In this document: in pieces, positions 1 through 64,000 of the stretch | Layout: each line of letters opens with the position of its first letter | How positions within the stretch are numbered: position 1 is the stretch's first letter | Assembly: GCF_964194025.1 (NCBI RefSeq) | Contig: NC_134474.1 | Span: 1,178,001 to 1,242,000, forward strand | Length of the DNA: 64,000 nucleotides | Direction of reading: 5' to 3' | Source: Convolutriloba macropyga | Lineage: Eukaryota | The notes under the pieces: generated by a model | Seen by the model: only the letters and a program-made list of their open reading frames with translations | What the model was told of the DNA's origin: nothing | Database searches by the model: none | Translations under genes and position numbers: made by a program

Positions 1-532
1 TTAGATTTTCTCGAAAGGAGTACAGGGGATAAAAAACATTCGTTCATACCTGGTCTCCCTGTAGCCTACCTAATCGATACTTAGCGTTTCTCAAAAGGGG
101 TATAGGGGTAAAAAAACTTACATTCATACCTGGTCCCCCTGCAGCTTACCTAATCGATACTTAGCCATTCTCAAAAGGGGAACAGGGGGTTAAAAAATTT
201 ATTCTTTCATACCTGGTCCCCCTGCAGCCTACCTAATCGATACTTAGATTTTCTCGAAAGGAGTACAGGGGATAAAAAACATTCGTTCATACCTGGTCTC
301 CCTGTAGCCTACCTAATCGATACTTAGAGTTTCTCAAAAGGAGTATAGGGGGTAAAAAAACTTATTCATTCATACCTGGTCCCCCCTGCAGCTTACCTAA
401 TCGATACTTAGCATTTCTCAAAAGGGGTATAGGGGGTAAGAAAATTTATTCATTCGGTCCCCCTGCAGCCTATCTAATCGATATTTAGCGTTTCTCAAAA
501 GGGGTACAGGGGGTAAAACACTTATTCATTCA
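1..532. repeat. Tandem repeat, ~80-82 bp unit (~6.5 copies) with a 243-bp trimer higher-order structure
   Basis: CTAATCGATACTTAG recurs about every 80 bp; TTAGATTTTCTCGAAAGGAGTACAGGGGAT recurs at 1 and 244. Confidence 0.9.
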
Positions 533-1494
533 TATCCCAATGTGTTGTGATTCGGATAGCGTCGTGTTGTGAAAAATACGTTTCACGGGGAAGTGAGGTT
601 AAGTTTTATTTACGGAATGCAGGCTCAACCCGAAGGGAGACAACCACATTACCACATTTATGATCGTCATAAACGGTAGATAGAATCATAAGTTTATAGT
701 GGTGTAGCACTATCAGAGTCCAAGTCAATTACTGAATGCTTCCTGAGTTTCTGAGGGATATCACCGTCATCACTGGAGACAAATTCAAACTTTTTCTTGG
801 TTGTCAAAAATAATTTTGGGGTATTATTGAGGACGCTGTTCTCATCCAGATTTGAGTCTGACCTACATTTTTGTTTTTTTTTCTTGGCGCATCAGGAGGG
901 TTTTTGAGGGAAAACACTTCTGAAGTAGAGGAAATGTCGCAAAAACTTTCACTTCGATCTGATTCCTCAGCTTCATCGTCGATAAATAAGCACCTGTCGT
1001 GGTCGAAATCATCTTGCTCGCTCAACAGTTCAAAGTCAATCAGGTCCTCTTCAAGTTCATCATCGCTGTATGATCGTTGGTTGAGACCTGGGTCAGGCGG
1101 AGACCAGAACTCCTGCAGCTCTGTTTGTGGAGTGTACTGAGTAGGCGGTGGGCTCTGTTCCATGGAAGACTCTGCCAGGCCTTCGATGTCACTCTCATCG
1201 CTTGAACCCCACTCTGGATTGCAAGTAATCTGTCGGGCAAACATTTCATTTGGCAATTGCATATGTCCGAATGGTAGCGTTGTTAATTTGTCCTGCAAAT
1301 ATAACGCTTATCGTCGTATCCAGACAACAATTTTTTATTGGTAACAATTGTCATCAACTGGTGTTTGCTTGATGCAATTCTTGTATTTAGCAGGCGTACT
1401 GTTTCTCCACCCAAGATGACCTGCTTGTACATTTCATGAGTCATTCTCTGCCGCGCGTCTCTGGTGACCCCTTAAGCTGACTGCTTCGTATCAC

Positions 1495-1660
1495 CTGTGA
1501 AAGTTTTTAATATAGATTGAACAGCTGATTTCACCTGTAGCCACTAGACAACAGAAACTGACTTTAGAAAAAATTTGAACCATCGATTACATCTTCTCAC
1601 GTCATCTCTTCGTAATATATGCAAAAGAAAAACTGGTGAGTATATAAAAGAAATATTTAC
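1495..1660 (-). other. Predicted spliceosomal intron 2 of pPolB (166 nt, phase 1)
   Basis: GAAC|GTAAAT...TTTCACAG|GTGAT on -. Removal joins KLYSIKLSE-R-DTKQSA(K>*)GVTR in frame. Confidence 0.8.
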
Positions 1661-4248
1661 GTTCGGAAAGTTTGATCGAGTAGAGCTTGGGCTTGAGACC
1701 TACAAATTCAGAAACTGTCTGACCAGCCATTTCATCCTTGAACTTGAGCGTCACTTTTGCAGTGCTTCCATCGTATTGTGGATAGTTCCTTGGGAATTTG
1801 GAGAAGTCAAAGAGCTGTGTCATTTGTTTTGATTCTATATCTGCAAAAAAGTCCTCTGTTTGCACCTCATAAACAAAGCTGTCAGTGTCAGAATAAAGCA
1901 GTTTGCAGTCAAAGTTCTGTTTCATGGTTTTGTAGTGGAACTCATACATAAATTTTTTTGAGAGGTCTAGGATACACGCTCCAACAATTGTAGGTTTGTC
2001 CCATAAAATTTCGGTCTGGTTGAGAATTACTGTAGCCAAATCATCAGCAGGGATTTGAAAAGTTTTTAGCTCAGGTCCACTAGTCCATTTTAAGGCTTCT
2101 TGTTCATCACGTACCATCTTGAATTTAATCCAGTTGCGTTTGCCTTCACATGTTTTGCCAAAAGCTCTGTTTACCATGAGCTTATAGAAATTCTCTTCAA
2201 ATTTGTTCTGAGCTTCCTTGCGCTTTTCAGTGTTCAGCTGAACGTATGGCCCCAGCCATTTGGACTGTTTGAATGCAAGTGATTGATGAACTTTGGTTAT
2301 TTTCAGCCCTAGCTCAACGTACAATTTGAGTGTCTGATAATGCAGAGTATATTTCGTTTTTGGGAATAGAATTTGAATCAGTTTTTTATTCGAAGGAGGA
2401 GCGTTCACTTGCATCTGCTCAAGGAGTTCCCGTTGGTAGTCACTCAGCCAGTATGCACCAATTTTGTCCTTTGTTGGTGCTAATGGGAAGTCAGAGTGTA
2501 GATTGTGAATATCGTCGGGATAGTCCAGGTCTACTTCTACAATGTAGCCAACATCACTGTCATCTGCAGTCTCTAGAATTTTGTTGATTAGTTCAGGTTC
2601 AATTTCTGAATCCCATACCTGATCGAAATAATCAAAATCGTTAAGTGGTAAGCAAAATTTTTCCATCACTCCACCATAAAGATTGCTTGCGTCGATCATT
2701 ATAATGAAGGTTGACGGATTCTCTGCATCAAAATTTTCGAGATATTTATTGTTGGCTACTGCCAATCTTTTACTGTAAACGGAACTGATCCCTCTGCGGA
2801 TCAGATTTTCTACCATGTCTAGGTGCTCGCGCTGGGTTAGCAACTCTATGGGGGCTTTGCAAGTTTTCAGCATTGCCTCACCTGATAAATTCGATGCAGT
2901 ATAGTACTGGCAGCAGTCGAAACCATATGTTTCGTAACAAACTTTTCGGAAGCGGACTACAATTGCCGCTAACAGAAAAACGTCGGTTTGCAGATAAATG
3001 TCGTCGTATTCAACGACAGTACTACATTCAAAAAGTTTGAATACTTCTACTGCGTGCTCGTATTCTTCTTGTGTTACGTTAACTTCAATCTAATGTAAAC
3101 TGTTTGTCCACAGAGAACGCGGAGGCAGCTTAGACTCCTCCAGTTTGTCGAAGTTGTCAATGTAGCTGTAAGGGAAGAAGCCTTTTTGCTTCAACTTGTC
3201 GACAACACTTTCTGACCATTCACTGAAGTGCTGCACCAGAAACTGGAAAGCTTCGGCTGGCAGATTTTTAGCCAATGAGTCAAGAGATGAAGGCATGAAC
3301 CAAAAAGAGTCCAGCAGTCTTATGTTTTCGTATACTGGTCGTTCCTTTTTGTTTTTGTCTAACCGCATTTTTATGAAAACTCCAATTTCGAGTGCTATAT
3401 ATTTTTCATCTGTGGTTGGGACTATTGTAACTCGGTTTCGCATGTTGCTTCCTTGAAGTGCTAGTATTACGTGGTGGAGATCATAGTTTGAAAGATTATG
3501 CGCAAATACTGGCGTGAAATTCAAAAGTCAAATGAGCCCAGCCAAGAAACTCACCCGTGAAGTGACAATTGTCTAGCACTGTTGGGTTTTCGATCGATTG
3601 ATCTAATGGAGATTCGCAAATCCAACAGTTCTCAACGTTAGTTCTTGCGACTGTCGGTATGCCATCAAAGTATCTGTTTTGTTGTTTCTTGACATATATT
3701 GTCATGGCCATCTTCTCGAGCGACTCCACAAATTGCTGCATTACTCCAGGACCTCGTTCACCTTCAAAATGAAATTGTTCTTCTTGACCTTGTGCAATGA
3801 ACAGCAAGGCATAGCTGCATGGTTTGTGTATTTCAATAGCTCTTGAATCGGAGAACTATGGGTCGTTTCTACAGGTCGTGACCGGCTCAATGATTGACTC
3901 GAGATCAAAAAAGCCAACTACTGGAGCAAACCAGCGAGCTTGTAGTTTTCTAAAGGTGAAGGAATTTTTGTTTTCAGCTGGCATTCGCACAATAGCTGGC
4001 TTCTTCTCTTGACAACAAGATATGTGTTTTTCGTATCTTGCTTTTGAACTACAGACATGAAAATAGTTCCTGCACAGATGATTATCAATGCGTAGAGTTT
4101 TTTCCTCACTTTGTGCACTAAGCTCTTCAAGTTTCGGATCAGGACGTAGTGATGCATGGTTCCATCGCTTAGAAGAAGTAAATCGAGATTGAATTCAAAA
4201 TCGAGTTTTTTTGAGACACGGAAGGGGATCAGTTTCTCGTCTGAGTAC

Positions 4249-4386
4249 CTAAAGTTGAACGCGTGTTTTAGTTTCCAATCAAAAGAGGAGTGTTAGAGGG
4301 GGATATATATATATATATATATATATATAACCAATGAAAACTTTTATACGATGCTATTATTTCAAATATAATAAAGCATAACTTAC
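4249..4386 (-). other. Predicted spliceosomal intron 1 of pPolB (138 nt, phase 2), containing (AT)n
   Basis: TTTCG|GTAAGT...CAACTTTAG|GTAC on -. Removal joins VRVNVFR-YSDEKLIPFRVSK...LLLLSDGTMHHYVLI in frame. Confidence 0.85.
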
Positions 4387-5836
4387 CGAAACACGTTTAC
4401 ACGCACATTGTTCAGCTCCTCAAATCGACTCATCTGGTGAAATACCATGGGCATGTTATACTGTCCAATTGGCTGCTTGGCAATTTTGTTTTCGGGCCCA
4501 TATGTATGAGGGCTAGTAATTTGTCGTACTGAGGTTCCTTTTGGCACATGTCGTGGCCCATACTTCAAATGATATGCCGCTGTGAAGCAATATAAAAAGC
4601 AGTTTTCATCTTCCCTGTTTCTGATGTTAAGAAGAGCTGACGTTTGCGAGAGCTTATGTGGTAACGCTAAGTAAGATGAGCCCGCGATTGGCTTCGATTT
4701 CACTGTGCGAATTTCAATTTTTATTATCTGATCCAAAGTCCAACCGCTACCATGAGATGCAAAGCTGTTCAGTGACAGGAGCATCTGTTCAACCATTTGG
4801 TGAAAACTTTCGTCTGCAATGCCTCCGAAGTCAACTAGATCCATTTTTGACTGTACATGAATTGTTATCTTGTGTGATTACTCAGACAAGTCTTCTGAGT
4901 CTTCAACTGGTTTTCTTTGAGTATCACAGCTCCAAATTGTATTTTCTGAGGACTCTACTGCACACTTATTCTGACAATGTTCTTGATCTCTTCACTTTTA
5001 ACCTGCATGGCGTGTACCAGGTGAATCTCGCGGACACCCACTTTCACTTCGTACTCCCTCATGCTGTTTCCGAAAGCTTTTTCAACTGGTAGTAGTCCTT
5101 TTTCAGAGATTGTGTCTGCGTTAACATTACAGTTGGTAAACCATGGACGTTATTCATATGTTCCATGTAGTCCAGGTATCTGCTGAAAATTTTGTTACAG
5201 TAAAGACAGTATCGAGGATTTGTCTGTCCGTGTTGAACCGTCACATGGCCTGTCATTTCATATAAGCTATGGGTCTCATAGCCACAGTCATGACATTCGA
5301 ACGAGTTGCGGGTGGGTGTAAATTTGATGAATTGTTTTTCTGTGTCGTCGGAGGCTTCTTTTATCAGAAAGTTTTTTTGACAAATGTCGCAAACTATTGG
5401 GTTCATTTTTGTTGAACAAAACTTCAGCTTATGGCGCTAAAAACCCTCAGCTGTGAACAGAACAGGATTGAAAGCAGTAAAATTGGAGTTTAAAAGTAAG
5501 AGCAGAAAGATTTTAGTCAACTGAACAGTAGAAAGAAAGGCGAAAACAATGAGTGAAAGACTGCTACTGTAATCAAAGTAATCCGGGTATCTTTAGCCAA
5601 TCAGCTAAAAGCAAACTTTAATCATTTGTTTTAAGCAAGCTTTAATCACAATACGCGTCAACAAAATTTTATGTCCTCGGGTGGACTTATTGACATTGTG
5701 TAAGATCTCGCTGGGCGGCTGTCCTCTGAAAAAATTCAACTATCTAGAGCTGCTTAGGCTTATGTTTATCTGAAGACTATAAAATCAACATATCTGGGGG
5801 CGTTATGTCTGTAAAATTTAGAGATTTGAGACATAG

Positions 5837-5873
5837 TTTATTTGCCTTTCTCAGAGATTAAAAAATGTTTATT
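5837..5873 (-). terminator. Candidate AATAAA polyadenylation signals ending the structural cassette
   Basis: TTTATT on + at 5837-5842 and 5868-5873, about 100-140 nt past the protease stop. A similar site lies at 605-610 after pPolB. Confidence 0.35.
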
Positions 5874-5977
5874 AGAAATTAATATTGAAACGCTATTTCA
5901 AACTTTTGGCTTGGCAGTTTTTTGGATTCTCAGAATCATATATCTAATGAACTTTCAGATATTTTTTTGGAGAAATT

Positions 5978-6433
5978 TTACTTCATATGTTTATTAAATG
6001 ACAGCAGCTGCATCTCATTTACATCAGGAATATAGGGAAAGTAATCAGTCATAAGATAGTGAGCAATATATATGAAAAAAAGTCCACACATTTGCGAGTT
6101 CGCGCATTGCAGGGGTTTTCCGGCTTCTCGTCTATCTTCCATAAGATCCACATATATAGTGTCCGCACTGATACCCTTTAGGTGATCGCAAATATGCTTA
6201 TACGAATAAATTGGTAAAGCCAAAGGGTCTGAAAAGTAGATAATTGGAGACCAATATCTTTTGGCTAACACAACCCAATGTGTACCAATTGATGCAGCAG
6301 ATGCAGCGTTGACAATAGTAAAAGAATTTGGCGACATTTTCAGGGGGAAGTTGTCTGCGGCATAGACACCGTTGAATTTATTTTTCAAGTGTTTGCATTG
6401 CTGTATCAACTTGAATATCTGATCTTCATCCAT
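5978..6433 (-). CDS. Adenain-like cysteine maturation protease
   Basis: IVN...GTHW, YFSDPLA, Q...SQMCG catalytic H/D/Q/C pattern. The ATG at 6433 overlaps the MCP stop. Confidence 0.88.
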   Translation of the reverse strand: MDEDQIFKLIQQCKHLKNKFNGVYAADNFPLKMSPNSFTIVNAASAASIGTHWVVLAKRYWSPIIYFSDPLALPIYSYKHICDHLKGISADTIYVDLMEDRREAGKPLQCANSQMCGLFFIYIAHYLMTDYFPYIPDVNEMQLLSFNKHMK

Positions 6434-7738
6434 TAGCTCATAGGCAGAGAGTTTTTGGAAACGTTTCTTGCAGAAACGATGTATACTGTTGAACATTTTT
6501 CTCCCAAGAATATTATTTCAATGTTGTTTGCTAATGTTGCACCGAACTTAAGTTCGACTGCTAATGATGAGTTTGTTAATTCGGGGTGAATGAAATCATG
6601 CGTGGCTTCTTGTGTACTCGTAAGATCAAACACCATTATATAATGGCGCGGGAAATCAGCCAATGATATACCGTGACCATTTTCAATGAAAGCCAAGGCT
6701 CCCATTGAATTGAAGTATAGCCTTTTGTCGTCTCTGGTCGACATTGGCGTACCAGCAGTTGCAAATCCATTGCGGTAAACAGTTATCTCATTTAGACCAA
6801 ACTTTCGATATGAAATTGGATTTTCAGTGTTGGTTCCAATGAAAGCAGCACTTGCAGACATTGCAATGATAAGTCTTCGAATGGGTTCCTTTGTGAAAAT
6901 ATCTTCTTGTTTCCAGCTTTGTTGTCCAACTTCGTTGTACAACAAACTTCGTTGTAACTTCGTTGTATCGATACATGGCTGGGGTTTTCAGAAGGGTTTT
7001 TTCAATTGCTCCCACCACATTATCCGATACTGTCATTTTGCGAACGAACAGATTAGCTTCATCGATTTTCACTTTATAATGCTTTGCACCGTCTTCACTC
7101 ATTATAACAAAGTCATCTTGTGATCTTCGGAAAGAGATTCGCATTGTGACACCACTTATTAGGTGCTTCTCACATGAGAAAAAGTCTACAGCAACTTTAC
7201 CGTATAGTGTAAGTTGGATGGATCTTCGAACAAGTAGTTCCCGTTGGGAAATAGTAGCGTTTGGAATTGTGTTGGGATCAGATTCGTATTCGTATCCTTG
7301 ACATTTCAACCATGTACTTTTTGCGTCTGAGCCATGAGAAAACTCAGTTTCAATGAAACATTTGTGCGCGTAGTGTCCATTAGCTGATGAAATTTTGTTA
7401 CCGTTAGCTGACACTGTACAATCAGCGAACAAAGAGTGTAAGATATTATTTACGAAGAAAGGTGTGTCGCTTGCATTGGCATCTCCAGTAGTATAACGTA
7501 AATTGCTTCCATTGCTTTGCACAATACAGCACTTTACCTCAAGATAAATTTACTGTAAGTCGATGAAATTGTTTCGGTCTCCAACAATTTCAAATTCCAG
7601 TGACGATCCGGTAGGAGAATAAAGGGGGCCAGTTTTCTGCTCAAAAGCTTGGTCAAACGTAACGAGCAGAGGGGTTTTCTCGAACAAGTCCAATGAACTA
7701 TGCGTTGCCTCAGATGGGATAACAATGTTAGCGCGCAT
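6433..7738 (-). pseudogene. Major capsid protein (double jelly-roll, hexon-like), frameshifted
   Basis: Fragments 7550-7738, 6824-7522, 6433-6945 with SLDLF, LEFEI, NNILHSLF, FDLTS and VELKF motifs typical of Polinton MCP; position next to the protease. Confidence 0.85.
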
Positions 7739-7900
7739 TTTTGACTTTTGAGAAGAAATCTGATCGACTTCTTTGCAGCTTGGTTTTTGATGAAATGGCG
7801 CGGCGCGTTTAATTGGAGAAGGTTTGTTTTTGTAAGCTTTGCTTCCAGGGGACTTCTTTCGTCTAATGACGCGCTGACCGATGTGAAGTGATCCTCCTAA

Positions 7901-8170
7901 TTATTTTTTTACTGTTTTTGCTACTGTACTTTTTAATGCCTGCTTTGCTGTCTTCTTCTTTGTTGCAAATTCAGCTATCTCCGGCGCTCCTTGCACAAGA
8001 AGCTCTCTGCCTATTCGCTTTGCTAGAGGCCAAATAAATCGTCTTGCCAAAGGTAAGGCCACGCGTCCGATGCCAGCAGCCAATGCTCCAAAACCGCTTC
8101 CTCTTTGTCTGTAATGTCCTGAGAAGTGGGGTATCGAATTGGCTGCTTGATCATTATAGTAGGCTTCCAT
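7901..8170 (-). CDS. Small basic core-like protein (QRGSG|F cleavage-type site, amphipathic helix); probably continued to ~7735 before a premature stop
   Basis: YYNDQA...QRGSGFGALAAGIGRVALPL followed by a K/R-rich tail; sits between penton and MCP. Confidence 0.65.
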   Translation of the reverse strand: MEAYYNDQAANSIPHFSGHYRQRGSGFGALAAGIGRVALPLARRFIWPLAKRIGRELLVQGAPEIAEFATKKKTAKQALKSTVAKTVKK

Positions 8171-8173
8171 CAG

Positions 8174-9022
8174 TTAGCTCGTTCTCTGAAATTTAAGACT
8201 GATTACAACTTTACCGATTCCAGTGAAAGGTATTAGTTTCCCAGTCTGAGTTCTCAGCTCAACTTTGATGCTCTGGATATTGTTTGAAAGTAAATGCTTG
8301 TAATCCAAGTTTGTGAAAGTTTTGTGGTGAACAGGTGCTATTGTGTTGAGGCTGCCGTTTCTCAAACGTCTCTCCGATTCATTGATTTTGAGAATGGGTG
8401 CCCGTGAGTCACCCACGTGTTGATACTCTATAAAATCAAGGTAGACAAAAATAATCTGTGAGCCACATGTTATATCAACGGAGAAAATACCAAAATGTCT
8501 GTTAGGAGAGTTCGGAGCCCCACTTTCCAAGTTTGTCTTGTAACCAATGTGAACAAAACCATTGTGTGCAGGGTCCGGGGTCCCCTTGAAATCAAGAATG
8601 CTGGGAGTTTCATTGTCTTGAAATGACAATCCTTCATTTTCCCCAAATGTTAACACAAGCTTTTGCGTTATCATGTCGAACTTACGATCAAACTGTTTTA
8701 GTTTTGCAATGCGAACAATCTCCGAGACTAGATCTTCCCAGCTGTTGTAAATACCAGTCCGAAGTTTTCTGAGTTGTCCTGATCGATTACTCGACTCATT
8801 TGGATCGGTCATTGAATTCTTGTAAACAACTATTTCTCCAGAGTTGACGTTATTGATGTTTGATGGAAAAGATAGAGAAGTCAATGGTACTTGCCATTCT
8901 CCATGTAAGTGTATCGGTTGTGATAATTGGTTCCGAAATGCTGCCATAGTATTTTCATTGAAAACGTCCATTGATGCATTCGATAACAAGTCAATTGTAA
9001 ACTCATTGCTGTTAGAAATCAT
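8174..9022 (-). CDS. Minor capsid protein (penton-like)
   Basis: FTIDLLSNASMDVFNENT...F...L..PI.L.GEWQV start, VYLDFIEYQHVGD, and ELRTQTGKLIPF...LKF end. Confidence 0.8.
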   Translation of the reverse strand: MISNSNEFTIDLLSNASMDVFNENTMAAFRNQLSQPIHLHGEWQVPLTSLSFPSNINNVNSGEIVVYKNSMTDPNESSNRSGQLRKLRTGIYNSWEDLVSEIVRIAKLKQFDRKFDMITQKLVLTFGENEGLSFQDNETPSILDFKGTPDPAHNGFVHIGYKTNLESGAPNSPNRHFGIFSVDITCGSQIIFVYLDFIEYQHVGDSRAPILKINESERRLRNGSLNTIAPVHHKTFTNLDYKHLLSNNIQSIKVELRTQTGKLIPFTGIGKVVISLKFQRTS

Positions 9023-9915
9023 TGCTCCTCTTCAGTGTTTAACACATCAACTTATACTAATTCCGGTTCGTAAAACTTCCTTAGAATTTTAACGTTGTTT
9101 GCGTCAATCAGATTGTAGGTAGGTGGACTTGATGCAGCCAATCGTAGTACTGTGAAAACTTCGTCTGTATAATTCTGAGTATAACCTTTTCTGAAGGTAT
9201 CGTCTGGTTTCGCTATTCGTACCAGGTCCCCCTCTTCGAATTTTGGTTTATATTTATTGTTGTCTAAAGCCATCGAAATTAAAAATGGTTCATGTTTTTT
9301 TGAAAACTTTATTTGGGGCTAACTTTGTGACGCGGTTAACACGACTGTTAATGATATTTACGAATTTGGGAAGCTCCTTTATATAGTTCCAAGTCCATTT
9401 TTCTTCCAAGTATCTGTATATAATGTTTTTAAGTGATCGAATATTTCTTTCCGCAAACGCGGATTTGGTTTCGTTTTCGGTTGTATACAAAAGAATCTTT
9501 TTGTTTTCACAGAAAGTTTTGAACTCGCCTTTGAATTCAGTGCCTTTGTCCGTCCAGACTTTCTCTGGTTGTCTCGTCTTGATCATTTTTTTGAAGACTT
9601 CAAAGCAATCTTTTGCATACATAGAGGTTGAACACGTAAATAACGTGATAAAACGTCAACTGCAACCAATAGATATTTAACCCCATTATTGTGCTTTGCT
9701 AATTTGTCCATATAGGCTACATCCATGGACCAGATCTCGTTTATTCTGTAAGCAACTACCTTCAATCGTGGAAAATATTTCCGGAGTTGACGATATTTGG
9801 TGTACGAGTTTTTCGATTGAAAAAATTTCTCAATTTTTTTTCTGTAATAGACCGCTTTCCTTTTTGATGTTGGTAACACTTCCAAAGGCTGCTTTTCCTT
9901 TTATGTAGACGTCAT
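9019..9915 (-). pseudogene. Retroviral-like (rve, DDE) integrase, frameshifted
   Basis: WSMDVAYM, VDVLSRY, WTDKGTEF, AERNIRSLK, GDLVRI...FRKGY...EVF...FYEPEL. Confidence 0.92.
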
Positions 9916-10643
9916 TTAGTTTTTTGATTTCCACTGAATGGAGTTTTCCAGCTTGTTGGCGTTTTTATTTCTTCCTCTGCGTCTGCGAAGCCTTCCTCAT
10001 CAAAGCTAGCAGTCTCTGTTTTTTCTGCTCTCTCGACAGCAGGTTTCTGTTCACTGGCTCCTCCATCTGGAAAATGACGTAATTTTTGCTCTTTCTGAAC
10101 TTTGATGAGCTTCTTTGCATAAGTATTACAAGTGTGGTGTGGTGCAAGGTTCAAATAATTCAGCACTTCATAATGGTCATGCGAAAGTTTCGTTGATGTT
10201 TGTTGTAATGCGTAGAGGAAAGTTGAAGCTGGAATGTTAGTGCTCCTCTCATCGATGAGAATTTCGCCTTCATCGTCCAGAGAGATGTTACGCGATTGGT
10301 TTATCTTCTTCAAAATTGTTTTTGATTTTTCAAGTTTGTCCTTGTCGAGAAAATTTATGTCATCGATCACATTCTGACTGATTTCATCAAACTCTTTCTG
10401 ATTAAACCCATCTGTAAATTGTTGCTGTTTTTCTTCCTCATCGGACACGATGACGTCATCAGTCTGTTGCTCTTTGTTCTGATGAATAACTGCTTCTGGC
10501 TGCTCTTGTTTCAATGTTCTCTGCAGAAGCGATAGTTGTTCTGATTTGCTTCGTGCAGTTGGGTCCTTCAATATTTGCGAAACCTGAGGTTGTTCAGTTG
10601 TAAACATGTTCCGGGGAATAAGCACAAATTCTTCAGTTGGCAT
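9912..10643 (-). CDS. Polinton hypothetical protein (243 aa)
   Basis: Intact ORF in the cassette; FVLIP start and W near the C-terminus; stop overlaps the integrase ATG. Confidence 0.7.
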   Translation of the reverse strand: MPTEEFVLIPRNMFTTEQPQVSQILKDPTARSKSEQLSLLQRTLKQEQPEAVIHQNKEQQTDDVIVSDEEEKQQQFTDGFNQKEFDEISQNVIDDINFLDKDKLEKSKTILKKINQSRNISLDDEGEILIDERSTNIPASTFLYALQQTSTKLSHDHYEVLNYLNLAPHHTCNTYAKKLIKVQKEQKLRHFPDGGASEQKPAVERAEKTETASFDEEGFADAEEEIKTPTSWKTPFSGNQKTK

Positions 10644-10929
10644 TTTTCTTCAGATACTCTAGACAAGATCTGGCAATGAGTCGAATCAGAGAATGCCCTC
10701 TCGTTGTTTGGAAATGCTTACTTCTTTGTACTGCTTTAAAATGTTTTTCGGAAAGTTGTCGCAGTTGGGATTCGAATTTTTGCAGTTCTGTTTTGTTGAT
10801 TGAGACAACACCAGAGAGGACGTTCATAACACAATCGCTTAGAAACCAAATGAAATCAATATCTTGGGCTAGGAAATTTCGCTTGCCTCTCGATTTCGGG
10901 TTACTGCCGACGCACCAGCACTTCAGCAT
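10633..10929 (-). CDS. Small basic Polinton protein
   Basis: FLSDCVMNVLSGVVSI resembles the conserved ECxxNxLxGxV motif; located between the ATPase and the 243-aa ORF. Confidence 0.6.
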   Translation of the reverse strand: MLKCWCVGSNPKSRGKRNFLAQDIDFIWFLSDCVMNVLSGVVSINKTELQKFESQLRQLSEKHFKAVQRSKHFQTTRGHSLIRLIARSCLEYLKKNAN

Positions 10930-11589
10930 AAGCAAGTGTCTCTTTTTCATTCGTTATTGGTGTAATAATGGCTTCCTCCGAAGGAATATAGAAAAATGAC
11001 GGTTCGGGACCAATAAGTTGAGAAGAAGATTGTAAGCCTTGACTTGTTTTCGGATCAAGGTCAACAATTAAATGTCCATATGGCTGAGTTGTCGCTAATT
11101 TGTATGCATCCTTGAGTAATTGGAGGAAGTTCAACTGTTTTCCGAGATTTTCTATTTGTTGAATGTCGCGCAATGATTCGAACAAAATGATATGAGTGGT
11201 GTTGAGATCAATCGTTCGTGACCACTTGCTCTGTTGGAATAAGTTATGTTTGACATAAATCACGTGGAGTCTTCTGTGTCTTCTGATGTTGCAATTTTTA
11301 CGAACTCTTTGTCCTTAAATATTTCCTCGCATCATAAACAAGAAGGCAATTCGAAAGTTTCTTTGTTAGATCCAATCCAGAATATTTGATGAACTCGATT
11401 TGTGGTATTTTACATTGTGTAGCTGTAAAAATGTCCTGGAACTCTTTGTAGAAGTAATAAAATTTTGATAAATCTTGGGTAAAACGATGAGCTTTGCAAC
11501 ATGTTGAAAATTAGGTCGGTTTTCCCTGAACCACTCGGGCCTACAACTGCCATGAAGATTCTATCGTTTGTAAGAATAACTTTATTCAT
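10901..11589 (-). pseudogene. A32/FtsK-HerA-type packaging ATPase, frameshifted
   Basis: Walker A GPSGSGKT, RHRRLHVIYVKHNLFQQ, LNTTHIILF, PYGHLIVDL. Confidence 0.9.
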
Positions 11590-11864
11590 AGTTTGGGATT
11601 TGGCAAAATATAACCAACTAGACTCGAAAGCAGTGCAATCCAAATTGACTTCTCCTCACAACTTCCCGATATCAAGAACAGCATGGCGAAACAAAGACTG
11701 ATCATGAGCACTATAATATTCACTTGAACAAAGAATATGATCTCTGATCGAGGGACTATGGTGTTGGAACAGCACCACCATGGGGGTTTCTCTCGGTTTC
11801 CATCATCGAAAAGCAAGTTTGTAATACCCCCATCAAATTCATCTCTTACAACTCGGTTTGTCAT
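11586..11864 (-). CDS. Small two-TM membrane protein
   Basis: Two hydrophobic segments ending in LVGYILPNPKL; first gene of the cassette. Confidence 0.7.
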   Translation of the reverse strand: MTNRVVRDEFDGGITNLLFDDGNREKPPWWCCSNTIVPRSEIIFFVQVNIIVLMISLCFAMLFLISGSCEEKSIWIALLSSLVGYILPNPKL

Positions 11865-12210
11865 TTTTCAAATCAATACTGGGCTAGTGTTTTGAAATGT
11901 GTAAAACGGTAAAATAACTAATTTTTCTGAAATGGCTTCCTATTGTAGCTCGAATGTGACTGGTTGGTTTAGTATACTTTACATGTACTCATTGCGCGCA
12001 AAGCACTTTGAAGCTAATAAAATATGAGGGGACATTTTTTCATAGTTTGAAATTCCAAAATGCCCCCATCTGTAGTTCGAAGCCAGAATATATACATGTT
12101 TACTGCAAAGTACATATTTACTACATATGTACCTACAACCAATTTAATATGTAAAGTAAGCGTACATAACGGGTCCAGAATATATATGAATATAACCTCA
12201 TAGATTTTAT

Positions 12211-12291
12211 ACTCCTTTGGCCCAGTGGTACAAGATCGGCTTCCCATGCACTAGATCCGGGTTCGAATCCCACCGGGTCGAAGATCCTTTT
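12211..12291 (+). ncRNA. tRNA(Gly-CCC)-derived Pol III unit (pseudo-tRNA or SINE-head-like)
   Basis: A box TGGCCCAGTGG 12218-12228, TTCCCAT loop, B box GGTTCGAATCC 12260-12270, TTTT 12288-12291. Acceptor and anticodon stems do not pair properly. Confidence 0.7.
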
Positions 12292-12657
12292 CTCAAATGT
12301 CCCATCTATCCTTGCATACATGATTATTCCCCATCTTAAAACATGTAATGTCACCCCCCTCCCCCGTAGTAGTCACTCAAATGTCCCATCTATCCTTGCA
12401 TACATGATTATTCCCTATCTTAAAACATGTAATGCCCCCCGTAGTAGTCACTACACAGCTATGTATACTAAGATCCTTTTCTCAAATGTCCCATCTATCC
12501 TTGCATACATGATTATTCCCCATCTTAAAACATGTAATGTCCCCCCCCCGTAGTAGTCACTCAAATGTCCCATATATCCTTGCATACATGATTATTCCCT
12601 ATCTTAAAACATGTAATGTCCCCCCGTAGTAGTCACTACACAGCTATGTATACTACT
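12281..12657. repeat. Terminal tandem repeats of element A: 2 x ~188 bp, each made of two ~77-bp subunits
   Basis: AAGATCCTTTTCTCAAATGTCCC at 12281 and 12470; CAAATGTCCCAT...CCCCGTAGTAGTCACT four times. Confidence 0.9.
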
Positions 12658-13243
12658 GCTGTTTTCGGGGTCGAGCCAGCTCTTTCGCAGTCTTCAAACT
12701 TGTATATCTTACGAAAACTCCCCGGACATTGATCCTGTTCCAGCTCCGTCACATTCAAGAAGTCATGTTTTCGTAGTGTGAAGTTTGTTGTCGTAAGTTA
12801 TTGTCAGATGTTTCCACACCTGGTTTCTCTTAAAATTGATATTGGTGACTACCTTCTCATATGAAACACTTCAATATGCCAGCCTTCTTTTTAATTTATT
12901 GCTTAATTGGAAACAGCTAGGGCTCATCGGACTGTTTCTTTGTCTCTAGGAAAGATTTTTGTTGCAATAAACTTTGCGAGGAAAAAACAGTTGGCAGAGA
13001 ACGATTAGGACTACTGAAAAGGAAAATTATCTGTATTTAACTTACTTTTTTCTAAAGTAGCAAAATTACCCATCCCTATTCTGGCGAGTGAAGTCATTTC
13101 GGAGGAAAAATAAGTTTTCCCTTAATTGTGTTAGGAAAAAGAAATACTCAAGAATGACAGGTTGTGAAAGCTTTTTTTTAGAGATTTACAGGACAGATCT
13201 TACTAAACAATGCAGATGGTGGGTTAAATTTGTAGGATGAAAA

Positions 13244-13412
13244 NNNNNNNNNNNNNNNNNNNNNNNNNNNNNNNNNNNNNNNNNNNNNNNNNNNNNNNNN
13301 NNNNNNNNNNNNNNNNNNNNNNNNNNNNNNNNNNNNNNNNNNNNNNNNNNNNNNNNNNNNNNNNNNNNNNNNNNNNNNNNNNNNNNNNNNNNNNNNNNNN
13401 NNNNNNNNNNNN
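13244..13412. other. Assembly gap (N run)
   Basis: Run of n bases. Confidence 1.
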
Positions 13413-14976
13413 TTATATCAAGATTAGAATCTAATCATCGCTTGTTAATTTACAATGGGCGCCCTAAGTCAGGTAAAAAAGTTAAATGTATTCAAAATCC
13501 ATTTGATCTTTTGCTGGAGATCTCTTGACAATATTTTTAATTGAATGTGGGGATGCGGAAGTTAAACAAAAGATAAAGACTTACAGATAAAAAACATCTA
13601 AATCATAAGAAATGAATAAAATATCAATTTTTGCCGGCTAAACTCAGCTTTGTTCAATTCAAAGACTTGTTTACTTTAATCAACTGCACTTGAAATTTCC
13701 TTGGTAATTTAAAACTTACAATTTTGTCAACATTAAGTCGCAAACATGATTTCTATCAGTTCAATTAACGTCTTCTTACATCAATTTATCGTTCTGAAAA
13801 CTTTGATGGAAAAAACACTGACAGCCACTGATGGACACAAATTCGTCAGCGGAAGAATCGCTTTTAATTGTGCACATAATGTACTGAACTTTCAAAACTG
13901 TTTATTACATAACTTCATCAATTGACAACACATTAGGTGATTAGTTTGGTAAGAATTTCAGAATAGAAATTTTTTTCCAGAACCTGTCAGTTCCTCTCAG
14001 CGCCTGTCAAACATGGTCTGTCTATTCATGGAAGGCGTGATTTTTCCTTGTCTTTTGTTACTTTTTCACACACAGAAGCGGCAAATGAACAGGACAAAAC
14101 GGTATTGCGCCAGAGATTGTTTACAATTCTGCAGATAAAGCAGTTATCCAGTTATCGCAGCTGAAGATAATTGTCACATAATTTCATCAGTATACAAAGC
14201 TATCACATAATAATCAGAATCTGTGGTTTCCTCGAGTAAGTTTTAAATTTCTCATGGAATTTCCCGTGCCGCCCTAGTGAAACGGAAAAATTGGTTCATT
14301 TTTTGTCATAAGTGTTTCTACAACTCCTAACAAAATTGAGCTAATTGGTTCAAAATGGTGAAACCTTATATGATTAAAAACGCTCTGCTATTCACCTCTA
14401 CTTGCGGTATCCCACTACAAAGAGGATTTTTGGAAACCAAAAAGAGAAAAGTTTTTTTTGAGAAAAGTTGGAATTCTGTAAAGAAAACGTTTGAGAAATC
14501 TGGTGTTTTGGCCAGAATTCAAAACTAATGCAGAATTTTTCAGTTGGAGAGTACGCATGTCAAAAGAGACTTCCAAAATCCTTTAGTGGTCATTGTTATT
14601 GTTTATAAAAGAGCAAATGTTTATAAGAGATCAAATTTTCTGCTTCGGTAGGGAAAAACTATTTATTCGCTTTGAAGACGCTTAAAGTTTTCGGAAAACA
14701 AGAGCGATTATTATTTTTTATCACTATTATAGCAGTTTGATTCAAAATAAGAAAAGTACATTGCCCAGGTTAGAACTACCACACAAAAAGATATTTTCAT
14801 TAATAACCATGGATGGTTTCAGCGAATATAGTGTTAAAATTCAGAAAAATACAACCCACCACCTACTAGCCCCTATCTCTTACCGCTGATGGCAAAGCAT
14901 ATTAATTGAACTACTACCGTCCTCGTAGTAGTCGTTCGTGTAGCTTCGCATCTCCAACACAGTCGTCAGTTTAATC

Positions 14977-16105
14977 AATTGTGCAGACTATACATCACAA
15001 GTCAAATGAGACTACTGTCAATTCAAGTGGAGTTTCGAAGAACATATGAGTACACGGGAGGAAGTAGTATAATCACAGCAGTGCTTTTCAAAATTGATGG
15101 CATTGAGCTAGTTAATTTCCTATAATACCTGGTGTTGGAAAAAAAGCGAGAAATCTCATGTTGGTTGAAGTTTCTGCAATTAAATATATCAAAATTAATT
15201 ACTTCCCTGGCTGTTGTCATTATTTGAAATAAGTTGTCTTTGTGTTTGGATCTTCTTTAATCATTCATCTTTTTATGATTTGTTTGCTGGAGGTGCAGAA
15301 TAGAGTGATGACGGAGTATTGCTTTATGAACACCTCTTTGCTCCTTAACTCGTCCATTAGATCAGAATAATTTATTGTGACAGTGATAAAATGAGTGGTT
15401 TGTGTGTTGATAGTCAACCTGATTCGGAGGATAGAGCTGTCAGATGGGAAAAGTGTGATGAAATCAGTGGGGTGGATTAGAAAACACGAACACATGGATG
15501 TGAGTAAAAACAATTCTCACTCCCTCCCTCTCTTTCTCCTTCTCAGATGTGTCAGCTGAAACAAAATAGTCAATTTGAAATGGAGTTAGATGGAAATAAA
15601 GTAGAAAAAGATTCATTTGATTTTTAAAATGAGCAATGTGATTTTGGGGGTGCATAAACACTATACTGAGATTAGCAAGTTGAGACAATGTTGAGAAGTT
15701 ACGAGTTGAATTGAAGTGTGATGCTTTATCGCCTCCATCTCTGCATCTACCATATATTTATTTTGAATTAGACGCATGGATGGTTAAGACGAACTCCTCA
15801 TGGTGCAAATTGATGTGAGTCAACTGAGTAATTCAACTGTTTCCTTTCACCCCTTGAGGGCTCCAGTGCATTTTCATGATTAAATGTGAATAAACTAATG
15901 CAGTTCCACTAAAAATGATTTACATGGGCTGGTGAGAGGTGACAATAGCCGTTACAACTAATAAATTCCATTATAAGAACTTGAATATCACACCTGGCTA
16001 TTCCCCATCAGCACACTCCAAAAATATACACTTTTTATTTCTTAATAAAAATACCCTTATAATTATTTGCCATGTAAGTCAACTTTTTGATAATCAAATG
16101 AGTCC
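14977..16105. repeat. Copy 1 of a ~1.13-kb duplicated segment (copy 2 at 19435-20562)
   Basis: AATTGTGCAGACTA...CAAATGA(G/A)TCC is collinear in both copies with scattered differences. Confidence 0.9.
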
Positions 16106-19100
16106 TGTCATACGGTATGGATAAAACATCATATATCCATAACCGTATTTAGTTCAGTTTCATCCATTTGAAGGGCAAGTGCTTGTGTTAATTAGTTTAG
16201 ATTCAGTTCATCCAAATATTCATCACTTCTTGCCTGTTCATGCTGTCTGTACAGGAAATTGTCTGTTCAACTTATAAACAAATCTTGCAGTTCCTTCCTG
16301 TCTTGTGATCATGTTATGAACAAAACTTCCATTTCCTAAATTGTACTTATTTTAATCATTCTCTCATTTGCATTGCTGAAAATCAGTTCTAATACAAATC
16401 TAGTATTCCGCTTCTCATTTGGACTCAGTTGAATAGAATAGTGCCAATCGCACCGCGATTGACTAAGCTGACAACTATAGAATCTAATTGTAATAATTGA
16501 ATTGCCATTTGTGGCGCAATTGCCGAAACTGATTTGGGCTATAAGCATTCGCGACACGATTGGAGCAATCTGTCGTATTTGAGTATAACGTGGCGCAGTC
16601 AGCAGCTGAATCAAAGAAGACGCCTCTCCATGTAGATGCATTTTGGGAGAAGCCTGCTGCCACTCCCTCATTGACGTGGGAAAAATGGACTCAACAGTGG
16701 AAGCTAGCCTTGCTAGCAAAAGAGGGAATTCAACTAGACAACCTCCTAAACGATCCTCCAACAGCGTTAACGTACCCACCCGAGCCAACTTCGAGGAACC
16801 AGTAGAAAACCATACACAAGCGACGGAAAGAGATGGAAAAATCCGAAATCAACAACTCAAGGTAATTTGGAAAAATCGCTGCACAAAAATCGAGGAAATA
16901 GGAATCTTATGCGGAGATAAACTTTGATAATCTGTGAGCAAAAATTGATATCTTTGTTGTATTTGAGCATTGGGACGGAGGGACGACGTATCTTTAAAAG
17001 CAAACATCCCACTCCAATTTTACGCAAAACAAGCGAACGACAGCTAACTATAAGCGACACGTCTGACTCTGATACGTCGTCCGTGAGAAGGAGCAAAAGG
17101 ACTCTTAAATAAAAGAAATCACCGCAGTCGTTGGTGGAGAAAATCCGAAATACAGAAGAATACTCAACGGAAATGCCTGATTCTAATACTGAATTTATTG
17201 GACAAGTATCGCCATGAGACACTAATGAAAGGTGGATAGCAGACCAAAACCCAAATCTCCCAAGGGAAATGACGGTATCACAAGCCGAAAATGAAGAGAA
17301 CTCAGAATCTGATTAGAAAACTTACTGAAACTTTATGAACTCTTTATATTTTAAATATTTTTTAATATTTTATTATTTATGTAACCGGTGAATGCTTATT
17401 AATTTTCTGACTTTATATACTAATTTTCTTTTCTCGACAAGGGGAAATGTCATACGGTATGGATAAATCATCATATATCCATAACCGTATTTAGTTCAGT
17501 TTTATCCATTTGAAGGGCAAGTGCTTGCGTTATTTAGTTTAGTTTCAGTTCATCCAAATATTCATCACTTCTTGTCTGTTCATGCTGTCTCTACAGGAAA
17601 TTGTCTGTTCAACTTATAAACAAATCTTGCAGTTCCTTCCTGTCTTGTGATCATGTTATGAACAAAATTTCCATTTCCTAAATTGTACTTATTTTAATCA
17701 TTCTCTCATTTGCATTAATGAAAATCAGTTCTAATACAAATCTAGTATTCCGCTTCTCATTTGGACTCAGTTGAATAGAATAGTGCCAATCGCACCACGA
17801 TTGACTAAGCTGACAACTATAGAACCTAATTGTAATAAATGAATTGCTGTTTGTGGCGCAATTGCCGAAACTGATTTGGGCTATAAGCATTTGCGACACG
17901 ATTGGAGCAATCTGTCGTATTTGGGTATAACGTGGCGCAGTCAGCAGCTGAATCAAAGAAGACGCCTCTCCATGTAGATGCATTTTGGGAGAAGCCTACT
18001 GCCACTCCCTCATTGACGTGGGAAAATTGGACTCAACAGTGGAAGCTAGCCTTGCTAGCAAAAGAGGGAATTCAACTACACAACCTCCTAAACGATCCTC
18101 CAACAGCGTTAACGTACCCACCCGAGCCAACTTACGAGGAACCATTAGAAAACCATACACAAGCGACGAAAAGAGATGGAAAAATCCGAAATCAACAACT
18201 CAAGGTAAATTGGAAAAATCGCTGCACAAAAATCGAGGAAATAGGAATCTTATGCGGAGATAAACTTTGATAATCTGTGAGCAAAAATTGATATCTTTGT
18301 TGTATTTGAGCATTGGGACGGAGGGACGACGTATCTTTAAAAGCAAACATCCCACTCCAATTTTACGCAAAACAAGCGAACGACAGCTAACTATAAGCGA
18401 CACGTCTGACTCTGATACGTCGTCCGTGAGAAAGAGCAAAAGGACTCTTAAATAAAAGAAATCAACGCAGTCGTTGGTGGAGAAAATCCGAAATACAGAA
18501 GAATACTCAACGGAAATGCCTGATTCTAATACTGAATTTATTGGACAAGTATCGCCACGAGACACTAATGAAAGGTGGATAGCAGACCCAAACCCAAATC
18601 TCCCAAGGGAAATGACGGTATCACAAACCGAAAATGAAGAGAACTCAGAATCTGATTAAAAAACTTACTGAAACTTTATGAACTCTTTATATTTTAAATA
18701 TTTTTTTAATATTTTATTATTTATGTAACCGGTGAATACTTATTAATTTTCTGACTTATATACTAATTTTCTTTTTCCCGACAAGGGGAAATGTCATACG
18801 GTATGGATGAATCATCCTATATCCATAACCGTGTTTAGTTCAGTTTTATCCATTTGAAGGGCAAGTGCTTGTGTTATTTAGTTTAGTTTCAGTTCATCCA
18901 AATATTCATCACTACTTGTCTGTTCATGCTGTCTGTGCAGGAAATTGTCTGTTCAACTTATAAACAAACTTTGCAGTTCCTTGCTGTCTTGTGATCATGT
19001 TATGAACAAAACTTCCATTTCCTAATTTGTACTAATTTTAATCATTCTCTCATTTTCACTGCTGAAAATCAGTTCTAATTCAAATCTAGTAATGCGCTTC

Positions 19101-19434
19101 TCATTTGGACTCAGTTGAATAGAATAGTGCCAATCGCACCGCGATTGACTAAGCTGACAATTAGAGAATCTAATTGTAATAATTGAATTGCCATTTGTGG
19201 CGCAATTGCCGAAACTGATTTGGGCTATAAGCATTCGCGACACGATTGGAGCAATCTGTCGTATTTGAGTATAACGTGGCGCAGTCAGCAGCTGAATCAA
19301 AGAAGACGCCTCTCCATGTAGATGCATTTTGGGAGAAGCCTACTGCCACTCCCTCATTGACGTGAGAAAAATGGACCCAACAGTGGAAGCTAGCCTTGCT
19401 AGCAAAAGAAGGAAATCAACTAGACAACCTCCTA
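16106..19434 (+). mobile_element. Tandem array of an internally deleted Gypsy-like LTR element (LTR-int-LTR-int-LTR-partial int)
   Basis: 485-bp LTRs at 16106-16590, 17448-17932 and 18792-19276 (TGTCATAC...GTATAACG). PBS TGGCGCAGTC follows each; PPT AAGGGGAAA precedes LTR2 and LTR3. gag-like fragment FWEKP...WEKWTQQWKLALLAKEGI. Confidence 0.88.
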
Positions 19435-20562
19435 AATTGTGCAGACTACACATCACAAGTCAAATGAGACTACTGTCAATTCAAGTGGAGTTTGGAAGAA
19501 CATACGAGTACACGGGAGGAAGTAGTATAATCACAGCAGCGCTTTTCAAAATTGATGGCATTGAGCTAGTTAATTTCCTGTAATACCTGCTGTTGGAAAA
19601 AAAGCGAGAAATCTCATGTTGATTGAAGTTTTTGCAATTAAATATATCAAAATTAATTACTCCCCAGGCTGTTGTCATATTTGACATAAGTTGTCTTTGT
19701 GTTTTGATCTTCTTGTATCATTCATCTGTTTATGATTTGTTTGCTCGACGTGCAGAATAGAGTGATGATGAGGTATTGCTTTATGAACACCTCCTTGCTC
19801 CTTAACTCGTCCATTAGATCAGAACAATTTATTGTGACAGAGTCATAAAATGAGTGGTTTGTGTGTGTTGACAGTCAACCTGATTCGGAGGATAGAGCTG
19901 TCAGATGGGAAAAGTGTGATGAAATCAGTGGGGTGGATTAGAAAACACGAACACATGGATGTGAGTAAAAACAATTCTCACTCCCTCCCTCTCTTTCTCC
20001 TTCTCAGATGTGTCAGCTGAAACAAAATAGTCAATTTGAAATGGAGTTAGATGGAAATAAAGTAGAAAAAGATTCATTTGATTTTTAAAATGAGCAATGT
20101 GATTTTGGGGGTGCATAAACACTATACTGAAATTAGCAAGTTGAGACAATGTTGAGATATTAAGAGTTGAATTGAAGTGTGATGCTTTATCGCCTCCATC
20201 TCTGCATCTATCATATTTGTTTTTGAATTAGACGCATGGACGGTTAAGACGAATTCCCCATAGTGCAAGTTGAAATGCATCTTCTGAGAAATGTAACTGT
20301 TTCCTGTCACCCCTTGAGGGCTCGAGGGCATTTTCACGATTAAATGTGAACAAACTAATGCATTTCCACTTGATTTACATGGGCTGGTGAGAACTGACTC
20401 TAGTCGTTACAACTATTAAATTCCATTATAAGAACTTGTCAATCACAACTGGCTATTCCCCATCAGCACACTCCAAAAAATAGTCACTTTTTATTTTTTA
20501 AATAACAACTCCTTGTAATTACTTACCCAGTAAGACAAGTTTCTTGACACTCAAATGAATCC
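19435..20562. repeat. Copy 2 of the ~1.13-kb duplicated segment, lacking the LTR insertion at its end
   Basis: Matches 14977-16105; continues TTTCAAGCG where copy 1 continues into the LTR. Confidence 0.88.
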
Positions 20563-21074
20563 TTTCAAGCGATTTTTTCTACCCATAAATATTTTATCTG
20601 ATCATCATTTTTTGTGATCTGAAATCCGGATGATGGGATGAACTGGTATTGCACGGAAGGTATAATAGTGGGCAGTTCTGTATAAGTAATAATGGTCTCT
20701 AAGTGTTAAAAAAACAAATTTCAAGCACTGATCAGTCAAAATTCAAATTTTGCTGTTTTCACGTTTTAGGTAACTATATGCTAGAATTTTTGACCATTAA
20801 GTCAAATATTTTTGTGGCAAATCAACTTTAACTTTTTTTTCGCTCTCTTGAGGTTGGGCACTAAACGGGCAAATAAAGAGCGATATGAAAATGAAAAAAA
20901 AGAATAAATTCACCAAACAAACAATGTTGCCAATTCCAGGTATAATCCATATACCCATATGTAATTTGAATAAAAAGACACATAAACCACACTACCAAAG
21001 CAGGCGCTCGAAAAATCTTAAAAAAGGTAGCTTATCAGCAACAACAAAAGAACAAGAGCGGACACTGAGCGGAT

Positions 21075-22700
21075 GAAGTTGACGTGGGCCGTTTTCACTT
21101 CAACTAATCTGTTGTTTTCATCTCAAGGATGTTCATGTCAAGGACCAGTTGTTCCACTCATCCCAGAGGCCAAAAACCACGCTCGGTGAAGTGTTTCAGG
21201 TTTCAAACGACATCATTGACCTTGAGCTACTTCCCATTTTGGGATCCATTGTAACGGATTTGTCAAATTCGCTTGATAATCCCGAACCAGTCTTCTTCAA
21301 TTGTTGCTGAGGAATTGATGCATGTCTTCAATGTTGGCTGGCTTGGTTGACCGCAAGATACCAGTTGTAAGAAAATTGAAAACCGCTGGAGCACAAAATG
21401 GTTCGGCATTAAACGTGCTTCATTTTCCAGGGCCGAGCCATTCGCAAGAGGTCTGAATTTCACAACAGCTTCTGCTTCAACCATGTTTGATTAGAACACG
21501 TCGAAAGAGAGTCTCTTCACCCAATTATGATCAGGAACGTCAATTTGATGCTCTGGAATAACCACACCCAAGCTCAACCAAAGGTCCAAAAGCTGGATTT
21601 AACAGTCATTTGGTGCTAAGCGATGCAAGAGCTTGTGAATGTTATCTTCAGAAATCTTCTTGAGGTCTTACCAGCAAAAAAGAAAAAGCCGCAGTGCTTC
21701 TGAAACTGATCTTTTTTCTCTTTAATTTAAAAGGTGTCAAAAAGTTTAGAGCGCAGTTTTGCAGAGGCAAAATATTTGCAACCATAACGCGATGTCATAT
21801 TATTTTCGATGTTTTGCGGTAAGAAACGGTGGCGAAGAAGGCATTAGGAACTATTAATCTCAAGTGTTTTGCAGAAACCAATTAAGTAGCACCCTTGCTG
21901 TACAAATGCTTCAGTTGCTTCCGTTCCTTAATGTGCACAGTTATCACGAGCAAGTTCAAAACACAAGCAGTAGAAGAGGTCCTTGGCATGAAGTAGTATT
22001 GGTCCTTTGGTGAAATCAAGTTCACTGGGAGCAAAATATGGCCTTGCTCAGGCTCTTAGTATACCGTTCTTATCCAACACGGGACTTAATGACATGCATT
22101 TGCGTTTTGAGATATTGGCTATGTTTGAGCAATTCTGTCGCGGACAGGAAGTTGTTGCCTTCGGAAAATTTTTATCAAAAAAAATGTTGATATTCCAATA
22201 ACTTATATGATGTACTGATGAGGTACTAGTAGCTGGCAATAACGATATTCTGTGCACTTTGAAAAACATTTAATACCAACTATTGGTGTGATAGTTTTTG
22301 CCGTTGATTGTGTTCTCGTGACACAAACAGGCAAATGCTTCAACAACAAACGACATCGGCAGAAAGAAAATCTTGTCTTAAACCATTTCTGTTCGATTTG
22401 TTTAAGTTCTGAACAACGCATGCCATCATCAGCTAGATTCCTGTTAGTCGCGATACGATACCAATTTTCAGTTTGGCTTCTTGTTTGTTTTTCTGCAATG
22501 CAGTTTGCAACAAACATTGGTTTATTTTTTGAGGAATCAATGCAGTCAAGTACAGCTTGAATATTAGTCCCTTGAAAAAATTTGCTGGGATCAACGTTGC
22601 TGGTTCAGCGGCTTTGCTATGGATACTACACTGTTTTGACAAATTTTTTTGTGGTGTTTTGAACAAGATCCACTGCAGGGCTTTGAGAAACCGGAATGAC
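21075..22700 (-). mobile_element. Highly decayed BEL/Pao pol remnant (RNase H-integrase)
   Basis: FVAN...W.RI..NRNLADDG, LSPVLDKNGILR and LMPNHFVL fragments. Boundaries approximate; may extend to ~24200. Confidence 0.6.
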
Positions 22701-25700
22701 GTTAAGAGAGGCGTTCGATCATTTCTTGAGCAATTGTGGGCTGCGTTGTAAAGAGTTGTAGTTTGCTCCTTGTAGGCAGTTGCACGCTTGCTTGGCTGTG
22801 GATTAAACGAATGATGGGCAGCAGGCTATTGAAATGCTATATTTGTGTTTGGGACACTGCTTGAGAGGACTGACTCTTCAGAGTGTCATTTCGCGCTATT
22901 CAAAAAGAAACGAAATTTTCAAAAAACTTATACCAGTCTTTTGCGAAAAGAGTCAAGAATCTTGCCGTTCTTCTGGAAAAAAAACACACTGAATATTCAA
23001 ATTTTTGTTTTCTGCTGTTGGTTCTAGATAAATTGAAAAAAGCTGCTGATAAATGTTAGTTGTTTGTGAGGCATTTTTCTACAGAGTCTGATACTGACGT
23101 GCATGGAGTGTTAGGTCGAAGGCAAGAAGCCGATTTCTGCTCTGCTGAAACGAACTTGGCTCATGTTTTATAAAATGGGTATTCAGCGATATTAAACAGG
23201 CGGCTTATTTAAGGAAAAGGGTGGCTTGGCTGCCATTGGGGAATCGTGATGGATTACTGAAAGCCTTGGTGTCTTTTGATTTTAAATAAGGTCCTTCTTC
23301 AACGATTGGTTCTTCAGTGAAGACATTACATGTTTGTATTGATAGATCTCTATCTTGTTATCAACTCCTTGGTTGAGAGGGAAGAGTGACGTTATCATGG
23401 AATCTCGTTGAGGATTGGCTGAATTGACATTCATTGTCCATTGTGTACAGTTCCAGTTTGAACTTTTGAATTCTAAGTGTTATAGATTTCTGTCTGTCGA
23501 GAATTGAAGTTGCCGTACTCTTATAAACTTTTGCTTTGAGAATTGCTTCGCACCTTTTGTCCAAGTCTCTTTCCCCATTTTGCCTCGACTTATAATAAGA
23601 GTTAAGGCTCGGAAGTTTTTCCTTCTTCAGTTGCCTTCTGTAACAAATCAAGCTGGCTTTTCACCAAACTTTCTGTTGACATGAACATGTAAATTTTAAA
23701 ACGACACTCGTTGTTGTTACTTGGTGACATCATTGACTATTCCTGTTTTTGTTTAGTTCCTATATTGGGTCTTCATTTTGGAGTGAAAATGAATAGAAAC
23801 GATTTTTTCTTGTCAAAACATAATGTTGGCTAACAAGGCACGAAATTTCCTACAAAAATCATGCGACCTCAAACTATTATCTTAAGGGTGACGTCTGAAG
23901 CTCAATCCACAAAACATTTTTGTTTTTAGTGACGTCTGATACAACAAAATACCGAATCCTTTTTAGGATGATCAAGGTAGTGAGCGTTCCCAGTTGCTGT
24001 TGTAATTGCCTGAATGTCGGGTTGATACCATTAATGTGTTACAAAAATATTTCTAACATTGAAAATTCAACCTTTATGACTTTGCTTTCGGTGTGTGAAA
24101 TCAAGTTTTTTTGCGGTAAATTTTGTTTAACTTTTTTATGTTGCTATCTTGAGGTTGAATTGTCAGCACTAAGCATCCGCTAAGTACTTCAGTTGTGGCA
24201 ATCATTTTGTTCCGAGAGCTTAAATGTTATCCGCAGAGTTATCTTAAAACAAGGTTCATCTCATGAGATACTCCCCTTGGATTAGCACTTTTTGCCCGAT
24301 GGCGAATTAGACTTTTTGTTTGTCTCGTCGAAGGAGCTCCGAAATAGAAGCCTTGAGCACAAAATGGACATTGAAGTAATGCATCGATAGAGAAAAAGTG
24401 AGACTCAAGAGCTGTAGAAGGTGAACAATATTTCCGCAGATTGAGATTCTTTTTTTTTCAGATTGAATTTGCTCTGTTATTTATTTATTTATGATTGGAA
24501 GGAAGAGTGAGCAAAATGGTTCAAACCACACAGGATTAGCCCAATATTGTTCGATATGAATAACTTGAGCCACTTAGGCTAACTGCGAATTGATCATGCA
24601 AGCATTCTATACCAAATTGTCTATACTCCACTTAACTCAATTTTATTTATTTATTTGTGATTCAAAAATAAATTAATTAATTGCTCGGGGGTTAAAAAAG
24701 TTGATTTGGATGTAGTTACAGCTTTTTAGATATTGATCTATGACAGTGCTTTCATTGATTGCTCTCAAACGAAGTTTGTAGCCTTTATATTAGTCCTGTG
24801 GTCTTTTTAATCTGTGGAATTTTCACCTGCTGGGCTATTTTTCGGCTGAACCATTCAACTCTTGGTCCTCAAAAATGAGATAAACAGGTAGCGCTTGGAG
24901 GACGTTAATTGTTCCAGCAACTTTCTTACGCCTTACAGGTCTCAAATTAAGCGATTCAACGACTGTTTTGCGGAGACAATTCAATGGTATGAAGGGCGGT
25001 TCTTAATCCTGAAAAGTCTGACCCCTCTGCTGCCCCCCCAGTCAAATTAGCTCGCCACCGCTCGCCAGTCGTTTGAGAGCAATTCGTCCGACGTTATGTG
25101 CTCGATTATGTTTGGCATTGGTGAATGTTGGCCAGTGGGTTTGTTGTTATGATTGTGTATGTGTGCAGATACCAGAGATAGAGTCAGAGAGTGATAGTGG
25201 CAACCAGTTGGTCACAGTGGGAGTATGTCAGCTACTCTACATTGATGTTGATCACTTCCTCTTCCTTCGAAAAGTCCAACACAATATCCCTAGACTATAC
25301 TTATTGTTAGTCAACATATTTCCTTCTACAAATTAGAGGAGCTTTGGGAATTTAACTTATGGCATATTATTTGAAGACGGTTTATTTTAATTCAAAAGTG
25401 TAACCGTTACGTTAAATATGTTGACATGGAGACAATTATTTTTAAACAAACATTTACTATTTTCTTATGTTAAAACATAACTTGAACCATCAGGTACGAA
25501 CTGAAATTGATGTCAAAAAAATTAATTGCTTGAAAACTTTGGAGATTGAACTTTTTATTGATGAAATTGTTTCCAGATAAAGCTGTCGAATGCCAGATGC
25601 AGCCTGGTTTTTGCTTAAAATAATGGCATTTTACAATGGATAAGCAGAAACTACCATGTACGTTTCAGATCTCTTCCATTGTTCAAAAGATACCCAGTAG

Positions 25701-27099
25701 AACGATTATTACAACTGCCAGGTGCAATCCAGAGCCACTTCTATCCGTTAGTTATTCATCCCTTTATCCCCCCCCCCACTCTCTCTCATCCCATTCACCA
25801 GTATAAGATGAATTTGACTGATTTCAGGTCAGGGACTGTAGTGTGCAAAAACTTAAAGTCATCACCTGTCTTCTTCATATGCAAAACGGTAATTACATCT
25901 CTAATATCTGCCATGGAAATATGCATCTGGTGCTACTATGATACGAAAAAGATATCAAAAACACAATTTGTATTTACTTAGAAAAGCGTAAAGTGTAATT
26001 TGCGAATATCGCGATAGAATTTGAGAGCGTTCAAAGTTTCCATCCCCTCCTGATCAACTAAATAGAAAAGATGAACAAACTTTTTGTTCTTCTAATGTTT
26101 GTCCATTTGTTTGTACGAAAAGTCGTTGAAGAAACAGCTCAATATAAAAACTGTGATCCAGCGCCCCGCATACAAAAAACTGTACCAAGAAAAGAGCAGT
26201 TTCGAAGCCAAGAAATCGAGCGCGAAAGCCCAGTATCAGAAAAACTGAGAAAATTAAAAGAATGATGTGCTAAGAAAACAACAAAAAATACTGGAACACA
26301 CAAGAGCGATCCAAAAATATGATGTTAGAGTAGATAATGTCTTGATTAACTATAGCATAGTCCGATAACTATGCCAATCAACATCGGATCAAGAAAAGAT
26401 GCTCGTTTCAAACTACCCTCTTTTTAGTTGAGTAAAATCAAACAGAGATGTCACAAATCATTACTTATCTCCCCCTCTTTTGAGTGAGCATAACTTTTTG
26501 ATGAAGTCATTTCCTGCCCACTCATTAGGCCAGAGGAAAAAACATACAACCCACCTTTCTTTCGATAAGCTCGAATTTTCTCTAAAGTTCAGTGGATACA
26601 ATAACGAAACACGGGCTAACTGCAAGATAGCAGATCCACTACGATTGATAGCATTTTTGCTCATGTTCCCTCTACTTTTGATCTTCAGCTGCTTCAGTTG
26701 TGTGACCTGACAGCTCAGGTCCGTTTTTGACAAAATTTGGTGGGAGTGCAGTAGTCACTGTAACATCAAATGCAGCAGAACGGCCTCACGTCCATGATTG
26801 CAGTAAAAGGTCATCAGGTTGTCAGTTGGTATCAGTACTAGCCATTGAACAAATTGTTATGACCGACCGTGGCAGCGTAGCCAGACATCATAGCCAGCGA
26901 ATGAATCAATAAGCCCGAAGTGCAATACAATCACTTTCCAAGTCTATACTTTAACGATCTCTTGAAGTTCCTTAGAGAAATTCAGCCCTCAAACAGTTAT
27001 GGGAGCTGCAGTTGGATCTTTTGTAAATAAAAAGTCACGTAGTGAAAAACGGAAACTTTGGAAAGAAGGCGTGTGAGACTAATGCCTTTGTGCTTTGGT

Positions 27100-27502
27100 T
27101 GTCAAGGACACTGTGACTTCTCGTTAACAAAGCCCGGCATTTCACAACAATTATTGTCAAAACCTGACGGAAGTAGTCGACTTCTCAAAAACCTTTTATA
27201 GCAACAAACAAGCGAAACAAAACGAATCAAATTTAATTTTACTTTAATAATACATAATCAAAATAGTCCTAAGCATCCCCCAATCCCAACACCATTCATT
27301 AATGAATGGTGTTGGAATTGGGGGGATGCTTAGGACTATTTTGATTATGTATTATTAAAGTAAAATTAAATTTGATTCGTTTTGTTTCGCTTGTTTGTTG
27401 CTATAAAAGGTTTTTGAGAAGTCGACTACTTCCGTCAGGTTTTGACAATAATTGTTGTGAAATGCCGGGCTTTGTTAACGAGAAGTCACAGTGTCCTTGA
27501 CA
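27100..27502. repeat. 403-bp near-perfect spacerless palindrome occupying the 3' LTR position of a BEL/Pao element
   Basis: TGTCAAGGACAC...CCATTCATT|AATGAATGG...GTGTCCTTGACA, centre 27300/27301, one substitution and one indel. PPT-like GGGGCCGGCGA immediately 5' on -. Confidence 0.92.
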
Positions 27503-28761
27503 TCGCCGGCCCCATTTGCAGGATTGCAAAGAAAGAATAAAACTGTCGGATTGCAGCGTGTTGAATCATCCGTAAAGTTGAAACAAGAAGTAAAATAAAA
27601 ATTGACTGTAATGAAATATAAGGGTACAAATTAAAGCTGGTGGTTCGTAAAAACGAGCCAACGAAATCAATAATCGGAAATACTAACCAAAAATACCTCC
27701 AGTGTCAAAAGAAATTAAGAGGGGTGGGTCTTAGACCTGCGAGAAAATAAAACCAATAACAAGTTGAAATGGGCTGGTGATAAGGGATGATCAATGGAAC
27801 ATAAATATGTGATGAATCGATCTGCTGGTTTGTAAATGACAATCCAGAACGTAAGAGGGTGTAACGTGTTGATCAGAAGCCATGAAAGTTTGAGCAGCCA
27901 CCTTTTCTTTAGAAGGGCAGACTGTTGTCCCTAAATTTCCTATCTTTAAAGAGACTGTTTGTTTATGCCGAAATTTGGGTTTCATTCTGCGAAAGATTTG
28001 CTCAGTTTCACAACGGGTCTAATGCGTTCTCCGAAAGACGTCTTCAACTTAACTGATCGGACAATCCCATCTGTGCCAGGGAAAAATTGAATAACTCTAG
28101 CCAAAGGCCAGAGGCCACGAGGGTTGAAATCTTCTAGAATCCATACCAAGTCGTCAACTTGTAAATTTTTCGACGTCTTATGCCATTTACAACGTACTTG
28201 TTGAGTTGGTAAATACTCCCGTAGGAAACGATTCCAAAAGTGAGTTGCAATTTGTTGTGATGAACGCCAACTTTTTGAAAGATTCTTCTCTTTACCAGTG
28301 AAGACGCAAGGAGACAAGTTAACGGATGAACGACCTAGGAGAAAATGATTTGGTGTCAGTGGTAAGGGGTCGTTTATATCATATGGAACATTTGTGAGAG
28401 GCCTGGAGTTCATGCTTGCCTCTATTTCTCAAGCAACTGTATTGAGAATTTCGTCAGTTAAAGTTCTCGAACCAATGACCTTGTAAAGTGATAGTTTAAA
28501 AATTTGTACCAATCTCTCCCAAATTCCACCGAAATGGGGGGCAGCTGGGGGATTTAATTTCCAATCTATCTCCACATTCATTAGATGTAGCTTAGCTGCT
28601 AATAATTTTGATTCTTTCAGTTCTGCGATGCTAGATTGCAGAGCGTTGTTTGAACCAACATTGGTGATAAATATGAACCCGCATAAAAAACTTTGTATTG
28701 ATCTTGAGACAGCGCAACCTTTAACCAGGGAAGACAAATAGGTGTTGGAACCTGCTGCCAC
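27503..28761 (-). mobile_element. 3' part of a BEL/Pao LTR retrotransposon (integrase C-terminus)
   Basis: WKLNPPAAPHFGGIWERLV, NSRPLT, PLTPNHFLLG, FWNRFLREYL, WPLARV, DGIVRSV, RPVVKL. Confidence 0.88.
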
Positions 28762-30079
28762 GCATGGTGGAGATCAATGGCTACAAGAAATTGATGCAAT
28801 GTTTTACTTTGTCAGTTACCACTCAGTTTCGTGACCTCAAATGATTACTTGTTGATATGTTAGCATTAAGAGAGTCGAAAAATTTGGTGCTCAAAAATAC
28901 TGTCAAACAATACCTATGCACAATGAGAGTTGTTAAGGTGTATCAGTTTTTCAAGTATTGTTGACGTTTTTTTAATCGATTTTTGTGAAAAATGGGGTAA
29001 CCTTTTTGCCAGTTCCTTTTTAAGCGATCAGCGCCTCAATATCATTGCCCAGATTGCATTTCAATTCTCTACCAATACATTGCAAATCTGAATTTGACCA
29101 AAAACAATGTTCGGCTTTTCTTAAAGGGAAGTATTTCGTTTTTCAGACCCATCATCGTGTTGGATTTTCAAAATTTGGTTAAGATGATGATTTGATGGTA
29201 TGGTTTCTTTGAAGACCGGAAGCAGCTCACTAATGGGTCGGAACAGTAGATTTTTTATTTCTTTTACTATTTTTTGTGAGTGCACATTATCCAGCAAAAT
29301 AACAAAATACTCACTATGAACATGTGTGTACCCGAAGATGGCCTGATTAGAGGTCACTTCGGTGTGACCACAAGGTTCTTGTTCAGACATTTGACTTGTT
29401 CTAATTTGTTTGTAAGCGAATAGCTCGGAGCTGCTAACTAACTGAATAGCCTACTAAAGGTCCACGAGTAACTTATTATTGCAATAAAATGGGTGTGAGT
29501 TTCAAGATGTACTTTGAGCAAGCGTTAAGCGTAGAAATGTCTTTCTTATCACAGTTTGTTTGTTTTGAAGAAGGTTTGTTTTGATAAACAATAATAACTT
29601 CGAAATTTGAAACATGTTTGGATCCGGATTGAGCCCATAATTCAAAAAGTTACAAAAATTTCAACTTAATATTATGGCGTCTATGAAAATTTGTAGTCAT
29701 AAAATTTTCGTAAAAGGGAGTTCTATGAAATTAAACTATCACGAAATTTTTGAACACATCAAGAAAAGGAGAGAAAAATTATGTTTGAAAAAACTAAATG
29801 TTAAAAAATTGAGGTATTGAGTTTAAAGGGAACAGAGAATTATGGAACAGTTGTAGTCATAGAACTTCATAGAAAGAGCAAATAAATTTGAGAAAAGTAG
29901 AGAACATTTTTTCAAATAAAAAACTCGTAACATCCCCTGAATTTTTCAATGAAAGGCCATCATATCATGTGGGAGCACATCTAGCAAATAGCAAAGAAAA
30001 AGTTGTAGTCATAGGACTTCATAGAACAGTTTTGGTTAAATTTTTCAAATTGCCAATTGATTTTCTTTTGAAGCAGTAA

Positions 30080-30866
30080 CCCGAGTTGAATTCGATAGGT
30101 TTTCTGGCAAGATCTTGCAGGATTCTGGCAGAATCTTGCAAGAAGATACATCATCTGGCAAGATTTTCTTCCTGTAAGATCTTGCAAGATAACCATTCGT
30201 CTTGCAAGATATTCCGTCATCTTGCAAATATGCAAATAAAAAGAACATGATTAGAATGAGACGAGAACGTTATTTCCTCATCTTTTTTTTCGTTATGGTA
30301 AAATTTTGCAACAAAGATGGAGTCAATCATATTTTTTCGGCACAAGCCATAAGATTAAGTAATTTAAGAAAAGGCTTTGTATTGGATTTCAAAATAACAA
30401 TTGTGAAATGCAAAAAATGTAAATCACTGATAAGAACAAATAATAATATCAACTACTATAATTTATACCAATAAAAATCAAAATTGTAATTGTGGAAAAT
30501 TAAAAAAAAAACTAATTAAACAGTATGAAGGTTTTGAGGAGTTCCCCATTTGTGTTTGTATTGCTCACAGAAACCGTAAAGTTTTTCTCTTAGTTGACTA
30601 AATTGATCTTGTTTTTAAATATAATACAGTTATCTGATGTGAATTTTGATTTAAATTATTTTTTAAAACAAAATTATATTTTGGAAAGTTTTTGTGCTAA
30701 ATGAATAGTAATGCGTCTACAACAGCCAATGAGAGCAGAACTCGACTGGAACGAAATTGCAAGAATCTTGCAATATAACCATTCTTCCTGCAAGATCTTG
30801 CAAGATAGTCTTTTTTGGCAAGAATCTAGCAAGAATTTGCAAGATAATCAATGGTGTCGACTAGGG
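30080..30866. mobile_element. Non-autonomous DNA transposon / MITE-like element with CTTGCAAG subterminal repeats
   Basis: Imperfect inverted ends CCCGAGTTGA / TCGACTAGGG; clusters of TCTTGCAAGA at both ends; AT-rich core. Confidence 0.55.
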
Positions 30867-33800
30867 AAGTTCAAACAAATTGTGGTAGCTAGACAAATTG
30901 GATGTTACTGCGCTTCGAGCTATCGCTGAATTATTCTTATCGCAGCCTATAGATGACCTTCCGATTATATTAGATATCTAATTCTGATTCAGTACTGATA
31001 TTCACTGAACGAAAGGCAGGGACTGCAAAACCTAAACGATGCGTATCTTTATTTCATAAGGTGCGCTTTGATTTGAAAAGGGATGTTTTTTTTTCTGCGT
31101 GAGTGCAGGGTCAATGTGCAATACTGAGGAGACAATCAGTGACGGATGTTAAGAAAACAAAGGAATATAACAGACAAGGAGTCAGACCAGAAGGAGTCGG
31201 ATGTCACAAAACTTTCTTTCACACATACGGTCAGATATCCGTATTTAACTGTTTCTTTTCTTGGGTTAAAAATTTTTAGTTTTTGATGCGATCTTTCTAC
31301 AAAATAAAGCTTGTTTTTACTTGCACCAATTGTGTTTTGTATAACAGAAGGAGATAATAGAAGGCAATATCTGTTGCATATCTTTGAATACTTTTGTGAG
31401 TTATTATCCGAAGGACGTGTAGGGCATCTCTACAATGTCCTTCAAGTTGTCCTAGTTGTTATCCGAAAGCACAAGAGATAAAAATATAAGTGGAAGCAGA
31501 GAGAACACGCCGCTGAATATGTGTGTAAAAGTGAACTTGTTCTAGCTGATGATTCAAACAGATATAAAAAATGTCCATTCAAAGATGTCGATAGAAGAAG
31601 AATAGATTTTAAAAACATATGAAAAAAATGCAGGTGTAAAAAAATCTTTTTATTTTATGGTTTTCAACCAGCGATTTTGTGAATATGAACTCAATTAATT
31701 AAACCAATTAACAAGAGAAAGTGAGATTTCATGCGAAGCCAAATTTAAGTGTATCCAATAAAGTAATTTCCTTATTAATCTCCTAACAAATGGTTTAATG
31801 AAAAGATTATTGAAATGGATTACTAAAGCCCATTTTTAGAAATAAGAAAATTTTTTTTGCAATTCGTTGTTATATATAAACGTTTTGATGCTTCTTTTCA
31901 GAAACAGGCAGTAGTCGTTTGGTATCCAACAAAAAGCCACCACTACAACACACGATGAGAACCAGCACACCTATCAAGGCAAGTCCACCACCATCTATAG
32001 CAACCACATCGTTATCATCTTGTACTTTGCATAAAACAGTGCATTTTCTGAATCCTCTCTACGATAGTAAAATTATCACTAGATCTGGGTTCCAGAAAAC
32101 AATTGATTATAACGGTGGTAAAGATATACAGCACTGGAGTCTTGGTTATACACACCGTGTCTCTAACTGTCAGACTGAGTAGATACAATCAAGTAAGCGC
32201 TATATAAAAGAAAATAAAGTCTTCTCAGACTGTGTTTGGTGGAAATTAGCGGGATACAAATTCTGCGAATTCATCTGCTGAGTCCATCCGCGATTGACAA
32301 TTTTTGCACAAGCAGTATGTTTGCAGCTGAAAAATTTGTCGATTGTGTTGGTGCCGGTCGAGTGAAGTTGGTGACTAGAGTTGTTATTAAGTGATCCACA
32401 TCCTATCGGATGTGGGTCCAGTAAAAGTGCCTGTGACCAGGTACAACTTGGCGGATTGGTGTAATTAGTGAGTCTCTTGTCGGTGGTACAACAAGGTTTC
32501 AATTCATCTCTTCTTTATTACAGTTTTTTTCCGATTGTATTTAACATCTTTCCTGCTGGTTAGCATCCTATTTAGCTAATCAGATAAACTTAGGTTTTTA
32601 TTGAATATTTAATGGCTTCTATGTAAGTTCCGACAAGAGAAAAGACAAAAAGAAAAATGTTGCTAATTCTTCTAATTCTCCAATTAAGAGTTACGGATTA
32701 TGTTCAGAAAGAACAGAAAGAATAGAAAAACTTGAGAAAAGGAAAAAGGTTTTGAGTTTTTGTGAGAAAAAACGTGCAGTGACAGCAAGTTTATCTCGTG
32801 TTTTCATCTTAGTGTAAACTCAATGTATAGGATTGCGGAAGATTTGGAAAATTCCGGATTTGTTTAAAAACAAGATGCGAGGGCCTGAGTGAAGAAGTCA
32901 TGACTGCAAAGTGAAGTCGTGAATGAGATCAATTGGTCAGATTATCACCGATCCATTCATTATAGAGCAGGTTAAATTTGTGACCGTACACCCATATGGT
33001 TACCTCACCTTAGAAGCAGTGCAAAAACTTGATAGGGACGAGCATAGGGTGACGGGTGGCCGCAGACAAGGGCAAAAAAAGAAGTAACGTCGAATTGGGT
33101 GGAAGTTTCTGAACGTGTCTTCGCAATACTGCAGATCGATAACAGAAAAATAATTTCTTTACCATGGGGATTTGATTTTCGTGTTCGCGTATTAGAAACG
33201 TGAATTTATGTGCAGAACGCGGTTTGTCTTGTTGAAGTGGTCCTGTAGAATCTGATACTTGTGGATCGTGTGTTGCATTTTGGTGTCAGTCACACCATAA
33301 GGTTGAATGTTCGCACTAATTTGAGTAGAATGTGCAGAACGTAGTTCGTCCTGTTGAAGTCGTTCGGCACAAACTGATAGTTTTGTTGCTTTTTGGTCTT
33401 ATTCGCACGATACGATTGATTGTTCACGTGCATTTGAATAGGATCTAGGAAACTTAACTGTATATAAAAGACGTCGTATTTTGGATAAATACGATAGGCA
33501 GCTGTGTTCCGCGTGAACATGGTGTTTAAGTATTCATTTGAAGGATCCGACAGTGCAAACAAAATATTTGGATTTTTCGTGGGGAAGGTTTCTGTCACGT
33601 CCTACTTCCGTATACTCGTTCTCGAAATGTACAAATGAGCAAAGAAGAACTCTCATATAGAAGTTAAATTTGCCCTTGCAACTCCAAGTGTTTTGAAAAC
33701 AAGTTTGACCTCCTTGACTTACAACAGCACACTGGTGGTAGTACCATTTTTATGATTTCGAAAGCTCAATTATCCCTTTAATCTACCATGTTGTGCCCGC

Positions 33801-35049
33801 TAGCTTATCCTCTTCGTCCACTTAACTCTGAAAGACGATTAGATGATAATTCAATTTTTTAGTATTAATCTTCAATTTTCAAATTCTCTTCAAATATTCA
33901 TATTGTTCGTAGCAATCAATCTCTTACATTTGCATCTCGTGTACATTACCCAATTTAATATTTTTTCTCTCTCTGTATCAACGATAGATATTAACAATAG
34001 ATATCAATTTTAAATATCAGTTAGTTGGATAAGGCTGCCAAATTTGTTTATGATGCTGGAACCAGGAAATATACCCACTACGGTTGAAACTGGGATACAA
34101 GTACTAATAAAAACAACTGAAAATAAGTATTGATCTGGTAATTTAAGTGGTCCAAACTTGGAACTCCAGATAATATGAAATCTCAAACGTTCTTTTTTTT
34201 CTGAACTTTGGCAGTGAAAATGATAACAGTGAAATGTGTGTGCGCTCTTAATGATTATACAGACAGTAGTGAAATAACTTACCAAGGGAACTCACTAGTT
34301 TAAAGTTTCAGCGTGTGGAAGAGAAGACTCGAAAAGAGTTTTTTAATCGTTTTTGTAGTGTGAAGTTGTGAACCTATTTCAGAAAGAGGTGAACAAGTTG
34401 CCACATGAGGATATTGAGAAGAGAATAATGCAGAGAGACTCAGTTAAGACCAAGAGAGTCTTCGTTCAAATTGGACTCTTCACCAAAGACCAAGTCATGG
34501 TAAAAAATTAACTTTCATAAAGTTGCACTCAGCCGGCAAACAATCGAAAAATTACACTCATTTATGAACATCAAGACAAATTCTGCATGAGTTTTGAACT
34601 TTGAATTCTGAAACGTTCGCTAGCTCTTCAATTTCATGCAATATGCTAAAAATATAGCTTTTTGATAAGCGCAAAATTAAATCTCTTCCTTCTTTTTTCA
34701 GCCTCATCTCAATTTTTCATCATTTCAACGCAATCTGGTTCCTTTTTGCCCCCTGTTAAGATTTTTCCAAAGACTTAATTCACGTTTTGTACCAAAAAAG
34801 AGATAAATTTGGTTCACAAATAAAAGAGAAATTTTGACTGATCTGCCTTATTTTGCATTTAAAAATCTTACCGCAACTTTCTCCGTGATTCAAGGTTTTT
34901 TGCTGTCCCTATTAAACTGAATTTTATTTGCTGCAGATCCTCTATTTTCAATGGCAAGCAGTAATCATGACACATTTATTGATGTGTAAATACGGCCATT
35001 TTAGAACGCATTTAGAGGCAATTCAATGGCAACCTAGTGATAGGAATCC

Positions 35050-38000
35050 TGTAGAATTTGGGAAATCCTACTTTTATCACGAAAGGATTGCAATTGAAAG
35101 TGATAGAACTTGAATTTCGAAAATCCGTTTCCTACAAATTGTTAGTAAGACTGTTGGCTTGCAATTCGAAGCCATTTGGCGTACCAGACATTTCTGAAAC
35201 AAAAGCAGGAGCTCTTAGAAGATGAACGGGTGCAATACTGATTTTCTCAATACTGTGGTGGACCGAATTTATAAAAGTTAGTTATCATCAGCTATTTACC
35301 TCAGCGTGATCAAAACTTGACAGGGCGTACGTGGATACCGTGGGGCAAGTTCTAATGTTGTGACGTTTGGGAATCTGTTTTGTAGATGTCATGGGGAACT
35401 TTACACTTCCAAAAAAAGGCTAATTTCTTGTGTTGAGTCATTGACCGATTGATTAATTGGTAGATTCATAAGTCTGATACTGCTTTTGTTTTAGCTTGAG
35501 TAGAATTCAGCAATGAATAAAGAAGGCGTTCAGGTCATTTGATTGTTTTTTTAAAGTCATAAAAAATTTTAAGTAAGAAAGTCATAACTAATGTGGTCCA
35601 GAATGCGAAGTGAACAGATTCATTTGTTTCGTTCTTGTACGTTGTTGCTTGATTAGTTAGTAAGGAGTAGAACAACAACATCACAAACATGGTACCATAC
35701 CAGAGCTGTAACTTGTGAAAAAGTTGTAGCTCTGTCTGTAGAGAAGTCATGGGAACATCAAAGAACGCCGGAGAACTGCGGTATGATCAAGCGGCTTAAT
35801 TGAGAGCTGTTGGATGCACTTTTTGTGATGAGAAATTCTGTTGAGATAGAGAATAGTAGCTCTCTAGTTGTGAATTTTGTAAAAAATTCAAACTTGTGAA
35901 CCATCTTTACAATAAAACTCTGGCTGAATTCTGATTTTTTTCTTTAGCATTGTTTGTTCATTCATTGGATATTATTTAATTCATTTTTCCAACTAGAGCT
36001 TCTTACAGCCGACAGCAGCAGCGTGGGGACAATTGAACCCTCAAATAGACATCTGAGAGCCATCAAAACACCCCTCTCAATTTGTTAGAGTTCTGGGCGC
36101 TAGTCGGTCCTCAGCTAGTCAGCGTAAGCGAAGTACAAAACTCTATACAGTGGGGCTCCTGGGCGGGCTCTCGAGACAGAAGTGGGTTTAGCAGAAGTGA
36201 GTGGCCAAAGAAGCTTTTCAGCCAGAGAGTACTGTTAAAGGGAGTAGGATTTTTTAGAGCTGATGAGTACAAAGAGTAGAAGATTTAAAAAATGAAGATA
36301 GCACGTTGGGAAAAATGGATTGGAGTGCGTTTTTGTTAGTGAGTTTTTTCTGTCAGAGAGATTACCGAATTGGGCGGAATGGAGGATGTACTACTTTGAC
36401 GTTGAAGACTTGTTACAACGGAATGAGGATCAAGCAATGGCGTTGCTGCTTTGCTTACTGTAGTTGGGCTTTGGAAGCAATTAGCCACTTGCCACCGGGG
36501 TTTTGGAGATCAGCAATGAGCTTAGAAGTATGTCTCAGCTTCTTCGAAAAGAGGATGGTTTTCTCAGACAATACAGATTGTTCTGAAGTTCAAAGTAGTT
36601 TGAGGAGCCTTAGTAGGGATACTAAAACCATTAAAGAAATGGGAATATCACGTAGGTAGAAAGATAAGTGATCGTATGATAAGCAGACGTATAGGCATAG
36701 TATGAGAAATCTGACAAATACTCAGAGCTCAACGAAGGTTGTAGCGATTCAGTAAAAGTAAGTTGCAGAACTCAAGATTCTGAGGTCACAAATTTCAGAC
36801 ATGTTGAACAAGTTATTACTTTACTTCAGTTAGAAAACAAACAGGCCGACCTATTGAGGTGGGGTATGTTACAAACTGACGGAGGACACCAAGACGGCTC
36901 AGCTTGCAGGATTGATGAGAGGACGAGGTGAGATGTGAATGTAATTCCCACTGAGTGGTTGGTCTCTGATGATAGTCGAAAATGCGGTGGACGAGATGGT
37001 GCATGAAATTCGAGATGAAAATTTTGTCAACGAGTTAAGATTGTTCCAAATAGAGTTACACAGTGCCGAGAGTTTGATGAGGAAAAGCATTTTGTAAAAG
37101 GTAGAGAGATCAGGTTTAGCAAGAAAGAGGAGTTTTTCAAGCACCGCCAGATGTTGGTAAAGACTGCTGTGGACAATTAAGAGCATGAAAAACCATACAG
37201 AAAGCGGCATGTAAATTTTTTTTATCGAAATAAGAGAAAGTAGTTACGTTTGAAGGTTGTGTCTATTACGTTGACAACTCATTAGCGATGAAAACTCATT
37301 AATGATAGAGAGGATGACTTTCTCCTCATGAGAGAAGTGAGGATGAGGAAACTGAGTTTCTCTTTGGAGAGAATGAAATGGTTGGATGTACTCAACGGAC
37401 AAACAGCGACTTCTTGGGTCTCTGGTCACCTGAGTTTTCATCACTAGTGGTAGGTAGTGATATTGGTATGCGATTGATAGATTCCAGTCAAAGAAATTTT
37501 GCAGAATGTCTAGCGGAGGACACTCTTGGAGCTAGATTGAACGAAGACGTCGACACAGTAACTGAAGAAGTCTCGTTTATAGTTGAGAGAAGGGGTTTTG
37601 AAACTAGTAGAGATGAAGAGGTGTCTTTTAGAAGCGTAAGTAAAGTCAAAAGGAAAAGTAATGACTCTGTTGGTCCCACAAGCGTTAGATCTGGACCCTG
37701 GAAAGGTATGGAGTCCCAATCAGACAAGTTTGGAGAAATTTGTGAACAATTTCAAAAGATTGTCAACCAGTGTGAGAGAAGCAGCAAGAAGGTAAAACTT
37801 TTTTCAGTTAATAATCCATAAGGGGATACAGTGGTTCAAGAGTGTGAGGCAGAGATAGAAACTAGTACACGGGAAGCTGTTAACTTTCAAAAGGATAAGA
37901 GCGCAGTCTAGAGACCCCGAAATTTGAACAGACGAGATAGGATTCCAGTTCTTTCAAGGGTTTGTGAACTAAAATTTTGCTGGGATAAAAACAGGGTTTC

Positions 38001-41000
38001 TTGAAGTTAGTGAATTAAAGACGTCTAAAGCTTACTGTGGCTAAGTACACGATAACTGTACTTCAGTGCTTTCATTGGTACATCCAGGAAACTCTCAGTT
38101 GAATGCAGATTACAAGTGCTGTCCTCAGCTAAAGTTTCTGCGATCAAATGAGAAAACTCATCAGCGATTCCTATCGAGGATATATGTATAGTCATTTCCA
38201 TCGGAGAGTGGGATCACCTCTCGAGTTTTACTGATGTAATAGAACGATTTGAGTTTTTTTCAGTAAATGACATGATGAAAAACAAGTGTTCACAATAAGG
38301 GAGTGCCAGAGGCCTGCAGGCCCGATTTGGAGGAATGTAAAAATTACAGAGGCGCTATATTCGTACATTGGGTCTTGAGAACCAGTCGTGCTAAATTAGG
38401 TCCGAGATTCGGGCCAGATTGGAGGAGAACTTGTCTAGAGGTGAAGGTTGCGGCCAAAAGATGAGGATGAAGGGGAGACTGTCCCGTTACCGGAGAGTGA
38501 CACTGAGCGCAAATTGGACGTCCAAGTAAACAAGATTTTCATGACTGCCCCAGTTTTAAGGGAAAACCTGAGTGTTCCAACTTGTCAAAAATGGAGAACA
38601 GCTGAAGTTTCTTTGGTTGAGAAGATCTTTAGAGCTTTGGGGCAGTTCTTCATGAGAAGCTAAATTGTCCCTAGGGAAAGTTTTCTCTTCAATGTTCAAA
38701 TCAAGGACGAAATGTAGAACATCGGAAAGCACTTAGACGGAAAAGGGTTGGTTTTGGAGGTCAGTACGCAAAATGCTATATGGAGCTGCAAAGAAGTTTT
38801 GAAAGCGGTGTCAGGAGAAGATATGTGAGAGGGAGCAAAAGGCAGAAGGCGGGCCACCTCAGGTCGCAGTGAGCAATCAGCGGAATCTCACGGCTCATGT
38901 AGTGTGGACTTGAGATCCAGAAGTGGTGGTCGGGTGTTAGCCGAAGCAAGTGAGTCTTGCAGTTCACCGGTGGAGTTAGCAGCTTATCAGGGAACAAACC
39001 GCCAAGGAAGTCAAATTAGAAATTTGAGTCACCAGCTAATTCACAGTACTAAGGTAACAGAGAAGGTGAGGACGGTAGAAACGGAGTTTTTCAGTGGGAA
39101 GTTTTTCCAGCAATGGCACAGAGAAAGTAGGGGTTCCATTCCTTTAAGGACAAACAGTACCTGTTGAGCAATACGATGGGTTTGGTAGACAGCAGAAGGG
39201 AGGAGAACAGTCAGCAATTCTGCAGCCAGACAGAAGTCTGGCTCAACGATACTTTGAACACGATACTGAGAGGTTGGATGTGACTGCAGACATTTCAGAA
39301 GGAGAAATGGGCCAAGCTGAAGTTGATTAGGAGAGAGTGCTGGAGGAGTAGACCACTTGACCGGAGTGGAGATTCCAGCGAAGGGATGTGTGGCCATTCC
39401 TTCATACATAGAAGGAAGATACGATTTGAAAAATGGTGAGTAATGTTCAATAACTTCACTTCTTGATGGTTACTTTTTATCAAGCCTCTCTCATTTTATG
39501 TTTTTTTTTTAAATTCATGTGTTTAATCTAATAGGGATCTAATGTGTAGATAATAGGGATCTAAGTTAAAGAAGCAGGTTGAATTAGATTGACTATTGAT
39601 GATGGCGGTCACGAAAAATGTAATAATATTTCAAAATATCGGAAAATATCCGAAGATATAAAATAGAGCTCAAAAAGAAAGCAATGCTTGCGTACAGGAA
39701 CTTTCTGATGTTTGTTTTTTCAAATTTTTGCTTAGAGCAATTTTGTTGTATAGAAGTGATCTTGATATGCTATTAGAAAGGTGGGTTGAACCAAGAGTAA
39801 TTGAATTTCGAGTTATCGGTATTCTTTGAAGGAGAAATTTTCATGGGATAGCCAGGGTACTTGATGGAAATGTTTTTTGAATCAACTAAATACTTTAACC
39901 AGGCAAAAAACAAAAGAAACTCTAGTTGAATTCTAACTTGTGGCTTGTTTGTTGTGTCTTCAGTACTATTAGAACAAAACTAGTCTATAATTGTTTAATC
40001 ATTTCAATAGAGTTGTGCTTAGATTTAGTGATTTATTTTAATTTGCTGTAATTTGATAAATGTGCTGGAGTAGTAAATTTGTTCTTCATTTGTAGTTAGT
40101 GATTGCTCAAAAACTAATCTACTTGGCATACGTTAGGTGAAAAGGTTCAATGTGGTGTGTTGTGGAATAATTTATGGAAAAAGTAAGGTGTGTTTGCAAC
40201 GAAAGCGACTGATAAGAGGATTATAATACCGAGAATAAACGGACAAAACATCAATAGGATTAGACAAGGTTGGAACATTAGGTCAAACGAATTCTTAACT
40301 TCTATTCGGAAGAATAAAAGCTTAGAAGGGAGGAGTCTAGAGTTTGGGAAATCCTTATTTTTTCACGAAAGTGCCGCAATTGAAAGTGGTAGAACTTGAA
40401 CTTCGAAAATCGTTTTTCCTACAAATTTTTAGTAAGACTGTTGGCTTGCCATTCAGAGCCATATGCCGGAACAGAAATATTGGAACAAAAACAAGAGCTC
40501 TAAGAATTTGAATGGGCGCAATATTGATTTTCAGAGGGGGACCGAACTTATAGAAGTTAGGTATCATCAGGTATTTACCTCAGCGTGATCAAACTTGGCA
40601 GGGCGTAAGTGCATACCGTGGCGAAACTTTCGTTGTTGTCACGTTTGGGAATCTGTTTTATAGATACCATGGGGGGACTTTAATTTTCCAAAAAAAAGGC
40701 TAATTTTTTTTTACTTGAGTGGTTGACCGATTGATCAATTGGTAGCGCCCTAAGTCTGATACTGCTTTTCTTTTAGTTTGAATAGCTTGAGCAGATGTCA
40801 GCAATGAATAAAGAAGGCGTTGAGAAAATTTGATTGTTCTTTTAAAGTCTTAAAAAACTCTGCGTAAGAAATTCATAACTAATGTGGTTTATAATGCGAA
40901 GTGAACAGATTCGTTTGTTTCGTTCTTGGATTAGTTACTAAGGACTAGAACAACAACATCACCAAATAGTACCATAGCGAAGACGTAACTTAGGAGCTGA

Positions 41001-41456
41001 CCTGTATAGATGTGAAGAAAACAAAAACCCTGTTGAGAGAGTTGAAATGACTTGATAAATTCAGAACACCAAAGAACGCCGGAGAAAAGCAATTAGATCA
41101 AGCGGCTTAATTGAAAGCTATTTGGAGTACGTCCTGTGATGAGAGATTCCGTTGAGACAGAGAATAGTACCTCTTTAGATATGAATTTGGTTAAAAATTC
41201 AAAGTTGTCAGCCATTTTTATAATAAAACTCTGGATAAATTTAGATTTTTTTTGTGATCTTTTACACTTCTTATTCATTTGTTTGATTTTGTTTGATCAC
41301 TCGGATCAATTCATTAATCCAACGAGAGTATTTTACAGCCAATCAGAGCAGCGTGGTGACAATAGAACCCTCCAGTAGAGGTATGAGAGCCATCAAAACA
41401 CACCTTTCAATTTGTTAGGGTTTTGGGCGCTAGTTGGTTCTCAACTAGATTCTACA
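35050..41456 (+). mobile_element. Old Gypsy-like LTR retrotransposon with ~1.1-kb diverged LTRs and an eroded internal region
   Basis: LTR1 35050-36149 (TGTAGA...TATACA) followed by PBS-like TGGGGCTCC. PPT AGAAGGGAGGAG then LTR2 40336-~41456, collinear with LTR1. No intact ORFs. Confidence 0.75.
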
Positions 41457-44056
41457 ATTCTGTTGAAAAAATATTTAAAAACACTAAACTGTCAAAATCT
41501 CATTGAAGGGTGAATTGCGTTTAAAATTACACGGACCAGAATAGATTTCAAAGAAAAGCTTAAGTCTGATCATTACTGTGAGTTCAACTGATCACCTAAA
41601 AGTTATTGGCTTTGGTTTTGTCGAGGAGACAAGTGAAGATGAGGTGAGGCTGAGATTTTTTGCTGAGAGCCACAGGAAACATTATGGTTGAGGTCAGACA
41701 TGTTAATTAAGAAAAGGGGAAGAGATTTGGCTCGGGGCCATGTACGGGTAATTTGAGAAATTAGCCAGACTCTATGGGTAACTTCAGCGGAAAAGATGAG
41801 GCGGCAGCCCAGCCCCCGTACAGGTAGATTAGGGAGAATGGCGAGGAAGAGAGAATTCACAAAAAACATCGAGACAAAAATGGCAAGACGTACACATCAA
41901 AAATTAGCCACCTCAACAGCTTTGCAGGACTTATTGACGCCAATGAGCAACTCGATTATACCCGTGAAAAATGTTGGTTATTCTCGCAAGTTATCATGGA
42001 TGGCCCAATGTTCTTCTGGACAATCACTATTTTCTTTTTCATTTGTCGTTTGTCCTTTTCAGCTTCTTTCTTCGTTTTCTAGTGTTGATAAAAAGTTTGT
42101 GCACTTTTGGTTCAAGAAATTTCTTAATTTGTTTTTTTTTCTGGTAAACAGGAGCTGTTGTTTTTCTGCTTTAGTTGTTCTCAGCTCCGGAACTTCTGTA
42201 ATCACCTTTTTGTTTAAAAAATCATTTTGCTAGTCTTTGCGCTAGGCCAACATTGAGAGCCATCAAAGGTATGAGAGCCATCAAAACACACCTTTCAATT
42301 TGTTAGAGTTTTGGGCGCTAGTTGGTCCTCAACTAGATTCTACAATTCTGTTGAAAAAATTTTTAAAACACTAAACTGTCAAAATCTCATTGAAGGGTGA
42401 ATTGCGTTTAAAATTACACGGACCAGAATAGATTTCAAAGAAAAGCTTAAGTCTGATCATTACTGTGAGTTCAACTGATCACCTAAAAGTTTTTGGCTTT
42501 GGTTTTGTCGAGGAGACAAGTGAAGATGAGGTGAGGTTGAGATTATTTGCTGAGAGCCACAGGAAACATTATGGTTGAGGTCAGACATGTTAGTTAAGAA
42601 AAGGGGAAGAGATTTGGCTCGGGGCCATGTACGGGTAATTTGAGAAATTAGCCAGACTCTATGGGTAACCTCAGCGGAAAAGATGAGGCGGCAGCCCGGC
42701 CCCCGTACAGGTAGATTAGGGAGAATGGCAAGTGAACTGTGCAAGGAAGAGAGAATTCACAAAAAAACATCGAGACAAAAATGGCAAGACGTACACATCA
42801 AAAATTAGCCACCTCAACAGCTTTGCAGGATTTATTGACGGCAATGAGCAACTCGATTATACCCGTGAAAAATGTTGGTTATTCTCGCAAGTTATCATGG
42901 ATGGCCCAATGTTCTTCTGGACAATCACTATTTTCTTTTTCATTTGTCGTTTGTCCTTTTCAGCTTCTTTCTTCGTTTTTTAGTGTTGATAAAAAGTTTG
43001 TGCACTTTTGGTTCAAGAAATTTCTTAATTTGTTTTTTTTTCTGGTAAACAGGAGCTGTTGTATTTCTGCTTTAGTTGTTCTCAGCTTCGGCACTTCTGT
43101 AATCACCTTTTTGTTTAAAAAATCATTTTGCTAGTCTTTGCGCTAAGCCAACATTGAGAGCCATCAAAGGTATGAGAGCCATCAAAACACAACTTTCAAT
43201 TTGTTAGAGTTTTGGGCGCTAGTTGGTCCTCAACTAGATTCTACAATTCTGTTGAAAAAATGTTTAAAACACTAAACTGTCAAAATCTCATTGAAGGGTG
43301 AATTGCGTTTAAAATTACACGGACCAGAATAGATTTCAAAGAAAAGCTTAAGTCTGATCATTACTGTGAGTTCAACTGATCACCTAAAAGTTATTGGCTT
43401 TGGTTTTGTCGAGGAGACAAGTGAAGATGAGGTGAGGCTGAGATTATTTGCTGAGAGCCACAGGAAACATTATGGTTGAGGTCAGACATGTTAGTTAAGA
43501 AAAGGGGAAGAGATTTGGCTCGGGGCCATGTACGGGTAATTTGAGAAATTAGCCAGACTCTATGGGTAACTTCAGCGGAAAAGATGAGGCGGCAGCCCGG
43601 CCCCCGTACAGGTAGATTAGGGAGAATGGCAAGTGAACTGTGCAAGGAAGAGAGAATTCACAAAAAACATCGAGACAAAAATGGCAAGACGTACACATCA
43701 AAAATTAGCCACCTCAACAGCTTTACAGGATTTATTGACGGCAATGACCAGCTTGATTACACCCGGGAATAATGTTGGTTATTCTCGCAAGTTATCATGG
43801 ATGGCCCAATGTTCTTCTGGACAATCACTATTTTCTTTTTCATTTGTCGTTTGTCCTTTTTAGCTTCTTTCTTCGTTTTTTAGTGTTGATAAAAAGTTTG
43901 TGCACTTTTGGTTCAAGAAATTTCTTAATTTGTTTTTTTTTTCTGGTAAACAGGAGCTGTTGTTTTTCTGTTTTAGTTGTTCTCAGCTCCGGCACTTCTG
44001 TAATCACCTTTTTGTTTAAAAAATCATTTTGCTAGTCTTTGCGCTAAGCCAACATT
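41379..44056. repeat. Tandem triplication, ~0.89-0.90-kb unit
   Basis: Units start AGGTATGAGAGCCATCAAAACAC at 41379, 42267 and 43168; near-identical ORF translations recur three times. Confidence 0.93.
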
Positions 44057-45072
44057 GGCATCGTTTGAAATAGAAAATTCGGTCATGAAATGACTTGGGT
44101 TTTAATTGTTGCCACATTACCTCTTAGGTTTCACAGAATTGCTACCCCACTCCATCCTTTAGATTTTACCGCTATTGGAAGAATTATCAGATGAGCAATG
44201 TTGTTTGAGCTGCTGCGCGCATAATTAATTTCTCGGAACCCTTCTGATACTGATGACACTCTCGTTCTACTTTGAGTTAAAGAAAAATTGTCCACAGTGA
44301 ACGGTGAAGAAGTGGGTATACAGCAGAACCTTGCGTAGACATAAATATCCTAAGTTCAATCCCCTGACTCACTTTCATTTGTGCTCTCAAGTAATATTAA
44401 CAAATCAATATATTGAAATGAATTCTCTTATTAATTTACACTGGAAATGGATTTACACTCGGTGTTAGATACAATTGAGAACCGATTGGGACTCTTTGGT
44501 TTCTCATAAGTTACGCTCTCTCGGTTTTTTAGGCTTGTGCCCACCATTATAGATTCAATTTTCCTTCAATTACATTAGACAAAATCTGATCCATTTGTTG
44601 TATCCATGCAATTTTAGTTTTCAAGTGCTGATATTTATTTTAAACTTTAAATGTTTTCCATTGCTTATTGAATGTTATTTTAATTTAATTGATTTAATTG
44701 TGAGGATATTTTTCAGGGAATCCACGAGCAAGACTTATCTGCCAACGAAGGTGTGAACAATAGCCTCTCCTTGGTACGTACTGCTTATAACTACCATATC
44801 ATTAATTTATACAGTTAAAATTTCCCACTTTCTATATTCGCCGTTTTCATCAAATTTTTCAAGGATAATTTTCGGGAAATTTTCATAGGAGAAGTTCAAA
44901 TTTTGAACTTAAGAAGCTCTAATAGCAGATGAAAGATGTTCAGTTGTAGGCATTGAGTTTTCCGAGCGTTCACTTTATAACGTTTCAGTTTTATGGGATT
45001 TATTATAAATCCTTCCACAACGCTGAAGCGTAAGAAAACGTTTAGTAACTACCAAAAAAATTGAAAGCTCAA

Positions 45073-45201
45073 AGTAGTGGATAAAACAGGGCTTCCAGCC
45101 ACCAGCAAAAATTTGACCCTTTCTCCAAGCGCTAATCACGCATGTCGAATCTGGCCAAATTTTACTGATTTCTGGAAGCCTTGTTTTATCCACTACTATA
45201 T
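45073..45201 (+). repeat. Left TIR of element B (self-complementary)
   Basis: AGTAGTGGATAAAACA...TGTTTTATCCACTACT; reverse-complement match to 61399-61526. Confidence 0.95.
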
Positions 45202-45410
45202 ATTAGCTCTAAATTTGATAAAAATTAAAATTAAAATAAAAAAAAACAAAAAATCAAAAAATCAAAGCAAAATTTATATTTCACTCTTTAAGAGTGATTC
45301 ACTCTTATTCGCAGTGATCCCCAGTAGAAAAGATTGCTCTTTTTCGCCCTTAAAGAGTGAATCCCTCTTTTTTGATATTTTTTTATTTTTTTTATTCTTT
45401 TTATTTCAAA

Positions 45411-46286
45411 TTATCTATACTTTTCAATAAATTTATATTTTCTTTTTGTTTTTTCTATATTTATTCCATTATTAATAAGAAATGATACAAAATTATAGTA
45501 TTTACATGAACAACTGTCTTCTGTTTGGTTAATAACTAAAGGACTTACAGCTCTAGGACTTTGCCAACTAGGATTAATTGTTTTATCCGCGAAGCGGTTA
45601 CACCGATCAGTTATATCAGGGAACCTGCTTTGCAGATTTCTACTAAATCCTCTAGTCATATCTATATCTGGATGTTGTTTCTTTACATGAGCCCGTATCC
45701 CATCATATCTCACAACAGAAGTACAATATGGACAATTAACTTTAGCTGAAGTACAACTTCTACATGTATACTTACCCTCATCAAAATTATTTAGTGGTTT
45801 TATATAATTACACTTATTACAACATCTAGTTAATACTTCTGGGCTGGGGTTAAGGTTAGGGTTAGGGTTGGGGATAAGGTTAGGGTTGGGGTTGGGGTTA
45901 GGATCTGAGTTCGAGTTATAGTCATAGATAGAACCAGAACCAGGACTAGAGCTAGAACTGGGGTTAGAACCAGAACCAGAACTAGAACTAGAACTAGAAC
46001 TAGGGTTAGAACTAGAGTTAGAATTAGGGTTAGAACTAGAACTAGGGTTAGAACTAGAATTAGAATAAGAATTAGAACTAGGGTTAGAACTAGAATTAGA
46101 ACTAGAACTAGATTCATTTTTTAAAGAACAACCCCACGGAGAAAAATTATTAGCACAAATACCACTTAATATTATATTACCACACATGCATTTATCAGTT
46201 TTATCTTTATGAAATGATTCATAATGATATTTTAAAACAGCAATGTTTCCACATTTATAATTACACTCTAAACATTGTAAAAGCAT
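45411..46286 (-). CDS. Multi-zinc-finger protein with S/N/P low-complexity linker (291 aa)
   Basis: CLECNYKC...HYESFH, CNKC...CRSC, CPYC...HVKKQH; TTATAAATG start context. Confidence 0.75.
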   Translation of the reverse strand: MLLQCLECNYKCGNIAVLKYHYESFHKDKTDKCMCGNIILSGICANNFSPWGCSLKNESSSSSNSSSNPSSNSYSNSSSNPSSSSNPNSNSSSNPSSSSSSSSGSGSNPSSSSSPGSGSIYDYNSNSDPNPNPNPNLIPNPNPNLNPSPEVLTRCCNKCNYIKPLNNFDEGKYTCRSCTSAKVNCPYCTSVVRYDGIRAHVKKQHPDIDMTRGFSRNLQSRFPDITDRCNRFADKTINPSWQSPRAVSPLVINQTEDSCSCKYYNFVSFLINNGINIEKTKRKYKFIEKYR

Positions 46287-46314
46287 TTATAAAAGGGTAA
46301 ACTATAAAATTTAC

Positions 46315-47979
46315 CTAATCCTTCACAGGGTAATATTTAACCATGATTTCAGTTAAATCTTTAGTATTATCTTTAGATGTGATACACTCTGCTAAATATC
46401 TATTTCCTAAAGTATTGAGTGTATTAGTTTTACATCTCTTATCTAAAATCAAATCAAGGTCTAATTCTTTTTTATCTTTAACAAAATTTATAATCTCTTC
46501 TCTGAGTTCTTCATTATTTATATATAGTTTGTTTAAAAACCTTCCTCCCTTTCTATTCAAAATTCCCATCTCTTCATTGACGAAGTCATAGTTACACTGA
46601 TCAGTATACGAACTTTGTTCGTGGTTTACCAAACTGCTTCCCTGATCAGTATAACTGCTTCGTGTTTCACCTTCCAACTCTTCTCCATATCCAACATTAA
46701 CTAATGTATTTACTCAACTCAACATTGTACTTGCTCCCATTGCTACAGTTCCAGCATTTCTTGATACTGAATTAGGATAAAAACAATTAAATATATATAA
46801 ACCTGCGCCTATAATTCCACCAATATTTGATAAAATTTTCATACCCTTTCCCATAATCATTTTTTTAGTTAGAACATCATTCTGAATCTTAATATTATTT
46901 AAAGTAAGAAGTTTATTAAAATAAAACTGATAATTATCATGATTAATAACACTTCTATCTGTTGCATTAGTCATTAGTGGTTTCATATATGCTATAAGTT
47001 AATTTATATCTTCTCTCTCTAAATTATCTTTTAAACTAAGAGCTTTTAAATCAAGGAAACCAACTCTTGAATTATATATCATCGTTCTATTACTACTAAT
47101 AATAATAAAAGTATTTTCCTTTTTACTATATTTAATTATACCATAACGAAGTTCATCTGACATTTCATCTGTATAATTATAATAGTTACTATTTAATTCA
47201 CTAATTATTTTATTGAAGTCATGTTCCCATTTATATATCTCATTAAAGTTTTTAAATAGGTCAGGTCCATTATAAGTTGTTAAATGAATAGTATCACAAC
47301 TCATTCTTGCTGTATTAATTATTTGAGCTGGTTTATGACACATTACAATCATTTGAATATTATAATGTCTTTCTTCAGTAAAATAATAATCTATATCCTT
47401 ATTTAACCTATCACCCATATCATCAAGTACTATTACACAATTTTGAAATTTATGCATATTATTTTTTGTGATCATATTTATATCACATTTATTAAACCCA
47501 GTATAAAACTTATTAGACTCAGGATCTATCCAGTCTCTGTCATCTTTACAAACTATAACTATGGACCTTTGGTCTTGATCTTGAACTTGATCTTGATCTT
47601 GAACTTGATGTTGAACTTGATCTTGAACTTGATCTTGAACTTGATCTTAAACTTGATCTTGAATTTGCTCTTGATCTTGAACGTGATGTTGAACTTGATG
47701 TTGAACTTGATCTTGATCTTGAACTTGATGTTGAACTTGATCATGGTCTAAGTATAACTTTAAGTATTGTCTAATAAAATATGTTTTACCCGTTCCAGTT
47801 CCACCATAAACAATAGTAAGTAGTGGTGACTTTTCATATTCAAATCTAACTAGACTCCTATTCATAAATCCACCAAAGCTTTCTTTTAGTTTTGTATATT
47901 TACTTGGTCTTGAATCAAATATTATATAACAAATTCCAATAATAATAATAAAAATAAAAACTGCACTACTTGTTTCCTT
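46315..47979 (-). pseudogene. Second packaging-type ATPase with N-terminal TM anchor and C-terminal hydrophobic extension (~554 aa; three in-frame stops, start mutated to AAG)
   Basis: ORFs 47647-47865, 46999-47475, 46714-46986 and 46315-46677 share one frame. GGTGTGKT, IVLDD, FTEERHYNI. Confidence 0.82.
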
Positions 47980-48063
47980 TTTTATATAATAAATATAGAT
48001 TTGATTTAGATTTAGACTCAGACTTATAATTAGACTTAGATTTAATAAATTTATTATATAAAA

Positions 48064-48694
48064 ATGCTCATTCTAACTTTTGAGGAATTCAATAATAAAT
48101 TTAATATTGATAATAATGCTATGAGTGATATCAGAATAAAAGATATAGGTAAAGATATAAGTCTAACACCAATTGAGATTGTAATGAGAGATCAAACTCC
48201 AGATAGTATCAGTGATCCTAACTTCATTATTGTAAATCTACATCCAACTGAAGGTACACATTGGTTTTTAGTTATAAGAAGAGAAGGTGGTCCAACATAT
48301 TACTTCGATAGTTTTGGTGTAGAAACCCCAACATTATTCCTAGAAGAATATGTTGATCTAGGCTCTAATGAGAGAATACAACAATATGATGAATCTTATT
48401 GTGGGGCTTATTGTTTATATATGATCTATCTTATTGATAGAGGATTTAGAATTAAAAGTGCTTCGAATATTCTAGTTAATCAATGTAAATATCCAGAAAT
48501 ATATAATGAGTGTTCTTGTTTAAGTTGTAATGTTAATCGGGAAACTTGTTTCGCAGATGATAATGATAATGTTAATGATAATGATAATGTTAATGATAAG
48601 GATAATGTCAGTGATAATGATAATTATAATGAAAATGATAATGTTATTGATCTACGAAGTAGCTTTACTAATAATGATAAAGATAATGTTAATG

Positions 48695-48729
<35 letters not shown>

Positions 48730-49466
48730 GATAGGAATAATGAATCTAATAGGAATAGCAATAGTAATAGCATTAGTAATAGTCCTACTAATAATATCCG
48801 TGAAGCGGTTTACCGATATCTGTAAACATAAATGATGATCTATTTTCATGGCTAAATGATGACGATATAATTACTGAAGCCGCATTCCCAGATAACTTTA
48901 GATGTATAATATCTGGTCCTAGTGAATGTGGTAAGACATTCTTATTGAAAAATCTACTTCTAGCTAGTATATACTTTGATAAGTTATACATCATTGGACC
49001 TACTGGTGATCAGTACCATGGTATAGAAAGAATAAACCCAAAAAGAGATGTTGAATTTATTAAAGATATAAAAGATTTACCATCTCCTGATAAACAACCC
49101 AAAGACTTAAAGAAACTAATGATATTCGATGATGTTAGAGCCAAGGAACCAGTTATCAATGAATACTTTTGTAGAGGTAGACATAATAATTGCAATATGA
49201 AATAACTTAATCAAAACCTGTTCTCTCTGGATAGGCAGAGTGTTAGAGAGAACTGTAATCAATTTATTTTATTTTAACAGAGAGGTAAAGTCCTCATATC
49301 TATATATCAAGATTTCTTTAATAATGTTGAACTTAGTTATAATGATTTTGCTAATATATGTAATAAGGTATGGAAAGAGCCTTATAATTATATTGTCATT
49401 GATGTAACTAAAAATAAAAATATTAATGGTAAACTAAGAATTAATTGGGATCGGAGAGCTTTGTAG
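48064..49466 (+). pseudogene. Adenain-like protease fused through an N/D-rich linker to a packaging ATPase (1-bp frameshift at ~48810, two later stops)
   Basis: VNLHPTEGTHW, YFDSFG, QQYDESYCG; then GPSECGKT, MIFDD, RGRHNN, RENCN, EPYNYIVID. The ATPase frame has no ATG of its own. Confidence 0.82.
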
Positions 49467-49484
49467 TTTAGTTTAAGTTTAAGT

Positions 49485-49635
49485 ATCAGGGAACCTGCTT
49501 CGCAGAGAAGTGTAGGTCTAAGTACAAGTCTAAGTATCGGGAACCTATTTCGCAGATAAGTATAAGTATAAGTATCGGGAACCTGCTTCGCAGATAAGTA
49601 TAAGTGTAAGTATCGGGGGAACCTGCTTCGCAGAT
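49485..49635 (-). repeat. Four intergenic copies of the hairpin micro-repeat separated by TAAGTA hexamers
   Basis: ATC(A/G)GGGAACCTGCTTCGCAGA(T)-like units at 49485, 49536, 49574 and 49612. Confidence 0.9.
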
Positions 49636-49645
49636 AAGTATAAGT

Positions 49646-50458
49646 CTAAATCAAATGTAAAGTAAAACTTAATAAATCACCATTAAAGTCTATAGGTCTT
49701 CCATGCTCATCTTTAATATGAAATTCTATATATTCTATTCTATCTTTAGTTACATTTTGATACAAGATATTAGTTGGTATAACATTTATCAAGTAACCTG
49801 GTGGTTCTGTTAGATAAAAAGTATGTAATATATCTGTATCTTTACCATTATCTTTAGCTCCAGATATAATATTGCAATGAATGTTAATAGTACTAAAACC
49901 CATAATATCAATAATTTTCTGAGATTTATATCTACTTTTTTATAAATTATTTTTCTAAATCCTATTAATGAGGCTAGTGAGTTTTCTATATCAAAGCTGA
50001 GTGCTCCTTGTTTTATTTCCATTAAACATTTCATCGTATTCTTATCAGGTTCTATGCTCATGTGCTCCCGGTGTAATAGTTGAATATAGCAACGGGATTC
50101 TTTTATAATTATGATTAAGTATAGATGTAATGTTTGGGCTTGAGGTAGAGATAGGGTTAAGGTTAGGGTCAGAGCTAAGAGCCCGAGGTAAAGCTTCATC
50201 ATCTTCTATAACAGTACTAGCATATAAGAATTGATTATTTCTCCTATTCACATTAAACACCGAATTATAAACAGATAATCTAATTAAACCTAATTTTGTT
50301 GTATTAAGTATAGGTTCAATAAAGTTAAACTTTTCATTTGGTTTTAACATTCTAAAGTTAAATGTATGCTCTTCTTTAGTTTTAGTTAAAGCTTCGTGTA
50401 TATTTTGTAGTTCTCTTAACATTAAACTATCGGTGAAACCGCTTCGTGAATCAGTCAT
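49646..50458 (-). pseudogene. Minor capsid protein (penton-like), frameshifted
   Basis: LSVYNSVFNV...NNQF, ITPG, INIHCNII, PPGY, DEHGRPIDFNG...FTLHL across three frames. Confidence 0.82.
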
Positions 50459-50474
50459 TTTTTATCTAATAAAA

Positions 50475-51719
50475 ATGGATTTTAATTTGGATACAACTTA
50501 TGGTTATAATAATGATATACATAAAAGTAAGATTATAAAATATAAACCTAATAATCTAGCAACAATGAATACGGTTAATACCAATGTTAATATCATACTC
50601 AATAGAGAAGAGAATCACTTAAATTTGCGTGATTCATATCTAGATATAGAGTTTGTTGTATCAGATGATGCTGGTGGTGTATTTGCTATTGATGCTAATA
50701 TCAGATTAGTTAATTATGGTATGATGGCATTGTTCAGTTCAATTAAGCTTGAAACTAGTGGTGGTTGGACAATTGAATATATAGATCATTGTCATCCTAA
50801 TCTATTGATGTATAAGTTATTAACTAGTACTGTTGATGAATATGAGAGTGGTTTTGTTAAAAATCAGGGCAATAGAGATAGTCAACTTAAAAGTGACCAT
50901 ATTGCTGCACAACGAGGACATTTGTATATGATGATTAAGATGAGTGATCTATTTGGTTTCGTAAATGATTTAGGAAAGATTATATATGGTTTAGGATTTA
51001 AACTATTATTAAAAAAGAATAATAATGATAGAGCTCTATATAGAGTTAATGCTAATCCTGGTGCAGTTGCTAATGATGGTAATATAGAAATTAGAGATAT
51101 ATCATGGTGTGTACCTAGTATTGATCCTAGTAATGATAATAGAATTATTGTACAAACGGGTTTAAGTAAAAGGAATAATGTAGACTTTAGTTATTATGAA
51201 AGAAAGACATTTTATAAGAATGTACCCAATGCTACTAACTTCTTGTTTGATCTTGGTATGGAAAGTGGTATGGAAAGACCGCAATATATAATAGTTGGTT
51301 TTGAAAATAATAATGTTAATGAACAAACTCATGATGCAAGTACATTTGATGTAATGAATGTTACTGAGTGTTATTGTAAGATTGGTAGTGAGTTTTATCC
51401 CGAGGATAGAATGAATATTAATTATGGAACCAATAATTATAATGAGGCTTTTAAAGAGATTGTTAGCTTTAATAAAGATTATAATGGGCTATCACATAAT
51501 ATAAAACCATATATAAATCACAGAACATTCAAAAGTAATTATAGAATATATGTATTCGATACTAGATATCAAAGGGATCATATAGGTCCACAACCAATAC
51601 AACTTAACTTTAAATTTAGTGCTGCAGTTGCAGATGTTATATGTCATGCATTAGTTTTAACTAAGAAGGTTATTAGTGTGAATAGTGATGGTAATAAGAT
51701 GGTAGACACAATATCATAG
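50475..51719 (+). CDS. Major capsid protein (414 aa, intact)
   Basis: LRDSYLDIEF, ALFSSIKL, SDLFGF, ISWCVP, ERPQYIIVGF, FYP, IYVFD; size and context fit a Polinton MCP. Confidence 0.85.
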   Translation: MDFNLDTTYGYNNDIHKSKIIKYKPNNLATMNTVNTNVNIILNREENHLNLRDSYLDIEFVVSDDAGGVFAIDANIRLVNYGMMALFSSIKLETSGGWTIEYIDHCHPNLLMYKLLTSTVDEYESGFVKNQGNRDSQLKSDHIAAQRGHLYMMIKMSDLFGFVNDLGKIIYGLGFKLLLKKNNNDRALYRVNANPGAVANDGNIEIRDISWCVPSIDPSNDNRIIVQTGLSKRNNVDFSYYERKTFYKNVPNATNFLFDLGMESGMERPQYIIVGFENNNVNEQTHDASTFDVMNVTECYCKIGSEFYPEDRMNINYGTNNYNEAFKEIVSFNKDYNGLSHNIKPYINHRTFKSNYRIYVFDTRYQRDHIGPQPIQLNFKFSAAVADVICHALVLTKKVISVNSDGNKMVDTIS

Positions 51720-51870
51720 ATATAATTTAAGTCATAGATATAATTTAAGTCATAGATATAATTTAAGTCATAGATATAACTCTAGCAATAATTATAATTT
51801 TAGATATAACTCTAGCGATAGTTATAATTTTAGATATAACTCTAGCGATAATTTATAATTATAGTATAAT
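51715..51870. repeat. Short tandem repeats (18-mer x3, 30-mer x3) downstream of MCP
   Basis: CATAGATATAATTTAAGT x3; TAGATATAACTCTAGC(A/G)ATA... x3. Confidence 0.8.
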
Positions 51871-51940
51871 ATAGTTATTGTTATAATTATATACTTATAC
51901 TTGTACATAACCATATACTTATACTTATATTTATAGCTAG

Positions 51941-52135
51941 TCAGCTCAAATTGTTTTTCTTGTTAATACCTAACTATTTCTTATTAGTATTAACAAAACC
52001 TTTAGCATAAATAATGTCTAATTTCTATTTATTCTCTAGAGCCAAGCCTCTAGCTTCAAGCTTAACCTTAGCCTTGGGCCTAACCTTAGGCTGAGGCTTA
52101 ATAACAACAAAGGGATTATACTTTTTAACTTCCAT
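51941..52135 (-). pseudogene. Small basic protein (64 codons, two in-frame stops), absent from the ORF track
   Basis: MEVKKYNPFVVIKPQPKVRPKAKVKLEARG..., preceded by TATATATAAAAAATAATG; back-to-back with 52154. Confidence 0.5.
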
Positions 52136-52153
52136 TATTTTTTATATATAGAA

Positions 52154-52573
52154 ATGGGTCTTTTAAATAATTTCAAAACTAATTCATATTGTGTTGGAGG
52201 TAGACATTATAGTGGTACTGTTAATATAAGAGGAGCTATCACTTCAAAAGATACTAAAATGTTAAAAGGTAATTGTGTTTTATGTAGAAGGAATAAATCA
52301 ATGACAGTATCTGATGCAACAATAGAAGCAGAAGGACTTAAAGATTTCTTTCAAAGTGTTGGTAGGGCTACAGTTAACTTTGGAAAGAAGGTTGCCAATA
52401 ATCCAGTAAGAGCATTAGAAATAGCAAGTAAAATAGCAAGTGCAGCTGCAACTAGAAACCCTAGAGCAGCTTTATCAGCCACACCCGATTTAATAAAATT
52501 TGCAACTACTGGTGAAGGTATAAAAGTAGTACAAAAAGGAAGAGGGTTATACTTAGGTACAAAGAAAAGATAA
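52154..52573 (+). CDS. Zinc-ribbon plus amphipathic-helix virion core/lytic-type protein
   Basis: MG start, YCVGGRH...GNCVLC, AEG|LKDFFQSVG amphipathic helix, KGRG|LYL tail. Confidence 0.7.
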   Translation: MGLLNNFKTNSYCVGGRHYSGTVNIRGAITSKDTKMLKGNCVLCRRNKSMTVSDATIEAEGLKDFFQSVGRATVNFGKKVANNPVRALEIASKIASAAATRNPRAALSATPDLIKFATTGEGIKVVQKGRGLYLGTKKR

Positions 52574-52763
52574 TTATTTGATTATAATTATGATTATTTT
52601 ATGTTTATGATTATGATTATGATTATATCCATGCTTATATCCATGATTATATTATGTTTATGATTATGATTATAGCTATGATTATGATTATATATTTATC
52701 GATAAATATTATTACTAATATTATTATTACTAAAAACATTGTTATTACTAAGCACTAATTTCT

Positions 52764-53330
52764 TTAATCTAAAAAAATACTCAGCTTGATTTTCTTATTC
52801 TTTTTATAATCCTCATAAAACTTAACAAATTCATTATACTCATCATTATCTATTTTATTATCATTCATTGATTTAGTATATAGTTTATTAAACTTATCAC
52901 TAAACTGTTTACTTAAAATATACATTTGTGAATACTTTATAATTTTATTTCTAATTTTAGTATTAATTGTTTTTGATAATGAACCACAAACAGTTGCTGT
53001 AGCAAAAGCTGTTGGTATAGAATAAGCTAATCCTATACCTGTTAATGAAACTGATGTTTTTGTTGCAGTTGTTGCTATTGATGATAATACTATTTCTGTT
53101 ATCTCAGCTATGTTAATATAATTTTTATATCTACTTAACTTCTTATTATAGTTATTAGTTTCAGTTTCATAATAATTTCTAATATCTTTTATAATGTTAA
53201 TACTGTTGGTAAATTTATTATTAGCTTGAATCTTTTCGTTTATCAATCTTTCTGATACTGATGACAAATCTGGATATAGAAATCTCTCACTCGGTGCTGT
53301 TGGATTGGTCATTGCTTTGCTTATTTTCAT
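52764..53330 (-). CDS. Membrane protein with PTAP and LYPDL late-domain motifs
   Basis: MTNPTAPSERFLYPDLS, coiled coil, hydrophobic hairpin, DNKIDNDEY EF-hand-like end. Start at 53330 or 53312. Confidence 0.75.
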   Translation of the reverse strand: MKISKAMTNPTAPSERFLYPDLSSVSERLINEKIQANNKFTNSINIIKDIRNYYETETNNYNKKLSRYKNYINIAEITEIVLSSIATTATKTSVSLTGIGLAYSIPTAFATATVCGSLSKTINTKIRNKIIKYSQMYILSKQFSDKFNKLYTKSMNDNKIDNDEYNEFVKFYEDYKKNKKIKLSIFLD

Positions 53331-53991
53331 TAGCAAAAGTTCTTTCTATTTCTTTCATTATATCTTCTTGATTAAAACAATAATGCATCTCAAGTCTATC
53401 TTTCTCTTTATTATCAAGTAACTTACTTTGTAAAAGTATAGCAATTATATATTGTACTATAACACCTCTAAGAGATTTATTGTATTCTTTCATTTCTCTC
53501 AGACCGTTAGTAAACATTTCATCTAGTTGTATGTTAGTGATATTCTGATTAAACTTATTATTATCAAATTCTTGCTTTAATTGATTATATTTAGAGATAG
53601 TATCTGCAGCAACTTTATTACAAAACTTAACAGTATTTCTGACTTCATTTTTTGATTCAATAAACTCATTAATTAGTTCTTCATTAACTTGTGTTTCATT
53701 TAGTTTTAATGTTTTAGTTGTAACTTTATCAAAGTCACCCTTTCTTAATTCAGTTATGTTTCTACTTAAAATGTCTATTTTATTAGAAGAGGATAATAAG
53801 TTATTGTCACAATACTCTTTATTAACAACAACTTTTTCATCTCTAGGAGGAAGAACATTTGTAATTTTATAGGTATCTTTCATATCAATATCATCATTAT
53901 CTTCTAGGAATAACCCACGAGCCTTACTTAGTATTAAGTTGTTTCCATTCCCTATATGAGGTTTCGCTTGGTTAAATCTATTTCTTGTCAT
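53287..53991 (-). CDS. Fibre/spike-like coiled-coil protein (234 aa)
   Basis: DMKDTYKITNVLPP....VVNKEYCD resembles the trimeric neck motif KIxNVxxPxxxxDAxNKxYVD, followed by heptads. Confidence 0.55.
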   Translation of the reverse strand: MTRNRFNQAKPHIGNGNNLILSKARGLFLEDNDDIDMKDTYKITNVLPPRDEKVVVNKEYCDNNLLSSSNKIDILSRNITELRKGDFDKVTTKTLKLNETQVNEELINEFIESKNEVRNTVKFCNKVAADTISKYNQLKQEFDNNKFNQNITNIQLDEMFTNGLREMKEYNKSLRGVIVQYIIAILLQSKLLDNKEKDRLEMHYCFNQEDIMKEIERTFANENKQSNDQSNSTE

Positions 53992-54025
53992 TATTTATAT
54001 TAAGAAAAAAATCCGGCTTGCCGGC

Positions 54026-55015
54026 TTAGGACCGTAGGTCTATATTTAATGATTCCAAAACCTTATTATTAGATTCAAAATCAAACTCGGATTTCAATAG
54101 TTCCCGTTCATAATATTTGCCTTCTATTATCTCTCCATTAATATCTTCTATTTCATATGTTGGTGGATGTGTTTTTAGAATTTCATTCACTTTAAACAAT
54201 TCTCTATTCCATTTAGAAGTGTAACCTTTAGAGAAGATATTACGTTTATCTACATTTCTAACATAATCACCAACTTTAAGTTTAGGTTTAATATTCTTAA
54301 AACTAAAAGTGTATTTAACTTTATCAGGATTATTAGAAGCATCAACTGGTGTCATATTAATTGTTGAGTGAATGTTATTGTTATATGTTACAACAGCTTC
54401 ATTTCATATATTTACCCAATTACCATCGCCCTTGATTAACATTGGTTTATTTATTATGTGTAATAATGTTCTATTAAATCTCTCTAAAAACACATCCTTT
54501 AAATCACTATAAGTAGAATATAGCTCTATCCCTGAAGCGGCTTTGCGGGTTCCATATTCTTTAAGTAAAGATTTAAATGTTTTATTGTAAAACTCACTAC
54601 CTCTATCTACCCATAACTTTTCTGGTTTTCTAGGTTCAGAGCCACCTTGTGGATGTTCACTAAATACTATTTTAAAACAATTAGTTATAGATAAACCAGA
54701 TTTATTCTATGAAGGAATAGCCCATGCATATTTTGTGATTATATCTATAACTGTTAATATAAGTTTATAATTATTGTTGTATTTACTTAGAGATGACTTA
54801 TCAATTAAATCAGCTGACCATGTTTCATCTTTATATAATGGTATTATTCTTTGTCTTCTAAACTTTGTTATTCGAGGACTGAATACTTTTTTAGCTAGTT
54901 GTTGTTGTTGTTGTTTTTCTATCGTTTTATTTATCGACATAGTCATCTGCGAACGAGCTCTGCTCGTGGCTAGCCAAGCAGGTTCCCTGATAGCTTCGCT
55001 CAGGGACGTAGTCAT
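54026..55015 (-). pseudogene. Retroviral-like (rve, DDE) integrase, frameshifted
   Basis: WSADLID, VIDIITKYAWA, LWVDRGSEFYN, ERFNRT, YNNNIHST, GDYVR...FSKGYT..W..ELF, GKYYEREL. Confidence 0.93.
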
Positions 55016-55023
55016 GGATTCTT

Positions 55024-55891
55024 CTATTTACCATAATTAAAAACAAAATTATCTAGTTGGTCTTGATTAATATAATTCATAGATAATAGTTGCTTAGATA
55101 TATCTAGCACTTCATCATGTAATCCATCATGACCAGCTTTTGTTTCTAGTATTAGTAATTCTAATCTTTCTAATAAATTATTTGGGTTGCCATGTAATCT
55201 TCTGCCAAATATATCATCTCTTACCTTTATTATACGTTTTATTGTTCTATATCTAGCGCTTTTCTTATCCCCTTTTCCTAAATCATATCTAATATCCTTT
55301 AAAAACCTTTTAATTTTGTTTTCATCTTCCTCAACCTTATCATCATATGATGCATTTGTTTTAGTAAGAAAATCAGTAAATCCTTCTGAAAACTCATATA
55401 AAATATCCCTAACTAAAAATGCACCCTGCTCTAGAGTTATATTAACACCATTCATTTTATATCTCCTACTAGGTAAATCTACGAGTTCTAATTTTAATTG
55501 AGGATTAGTTTGAGCCCCCATGAAGAAGTTTGGCTGTTTTTGTATCAACATAAACTGGTGCTATATCTTGTTGAGTCCCCTTTAACGTTTCACCAATCTT
55601 GGAAGCAGTTTCATTAAACTGGGAACCAGCTTGCTCGATCATCTTAGTTTGTTTATCTAACTCTTGATTTTGCAAATCTATTGCTCTTAATGTTTGTTCA
55701 CTTAATGCTAGATTCTGTTCATTGTTTGCGTTTATCTGCGAAGCAGTTTCACCGATAGTTTTGGTTAGAGGATCAAATAACTCTTCTATTTCACCATACT
55801 ATTCTTGTTGTTTTAATTTGTCTTCTAATCTATTTCTTCTGTTTTGTTTTTCTATATTATTTAATTCTATAGGTTTATCTAGTTTAGTCAT
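55024..55891 (-). pseudogene. Conserved Polinton coiled-coil protein with C-terminal PNxLxxRLxLLxxxxxAG motif
   Basis: MTKLDKP...ELFDPLTK coiled coil, a stop and a frameshift, then NPNNLLERLELLILETKAGHDGLHDE. Confidence 0.7.
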
Positions 55892-55927
55892 TTTATATAT
55901 ATTGAAAAATTATAATAAGAGTAAAAA

Positions 55928-56248
55928 ATGGATAATGAAAACAGCTTCTCTCTTAATCTAAAAAGATGTTTAGCTTGTAAAAGACGTTGTTATACTACAG
56001 ATGAGTTTAATGATCATATTAAGGAACCAAATCATGATGATTTAATAATTTCAACTTATTCTAAATATGTAGATGGGGCTAAGAAGATAATAAAATTTCT
56101 AGAATATAATAAAAATATAATAGCTGGAGCTACACTATATAAGAATACAATCATGGGAGACCTCAAGGAAAAATATATGGCTCAGATAATGATTTATAAT
56201 ATACTAACTACCAACCATATGGATGTAATGAATGAATTAGGTCTATAA
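55928..56248 (+). CDS. Small C2H2-like zinc-finger protein
   Basis: CLAC...FNDHIKEPNH; AAAAAATG start; convergent with pPolB. Confidence 0.65.
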   Translation: MDNENSFSLNLKRCLACKRRCYTTDEFNDHIKEPNHDDLIISTYSKYVDGAKKIIKFLEYNKNIIAGATLYKNTIMGDLKEKYMAQIMIYNILTTNHMDVMNELGL

Positions 56249-56264
56249 TTATTTGTTATAAAAA

Positions 56265-59200
56265 TTAGCAAAGCTCGTTATATAATATAATAGCAACTTC
56301 AATTAACTTTCTATCGTCATTAATGGTTAGTTCTAGAATATTATTAACCAGTAGGTCTTTGTCTTCATCTAATGATCTGCGAAGCAGTTTCACTGATGCT
56401 TGGTGGATCATTTTTATTAAATCTCTTTTGAATAGATATAGATTCTCATCATGAGGATAGCTTTTAATATTGTTTTCATAAAACCTTTTATCATCAAATA
56501 TATTTAAACTAATCTTACTTGTTTTTGTTGTTGTCATGTTATCGCCAACTTTTTGTATTCTACATTCATCTACTGTTCTCTGTGTATTATTCATTAATGC
56601 ATCATAATAATCTATGTGCCTAGCATTATCATGCTTCTTTATTCCTTTTTCTTTAGTGTTTTTAGGATAATTTTTGAAGCTATATGTTTTGGGGGACAAT
56701 GCTATAAAATCCTCAATAATCCTACTTCCCAGCTCGTGCTTAAACTTGCCGGGGACTTTATTATTAGTTTTTATAGGTATGTCTAGATTACTTAAGTCCA
56801 TATGCTCATCAATAACTTTACCTTCACTATAAATCAATACGAAACTGTCCGTATCCATATAGTGAAGTGTTAGATCTTTGAGGGATGGTTGTAGAATATT
56901 ATAGAATACATCATACATGTGTAATTTACTTAATTCTAAGATAGTAACACCTACATATACTGGAAAATCATATTCTATTTTTTTCTTTATATATTCTATT
57001 TGGCTATAATTTCTATATCTAGTTATATTCTTAAAAGTTGGTTTACTTACACTTTTCATTATCTTTTCTTCATCATGCAAAAACTTGCTTTGAAAGAAGT
57101 GTAGAGGATTCATGCACATTCTTCCATATAAAGAGTTATTCATTAATTTCCTTACATCTTTTTCTGCTTCAGTTTTAGCTGTCGCTCTTTTATTTGTATT
57201 GTTTTGTATATAATCGATACATATATAATCTTGTTTAAATTTAATTACTCTATGTTTTTTTGTTACTTTTACTCCCATCTTAACATAGAACTTTAACATC
57301 CTATAATGAACAATATATTCTGTTTTGTTGTTTTGGTCTAAAAATAATTTCTCGGACCTTGCTTTACTTTTCTCTCTTTGTCGGTATCCCAATTCATTAT
57401 CATTTATCTTTCTTTTATTAGGCATTAGTGCTAACCGTTCTGTTCTCTCTTTACATTCATTAGTATAATCAATATCACAAACTATATAGTAACCATGATC
57501 ACTATCATCTGGAGTATTCAATATTACATCGAGGAACCCGCTTGGCTTGCCACGGACGAAGTCCGTTCGTGGATCTAGAGTAGTAGTAGTAATAAACTCA
57601 AAATCCTTATAAGGTAACTTTTGCATCATTGCATAACCATATAGGTTGTTTGCGTCTATGTACCATATGGTCTTACCATCAATGTTATCTATATATCTAT
57701 CACCTATTATTCCGCATATACCACCTCTCTTTGCTCCAACAAAATCATCTAGCATTTGTTTATCTTGCAATGTATCCAATGTAACACCACTTGACATTAA
57801 CCAACAATCAAAACTATAACCTGGGAGACTTACATAATGTATTGAGTTGAGCTTGAATTCTTTCATACTTAGTTTAACATATTCATTCATGTAATAGTCT
57901 AATATTTCCACGTCATTCTGTAAATACTCTAAGTTAGATCTTTTCCAGTTTTATGAATGTTTTCATTATTAAAGTTATCCACTTCCTCTTGTGTTGGTAA
58001 TTTATTATGTAGAGAGGATTTAAAGTCTTCTCTCTTTAGATTACCTATAGCTTCTTGGTAGGTAGCTTTGCTACTATACGCCTCTAAACCAAAGTATTCA
58101 TATGGATATAATGTTTTAGTTTTACATCCGTATATCTTTGCCATTTGATCTAGAGGCATAGCTAAGAAGTTATAACTGTCTAAGAGTTCGAGACAACCAA
58201 TGCTAATTATCTTAGATTTACCAGCAGCTAGTGGAATGTTATCTACTTTTCTTTTATCATTATTCTGCCTAAAGAGTTCACTGTATAGTGGGTTGAAGTC
58301 AGAGCCAGAGCCATTATGGAATATTACTGGAATGAAGTTTTGTTGTTTGTACCTTAGATTACATATTTTACATGCTGGTCCTCTATATATACCAGTTTCA
58401 TGACAATGATCTCTTACTTTATTGATACATGTTTTGCTGCAGATGTGACAAGTGTTATTAGTTTCATGATATAATTTATCTTCTTCTGTGAATATCATAT
58501 TTTCATTATGTTTGAAAGTTTCTATTTCTAACAGATCTCCAGCAAATCTTTCGATGCAGCCTAGACCGAAGTAGTGTTTGAAGTTACCTTGCCAGGTGTA
58601 ACCCACAGCTATTGGAATATGTTCAGCTATTACATATTTTAAATCATTAGTTGAGACTTCAACAATGCAACATTCTATATCGGCAGTTATATTTTTTTAT
58701 ATTCTGACGTTTGTGTTCATTTACAAAATTAATGTTTTTTCTTAGGACAAACAATCTCTGGTTTGAATGAGGTGCTGCAGTCGTGTTTATCATATTTAAT
58801 TTGTGAGTTAAACCAATAGGTACACCTATCACAATAATAATATTTAATGTTGTTTTTATTTGGTCGTTCTAACAGGGTTTTTATATTTTTTATTAGGGCA
58901 CAGTGTTCTATTTGACCATTACTCCAAACTAGTATTCTTACATCTTTTCTATCTTTATTGAGATCATCCACTTGTTTAAACAGTTCTATTTTACCATTAC
59001 CACAAGGTGTGTATACCCAAATTTTAATATTATACAATTTCTGTATTCTTATTATATAAGCAAAATCATCTTCATGTTGTTGTCTTGTTTCAATTAGTTT
59101 ATCTACATATTTACTTTCTCGAGTTGCATGGTGTAGGGCGGGATGTAGCCAAGCAGTTATAGTTAGTCGTAAGCAATTGTATTTATAACTACGTATATTT

Positions 59201-59982
59201 AATGATTTAGAGTTTTTGAGATCTGGAGGTAAATCTATATAACTACCAATAGATGCTTTAGTTGGTTCAAAGTTTAACTGAATACTTCTTATTCCAAGAA
59301 ACTCAAAATCATAACCCTAACCTTCATATATTTCCTTTTCGAAATCTAGCCACCAATTGAAGTCACCATATTCATATATTGCATTATTATTAATATAATC
59401 AGTATTGAAAAATATTTTAGTAGTTTTAACTTCTTCTTTGGTTCTCTTCTTATAATCACATTCAGCCGTGATCTTATATTTAAAACTCTTAACTTTACGA
59501 AACTGGTAACAGTTTTTAATTTCTTCTAAAGAGTAATTAGTTGCTTCATCTATATCTTCAATGTAATTCCCACCTTTATCAGTAATGTAAAATTCTCTCA
59601 TGTTCTGACTTGAGTATATATCGAAGTCTTCTGTGTTTTCTAGATACATGCAATTGTGACTACATGAATGAGTAGTTAGAGCTACTTTGCTTCTAAATTT
59701 TTCATGACATTCTTTACATTCATACTTAATTCTGGTGTAGATATCCTCTTCAGTTTTAGTTTTAGGTTTGGTGGCTGGTTTAGTTTTTATATTATAATCA
59801 TCTTCATCCAAATTATACACCCTCTCCGAGATTTCCTCTTCTTCAGACTCAAACATTTTCTCCAATAGTTCCTTATGTTTGAGATCGTATGATTGATGCC
59901 TGTATAAAGCCTTCTTTGATTCAAAGGATAGATTACAGACATCACAGAAGTTTATGACACTAGTATTATTCGATTGAGACAT
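56265..59982 (-). pseudogene. Protein-primed DNA polymerase B with N-terminal C2H2 fingers and Endo VII/HNH-like insert
   Basis: CDVC/CKEC fingers, GSYIDLP, CHIC...VRDHCHETG.YRG.AC..CNL, LLDSYNFL, YPYEY, IDANNLYG, KLMNNSLYG, YMDTDS, PKTY, KGI, FDDKRF. Confidence 0.95.
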
Positions 59983-60027
59983 GATGTATTTTTTTAGGGA
60001 AATAATCAAAAAATAATTTTTCGAAAA

Positions 60028-60357
60028 ATGAAAATGAAATGTGATAAGTGTATAAATAAACCTTGGAAAGAATGTTGTAATAATTGTAAAGAATTAGAAT
60101 ATTCTTGTTCTGTATGTAAAAATATGGTTAAGGTTAAATATTATATAGAACATTTGGGATACCATTATTCTGATCCTGATCAATATCTAACGTGTAGTAT
60201 GTGTAATGTTTATAAACATATATCATTATATAGATTTAGAAATAGGAAATGTAGACTATGTTTTTATCTTCATAGATATAGATATGGTCACACTAGAAAT
60301 CAATTCGGAGAGCATGTTTATAAGTATAATATTCAAGAAGACATAGAAAAACACTAA
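60028..60357 (+). CDS. Small Cys-rich zinc-binding protein (109 aa)
   Basis: Five CxxC pairs; back-to-back with pPolB. Confidence 0.65.
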   Translation: MKMKCDKCINKPWKECCNNCKELEYSCSVCKNMVKVKYYIEHLGYHYSDPDQYLTCSMCNVYKHISLYRFRNRKCRLCFYLHRYRYGHTRNQFGEHVYKYNIQEDIEKH

Positions 60358-61398
60358 TCACTGTGTTTCCACCGATCCCAGTTTTTTTGACTGTGCTATT
60401 ATTGTTCGCTTTCTTTCATATTTAGCAACCGCTAATAGTATAAGAAGTCAACAAGCTTGGTTTAACATCGCATTACACTGCTTAGCAGATCGAATGAAAA
60501 GTGCATGTCATGCTAAAATGGCCGCCGCCATTGACAAAGAAAGCCACCACCACTAACAGAATGAAAACAAGTGAAAATTTCGAATATAAGATGCCCTTAA
60601 AAATTAGCTAGTAAAGTGAGTATTTATTAAAATCTTTATTTAATTTTTAATAGATTATACAAATCATTCAATTTAATAGAAGGATTTAATTATTATTTTA
60701 CTTTAAAACATGTAATTACTTGGGAAATGATAAATAATTTTAAGTTAAAAATCATGTGAGAATATTCTAGAAAAAGAATGTTCTAGAATAATTCTCCACG
60801 TGGGGACCTTTATCCTCAACGGCACTTTTTGGCTATTCATCATGAGTTTCACTTCACTACAAAAACTGTAAAATGATACATTAATATTGTTCAGTCAGCT
60901 TAATATTAGTATTCAGTCAGCCTAATAATTAAAATTAAAATTGTTCAAGCATTCTGTAGTTGCACCCTCCCCCACAGTTGCCATTAAGAAAGGTCGAGCA
61001 GTACTGCCGTAGCGTGGTAAAGGCGAGTCAACCTTTTATCAAGACCTCCCAAGACTCGGCTCAAAAATGTAACCAGGTACATAGAATCACTCAGTTAAAC
61101 ATCATAGATCAATCGTCTCCTGGTTAAAGTCAAAAATTTTAAAGCAACTTGTTTCTTATTATCCAATTCTAAGCAATTTTGAGTTATTTTCAGTCCATCC
61201 GATTCTATTGAAAAAAAACTTTGTGAGATGATTAACCTGATTTATTTCAGTATAGTTTGGCATATTAGATATGAAATTAGGCTTAAACCTAGCTTTGAGA
61301 ACTTTTGGATATTAGTGTATGAATTGCATAAATTATACTGGCTAGCTATGTACATTTTTGTACACAATTGTGCGCGTAGTATGTATTTATAGTGGTGA

Positions 61399-61526
61399 AT
61401 ATAGTAGTGGATAAAACAAGGGATTCAACAAACAGTAAAATTTGGCCCGATTCGACATGCGCGATTAGCGTTAGGAGAAAGGGACAAATTTTACTGGTGG
61501 TTGAACCCCTTGTTTTATCCACTACT
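61399..61526 (-). repeat. Right TIR of element B (self-complementary)
   Basis: AGTAGTGGATAAAACA 61403...TGTTTTATCCACTACT 61526, followed by the TSD. Confidence 0.95.
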
Positions 61527-61859
61527 GCTCAAATGCAGGGTAATTAATTAAAACGTTTCAATATCGTCACGCAAGGTTGAATATTGGCAATTTTTAGGTT
61601 GAATTTTTGCGTTTTGACTTTAAGCTATTGTTCATTCATATCCGAGGTTTGTTTTATTCATGTTACGGGCTCAACTACAACAAATACACTTAGCGTTTCC
61701 TATCAGTCATCTGGGCAATGAGCAGAGTTTGTGAAAATACTCAAAATTGATCGACGAACGGAACAGAGCAATTAGGTCAACTTAAAAAACTGGAAAATAT
61801 GGATTAGGGATTTAAATATGTGAATAATGCAAACTAAGGATAAGATTCAATAGTTTCAA

Positions 61860-62620
61860 AAGGTGTTTCAAGTCTTTATCAGTACTTCTCAAGTGAAATT
61901 CATGTCTTGAATTGGCGAATAAGTACTGATCACGTCTTATTTCAAGTGTTAACACTTGTGAAGACTTGTTCAAGTCTTGTTAAGTCTAAATCAGGTCTTA
62001 CCCAAAGTCTCGAGTCGAGTTGTCACCAATATTTGACAAATCTTGAGCCAAGTCTTGACCAAGTCTTGTCAAGTATTTTTTTTTGCAATGTTAGCAGAGT
62101 ACAGTTTTGAGAAGGCGTTATCTATAAGTAATGCATTTTAAAATTAGCTGGAAGTGCTCACTTTTTAACTGATTTTTGTTAAAATGACCAATCCAATTTT
62201 GATATGAGCATCTACCAACTTAAAGTATCCCCAATATTCAGTCGCAGATCAATTTGTTTTGAATGGGCAGTAAATAGTGGCCATGATTGGTATATTTGGC
62301 TGGCACAAGAATTTTTTTCGTTCACTCTCAAATGAATTCTTCAGAAGTGCTCTTGTTTTCTTGGGCCTCGTTTTTCACATTGGAGACTTTTCAAAAGGCA
62401 ACTCATTATAAATGGCCGTCTTTTTTGTCGTTACGAAACGAAAAACACAACAAATTCTGCTACTGACTAGGCATGTCAATTATGGCATGGACGTGTTAAA
62501 TCTTGGCCAAGACTTGCCAAGACTTAAGACTTGATTGAAAATTTGCCAAGTCTAAAAATATCTTGATCAGAGCTCTGATACAGTACTGACTCGAGACTTG
62601 CAATAAGACTTTTTCAGTGT
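61860..62620. mobile_element. Possible MITE-like element with CAAGACTTG/CAAGTCTTG subterminal repeats
   Basis: CAAGTCTTG cluster at ~61960-62075 mirrored by a CAAGACTTG cluster at ~62505-62612; exact ends unclear. Confidence 0.4.
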
Positions 62621-64000
62621 TGAGTAAGAATGAAGCCTCCGTCCGTGTGACTAGCACAAATGTACATCGTGGCTCAAATGCTTTTTGCTGTCTAAATAGT
62701 CTAAATAGTAATTAGAATGAATTTTATTTCAGTTGATATTTGGGCTAATTGAGATTGTTCCTGCAGAAAGAAGCCCATAAAATGTATTTCTTCTGAAATT
62801 AGTTCCAATGACTTGATTAGTAACATAATTACAGTAATCTTGTACAATAGTGACGAAATCTCCGCCCTAGTTTTCACGTTGATGTAGATTTTCATCGAGC
62901 AAATAGTAGTGACCGATAAATCAAGCTTTGAGGCACCTGTGTTAAGTGAAACTAAGTTACTCCAACGTTTGCAGCACTAATTTTTTAACATCCGAACAAA
63001 AAGTTACACGTTTTCATGCTCGCTGAAGACAGCTATTTGCCAATTAATGAATAAACTGGTTTTCATGAAAAACAAAAAAAACACGAATAAATCAAGATCA
63101 TTGAAGGAAGATGAGCTAAATGTTATTTAAAATTTACAATGTGCCTCGCTCATGTGGTTTTGAATAGTTTCAATGGCAATATGATAATGGCAGAAGTAGC
63201 GAAATATAGACTTTTAAGATTAGCCAATATGAAATTAAGAATATATAGTTCCTTTGTTTCTAGTTCACTAAGCGTTGAAGTTTCTGCTCACAGTCATTTC
63301 ATTGTTCCAGATAAAATATGCCAATAAACTCAATTATACTCAGAAATCCCTATATTAGCACGAAAAAAATGCACTTTTTAAACCTCCATACGGTTATGAA
63401 AATAGTATGTACTGGGACTTGGTTACAGTTCTATAAACTGGATGACGAATGTAATAATGAATGTAGGTTAGCCAGGGTGCAGAAGTTGTACAAGTTCAGA
63501 AGCAGCGTTTCTTCCACTTGGCACAGCCACACACACTTATCGAAGCACAGAAGTTGGTTAGTAGAGTAAAATATATCTATTGTCAATATTGAATGTGTGC
63601 ATCTATACTTGTCCCTATCTTGTCTCATATGACCTTATACCTATTTGACCTCGATTGGTTTGAGAATTTTGCACAAGATTTTTAAAAACAAAATAGGGTT
63701 ACAAAACAGTTTTTGTAGATCATAACTAGTCTCGTTTCAATGCACAAGAATGGGTATGAAGGGGCTGTTTGTTTTGGTGTGTTCAGTTCACGACGTACAC
63801 TTTGGAATCGGAAGTACAAAGAGAGATAGACGAGAGGGAATCCTGGCCTCATTTCAGACACAACTTCGTGTCCAAATTCATGCGAGAGAAGGAGAGACAG
63901 AAAGCTATGCTGCAACCGAGGGGGGAACAAAACAACACCAGACAATTTAGAGATCAAAACTGTCACAGATGACAGCAATGAATCAATTTTAATTTATTAT

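Follow-up and report, generated by a model that had tools for sequence, protein, structure and literature searches.

The inverted terminal repeats (ITRs) of the adenovirus type operate through a panhandle and jump-back initiation. Parvoviruses carry hairpin telomeres such as the T-shaped ITR of the AAV type, and the telomeres of poxviruses undergo flip/flop. Polintons, also called Mavericks, span 13–25 kb and are bounded by terminal inverted repeats (TIRs) of 100–1500 bp and a target-site duplication (TSD) of 5–8 bp (10.1101/2023.08.22.554363). Terminal palindromes with proposed hairpin folding are described for endogenous virophages of Halocafeteria seosinensis and for a PLV subtype (bioRxiv 10.64898/2026.07.28.741278). 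Among self-synthesizing transposons, the TIRs of casposons sometimes contain palindromes as well (PMC4046053).

The element of Convolutriloba macropyga described here occupies positions 45073-61526 of the window (i.e., the whole 64-kb stretch of DNA that was analysed), which amounts to 16.5 kb bounded by terminal units of 125 nt and 124 nt. It is a dead, degraded Polinton/Maverick, i.e., a virus-like transposon, with genes for a double jelly-roll (DJR) capsid, a putative ATPase, an rve integrase, and a protein-primed polymerase, and six of its genes are broken. Its TIRs are flanked by GCTCAA on either side, within the 5–8 bp of a Polinton/Maverick TSD, and the sibling insertions L033, L037, L039, and L040 have 6-bp TSDs as well. 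Apart from the terminal units, the features of the element are as follows:

45067..45072, no strand: left copy of the target-site duplication GCTCAA, 6 bp
45423..46286, minus strand: leftmost gene, cysteine-rich protein with low-complexity middle; reading frame open
46327..47976, minus strand: packaging-ATPase-like gene; three in-frame stops relative to an intact sibling
48064..49463, plus strand: candidate protease-containing gene; one frameshift and two stops
49649..50458, minus strand: homologue of a 287-aa sibling gene neighbouring the capsid gene; five stops
50475..51719, plus strand: double jelly-roll major capsid protein gene; intact
52154..52573, plus strand: conserved 139-aa gene; intact
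53981..55015, minus strand: rve integrase gene; three stops
55225..55891, minus strand: homologue of a 228-aa sibling gene; one frameshift and two stops
56268..59982, minus strand: protein-primed polymerase gene; at least two frameshifts and one stop
60028..60357, plus strand: rightmost gene, 109-aa cysteine-rich protein; intact
61527..61532, no strand: right copy of the target-site duplication GCTCAA, 6 bp

Three of the proteins that define a Polinton/Maverick, i.e., the capsid protein, the integrase, and the polymerase, are recognizable either in the window copy itself or in its siblings. The capsid protein matches PF21738 with 81.8 bits (cut-off 27). The rve integrase profile scores 37.4 bits on sibling L041 (cut-off 32.6) and 29.4 bits on L039, and the integrase gene of the window aligns over 100% of the L039 protein yet carries its three stops. 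With Pfam DNA_pol_B_2, L037 reaches 87.4 bits and L033 71.6 bits, but the window gene has just E 0.0013 on one piece; it covers 82% of the intact 1494-aa sibling protein and leaves about 18% unmatched. An HNH domain (Endonuclease VII-type) lies inside the polymerase. The ATPase reaches 21.2 bits with Pox_A32, under the cut-off of 22.8, and the putative protease has no match in Pfam or PDB. More than 1,200 relatives of the 139-aa gene were found, every one of them from ENA. Pfam searches of the ten main ORFs and the scanned sibling proteins gave no match to an HUH (Rep/NS1) nickase.

We show that the whole TIR of this lineage is one oriented, imperfectly palindromic unit of ~124 nt, which is composed of the following parts:

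45073..45197, plus strand: left terminal unit, 125 nt; the entire left TIR, imperfectly palindromic and from a rare lineage of units
45073..45088, plus strand: outer 16-mer of the left unit, AGTAGTGGATAAAACA; doubled AGT at its start, invariant in window-type units
45089..45098, plus strand: outer variable 10-mer of the left unit, allele GGGCTTCCAG; pairs with 45172-45181
45099..45105, plus strand: outer CCACCAG of the left unit; opposite 45165-45171 with two mismatches that form a fixed bubble
45120..45151, plus strand: hairpin tip of the left unit; G+C-rich, asymmetric, nearly invariant across subfamilies, orientation constant
45172..45181, plus strand: inner variable 10-mer of the left unit, CTGGAAGCCT; pairs with the outer 10-mer
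45182..45197, minus strand: inner 16-mer of the left unit; inverted copy of the terminus
61403..61526, minus strand: right terminal unit, 124 nt, the type common in the family; comprises inner 16-mer 61403-61418, inner 10-mer 61419-61428, tip 61449-61480, outer 10-mer 61501-61510, outer 16-mer 61511-61526

The 64-kb window contains this 16-mer exactly four times, namely at both edges of the left and of the right unit, and AGT is doubled at all four edges; the right end of L045 has additional ACT repeats. An initial annotation of the locus had already described ~125-bp termini that can each form a hairpin, with four such AGTAGT-type ends in total, and the mirrored segments that it quoted are indeed present where it placed them. 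As single-stranded DNA, the left unit folds with -35.5 kcal/mol (z -10.1) and the right unit with -44.9 kcal/mol (z -13.8), while none of 200 shuffled controls was as stable. Terminal palindromes that are able to fold reach z -10 to -16.5.

Eleven sibling units from eight insertions in an ENA assembly, which carry four alleles, share a common layout of invariant 16-mer, variable paired 10-bp segment, bubble, and tip, and 89.6% of the cells in their alignment are paired. The covariation between arms that the initial annotation had predicted across the family is present in the 10-bp segment and absent elsewhere in the stem: five pairs (17 cells) are altered on both sides, every one of them inside this segment, and 0/500 shuffles matched this cell count or the covariation score in a control that ignores relatedness. 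The segment is hypervariable, with four alleles, and keeps Watson-Crick pairs at 7–10 of 10 positions in every unit, but the independent co-changes behind this pattern are few, i.e., about three allele switches. By contrast, the two stem positions of the bubble (columns 77/147 and 79/145) are mismatched in all eleven units, and the tip of ~32 nt is nearly invariant and conserved more strongly than any neighbouring DNA. Compared with the diverged sibling L037, whose adjacent interior is just 72–77% alike, the unit differs by 8 substitutions in the 103 nt outside the 10-mers, while 9 of the 20 positions of the 10-mers differ with pairing kept. Close siblings do not conserve the units better than the interior next to them (95.6% vs 94.6%). 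In the left unit of L039, the outer arm is that of its own right end and the inner arm is another allele, which shows the classical pattern of sequence copied from the outer arm of one end to that of the other. Together with the constant mismatches, these differing arms speak against the earlier suggestion that each end is homogenised on itself.

Within the window copy, the left unit aligns to the reverse complement of the right one with 107 matches, 17 mismatches, and 1 indel (107/125, 86% alike), in good agreement with the "about 18" differences counted previously. Nine of these differences fall in the two 10-nt segments adjoining the 16-mers, two more in the neighbouring bubble, and three in the tip. 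Four stem pairs are altered on both sides, of which three stay Watson-Crick and the other is T-A in the left but G.T in the right unit; six pairs are altered on a single side, and three of these six break pairing in the left unit. The compensatory share is about half and thus smaller than the 11 of 18 claimed at first. In 200,000 simulations with 17 random substitutions each, at least four pairs were altered on both sides with a probability of 0.004 and at least three were Watson-Crick compensated with a probability of 0.0017. The end-to-end identity of an adenovirus-type panhandle replicon is therefore not maintained in the window copy, though L033 has it in full (476/476) and L037 nearly so (2 differences in 172 nt). 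This makes the left-right difference an exception rather than a habit of the family, and the left-right panhandle of Polintons, which had been called established, is itself a proposal.

The right unit differs from five sibling left units by 4–5 substitutions, while the left unit differs from the same sibling units by 14–20 even though the adjacent 600 nt are 96–97% alike (2.6–4% differences). Because its unit is so divergent beside such similar DNA (P 1e-6 to 1e-9 for the excess), the left end looks like a replaced one from another unit lineage, of which we found no further copy, and the element like a chimeric copy. The nearest sibling shifts along the element, and a common-type left unit was probably replaced no later than insertion, within a family that appears to be mosaic throughout. 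This fits the idea of a recombinant of two subfamilies with ends evolving as hairpins that had been raised in the initial annotation. In the orthologous copy L044, both units are identical to those of the window and had thus reached their present state before the two sampled haplotypes split. The left unit lies there inside a 390-nt stretch without differences, but 9% of all windows of 125 nt from the diverged part are equally free of them, and the comparison gives no sign of in-place selection. The left-right difference is a matter separate from the fold-back end.

From these sequence comparisons, we tentatively favor a fold-back end under selection in a copy that is chimeric and dead, an explanation that may well be correct without reaching an even chance. 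The covarying stem suggests a requirement for folding of the end in this lineage, beyond matching left and right ends. The unit combines four kinds of positions: a constant inverted 16-mer at the edges, 10 bp of free sequence with arms that change together, an unpaired bubble, and a G+C-rich tip. This composition points to a cis-acting end that would be obliged to fold back, either by extruding a cruciform or as a hairpin of the single strand, with putative sequence-specific contacts at the 16-mer, bubble, and tip. The mechanism that we consider most likely is a "local panhandle" in protein-primed strand-displacement replication, in which the 3' end of the displaced strand would fold onto its own inner arm and restore a blunt 26-bp duplex terminus. 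Once the terminus is restored locally, the far end of the element would be dispensable. Copying would proceed through the hairpin, such that nothing is flipped and the arms are not templated from one another, and arm pairing would be maintained by selection. The doubled AGT at the terminus would suit a jump-back start.

More specifically, a pPolB Polinton lineage might have swapped the long-range left-right panhandle for a local terminal hairpin that rebuilds each duplex origin, with the 10-bp segment as an "identity tag" of the lineage, though we regard this version as unlikely. If it were true, the tag would bar competing subfamilies in one genome (>1,200 copies) from the use of foreign ends, and ends could be swapped like cassettes, which is suggested by the mismatched pair of the window copy.

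Matching arms could also arise by mechanical correction without any function, either through intrastrand template switching (quasipalindrome mutagenesis) or through fill-in synthesis on an eroded 3' end that has folded onto the inner arm. One arm would then be overwritten over a short distance with the sequence of the other, creating clustered "compensatory" changes with no selection on the hairpin. The co-changes indeed form a single 10-bp patch in the outermost 26 nt, where fill-in of a recessed end would act, and several differences switch together per allele; accidental annealing is also named as an alternative for terminal palindromes in the Halocafeteria preprint. However, the two mismatches right beside the patch stayed uncorrected in 11 units, including those of a subfamily with an interior about 25% diverged, conservation is highest in the asymmetric tip, and neither unit has changed since the haplotype split. 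Such correction would account for the matching arms but not for why the 10-bp segment alone is hypervariable. We consider it a serious yet rather unlikely contender.

Subterminal binding sites occur in many DNA transposons. Each end could similarly present two protein-binding sites without ever folding, with the 16-mer and 10-mer occurring twice, inverted, as a putative site for an element-encoded protein such as the integrase, the N-terminal part of the polymerase, or the polymerase zinc fingers. The 10-mer would be the specificity part that co-evolves with the protein so that all copies per element change together, and it is indeed hypervariable from one subfamily to the next, with uniform sequence inside L037 and in the right unit of L039. 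Beside homologous interior, the inner 16-mer is kept at 16/16 positions without an outer partner in L033, L040, and L045, and L040 and L045 contain stacks of several ACTACT-ended motifs. Because L033 has plain 476-bp repeats without a terminal hairpin (z -1.6 and -0.6) and still keeps this motif, the 16-mer may have a role that requires no partner. Conversely, the ends of L040 (z -8.5 and -10.2) and L045 (z -10.3 and -11.1) have a different sequence and are again palindromes, as is L037 with its predicted Y-shaped fold (z -8.6), i.e., other subfamilies changed the entire sequence but retained the palindromic form, which argues for shape over site. The window copy and L039 also each hold different alleles inside one element, and the in-step change of two to four dispersed sites would require a copying mechanism regardless. 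We consider unfolded binding sites an improbable explanation.

It is very improbable that the ~125-bp unit is a self-standing MITE, bounded by inverted ends of its own and with arms that stay alike as in any pair of TIRs, and that the 16.5-kb element is framed by two copies from a diverged population of such MITEs. Four identical 16-mer ends and the different lineages of the left and right units would agree with such a composite, but a profile search revealed no solo unit in 351 kb (window and sibling loci), nor did we find any in 241 million metagenome records or IMG/VR; the junction of unit and interior is conserved across subfamilies, and unit orientation relative to the interior is constant. 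Parvovirus- or poxvirus-like hairpin telomeres, in which the termini of a free genome would be folded or covalently closed, would serve to prime or resolve its replication, and would have their unpaired tip inverted each round, are barely credible and largely refuted by fixed orientation because the tip was never flipped in 10/10 intact ends (probability about 0.001 if each were an even draw). Terminal palindromes with unpaired bubble and tip, the Y/T-shaped fold of L037, the HNH domain, and a hairpin-priming model proposed for related elements would agree with such telomeres, but the polymerase is a protein-primed one, the scanned ORFs gave no HUH nickase, and the HNH insert is shared with the hairpin-less L033 type. 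The ten intact ends come from independent insertions, their profile scores are 104–140 in the observed orientation vs 48–76 when flipped, and the lone flipped unit (L038) sits in a rearranged end; the flip/flop that had been expected from parvovirus-like ends is thus not found among them.

The likeness of the fold-back end to the telomeres of parvoviruses and poxviruses (for the latter, see those cited in PMC11296320) is therefore one of shape only: the terminal palindrome is imperfect, some bases stay unpaired, and the fold of one subfamily (L037) is branched, but flip/flop and an HUH nickase are lacking and the polymerase is protein-primed. Casposons are likewise self-synthesizing transposons with a palindrome within the TIR, but they occur in prokaryotes, integrate by means of Cas1, and share no ancestry with the element, and their palindromes have no known function. 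With adenoviruses, the element shares the protein-primed polymerase, the terminal repeat, and a doubled terminal trinucleotide (AGTAGT), whereas the proposed fold would form inside a single end rather than join the two, and end-to-end identity is not kept in the window copy. The gene set with its putative ATPase, the 16.5 kb, the 6-bp TSD, and the AG...CT termini are those of a Polinton/Maverick, for which polymerase HNH inserts (in the nematode and oomycete "pPolB2") and the exchange of polymerase modules between otherwise similar elements have already been described. Unlike in usual Polintons, the TIR is just about 124 nt and itself a palindromic unit with a co-varying stem segment, and the partners that pair in the usual model are the two TIRs of an element; the units of the window copy are 86% alike. 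The Halocafeteria elements are likewise integrated, belong to the same broad virus group, and carry a palindrome at the TIR extremity beside the TSD; these palindromes measure 52 nt, are said to occur mostly with non-pPolB replication genes, and, in the accessible part of the preprint, come with no analysis of covariation or orientation. The window unit instead comprises 124 nt and the whole TIR in a classical Polinton with pPolB and rve integrase, and window-type elements encode pPolB rather than the replication genes associated with the Halocafeteria palindromes. Terminal palindromes have thus already been reported in related elements, and the ends of the window element are a variant of this known phenomenon.

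The Polinton in the window ends on either side in an imperfect palindrome of about 125 nt, hereafter called the unit. Each unit starts and finishes with the same 16-mer, whose four copies in the 64-kb window all lie at unit edges, and since the inverted repeat between the element ends runs just 4 nt past the units, the unit makes up the whole terminal inverted repeat (TIR). As single-stranded DNA, the left unit is predicted to fold at -35.5 kcal/mol (z -10) and the right unit at -44.9 kcal/mol (z -14). The A+T-rich interior (G+C of 26-32% vs 36-41% in the surroundings) carries a Polinton gene set of double jelly-roll capsid gene, A32-like ATPase, rve integrase, and protein-primed PolB (pPolB), the latter with an HNH insert of the Endonuclease VII type. 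This copy is dead, with six genes broken relative to intact sibling proteins; reading frames remain open in the capsid gene and in six small genes.

Features of the element in the window (gene breaks are relative to the intact sibling protein)
45073-61526, Polinton element, GCTCAA on each side
45073-45197, left unit, 125 nt, 16-mer AGTAGTGGATAAAACA on both edges
61403-61526, right unit, 124 nt, 16-mer AGTAGTGGATAAAACA on both edges
Polymerase gene, at least 2 frameshifts and 1 stop, about 18% without match
Integrase gene, 3 stops
ATPase gene, 3 stops
Supposed protease gene, 1 frameshift and 2 stops
Homologue of a 287-aa gene, 5 stops
Homologue of a 228-aa gene, 1 frameshift and 2 stops

Degenerate arrays of 6/12/18-nt repeats lie within or beside the element's coding regions (45825-46124, 47539-47779, 48524-48787, and 51716-51850) and encode low-complexity Ser/Asn/Pro or Asp/Asn stretches. 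Polymerases of all subfamilies (window 56268-59982, minus strand, and sibling loci L036, L037, and L033) have the HNH domain (Pfam Endonuclease_7) directly before the exonuclease part, weakly so in L033; C2H2 zinc fingers are located close to the N-terminus.

The family has a copy number above one thousand, and its capsid protein and a 139-aa protein have more than 500 and more than 1,200 relatives, respectively, all from ENA assembly ERZ25071359. From this assembly we sampled fourteen loci (L033-L046), with L036, L041, L042, and L046 represented without their right ends. L043/L044 represent this very insertion in a second haplotype or strain, with flanks and element aligning at 97% over 19.6 kb. 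Both of their units are identical to those in the window, so the difference between left and right units described below predates the split of these haplotypes or strains. The alignment of window 43168-62573 with L044 is a mosaic, with 2-8% divergence on the left up to about 56.07 kb and none from there through the right end, so that the element is identical over its right 5.4 kb, as are the 1,047 nt of aligned right flank; two haplotypes recombining within one population could produce such a pattern. The left unit lies inside a 390-nt stretch free of differences, and 9% of 125-nt windows in the diverged part are likewise free of them. Because difference-free units are thus ordinary for their local background, we rejected this comparison as a sign of selection in place.

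How the unit varies was studied in 11 units from eight insertions, which aligned without difficulty and in which pairs were counted on the hairpin.

Parts of the unit and alleles of the 10-mer in the 11-unit alignment
16-mer stem, practically invariant
10-bp segment beside the 16-mer, holds all five pairs altered on both sides (17 cells)
Two positions of the stem on the inner side of that segment (bubble), mismatched in 11 of 11 units
Remaining stem, varies by private, pair-breaking changes only
10-mer allele AGGGATTCAA, the common allele
10-mer allele AGGATTCCAA, one of the four alleles
10-mer allele [A/G]GGCTTCCAG, in the window's left unit only
10-mer allele AGGAAACCAG, in L037

Despite four alleles, 7-10 of the 10 positions of the 10-mer are Watson-Crick paired in every unit. 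None of 500 shuffles reached 17 cells or the observed covariation score, in a control that ignores relatedness, and with 11 units and four alleles the independent events behind this pattern must be few. Among close siblings, the unit is not more conserved than the interior (95.6% vs 94.6%), and an excess shows up only in the comparison with the distant L037. There, the adjacent interior is 72-77% alike and the unit outside the 10-mers has 8 substitutions in 103 nt, whereas 9 of the 20 10-mer positions differ. By this comparison, the unit has a conserved frame, in which the bubble is fixed and the G+C-rich tip is conserved, and within this frame lies a hypervariable segment that is predicted to stay paired. 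An invariant edge, a segment conserved in its pairing alone, a bubble that never closes, and a conserved tip would be expected if the unit were a cis element whose function requires folding and recognition, and this is its most likely role. The strongest rival, correction by template switching or fill-in without any function, accounts for the patch of co-changes but explains neither the uncorrected bubble right beside it nor the conserved tip.

The initial annotation had reported that the two ends differ at about 18 positions, about 11 of them in mirrored segments still able to pair, and had proposed either that each end folds back and is homogenised on itself or that two subfamilies with hairpin-like ends have recombined. 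We count 17 substitutions and one indel between the left unit and the reverse complement of the right unit. Four stem pairs are altered on both sides (three still Watson-Crick, one turned into G.T), six on one side only, with three of these breaking a pair of the left unit, and three differences fall in the tip. Compensation as such holds up, given that at least three compensated pairs arose in 0.17% of 200,000 simulations of 17 random substitutions, though it concerns about half of the differences rather than 11 of 18. The divergence itself is the exception: the left and right ends of L037 show 2 differences in 172 nt, and those of L039 are identical over the outer ca. 100 nt, with a different allele in the inner arm of the left unit, as if one end had been copied to the other starting at the outside. 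Being only 4-5 substitutions away from the left units of five siblings, the window's right unit is of the ordinary type. The left unit is 14-20 substitutions away from the same five, beside a following 600 nt that are 96-97% alike (P 1e-6 to 1e-9 for the excess), and which sibling is closest varies along the element. With a divergent left unit next to an alike interior and matching ends in siblings, the mismatch looks like a replaced left unit in a mosaic family and is not a family habit.

End structure differs among subfamilies. L040 and L045 have differing end sequences that are again palindromic (z -8.5 to -11), with older ACTACT-ended motifs stacked within (L040:4157-4345 and 19540-19695; L045:3723-3870 and 19660-19800). 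From the outside inwards, the stack consists of the palindromic unit, a 44-nt segment starting with AGTAGT, and, on the left only, the inner 16-mer of the window type, with a short duplicated stretch in front of it. On the right, L045 has additional ACT repeats before its target-site duplication (TSD), CTCTTG. This arrangement suggests growth of ends through additions at the tip. In L037, the outer arm is partly duplicated and the predicted fold is Y-shaped. The sister subfamily of L033 (3851-20482; also L034 and L035; TSD AAAACC, termini AGTAATGTG...) is homologous to the window element over its left 10.8 kb, and part of the old inner arm (L033:4327-4379) survives where the new TIR meets the interior. 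Its perfect 476-bp TIR extends into the polymerase gene, including the 3' end, its polymerase module lies on the opposite strand and is unrelated at the DNA level, and folding detected no significant terminal hairpin in this type. Beside the homologous left interior, the inner 16-mer is kept at 16 of 16 positions in these subfamilies and at 15 of 16 in L037. Such lone inner 16-mers support the second-ranking rival, on which the arms are paired binding sites that do not fold, but this would leave unexplained why replaced ends are palindromic again.

Tip and bubble make the unit directional (profile scores of 104-140 bits one way vs 48-76 the other), and its orientation relative to the interior is the same in 10 of 10 intact ends. 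This contradicts hairpin replication of the parvovirus or poxvirus kind, third in weight, as no flip/flop alternation appears among these ends; the initial annotation had raised parvovirus-like hairpin ends. The sole flipped unit (L038:5284-5480) is truncated by 8 nt on its inner side, and next to it 54 bp of the left interior are duplicated in inverted form, making a palindromic junction; this arrangement may record the folding back of an end. Last in weight is that the units are mini-elements of their own, since the 351 kb of loci scanned hold no solo unit, a form that the initial annotation had suggested looking for.

For a cis element that folds, the simplest reading would be that, with a protein-primed polymerase, the 3' end of the displaced strand pairs back with the inner arm of the same end, restoring a blunt duplex terminus of 26 bp as a local stand-in for the panhandle. 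Copying through such a fold would leave the tip orientation and the arm sequences as they were, in keeping with the fixed orientation and the lasting bubble, and the doubled AGT at the end would suit a jump-back start. The HNH/Endonuclease VII domain was dropped as a candidate partner of hairpin ends, since the hairpin-less L033 type carries it as well.

Elsewhere in the window, a minus-strand ORF at 5978-6496 with an adenovirus-type endoprotease domain (Peptidase_C5, 25.8 bits) sits among several unassigned minus-strand ORFs from about 800 to 10650. It gave the only match in a Pfam scan of host ORFs, and the left part of the window looks like a second, different Polinton-like remnant of higher G+C. 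At 27100-27502, a 39-nt spacer separates the two arms of a perfect inverted repeat of 182 nt. Its sequence is unrelated to that of the Polinton units, and it could be either a foldback element or an artefact of assembly. In the same genome, a Ty1/copia-type retrotransposon gene (gag, integrase; L038:1-1274) adjoins a sibling Polinton. Searches of IMG/VR for the exact 16-mer gave 32 single unrelated matches that we judged to be chance, and neither two pattern scans of JGI metagenomes for units nor a capsid-based scan of IMG/VR returned anything. Both units (61413-61516 and 45078-45192) draw Rfam matches to miRNA hairpins, but these score 31.9 and 27 bits where the cut-offs are 100 and 95, do not amount to membership, and are generic hairpin likeness.

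To our knowledge, Polinton replication and the exit from and entry into chromosomes are known from models alone, with the TIR-TIR panhandle as an assumption. The division of the unit into invariant, co-varying, never-paired, and conserved-tip parts offers a way to learn by comparison alone what is required of the ends. In practice, TIR annotation that expects matching left and right ends will misjudge such elements. HNH inserts in Polinton polymerases and exchange of polymerase modules have already been described for nematodes and oomycetes, the inserts in their pPolB2, and casposon TIRs sometimes contain palindromes inside (PMC4046053). Terminal palindromes adjoining the TSD are reported for endogenous virophages of Halocafeteria and one subtype of the PLV virus group, where the authors of the 2026 report propose a hairpin-priming model and observe that palindromes mostly accompany replication genes other than pPolB (10.64898/2026.07.28.741278). 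In contrast, the palindromes described here belong to a classical Polinton with pPolB and rve integrase. New are the palindromic end in such an element, a palindrome that is the entire TIR, and the comparative signature of co-varying segment, fixed bubble, and fixed orientation. Terminal palindromes, reported so far from virophage-like elements, are thereby extended to classical Polintons with both polymerase and integrase.

Follow-up and report, generated by a model that had tools for sequence, protein, structure and literature searches.

A predicted membrane-anchored ATPase of the A32 type in a Polinton and in a palindromic capsid-less pPolB element family of one genome

The accessible portions of several Polinton papers mention one packaging ATPase (PMC8502044, PMC11161782, PMC12220804, PMC4028283, PMC3671162, PMC8097293), and Polinton virions, according to the available text of two sources, have not been observed (PMC8097293; bioRxiv 2026.06.19.733378). 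The ATPase is read as a capsid-filling motor. In nine elements, capsid, protease and ATPase are stated to have been lost jointly (PMC4028283, in the part available), and an accessible section of another study derives cytoplasmic linear plasmids from Polintons or Polinton-like viruses via loss of the morphogenetic module (PMC11161782). Among bacterial DNA motors, TraB assembles into hexamers that act as a channel in the membrane and pump plasmid DNA (PMC4447253, in the excerpt available).

The window analyzed here, a stretch of 64,000 nucleotides of the Convolutriloba macropyga genome, contains a Polinton/Maverick element with terminal inverted repeats, AGT-type ends and a 6-bp target site duplication (TSD), as is characteristic of the family. 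The Polinton gene set is present in this element, namely a protein-primed DNA polymerase B (pPolB), an rve integrase, a double jelly-roll capsid protein, a cysteine protease and an A32 ATPase; in the Pfam comparison, the capsid match is strong, and pPolB, rve and A32 are below the cut-off on broken pieces. The layout of the element, in window positions, is as follows.

45067-45072 and 61527-61532, 6-bp TSD, GCTCAA, flanking the element
45073..61526, Polinton/Maverick element, 16,454 bp, AGTAGT ends
45073..45197, left terminal repeat, self-complementary (z -10.1)
45411..46286, minus strand, Cys-rich zinc-finger ORF directly downstream of the anchored ATPase
46315..47979, minus strand, anchored ATPase gene, decayed copy; start codon lost, three internal stops
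48064..49407, plus strand, cysteine protease, (ND)n linker and A32 packaging ATPase, split in the window copy
49646..50458, minus strand, putative minor capsid gene, broken; labeled from position only, no Pfam match
50475..51719, plus strand, ORF matching PF21738 (E 6e-23)
54026..55027, minus strand, rve integrase, broken; PF00665 at E 0.007, below the cut-off
55928..56248, plus strand, small ORF, about 50% identical to an ORF in one subtype of the capsid-less family
56265..59982, minus strand, pPolB, broken; PF03175 at E 0.002, PF02945 at E 4e-9
60028..60357, plus strand, small Cys/His-rich ORF, 46-51% identical to a capsid-less family ORF
61403..61526, right terminal repeat, self-complementary (z -13.8)

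Each terminal repeat is a hairpin of ~125 nt, and the left and right repeats are only 83-88% alike despite the perfect TSD. A short repeated DNA motif around CGAAGCAG occurs at 49388-49676 and in many ORFs of the Polinton family and of the capsid-less family described below; like the low-complexity inserts (SN, ND and QD repeats), it recurs in frame in several genes, and no polarity or enrichment of this type of motif common to the two families was found. Outside the Polinton, the window contains a perfect 182-nt inverted repeat with a 39-nt spacer (27100-27502). It also contains, at 804-11864, a series of minus-strand ORFs that begin with ATG, reach up to 423 aa and have higher GC (0.38-0.41); this series is possibly another mobile element.

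A preliminary description had joined four ORFs at 46315..47979 into a single ATPase gene with a membrane anchor. The four stop-to-stop frames on the minus strand (47647-48072, 46999-47646, 46714-46998 and 46315-46713) are all in one frame, and translation of 46318-47979 on this strand, with X at the three stops, gives 554 residues in which all the motifs named in that description are found. The features of the gene, all on the minus strand, are listed below (KD, Kyte-Doolittle hydrophobicity; counts refer to alignment rows).

47917..47973, N-terminal hydrophobic helix, predicted membrane anchor (KD 2.57 in the window copy)
47782..47805, Walker A, Lys in 42/49 rows
47647-47649, 46999-47001 and 46714-46716, internal stops
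47569..47742, Q/D/V-rich repeat insert of variable length
47419..47433, Walker B, Asp-Asp in 46/51 and 48/50 rows
47356..47379, A32-type Arg-His motif, Arg in 44/51 rows
46699..46833, G/A-rich two-helix hairpin, moderately hydrophobic (KD 1.0-1.85; helices 317-349 and 353-377 in the model)
46318..46602, helical C-terminal tail, for which no relatives were found

The genome harbors at least 150 copies at 89-96% identity, and in 59 sibling loci no stop falls in any of the three break columns. At the first break, 12 siblings have a sense codon, 41 have a gap, because the repeat is shorter in them, and 6 are not aligned; at the second, there are 57 sense codons and 2 siblings not aligned; at the third, 53 sense codons, one gap and 5 not aligned. 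The stops that the siblings do contain (n=121) are scattered over 99 columns, with a maximum of 3 per column. The four ORFs are accordingly one gene, and the alternative of separate genes was rejected. The position of the hydrophobic segment inside the ORF holds up equally well: the anchor pattern is present in 50 of 69 loci, a Met lies 5-10 codons before it in 45 of these 50, and the frame is open from the anchor to Walker A in 40 and from the anchor to the tail in 16. With the anchor in frame and a Met ahead of it across siblings, a spurious anchor was likewise rejected. Among 40 copies chosen via the neighboring gene, the anchored ATPase is stop-free and in a single frame in 17 and lies head-to-head with the protease gene in 38. 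In a diverged subfamily (about 30-45% identity, 5 loci), it is found at the same place and with the same architecture, including the anchor, hairpin and tail. The Q-rich insert of the preliminary description is real but not a constant part of the protein, being variable in length and absent from this subfamily. The gene was functional in the active lineage.

The assignment of the core to A32/FtsK-type ATPases stands, given the Walker A, Walker B and Arg motifs and a Pox_A32 profile match above the cut-off (30.9 and 32.5 bits on natural copies, cut-off 22.8). Conservation reaches 86-96% of the aligned rows for the Walker A Lys, for Asp-Asp in Walker B and for Arg in the Arg-His motif; the FtsK_SpoIIIE domain stays below the cut-off (at most 17.7 bits vs 24) and covers Walker A only. 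In the A32/FtsK-HerA family, the strand that follows the Arg motif characteristically ends in Gln. The A32 of this element has this Gln, whereas the anchored ATPase has His at the strand end in 46/58 rows; the Gln is also missing from one soluble A32 family in the same genome, so that the feature is not strict. The anchor has a KD of 2.2-2.95 in relatives and 2.2-3.7 over all lineages, and 420 of its 480 alignment cells are hydrophobic and 5 charged; in the fold model, it corresponds to a predicted helix at residues 3-22 (pLDDT about 89). The model as a whole (pLDDT 64, pTM 0.43; a first model with pLDDT 42 was set aside) predicts the N-terminal helix, an alpha/beta core, two long hairpin helices and a helical tail. 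The G/A-rich two-helix hairpin described earlier is thus recovered, but its hydrophobicity is only moderate, weaker in the capsid-less family (KD 1.07 and 1.43) than in the window family, and the distant relative P0416 (see below) has no C-terminal hairpin.

The best viral fold matches include packaging ATPases of a virophage and of mavirus, adenovirus IVa2 and adintovirus FtsK (E 2e-5 to 5e-4), along with giant-virus P-loop proteins. Matches in the PDB are tied generic P-loop folds with Z of about 8 or less, HerA, EccC, Zot and B204 among them, and sequence searches of the PDB gave nothing useful. In the ESM Atlas, the whole protein falls with A32-type clusters at 0.87-0.89, and the C-terminal half gave no usable match. 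Homolog searches returned ENA proteins only, in several cases as the best 120-150 matches; phage and plasmid searches returned weak partial matches only, and no relatives were found in the viral and metagenome contigs scanned. Neither a polar 8-mer common to the elements nor a repeat array was found.

Counts of substitutions, which are crude and were made without a tree, show purifying selection on the anchored ATPase: in the window family, dN/dS is about 0.45 for variants present in at least 3 of 40 copies and 0.8-1.1 for singletons, and the contrast between shared and singleton variants gives p=0.004 for the C-terminal half and p=0.056 for the ATPase half. The anchor itself, with 6 non-synonymous to 1 synonymous shared variants, shows no constraint at the amino acid level. 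The neighboring A32, with dN/dS of 0.03-0.09, a value biased low because part of the A32 gene was the search query, is under stronger constraint than the anchored ATPase at 0.45.

The preliminary description had noted another ATPase in the element and read the anchored one as a neofunctionalised paralogue, such as an FtsK/TraB-like DNA translocase across a membrane. The other ATPase does exist, as an A32, but is not stand-alone: protease and A32 form one ORF in 22/29 siblings (L032-L060), with A32 as the C-terminal half, and this fused gene is the one that lies head-to-head with the anchored ATPase. The protease is so labeled from His and Cys motifs read from the sequence and from similarity to other Polinton families, with no Pfam match. 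In two other Polinton families of the genome, protease and A32 are separate genes. The anchored ATPase and the element's A32 share 28% identity over 79 residues, and a profile comparison relates them at 89% probability. In a tree of 16 sequences from this genome plus P0416, a 97/98 branch separates the anchored ATPases from the fused A32, which joins the stand-alone A32 from a different Polinton family (87/89). A recent duplicate of the element's A32 was rejected on the low identity and this branch, and descent from the element's own ATPase as its paralogue finds no support, given the same branch and the grouping of A32 with another family. Because the tree is midpoint rooted and has long branches, it excludes a recent duplication and does not give the origin or the direction of transfer.

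A profile search led to P0416, a protein of 384 residues encoded on a 7,727 bp contig from another source, with an N-terminal anchor and 35% identity over the core. Among the matches listed, it is the only relative that lacks a close match in this genome (best 41%), and it is the one protein that extends the distribution beyond this genome. A genome search with P0416 exposed a second family, with 107 matches to the family's own ATPase, many of which form convergent pairs about 3 kb apart. The unit of this family, about 7.5 kb long, consists of pPolB, one or two small ORFs, an anchored ATPase and a zinc-finger ORF. The ATPase has 390 residues, 23-24% identity to the window family and a colinear sequence up to the hairpin. 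The small ORFs have 46-58% identity to ORFs 55928 and 60028 of the window; the counterpart of ORF 60028..60357 is located just upstream of the anchored ATPase, and the zinc-finger ORF that follows the ATPase is weakly similar to window ORF 45411..46286 (31% over 61 aa, pairwise E 2e-4). Two subtypes can be distinguished, with pPolBs about 48% identical and in opposite orientation and ATPases 92-95% identical. In the ATPase core, dN/dS is 0.19 for variants of at least 3/30 copies vs 0.99 for singletons (p=0.0065 when singletons are compared with variants found in at least 2 copies). At E 1e-3, the 16 capsid-less loci examined yielded no gene for a capsid protein, protease, integrase or separate A32; the only further matches were a weak one that overlaps pPolB and weak A32 matches lying within the anchored ATPase. 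On the ORF maps of two arms, no space is left for a capsid gene, an integrase or other virion genes.

The capsid-less family is inserted as 15 kb palindromes (15.0-15.3 kb; the example locus L153:4406 to L154:9706, G000 C8, plus 15 further loci). Long inverted arms are present in 14/16 loci, one of the others being cut by a contig end and one tandem, and the palindrome center is a perfect hairpin. In the 6 elements with both ends located, the 6-bp duplication is perfect in 5 and matches at 5 of 6 positions in one. An assembly artefact is an unlikely source of the palindromes: the arms differ by about 2-8%, and the host flanks carry matching TSDs. The palindromic form could arise from a replicon that ends in a hairpin on one side and is protein-primed on the other, the duplex dimer of which would be integrated.

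At least two more Polinton families in the same genome (L245-L274) encode ordinary stand-alone A32s of 236-245 residues. In 10 loci (30 kb each) of these two families, we found no anchored ATPase and none of the small shared ORFs; pPolB was detected in 4/6 loci of one family and 4/4 of the other, so that two of the elements may be incomplete. A module of the ATPase, the zinc-finger ORF and the two small ORFs occurs with pPolB, with or without virion genes. As it is present in capsid-less elements and absent from two other Polinton families, the anchored ATPase gene therefore travels with the replicon module and not with the virion module. The linkage to a capsid that is expected of packaging ATPases is missing, the gene being under selection where no capsid gene was detected; we infer that it needs no capsid of its own element, in agreement with the role apart from capsid packaging proposed earlier.

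The explanation that we prefer, and to which we give about an even chance, is a TraB/FtsK-like membrane-anchored DNA ring pump serving a capsid-independent step. With no capsid involved, such a pump would drive the element's linear DNA into a host membrane or across it. The helix would stay uncleaved as an anchor, with the ATPase facing the cytosol or the nucleus; the core would form a hexamer, and the substrate would be the element's own DNA, which would cross the membrane into vesicles, into a neighboring cell or across the nuclear envelope, with the G/A-rich hairpin perhaps aiding the crossing. The pump is favored because of the analogy with TraB, a hexameric channel for plasmid DNA. The window Polinton would then be a two-motor hybrid in which the protease-fused A32 fills capsids and the anchored ATPase provides capsid-free movement. 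Several observations speak against the pump. With one helix per subunit, the protein may be tethered instead of building a channel for DNA; the hairpin has borderline hydrophobicity (KD 1.0-1.85), which is weaker among the capsid-less elements, and it is lacking in P0416; the model is of mediocre quality, and its PDB matches are generic P-loop folds; the sequence has His in place of Gln on the strand after the Arg motif, is under weaker constraint than A32 and shows no amino acid constraint in the anchor; and the 15 kb of the palindrome is near the helper's 16.4 kb, which fits the borrowing of capsids. A broader proposal, which we consider rather doubtful, is a eukaryotic counterpart of Streptomyces-type conjugation, whereby a minimal hairpin-centered pPolB replicon would spread between cells or compartments capsid-free via a single anchored DNA pump, and the window Polinton family would be a virus merged with such a replicon, with two motors for two routes of spread.

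The single anchor, which is the sole membrane feature common to all three lineages, could also belong to a tether or segregation motor that holds replicating DNA at the membrane of the ER or of the nuclear envelope and travels along this DNA, serving partition or the building of a replication site, with no membrane passage. The gene indeed accompanies pPolB and small zinc-finger ORFs, and a partner pore protein is absent from the capsid-less unit; but the window family keeps the G/A-rich hairpin, which a plain tether does not need, across subfamilies at 30-45% identity, and an integrating element should be less in need of partition, which makes this alternative unlikely. A link to capsids would be restored if the protein were a packaging adaptor, either as the virion motor of a membrane-containing particle or by steering the capsids of a helper Polinton to the element's DNA, in which case the palindromes would be satellites that borrow capsids and integrase. 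The core is of the A32 type, with packaging ATPases as the nearest viral folds, and the palindromes, which have 6-bp TSDs and no integrase gene, need integrase in trans, so a helper exists; at 15.0-15.3 kb, they are also nearly as long as the helper (16.45 kb). Nevertheless, the window element already owns a more constrained A32, two other capsid-coding families do without the anchored gene, and a satellite could presumably use the motor of its helper, so that we regard such an adaptor as quite unlikely. A role that does not involve DNA at all, with the ATPase acting on proteins or membranes in remodeling, secretion or interference with host defense, appears improbable: the core is closest to viral DNA-packaging ATPases, and the minimal replicon, with only four or five genes, includes this ATPase. 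Its attractions are the altered sensor position, the faster evolution compared to A32, a C-terminal half without known relatives and the presence of the protein-moving FtsK-clan members EccC/EssC among the tied fold matches; the order of NTPase, helices, hydrophobic hairpin and tail is also, we presume, superficially like that of membrane-fusion NTPases.

An A32-type ATPase with a predicted anchor that is conserved without capsid genes breaks the link between motor and capsid and points to a capsid-free route; it also offers one small protein for testing DNA transport across eukaryotic membranes. The capsid-less element to which the anchored ATPase is tied is apparently undescribed so far. In the main texts of the open-access papers searched, no Polinton with two ATPases was found, and no published match was found for the palindromic capsid-less pPolB family or the protease-ATPase fusion.

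Compared with the A32-like (FtsK-HerA) packaging ATPase of Polintons, the anchored ATPase of the window is likewise Polinton-encoded and agrees in Walker A, in a Walker B that ends in DD, in the Arg-His motif and in the Pox_A32 match; it differs in the extra N-terminal anchor and 150-250 additional C-terminal residues, forms a separate clade, and is a second ATPase of its element that persists in elements lacking capsid genes. Inovirus pI/Zot and adenovirus IVa2 are similar at the level of weak profile or fold matches, all below the family cut-offs. Zot/pI is a membrane-bound extrusion ATPase with a C-terminal membrane segment, whereas the anchor here is N-terminal and coat proteins are absent from the capsid-less unit. 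With Streptomyces TraB and FtsK/SpoIIIE, the protein has in common an FtsK-HerA-type ATPase on a mobile replicon and membrane anchoring, which is here predicted; it is much shorter, with an A32-like core, one N-terminal helix and a eukaryotic host. FtsK and TraB have a C-terminal DNA-reading domain that recognizes polar 8-bp sites; the tail of the anchored ATPase is helical without a match, and an enriched 8-mer common to the elements was not found. Finally, eukaryotic linear pPolB plasmids (pGKL, kalilo) and transpovirons are, like the second family, capsid-less linear replicons, descended from Polinton-like viruses that lost the morphogenetic module (PMC11161782). The second family differs in having retained an anchored ATPase and in its chromosomal form of hairpin-centered palindromes flanked by 6-bp TSDs.

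Follow-up and report, generated by a model that had tools for sequence, protein, structure and literature searches.

One small gene in the genome of Convolutriloba macropyga bears on how animal Polintons exit cells and on whether they form transmissible particles. The window analyzed here, a stretch of 64,000 nucleotides, contains a Polinton (Table 1) that encodes a 188-aa protein, predicted to form a membrane hairpin, with two short motifs of the TSG101 and ALIX types in its N-terminal tail. In the accessible part of the literature, nematode elements alone have a proposed envelope protein (10.1101/2022.07.12.499685).

The element was delimited by its termini (AGTAGT...ACTACT), with a 6-bp target-site duplication on both sides and terminal inverted repeats at about 45073-45201 and 61399-61526. 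The Polinton/Maverick (adintovirus-type) gene set of pPolB, rve integrase, A32 ATPase and double jelly-roll capsid was present, the capsid with a strong match and the other three with weak matches on pieces. The identification as a Polinton made in the first-pass annotation was thus borne out by the AGT-type ends, the inverted repeats, the target-site duplication and the gene set. The copy is a relic, as shown by the fragmented state of PolB, the integrase, the penton and the two ATPases. Many short tandem-repeat expansions (45830-46124, 47550-47770, 48480-48830, 49390-49680, 51640-51960 and 52580-52760) were seen within and between genes, and some of them break the ATPase and protease frames. 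Each terminal repeat (45073-45197 and 61403-61526) is an imperfect palindrome that starts with AGTAGT and ends with ACTACT, so that the ends could fold into hairpins. Positions 41796-44035 (plus strand), just to the left of the Polinton, contain three repeats that are nearly identical, are spaced at about 1 kb and show up as repeated ORF translations.

Table 1. Features of the Polinton and of its 188-aa protein (positions in the window)
Feature	Position	Strand	Evidence
Whole Polinton, 16,454 bp	45073..61526	.	Termini, inverted repeats, target-site duplication
Second A32-like ATPase, N-terminal hydrophobic segment, broken here	46999..48072	-	Profile search
Probable adenain-like protease	48064..48825	+	His/Asp/Gln/Cys pattern by eye; no Pfam match
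A32-like packaging ATPase, broken	48804..49407	+	Pox_A32 E 0.0013 (first piece); second piece by eye
Probable penton, in pieces	49646..50461	-	Position; weak profile match to penton-fold proteins, prob 37%, E 3.5e-4
Double jelly-roll major capsid protein	50475..51719	+	Pfam PF21738 E 6e-23
MG-start basic protein, 139 aa (amphipathic protein of the first-pass annotation), no late motif	52154..52573	+	
SLATT-like helical-hairpin protein, 188 aa, with N-terminal putative late-domain tail	52764..53330	-	ORF and AlphaFold2 model
SLATT-like domain, aa 50-174	52809..53183	-	NCBIfam SLATT_1 NF033634
DxxIDxxEY loop, aa 157-165, conserved	52836..52862	-	Alignment
Weakly hydrophobic Gly/Ala/Ser/Thr-rich hairpin, ~aa 72-119, basic flanks	52974..53117	-	Hydropathy, model
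LYPDL, aa 18-22, ALIX-type YPx[L/I] motif	53265..53279	-	Sequence
PTAP, aa 10-13, TSG101-type motif	53292..53303	-	Sequence
Retroviral-type integrase, three pieces	54026..55027	-	rve E 0.0066 (middle piece); others by eye
PolB region, in pieces	56265..59982	-	DNA_pol_B_2 E 0.001, Endonuclease_7 E 2e-9 on one piece; rest by eye

The minus-strand translation of 53265-53312 reads MTNPTAPSERFLYPDL and lies inside an open ORF of 188 aa (52764-53330). The Met at 53312, taken as the start in the first-pass annotation, is the second one, an in-frame ATG being present six codons upstream at 53330; the second Met is the start in many homologues. The protein matched both late-domain definitions, P(T/S)AP and YPXnL, as worded in PMC8402826. 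From 200,000 shuffles of the 188-aa protein, the chance of PTAP and LYPDL occurring together was estimated at ~1e-5, and among the stop-to-stop frames of at least 90 aa in the element (5,655 residues) the pair was unique to this ORF. The gene belongs to a large family, with 3,153 candidates in the 1.18-Gb host genome; the 150 that were scored were 89 to 100% identical, and 34 of these 150 best-scoring genomic copies contained internal stops (hand count).

The conservation of the motifs was analyzed in 42 long distant homologues (median pairwise identity, 22%), chosen as representatives from the 150 listed among 246 matches after fragments and close copies had been left out. YPx[LIMV] was found within the first 45 residues of 27 of them (shuffle mean, 0.94), YPxL in 22 (0.39), LYPxL in 11 (0.03) and P[TS]AP in 10 (0.07), and both motifs were present, in either order, in 9 (0.00). 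In 5,000 composition-matched shuffles none of these counts was reached. Past residue 70, no YPx[LIMV], LYPxL or P[TS]AP occurred in any of the 42 proteins. PPxY was considered as a third family motif and rejected, since its 2 occurrences in 42 were not significant (138 of 5,000 shuffles reached that count). Among 120 close copies, which are not independent, P[TS]AP was kept in 111 and LYPxL in 105, the motif columns being more conserved than the other columns of the tail (0.973 versus 0.876).

A second set consisted of 54 of 72 new proteins, those starting with Met and at least 195 aa long. YPx[LIMV] was present in 53 of them, [PA][TS]AP in 44 and strict P[TS]AP in 18, in a set that is not independent because the tail was in the search profile and most of its members belong to one clade. 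For that same reason, counts by cluster are fairer. At 40% identity, 92 sequences fell into 34 clusters, a single one of which held 42 of the 92; YPx[LIMV] was found in 27 clusters, and P[TS]AP was the majority state in 7. Accordingly, the ALIX-type YPx[L/I] motif is constant across the family, with the TSG101-type P[TS]AP motif as an accessory. The first-pass description of PTAP and LYPDL at the N terminus of an intact ORF with a hydrophobic hairpin thus held, the ORF being open and the hairpin weakly hydrophobic, and conservation, proposed there as a check, was found as well: both motifs are kept in distant homologues above the shuffled level, P[TS]AP in a minority of lineages.

The arrangement of the two motifs was variable. 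In the distant homologues they were separated by 5 to 21 residues, and their order was reversed (YP followed by TAP) in a second, penton-linked clade that includes a Clytia protein. In a tree of 50 cores, from which the tails had been removed, the YP-then-TAP arrangement accounted for 2 changes, while for the TAP-then-YP arrangement the well-supported branches require 5 or more, counts that are approximate because 11 of the 47 inner branches are unresolved; 9 of the 50 rows had neither motif. Given the variable spacing and the flipped order, the tail motifs behave as modular binding motifs. Within the motifs the choice of residues was narrow. In the 54 further homologues [TS]AP was preceded by A in 26 proteins, by P in 18 and by no other residue, and I, L or V stood at position +3 of the YP motif. 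These variants are in line with published binding: Alix and PalA bind YPXL/I (PMC3244986), and ASAP bound Tsg101 in a protein of tiger frog virus, an iridovirus (PMC4880917). The main caution comes from the same report, in which binding was seen for 3 of more than 20 viral proteins with putative late domains; a bare match to a motif is often inert. Judged from the sequences, the conservation points to a constrained binding motif, whichever stage of the life cycle it may serve.

The clade with the reversed order was found on eleven short metagenome contigs. An ORF abuts the gene upstream on ten of them, and the eleventh contig begins inside the gene. A model built for seven aligned upstream ORFs matched the mavirus and Sputnik pentons (E 3e-6; Z 9.0 and 8.4), and the three further upstream ORFs, which are partial, were similar by eye to those seven. 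Because a penton abuts it, the 188-aa-type gene is capsid-linked in this second lineage too, with a different gene order. The reversed-order contigs also encode a protein of 356 to 368 aa, encoded divergently from the penton (L030, 99-1202, minus strand; L026, 493-1560, minus strand). It fell into no Pfam family, had no match of use in the Atlas and could be an unrecognized major capsid protein. Scans of viral contigs for genome context found nothing. The named homologues of the 188-aa protein were from Clytia and Desmophyllum.

In the AlphaFold2 model of the 188-aa protein (43 sequences; pLDDT, 85.6), a coil (residues 1 to 21) was followed by helices at 22-97, 101-156 and 162-187, the first two predicted to form a long hairpin with its turn at residues 98 to 100. 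The tail was without confident structure (pLDDT, 58 to 67). Charged residues are absent from the tip of the hairpin over a median of 40 aa in the family, and an uncharged run of at least 30 aa is present in 35 of 43 members. Basic residues flanked the hairpin on both sides in 37 of the 43, and an N-terminal hydrophobic segment was present in none. Basic flanks mark the cytosolic side of a membrane segment (the positive-inside rule), and from their presence on both sides, both ends of the protein, and hence the motifs, are predicted to lie in the cytosol; a luminal tail, raised as a possible objection in the first-pass annotation, is not predicted. The hairpin of the present copy had a Kyte-Doolittle 19-mer maximum of 1.24, compared with a family median of 1.95, and is more akin to the hairpin of a toxin that inserts on demand than to a stable anchor.

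Among families, the core matched the NCBIfam SLATT_1 profile best, at E 1.1e-4 (model positions 2-119 of 132) with 22.1 bits, under the cut-off of 41; at E<=0.1 that profile was matched by 22 of the 43 family members and Pfam SLATT_1 by 3. What we take to be the SLATT hallmark is a long hairpin of two neighboring hydrophobic helices with a helical part in the cytosol behind it, and such a hairpin with a helical part behind it was present in the model. The core is thus best described as a divergent SLATT-like two-helix membrane hairpin and a candidate member of SLATT itself. This likeness had been missed in the first-pass annotation. Foldseek searches of viral models (BFVD) gave as top matches three uncharacterized proteins of invertebrate iridoviruses, S6DF61, A0A5B8RH66 and A0A068QKD3 (E 8e-5 to 9e-4), with 19 to 23% identity over about the whole length; from the modeled structures, these are probably homologues. 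They were followed by giant-virus proteins, some of them annotated as SLATT, at weak scores (E 0.05 to 0.9). Fold searches of the PDB with the model gave nothing at E<=0.001, and VIA, with the best Z (9.9), was discarded as lying within the noise for helical bundles. PHROGs and PADLOC scans yielded scattered weak matches only, a tblastn search of phages with one homologue gave no match, and the Atlas search returned viral and cnidarian clusters without names. D157 and E164 were the best-kept columns of the family, in a core motif DxxIDxxE[YF] between helices 2 and 3; to our eyes this loop is half EF-hand-like in sequence, and it may have a role in Ca2+ binding or oligomerization.

In the second ATPase a hydrophobic segment lies about 56 aa ahead of Walker A, and in 5 of 7 copies examined a Met stands in front of that segment; the gene has 2,343 candidates in the host genome. 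The membrane-anchored ATPase proposed in the first-pass annotation was recovered in sibling copies, being broken in this one. The same annotation had tentatively combined it with the MG-start protein and the 188-aa protein into a membrane and egress module, which found no support; neither of the two has a late motif. No late domain was found in the Polinton capsid protein either. Just downstream of the second ATPase, a 90-aa ORF (46714-46986, minus strand) with a Gly-rich, moderately hydrophobic C-terminal half (1.54) and no Pfam match is, by its sequence, possibly another small membrane protein.

On the side of the host, the genome contains an exon for the UEV domain of TSG101 and exons for the V domain of ALIX, the genes being split by introns, a structure that together with the cnidarian homologues fits an animal host. 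The pocket residues compared (F676 of ALIX among them) were those that we take to matter in the UEV and V domains. The TSG101 exon keeps Y68, N69, M95, P139, V141 and F142 and has F in the place of Y63, and the putative ALIX exon piece starts with Phe-Tyr aligned to F676. Besides the ALIX gene on C2, a second V-domain-like gene (G000:C12:13551838-13552134; L012) was present; it is probably of the HD-PTP type, and its product is a possible alternative partner of the YPx[L/I] motif.

The anatomy of the 188-aa protein, the conservation and rearrangement of its motifs and the capsid linkage of its gene type were all computed. Binding of ESCRT factors by the tail motifs appears probable on this footing. 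The egress model as a whole, which draws on analogy and which we hold to be evenly balanced, would make the SLATT-like hairpin protein a virus-encoded ESCRT adaptor for non-lytic release in vesicles. The hairpin would insert into a membrane, endosomal or plasma, leaving both ends on the cytosolic side, and the tail would bind the V domain of host ALIX and, where the motif is present, the UEV domain of TSG101; ESCRT-III/VPS4 would then cut the bud away from the cytosol. Non-enveloped capsids would in this way leave in host vesicles without lysis, a capture for which a link between the protein and the capsid would be required. More broadly, and a little more tentatively, in a widespread group of polinton-like viruses from animals, a SLATT membrane effector may have become a dedicated ESCRT adaptor, and these viruses may exit non-lytically in host vesicles, the TSG101 motif having been repeatedly added or moved beside a constant ALIX motif. 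If this is true, it would be the first concrete egress mechanism for Polintons that lack a fusogen and a route for their spread between cells and hosts, and the function would possibly be common to the uncharacterized iridovirus homologues.

Other explanations must be weighed against ESCRT-driven release. The conserved tail could bind a partner outside ESCRT (a host adaptor, its own helices or the capsid), its likeness to late domains being incidental. Tyr-x-x-hydrophobic is a general sorting signal, and the family's frequent [I/L]YPx[L/I] form, with YPx[LIMV] always shortly before helix 1, would suit such a signal too; strict LYPxL, moreover, is limited to 11 of the 42 distant homologues. This explanation is nevertheless a rather improbable one, given that Pro follows Tyr much more often than chance would have it, that two unrelated ESCRT-ligand motifs co-occur in either order in 9 of 42 proteins against a null mean of 0.00, and that the tail has no confident structure in the model. 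A stronger competitor, though still on the unlikely side, accepts ESCRT binding and assigns it to another step: the protein would be a viroporin or pore with a part in entry, lysis or escape from the endosome, its motifs serving for routing to multivesicular bodies, repair or shedding of the pore, a replication or nuclear-envelope compartment, or sequestration of ALIX and TSG101. Weak profile matches to the pore-forming hairpins AopB (E 8e-4), MakA (0.013) and NheB (0.015) and an RTX N-terminal domain in 5 of 43 family members are compatible with a pore, even if the toxin matches lie under their cut-offs and are expected of any long hydrophobic hairpin, and nothing clear came out of the fold searches of the PDB. 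For the SLATT proteins of polinton-like viruses, the published proposals are an endosomal-escape pore (PMC12220804) or, elsewhere, lytic egress or abortive infection and defense (10.64898/2026.10.13.758929), and ESCRT is described as acting in the repair of pores, in the nuclear egress of herpesviruses and in replication compartments (PMC10159163). Reviews, as far as available, nevertheless treat TSG101 and ALIX motifs on one tail as a signature of release (PMC8402826). The pore and release readings overlap, since NS3 of orbiviruses, a release protein, has viroporin-like activity (PMC7409164).

True envelopment, as the first-pass annotation had suggested, was the least favored of all. Here the virions would have an envelope, and the 188-aa protein would be a matrix-like budding protein acting with the membrane-anchored ATPase, whose Met and hydrophobic segment ahead of Walker A in 5 of 7 copies would fit such a role. 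An envelope has been proposed for nematode Polintons, which have a gB-like fusogen (10.1101/2022.07.12.499685; 10.1101/2023.08.22.554363), the best structural matches of the 188-aa protein are to iridovirus proteins of invertebrates, and a vertebrate iridovirus buds through ESCRT (PMC4880917). However, the ATPase is without a late motif, and no fusogen was found in the Polinton: the 24 frames examined cover it so closely that no internal gap exceeds 446 bp (1,172 bp is left at the right end), and the sole strongly hydrophobic segment among them is that of the ATPase. With neither a fusogen nor a fusogen-sized ORF or gap in this copy, a true envelope is very improbable.

The preferred reading, an ESCRT adaptor for non-lytic release, departs from what has been proposed for related genes. 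SLATT genes of polinton-like viruses and adintoviruses are likewise small two-helix hairpins in polinton-type genomes (PMC12220804; 10.1101/2025.10.09.676808, as available), and a SLATT gene is labeled in the Hydra and Stylophora adintovirus maps of Fig. S2 in PMC8502044; we infer that the latter belongs to the family of the 188-aa protein. The roles proposed for such genes are pore, entry, lysis and defense, compared with that of an ESCRT adaptor here, and neither ESCRT nor late domains are mentioned in the accessible text of the SLATT papers PMC12220804, PMC8502044, 10.1101/2025.10.09.676808 and 10.64898/2026.10.13.758929. The literature searched contained no link between Polintons and ESCRT (one may stand in subscription papers, bioRxiv supplements or Starrett Fig. 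S1), nor between adintoviruses and late domains or, among the papers listed, SLATT and ESCRT. Each of the parts was known already; a SLATT-like hairpin joined to ESCRT motifs on a Polinton was not found in that literature. The conserved motif pair on a capsid-linked membrane protein makes the question of exit testable on one isolated protein and opens a first way into the function of viral SLATT proteins; the guesses made for them in the available literature have so far been pore roles.

Among known systems, the late domains of Gag (PTAP and YPXnL in HIV-1 p6; YPXL in EIAV p9) are of the same motif classes, are likewise paired, lie in a disordered tail and are position-independent and exchangeable within Gag (PMC8402826). 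Gag itself forms the particle, whereas the Polinton has its motifs on a hairpin protein distinct from the capsid protein, which lacks them. The same source describes quasi-enveloped hepatitis A virus, whose non-enveloped capsid similarly leaves in vesicles via ALIX/ESCRT, but with YPXnL in the capsid protein VP2 and no membrane adaptor. Nematode Mavericks, as described, bear a fusogen with a signal peptide, a large ectodomain and a TM segment, in contrast to this Polinton copy, which has no such ORF. NS3 of bluetongue virus, a two-TM protein of a non-enveloped virus, carries PSAP and PPRY and drives non-lytic egress, and orbivirus NS3 in general is the closest parallel in mode of action to what is proposed for the 188-aa protein, by its small size, two TM segments, late domains, coiled coil, viroporin-like activity, non-lytic egress and non-enveloped virus (PMC7409164). 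It differs in its motifs, PSAP and PPRY rather than the YPx[L/I] and [P/A][T/S]AP of the 188-aa family, in its 21-aa glycosylated luminal loop, where the 188-aa protein has a 3-residue turn, and in its origin from an RNA virus rather than a dsDNA element. A Foldseek comparison of the 188-aa model with orbivirus NS3 gave E 0.51 and a probability of 0.13, and the likeness between the two is treated as one of analogy.
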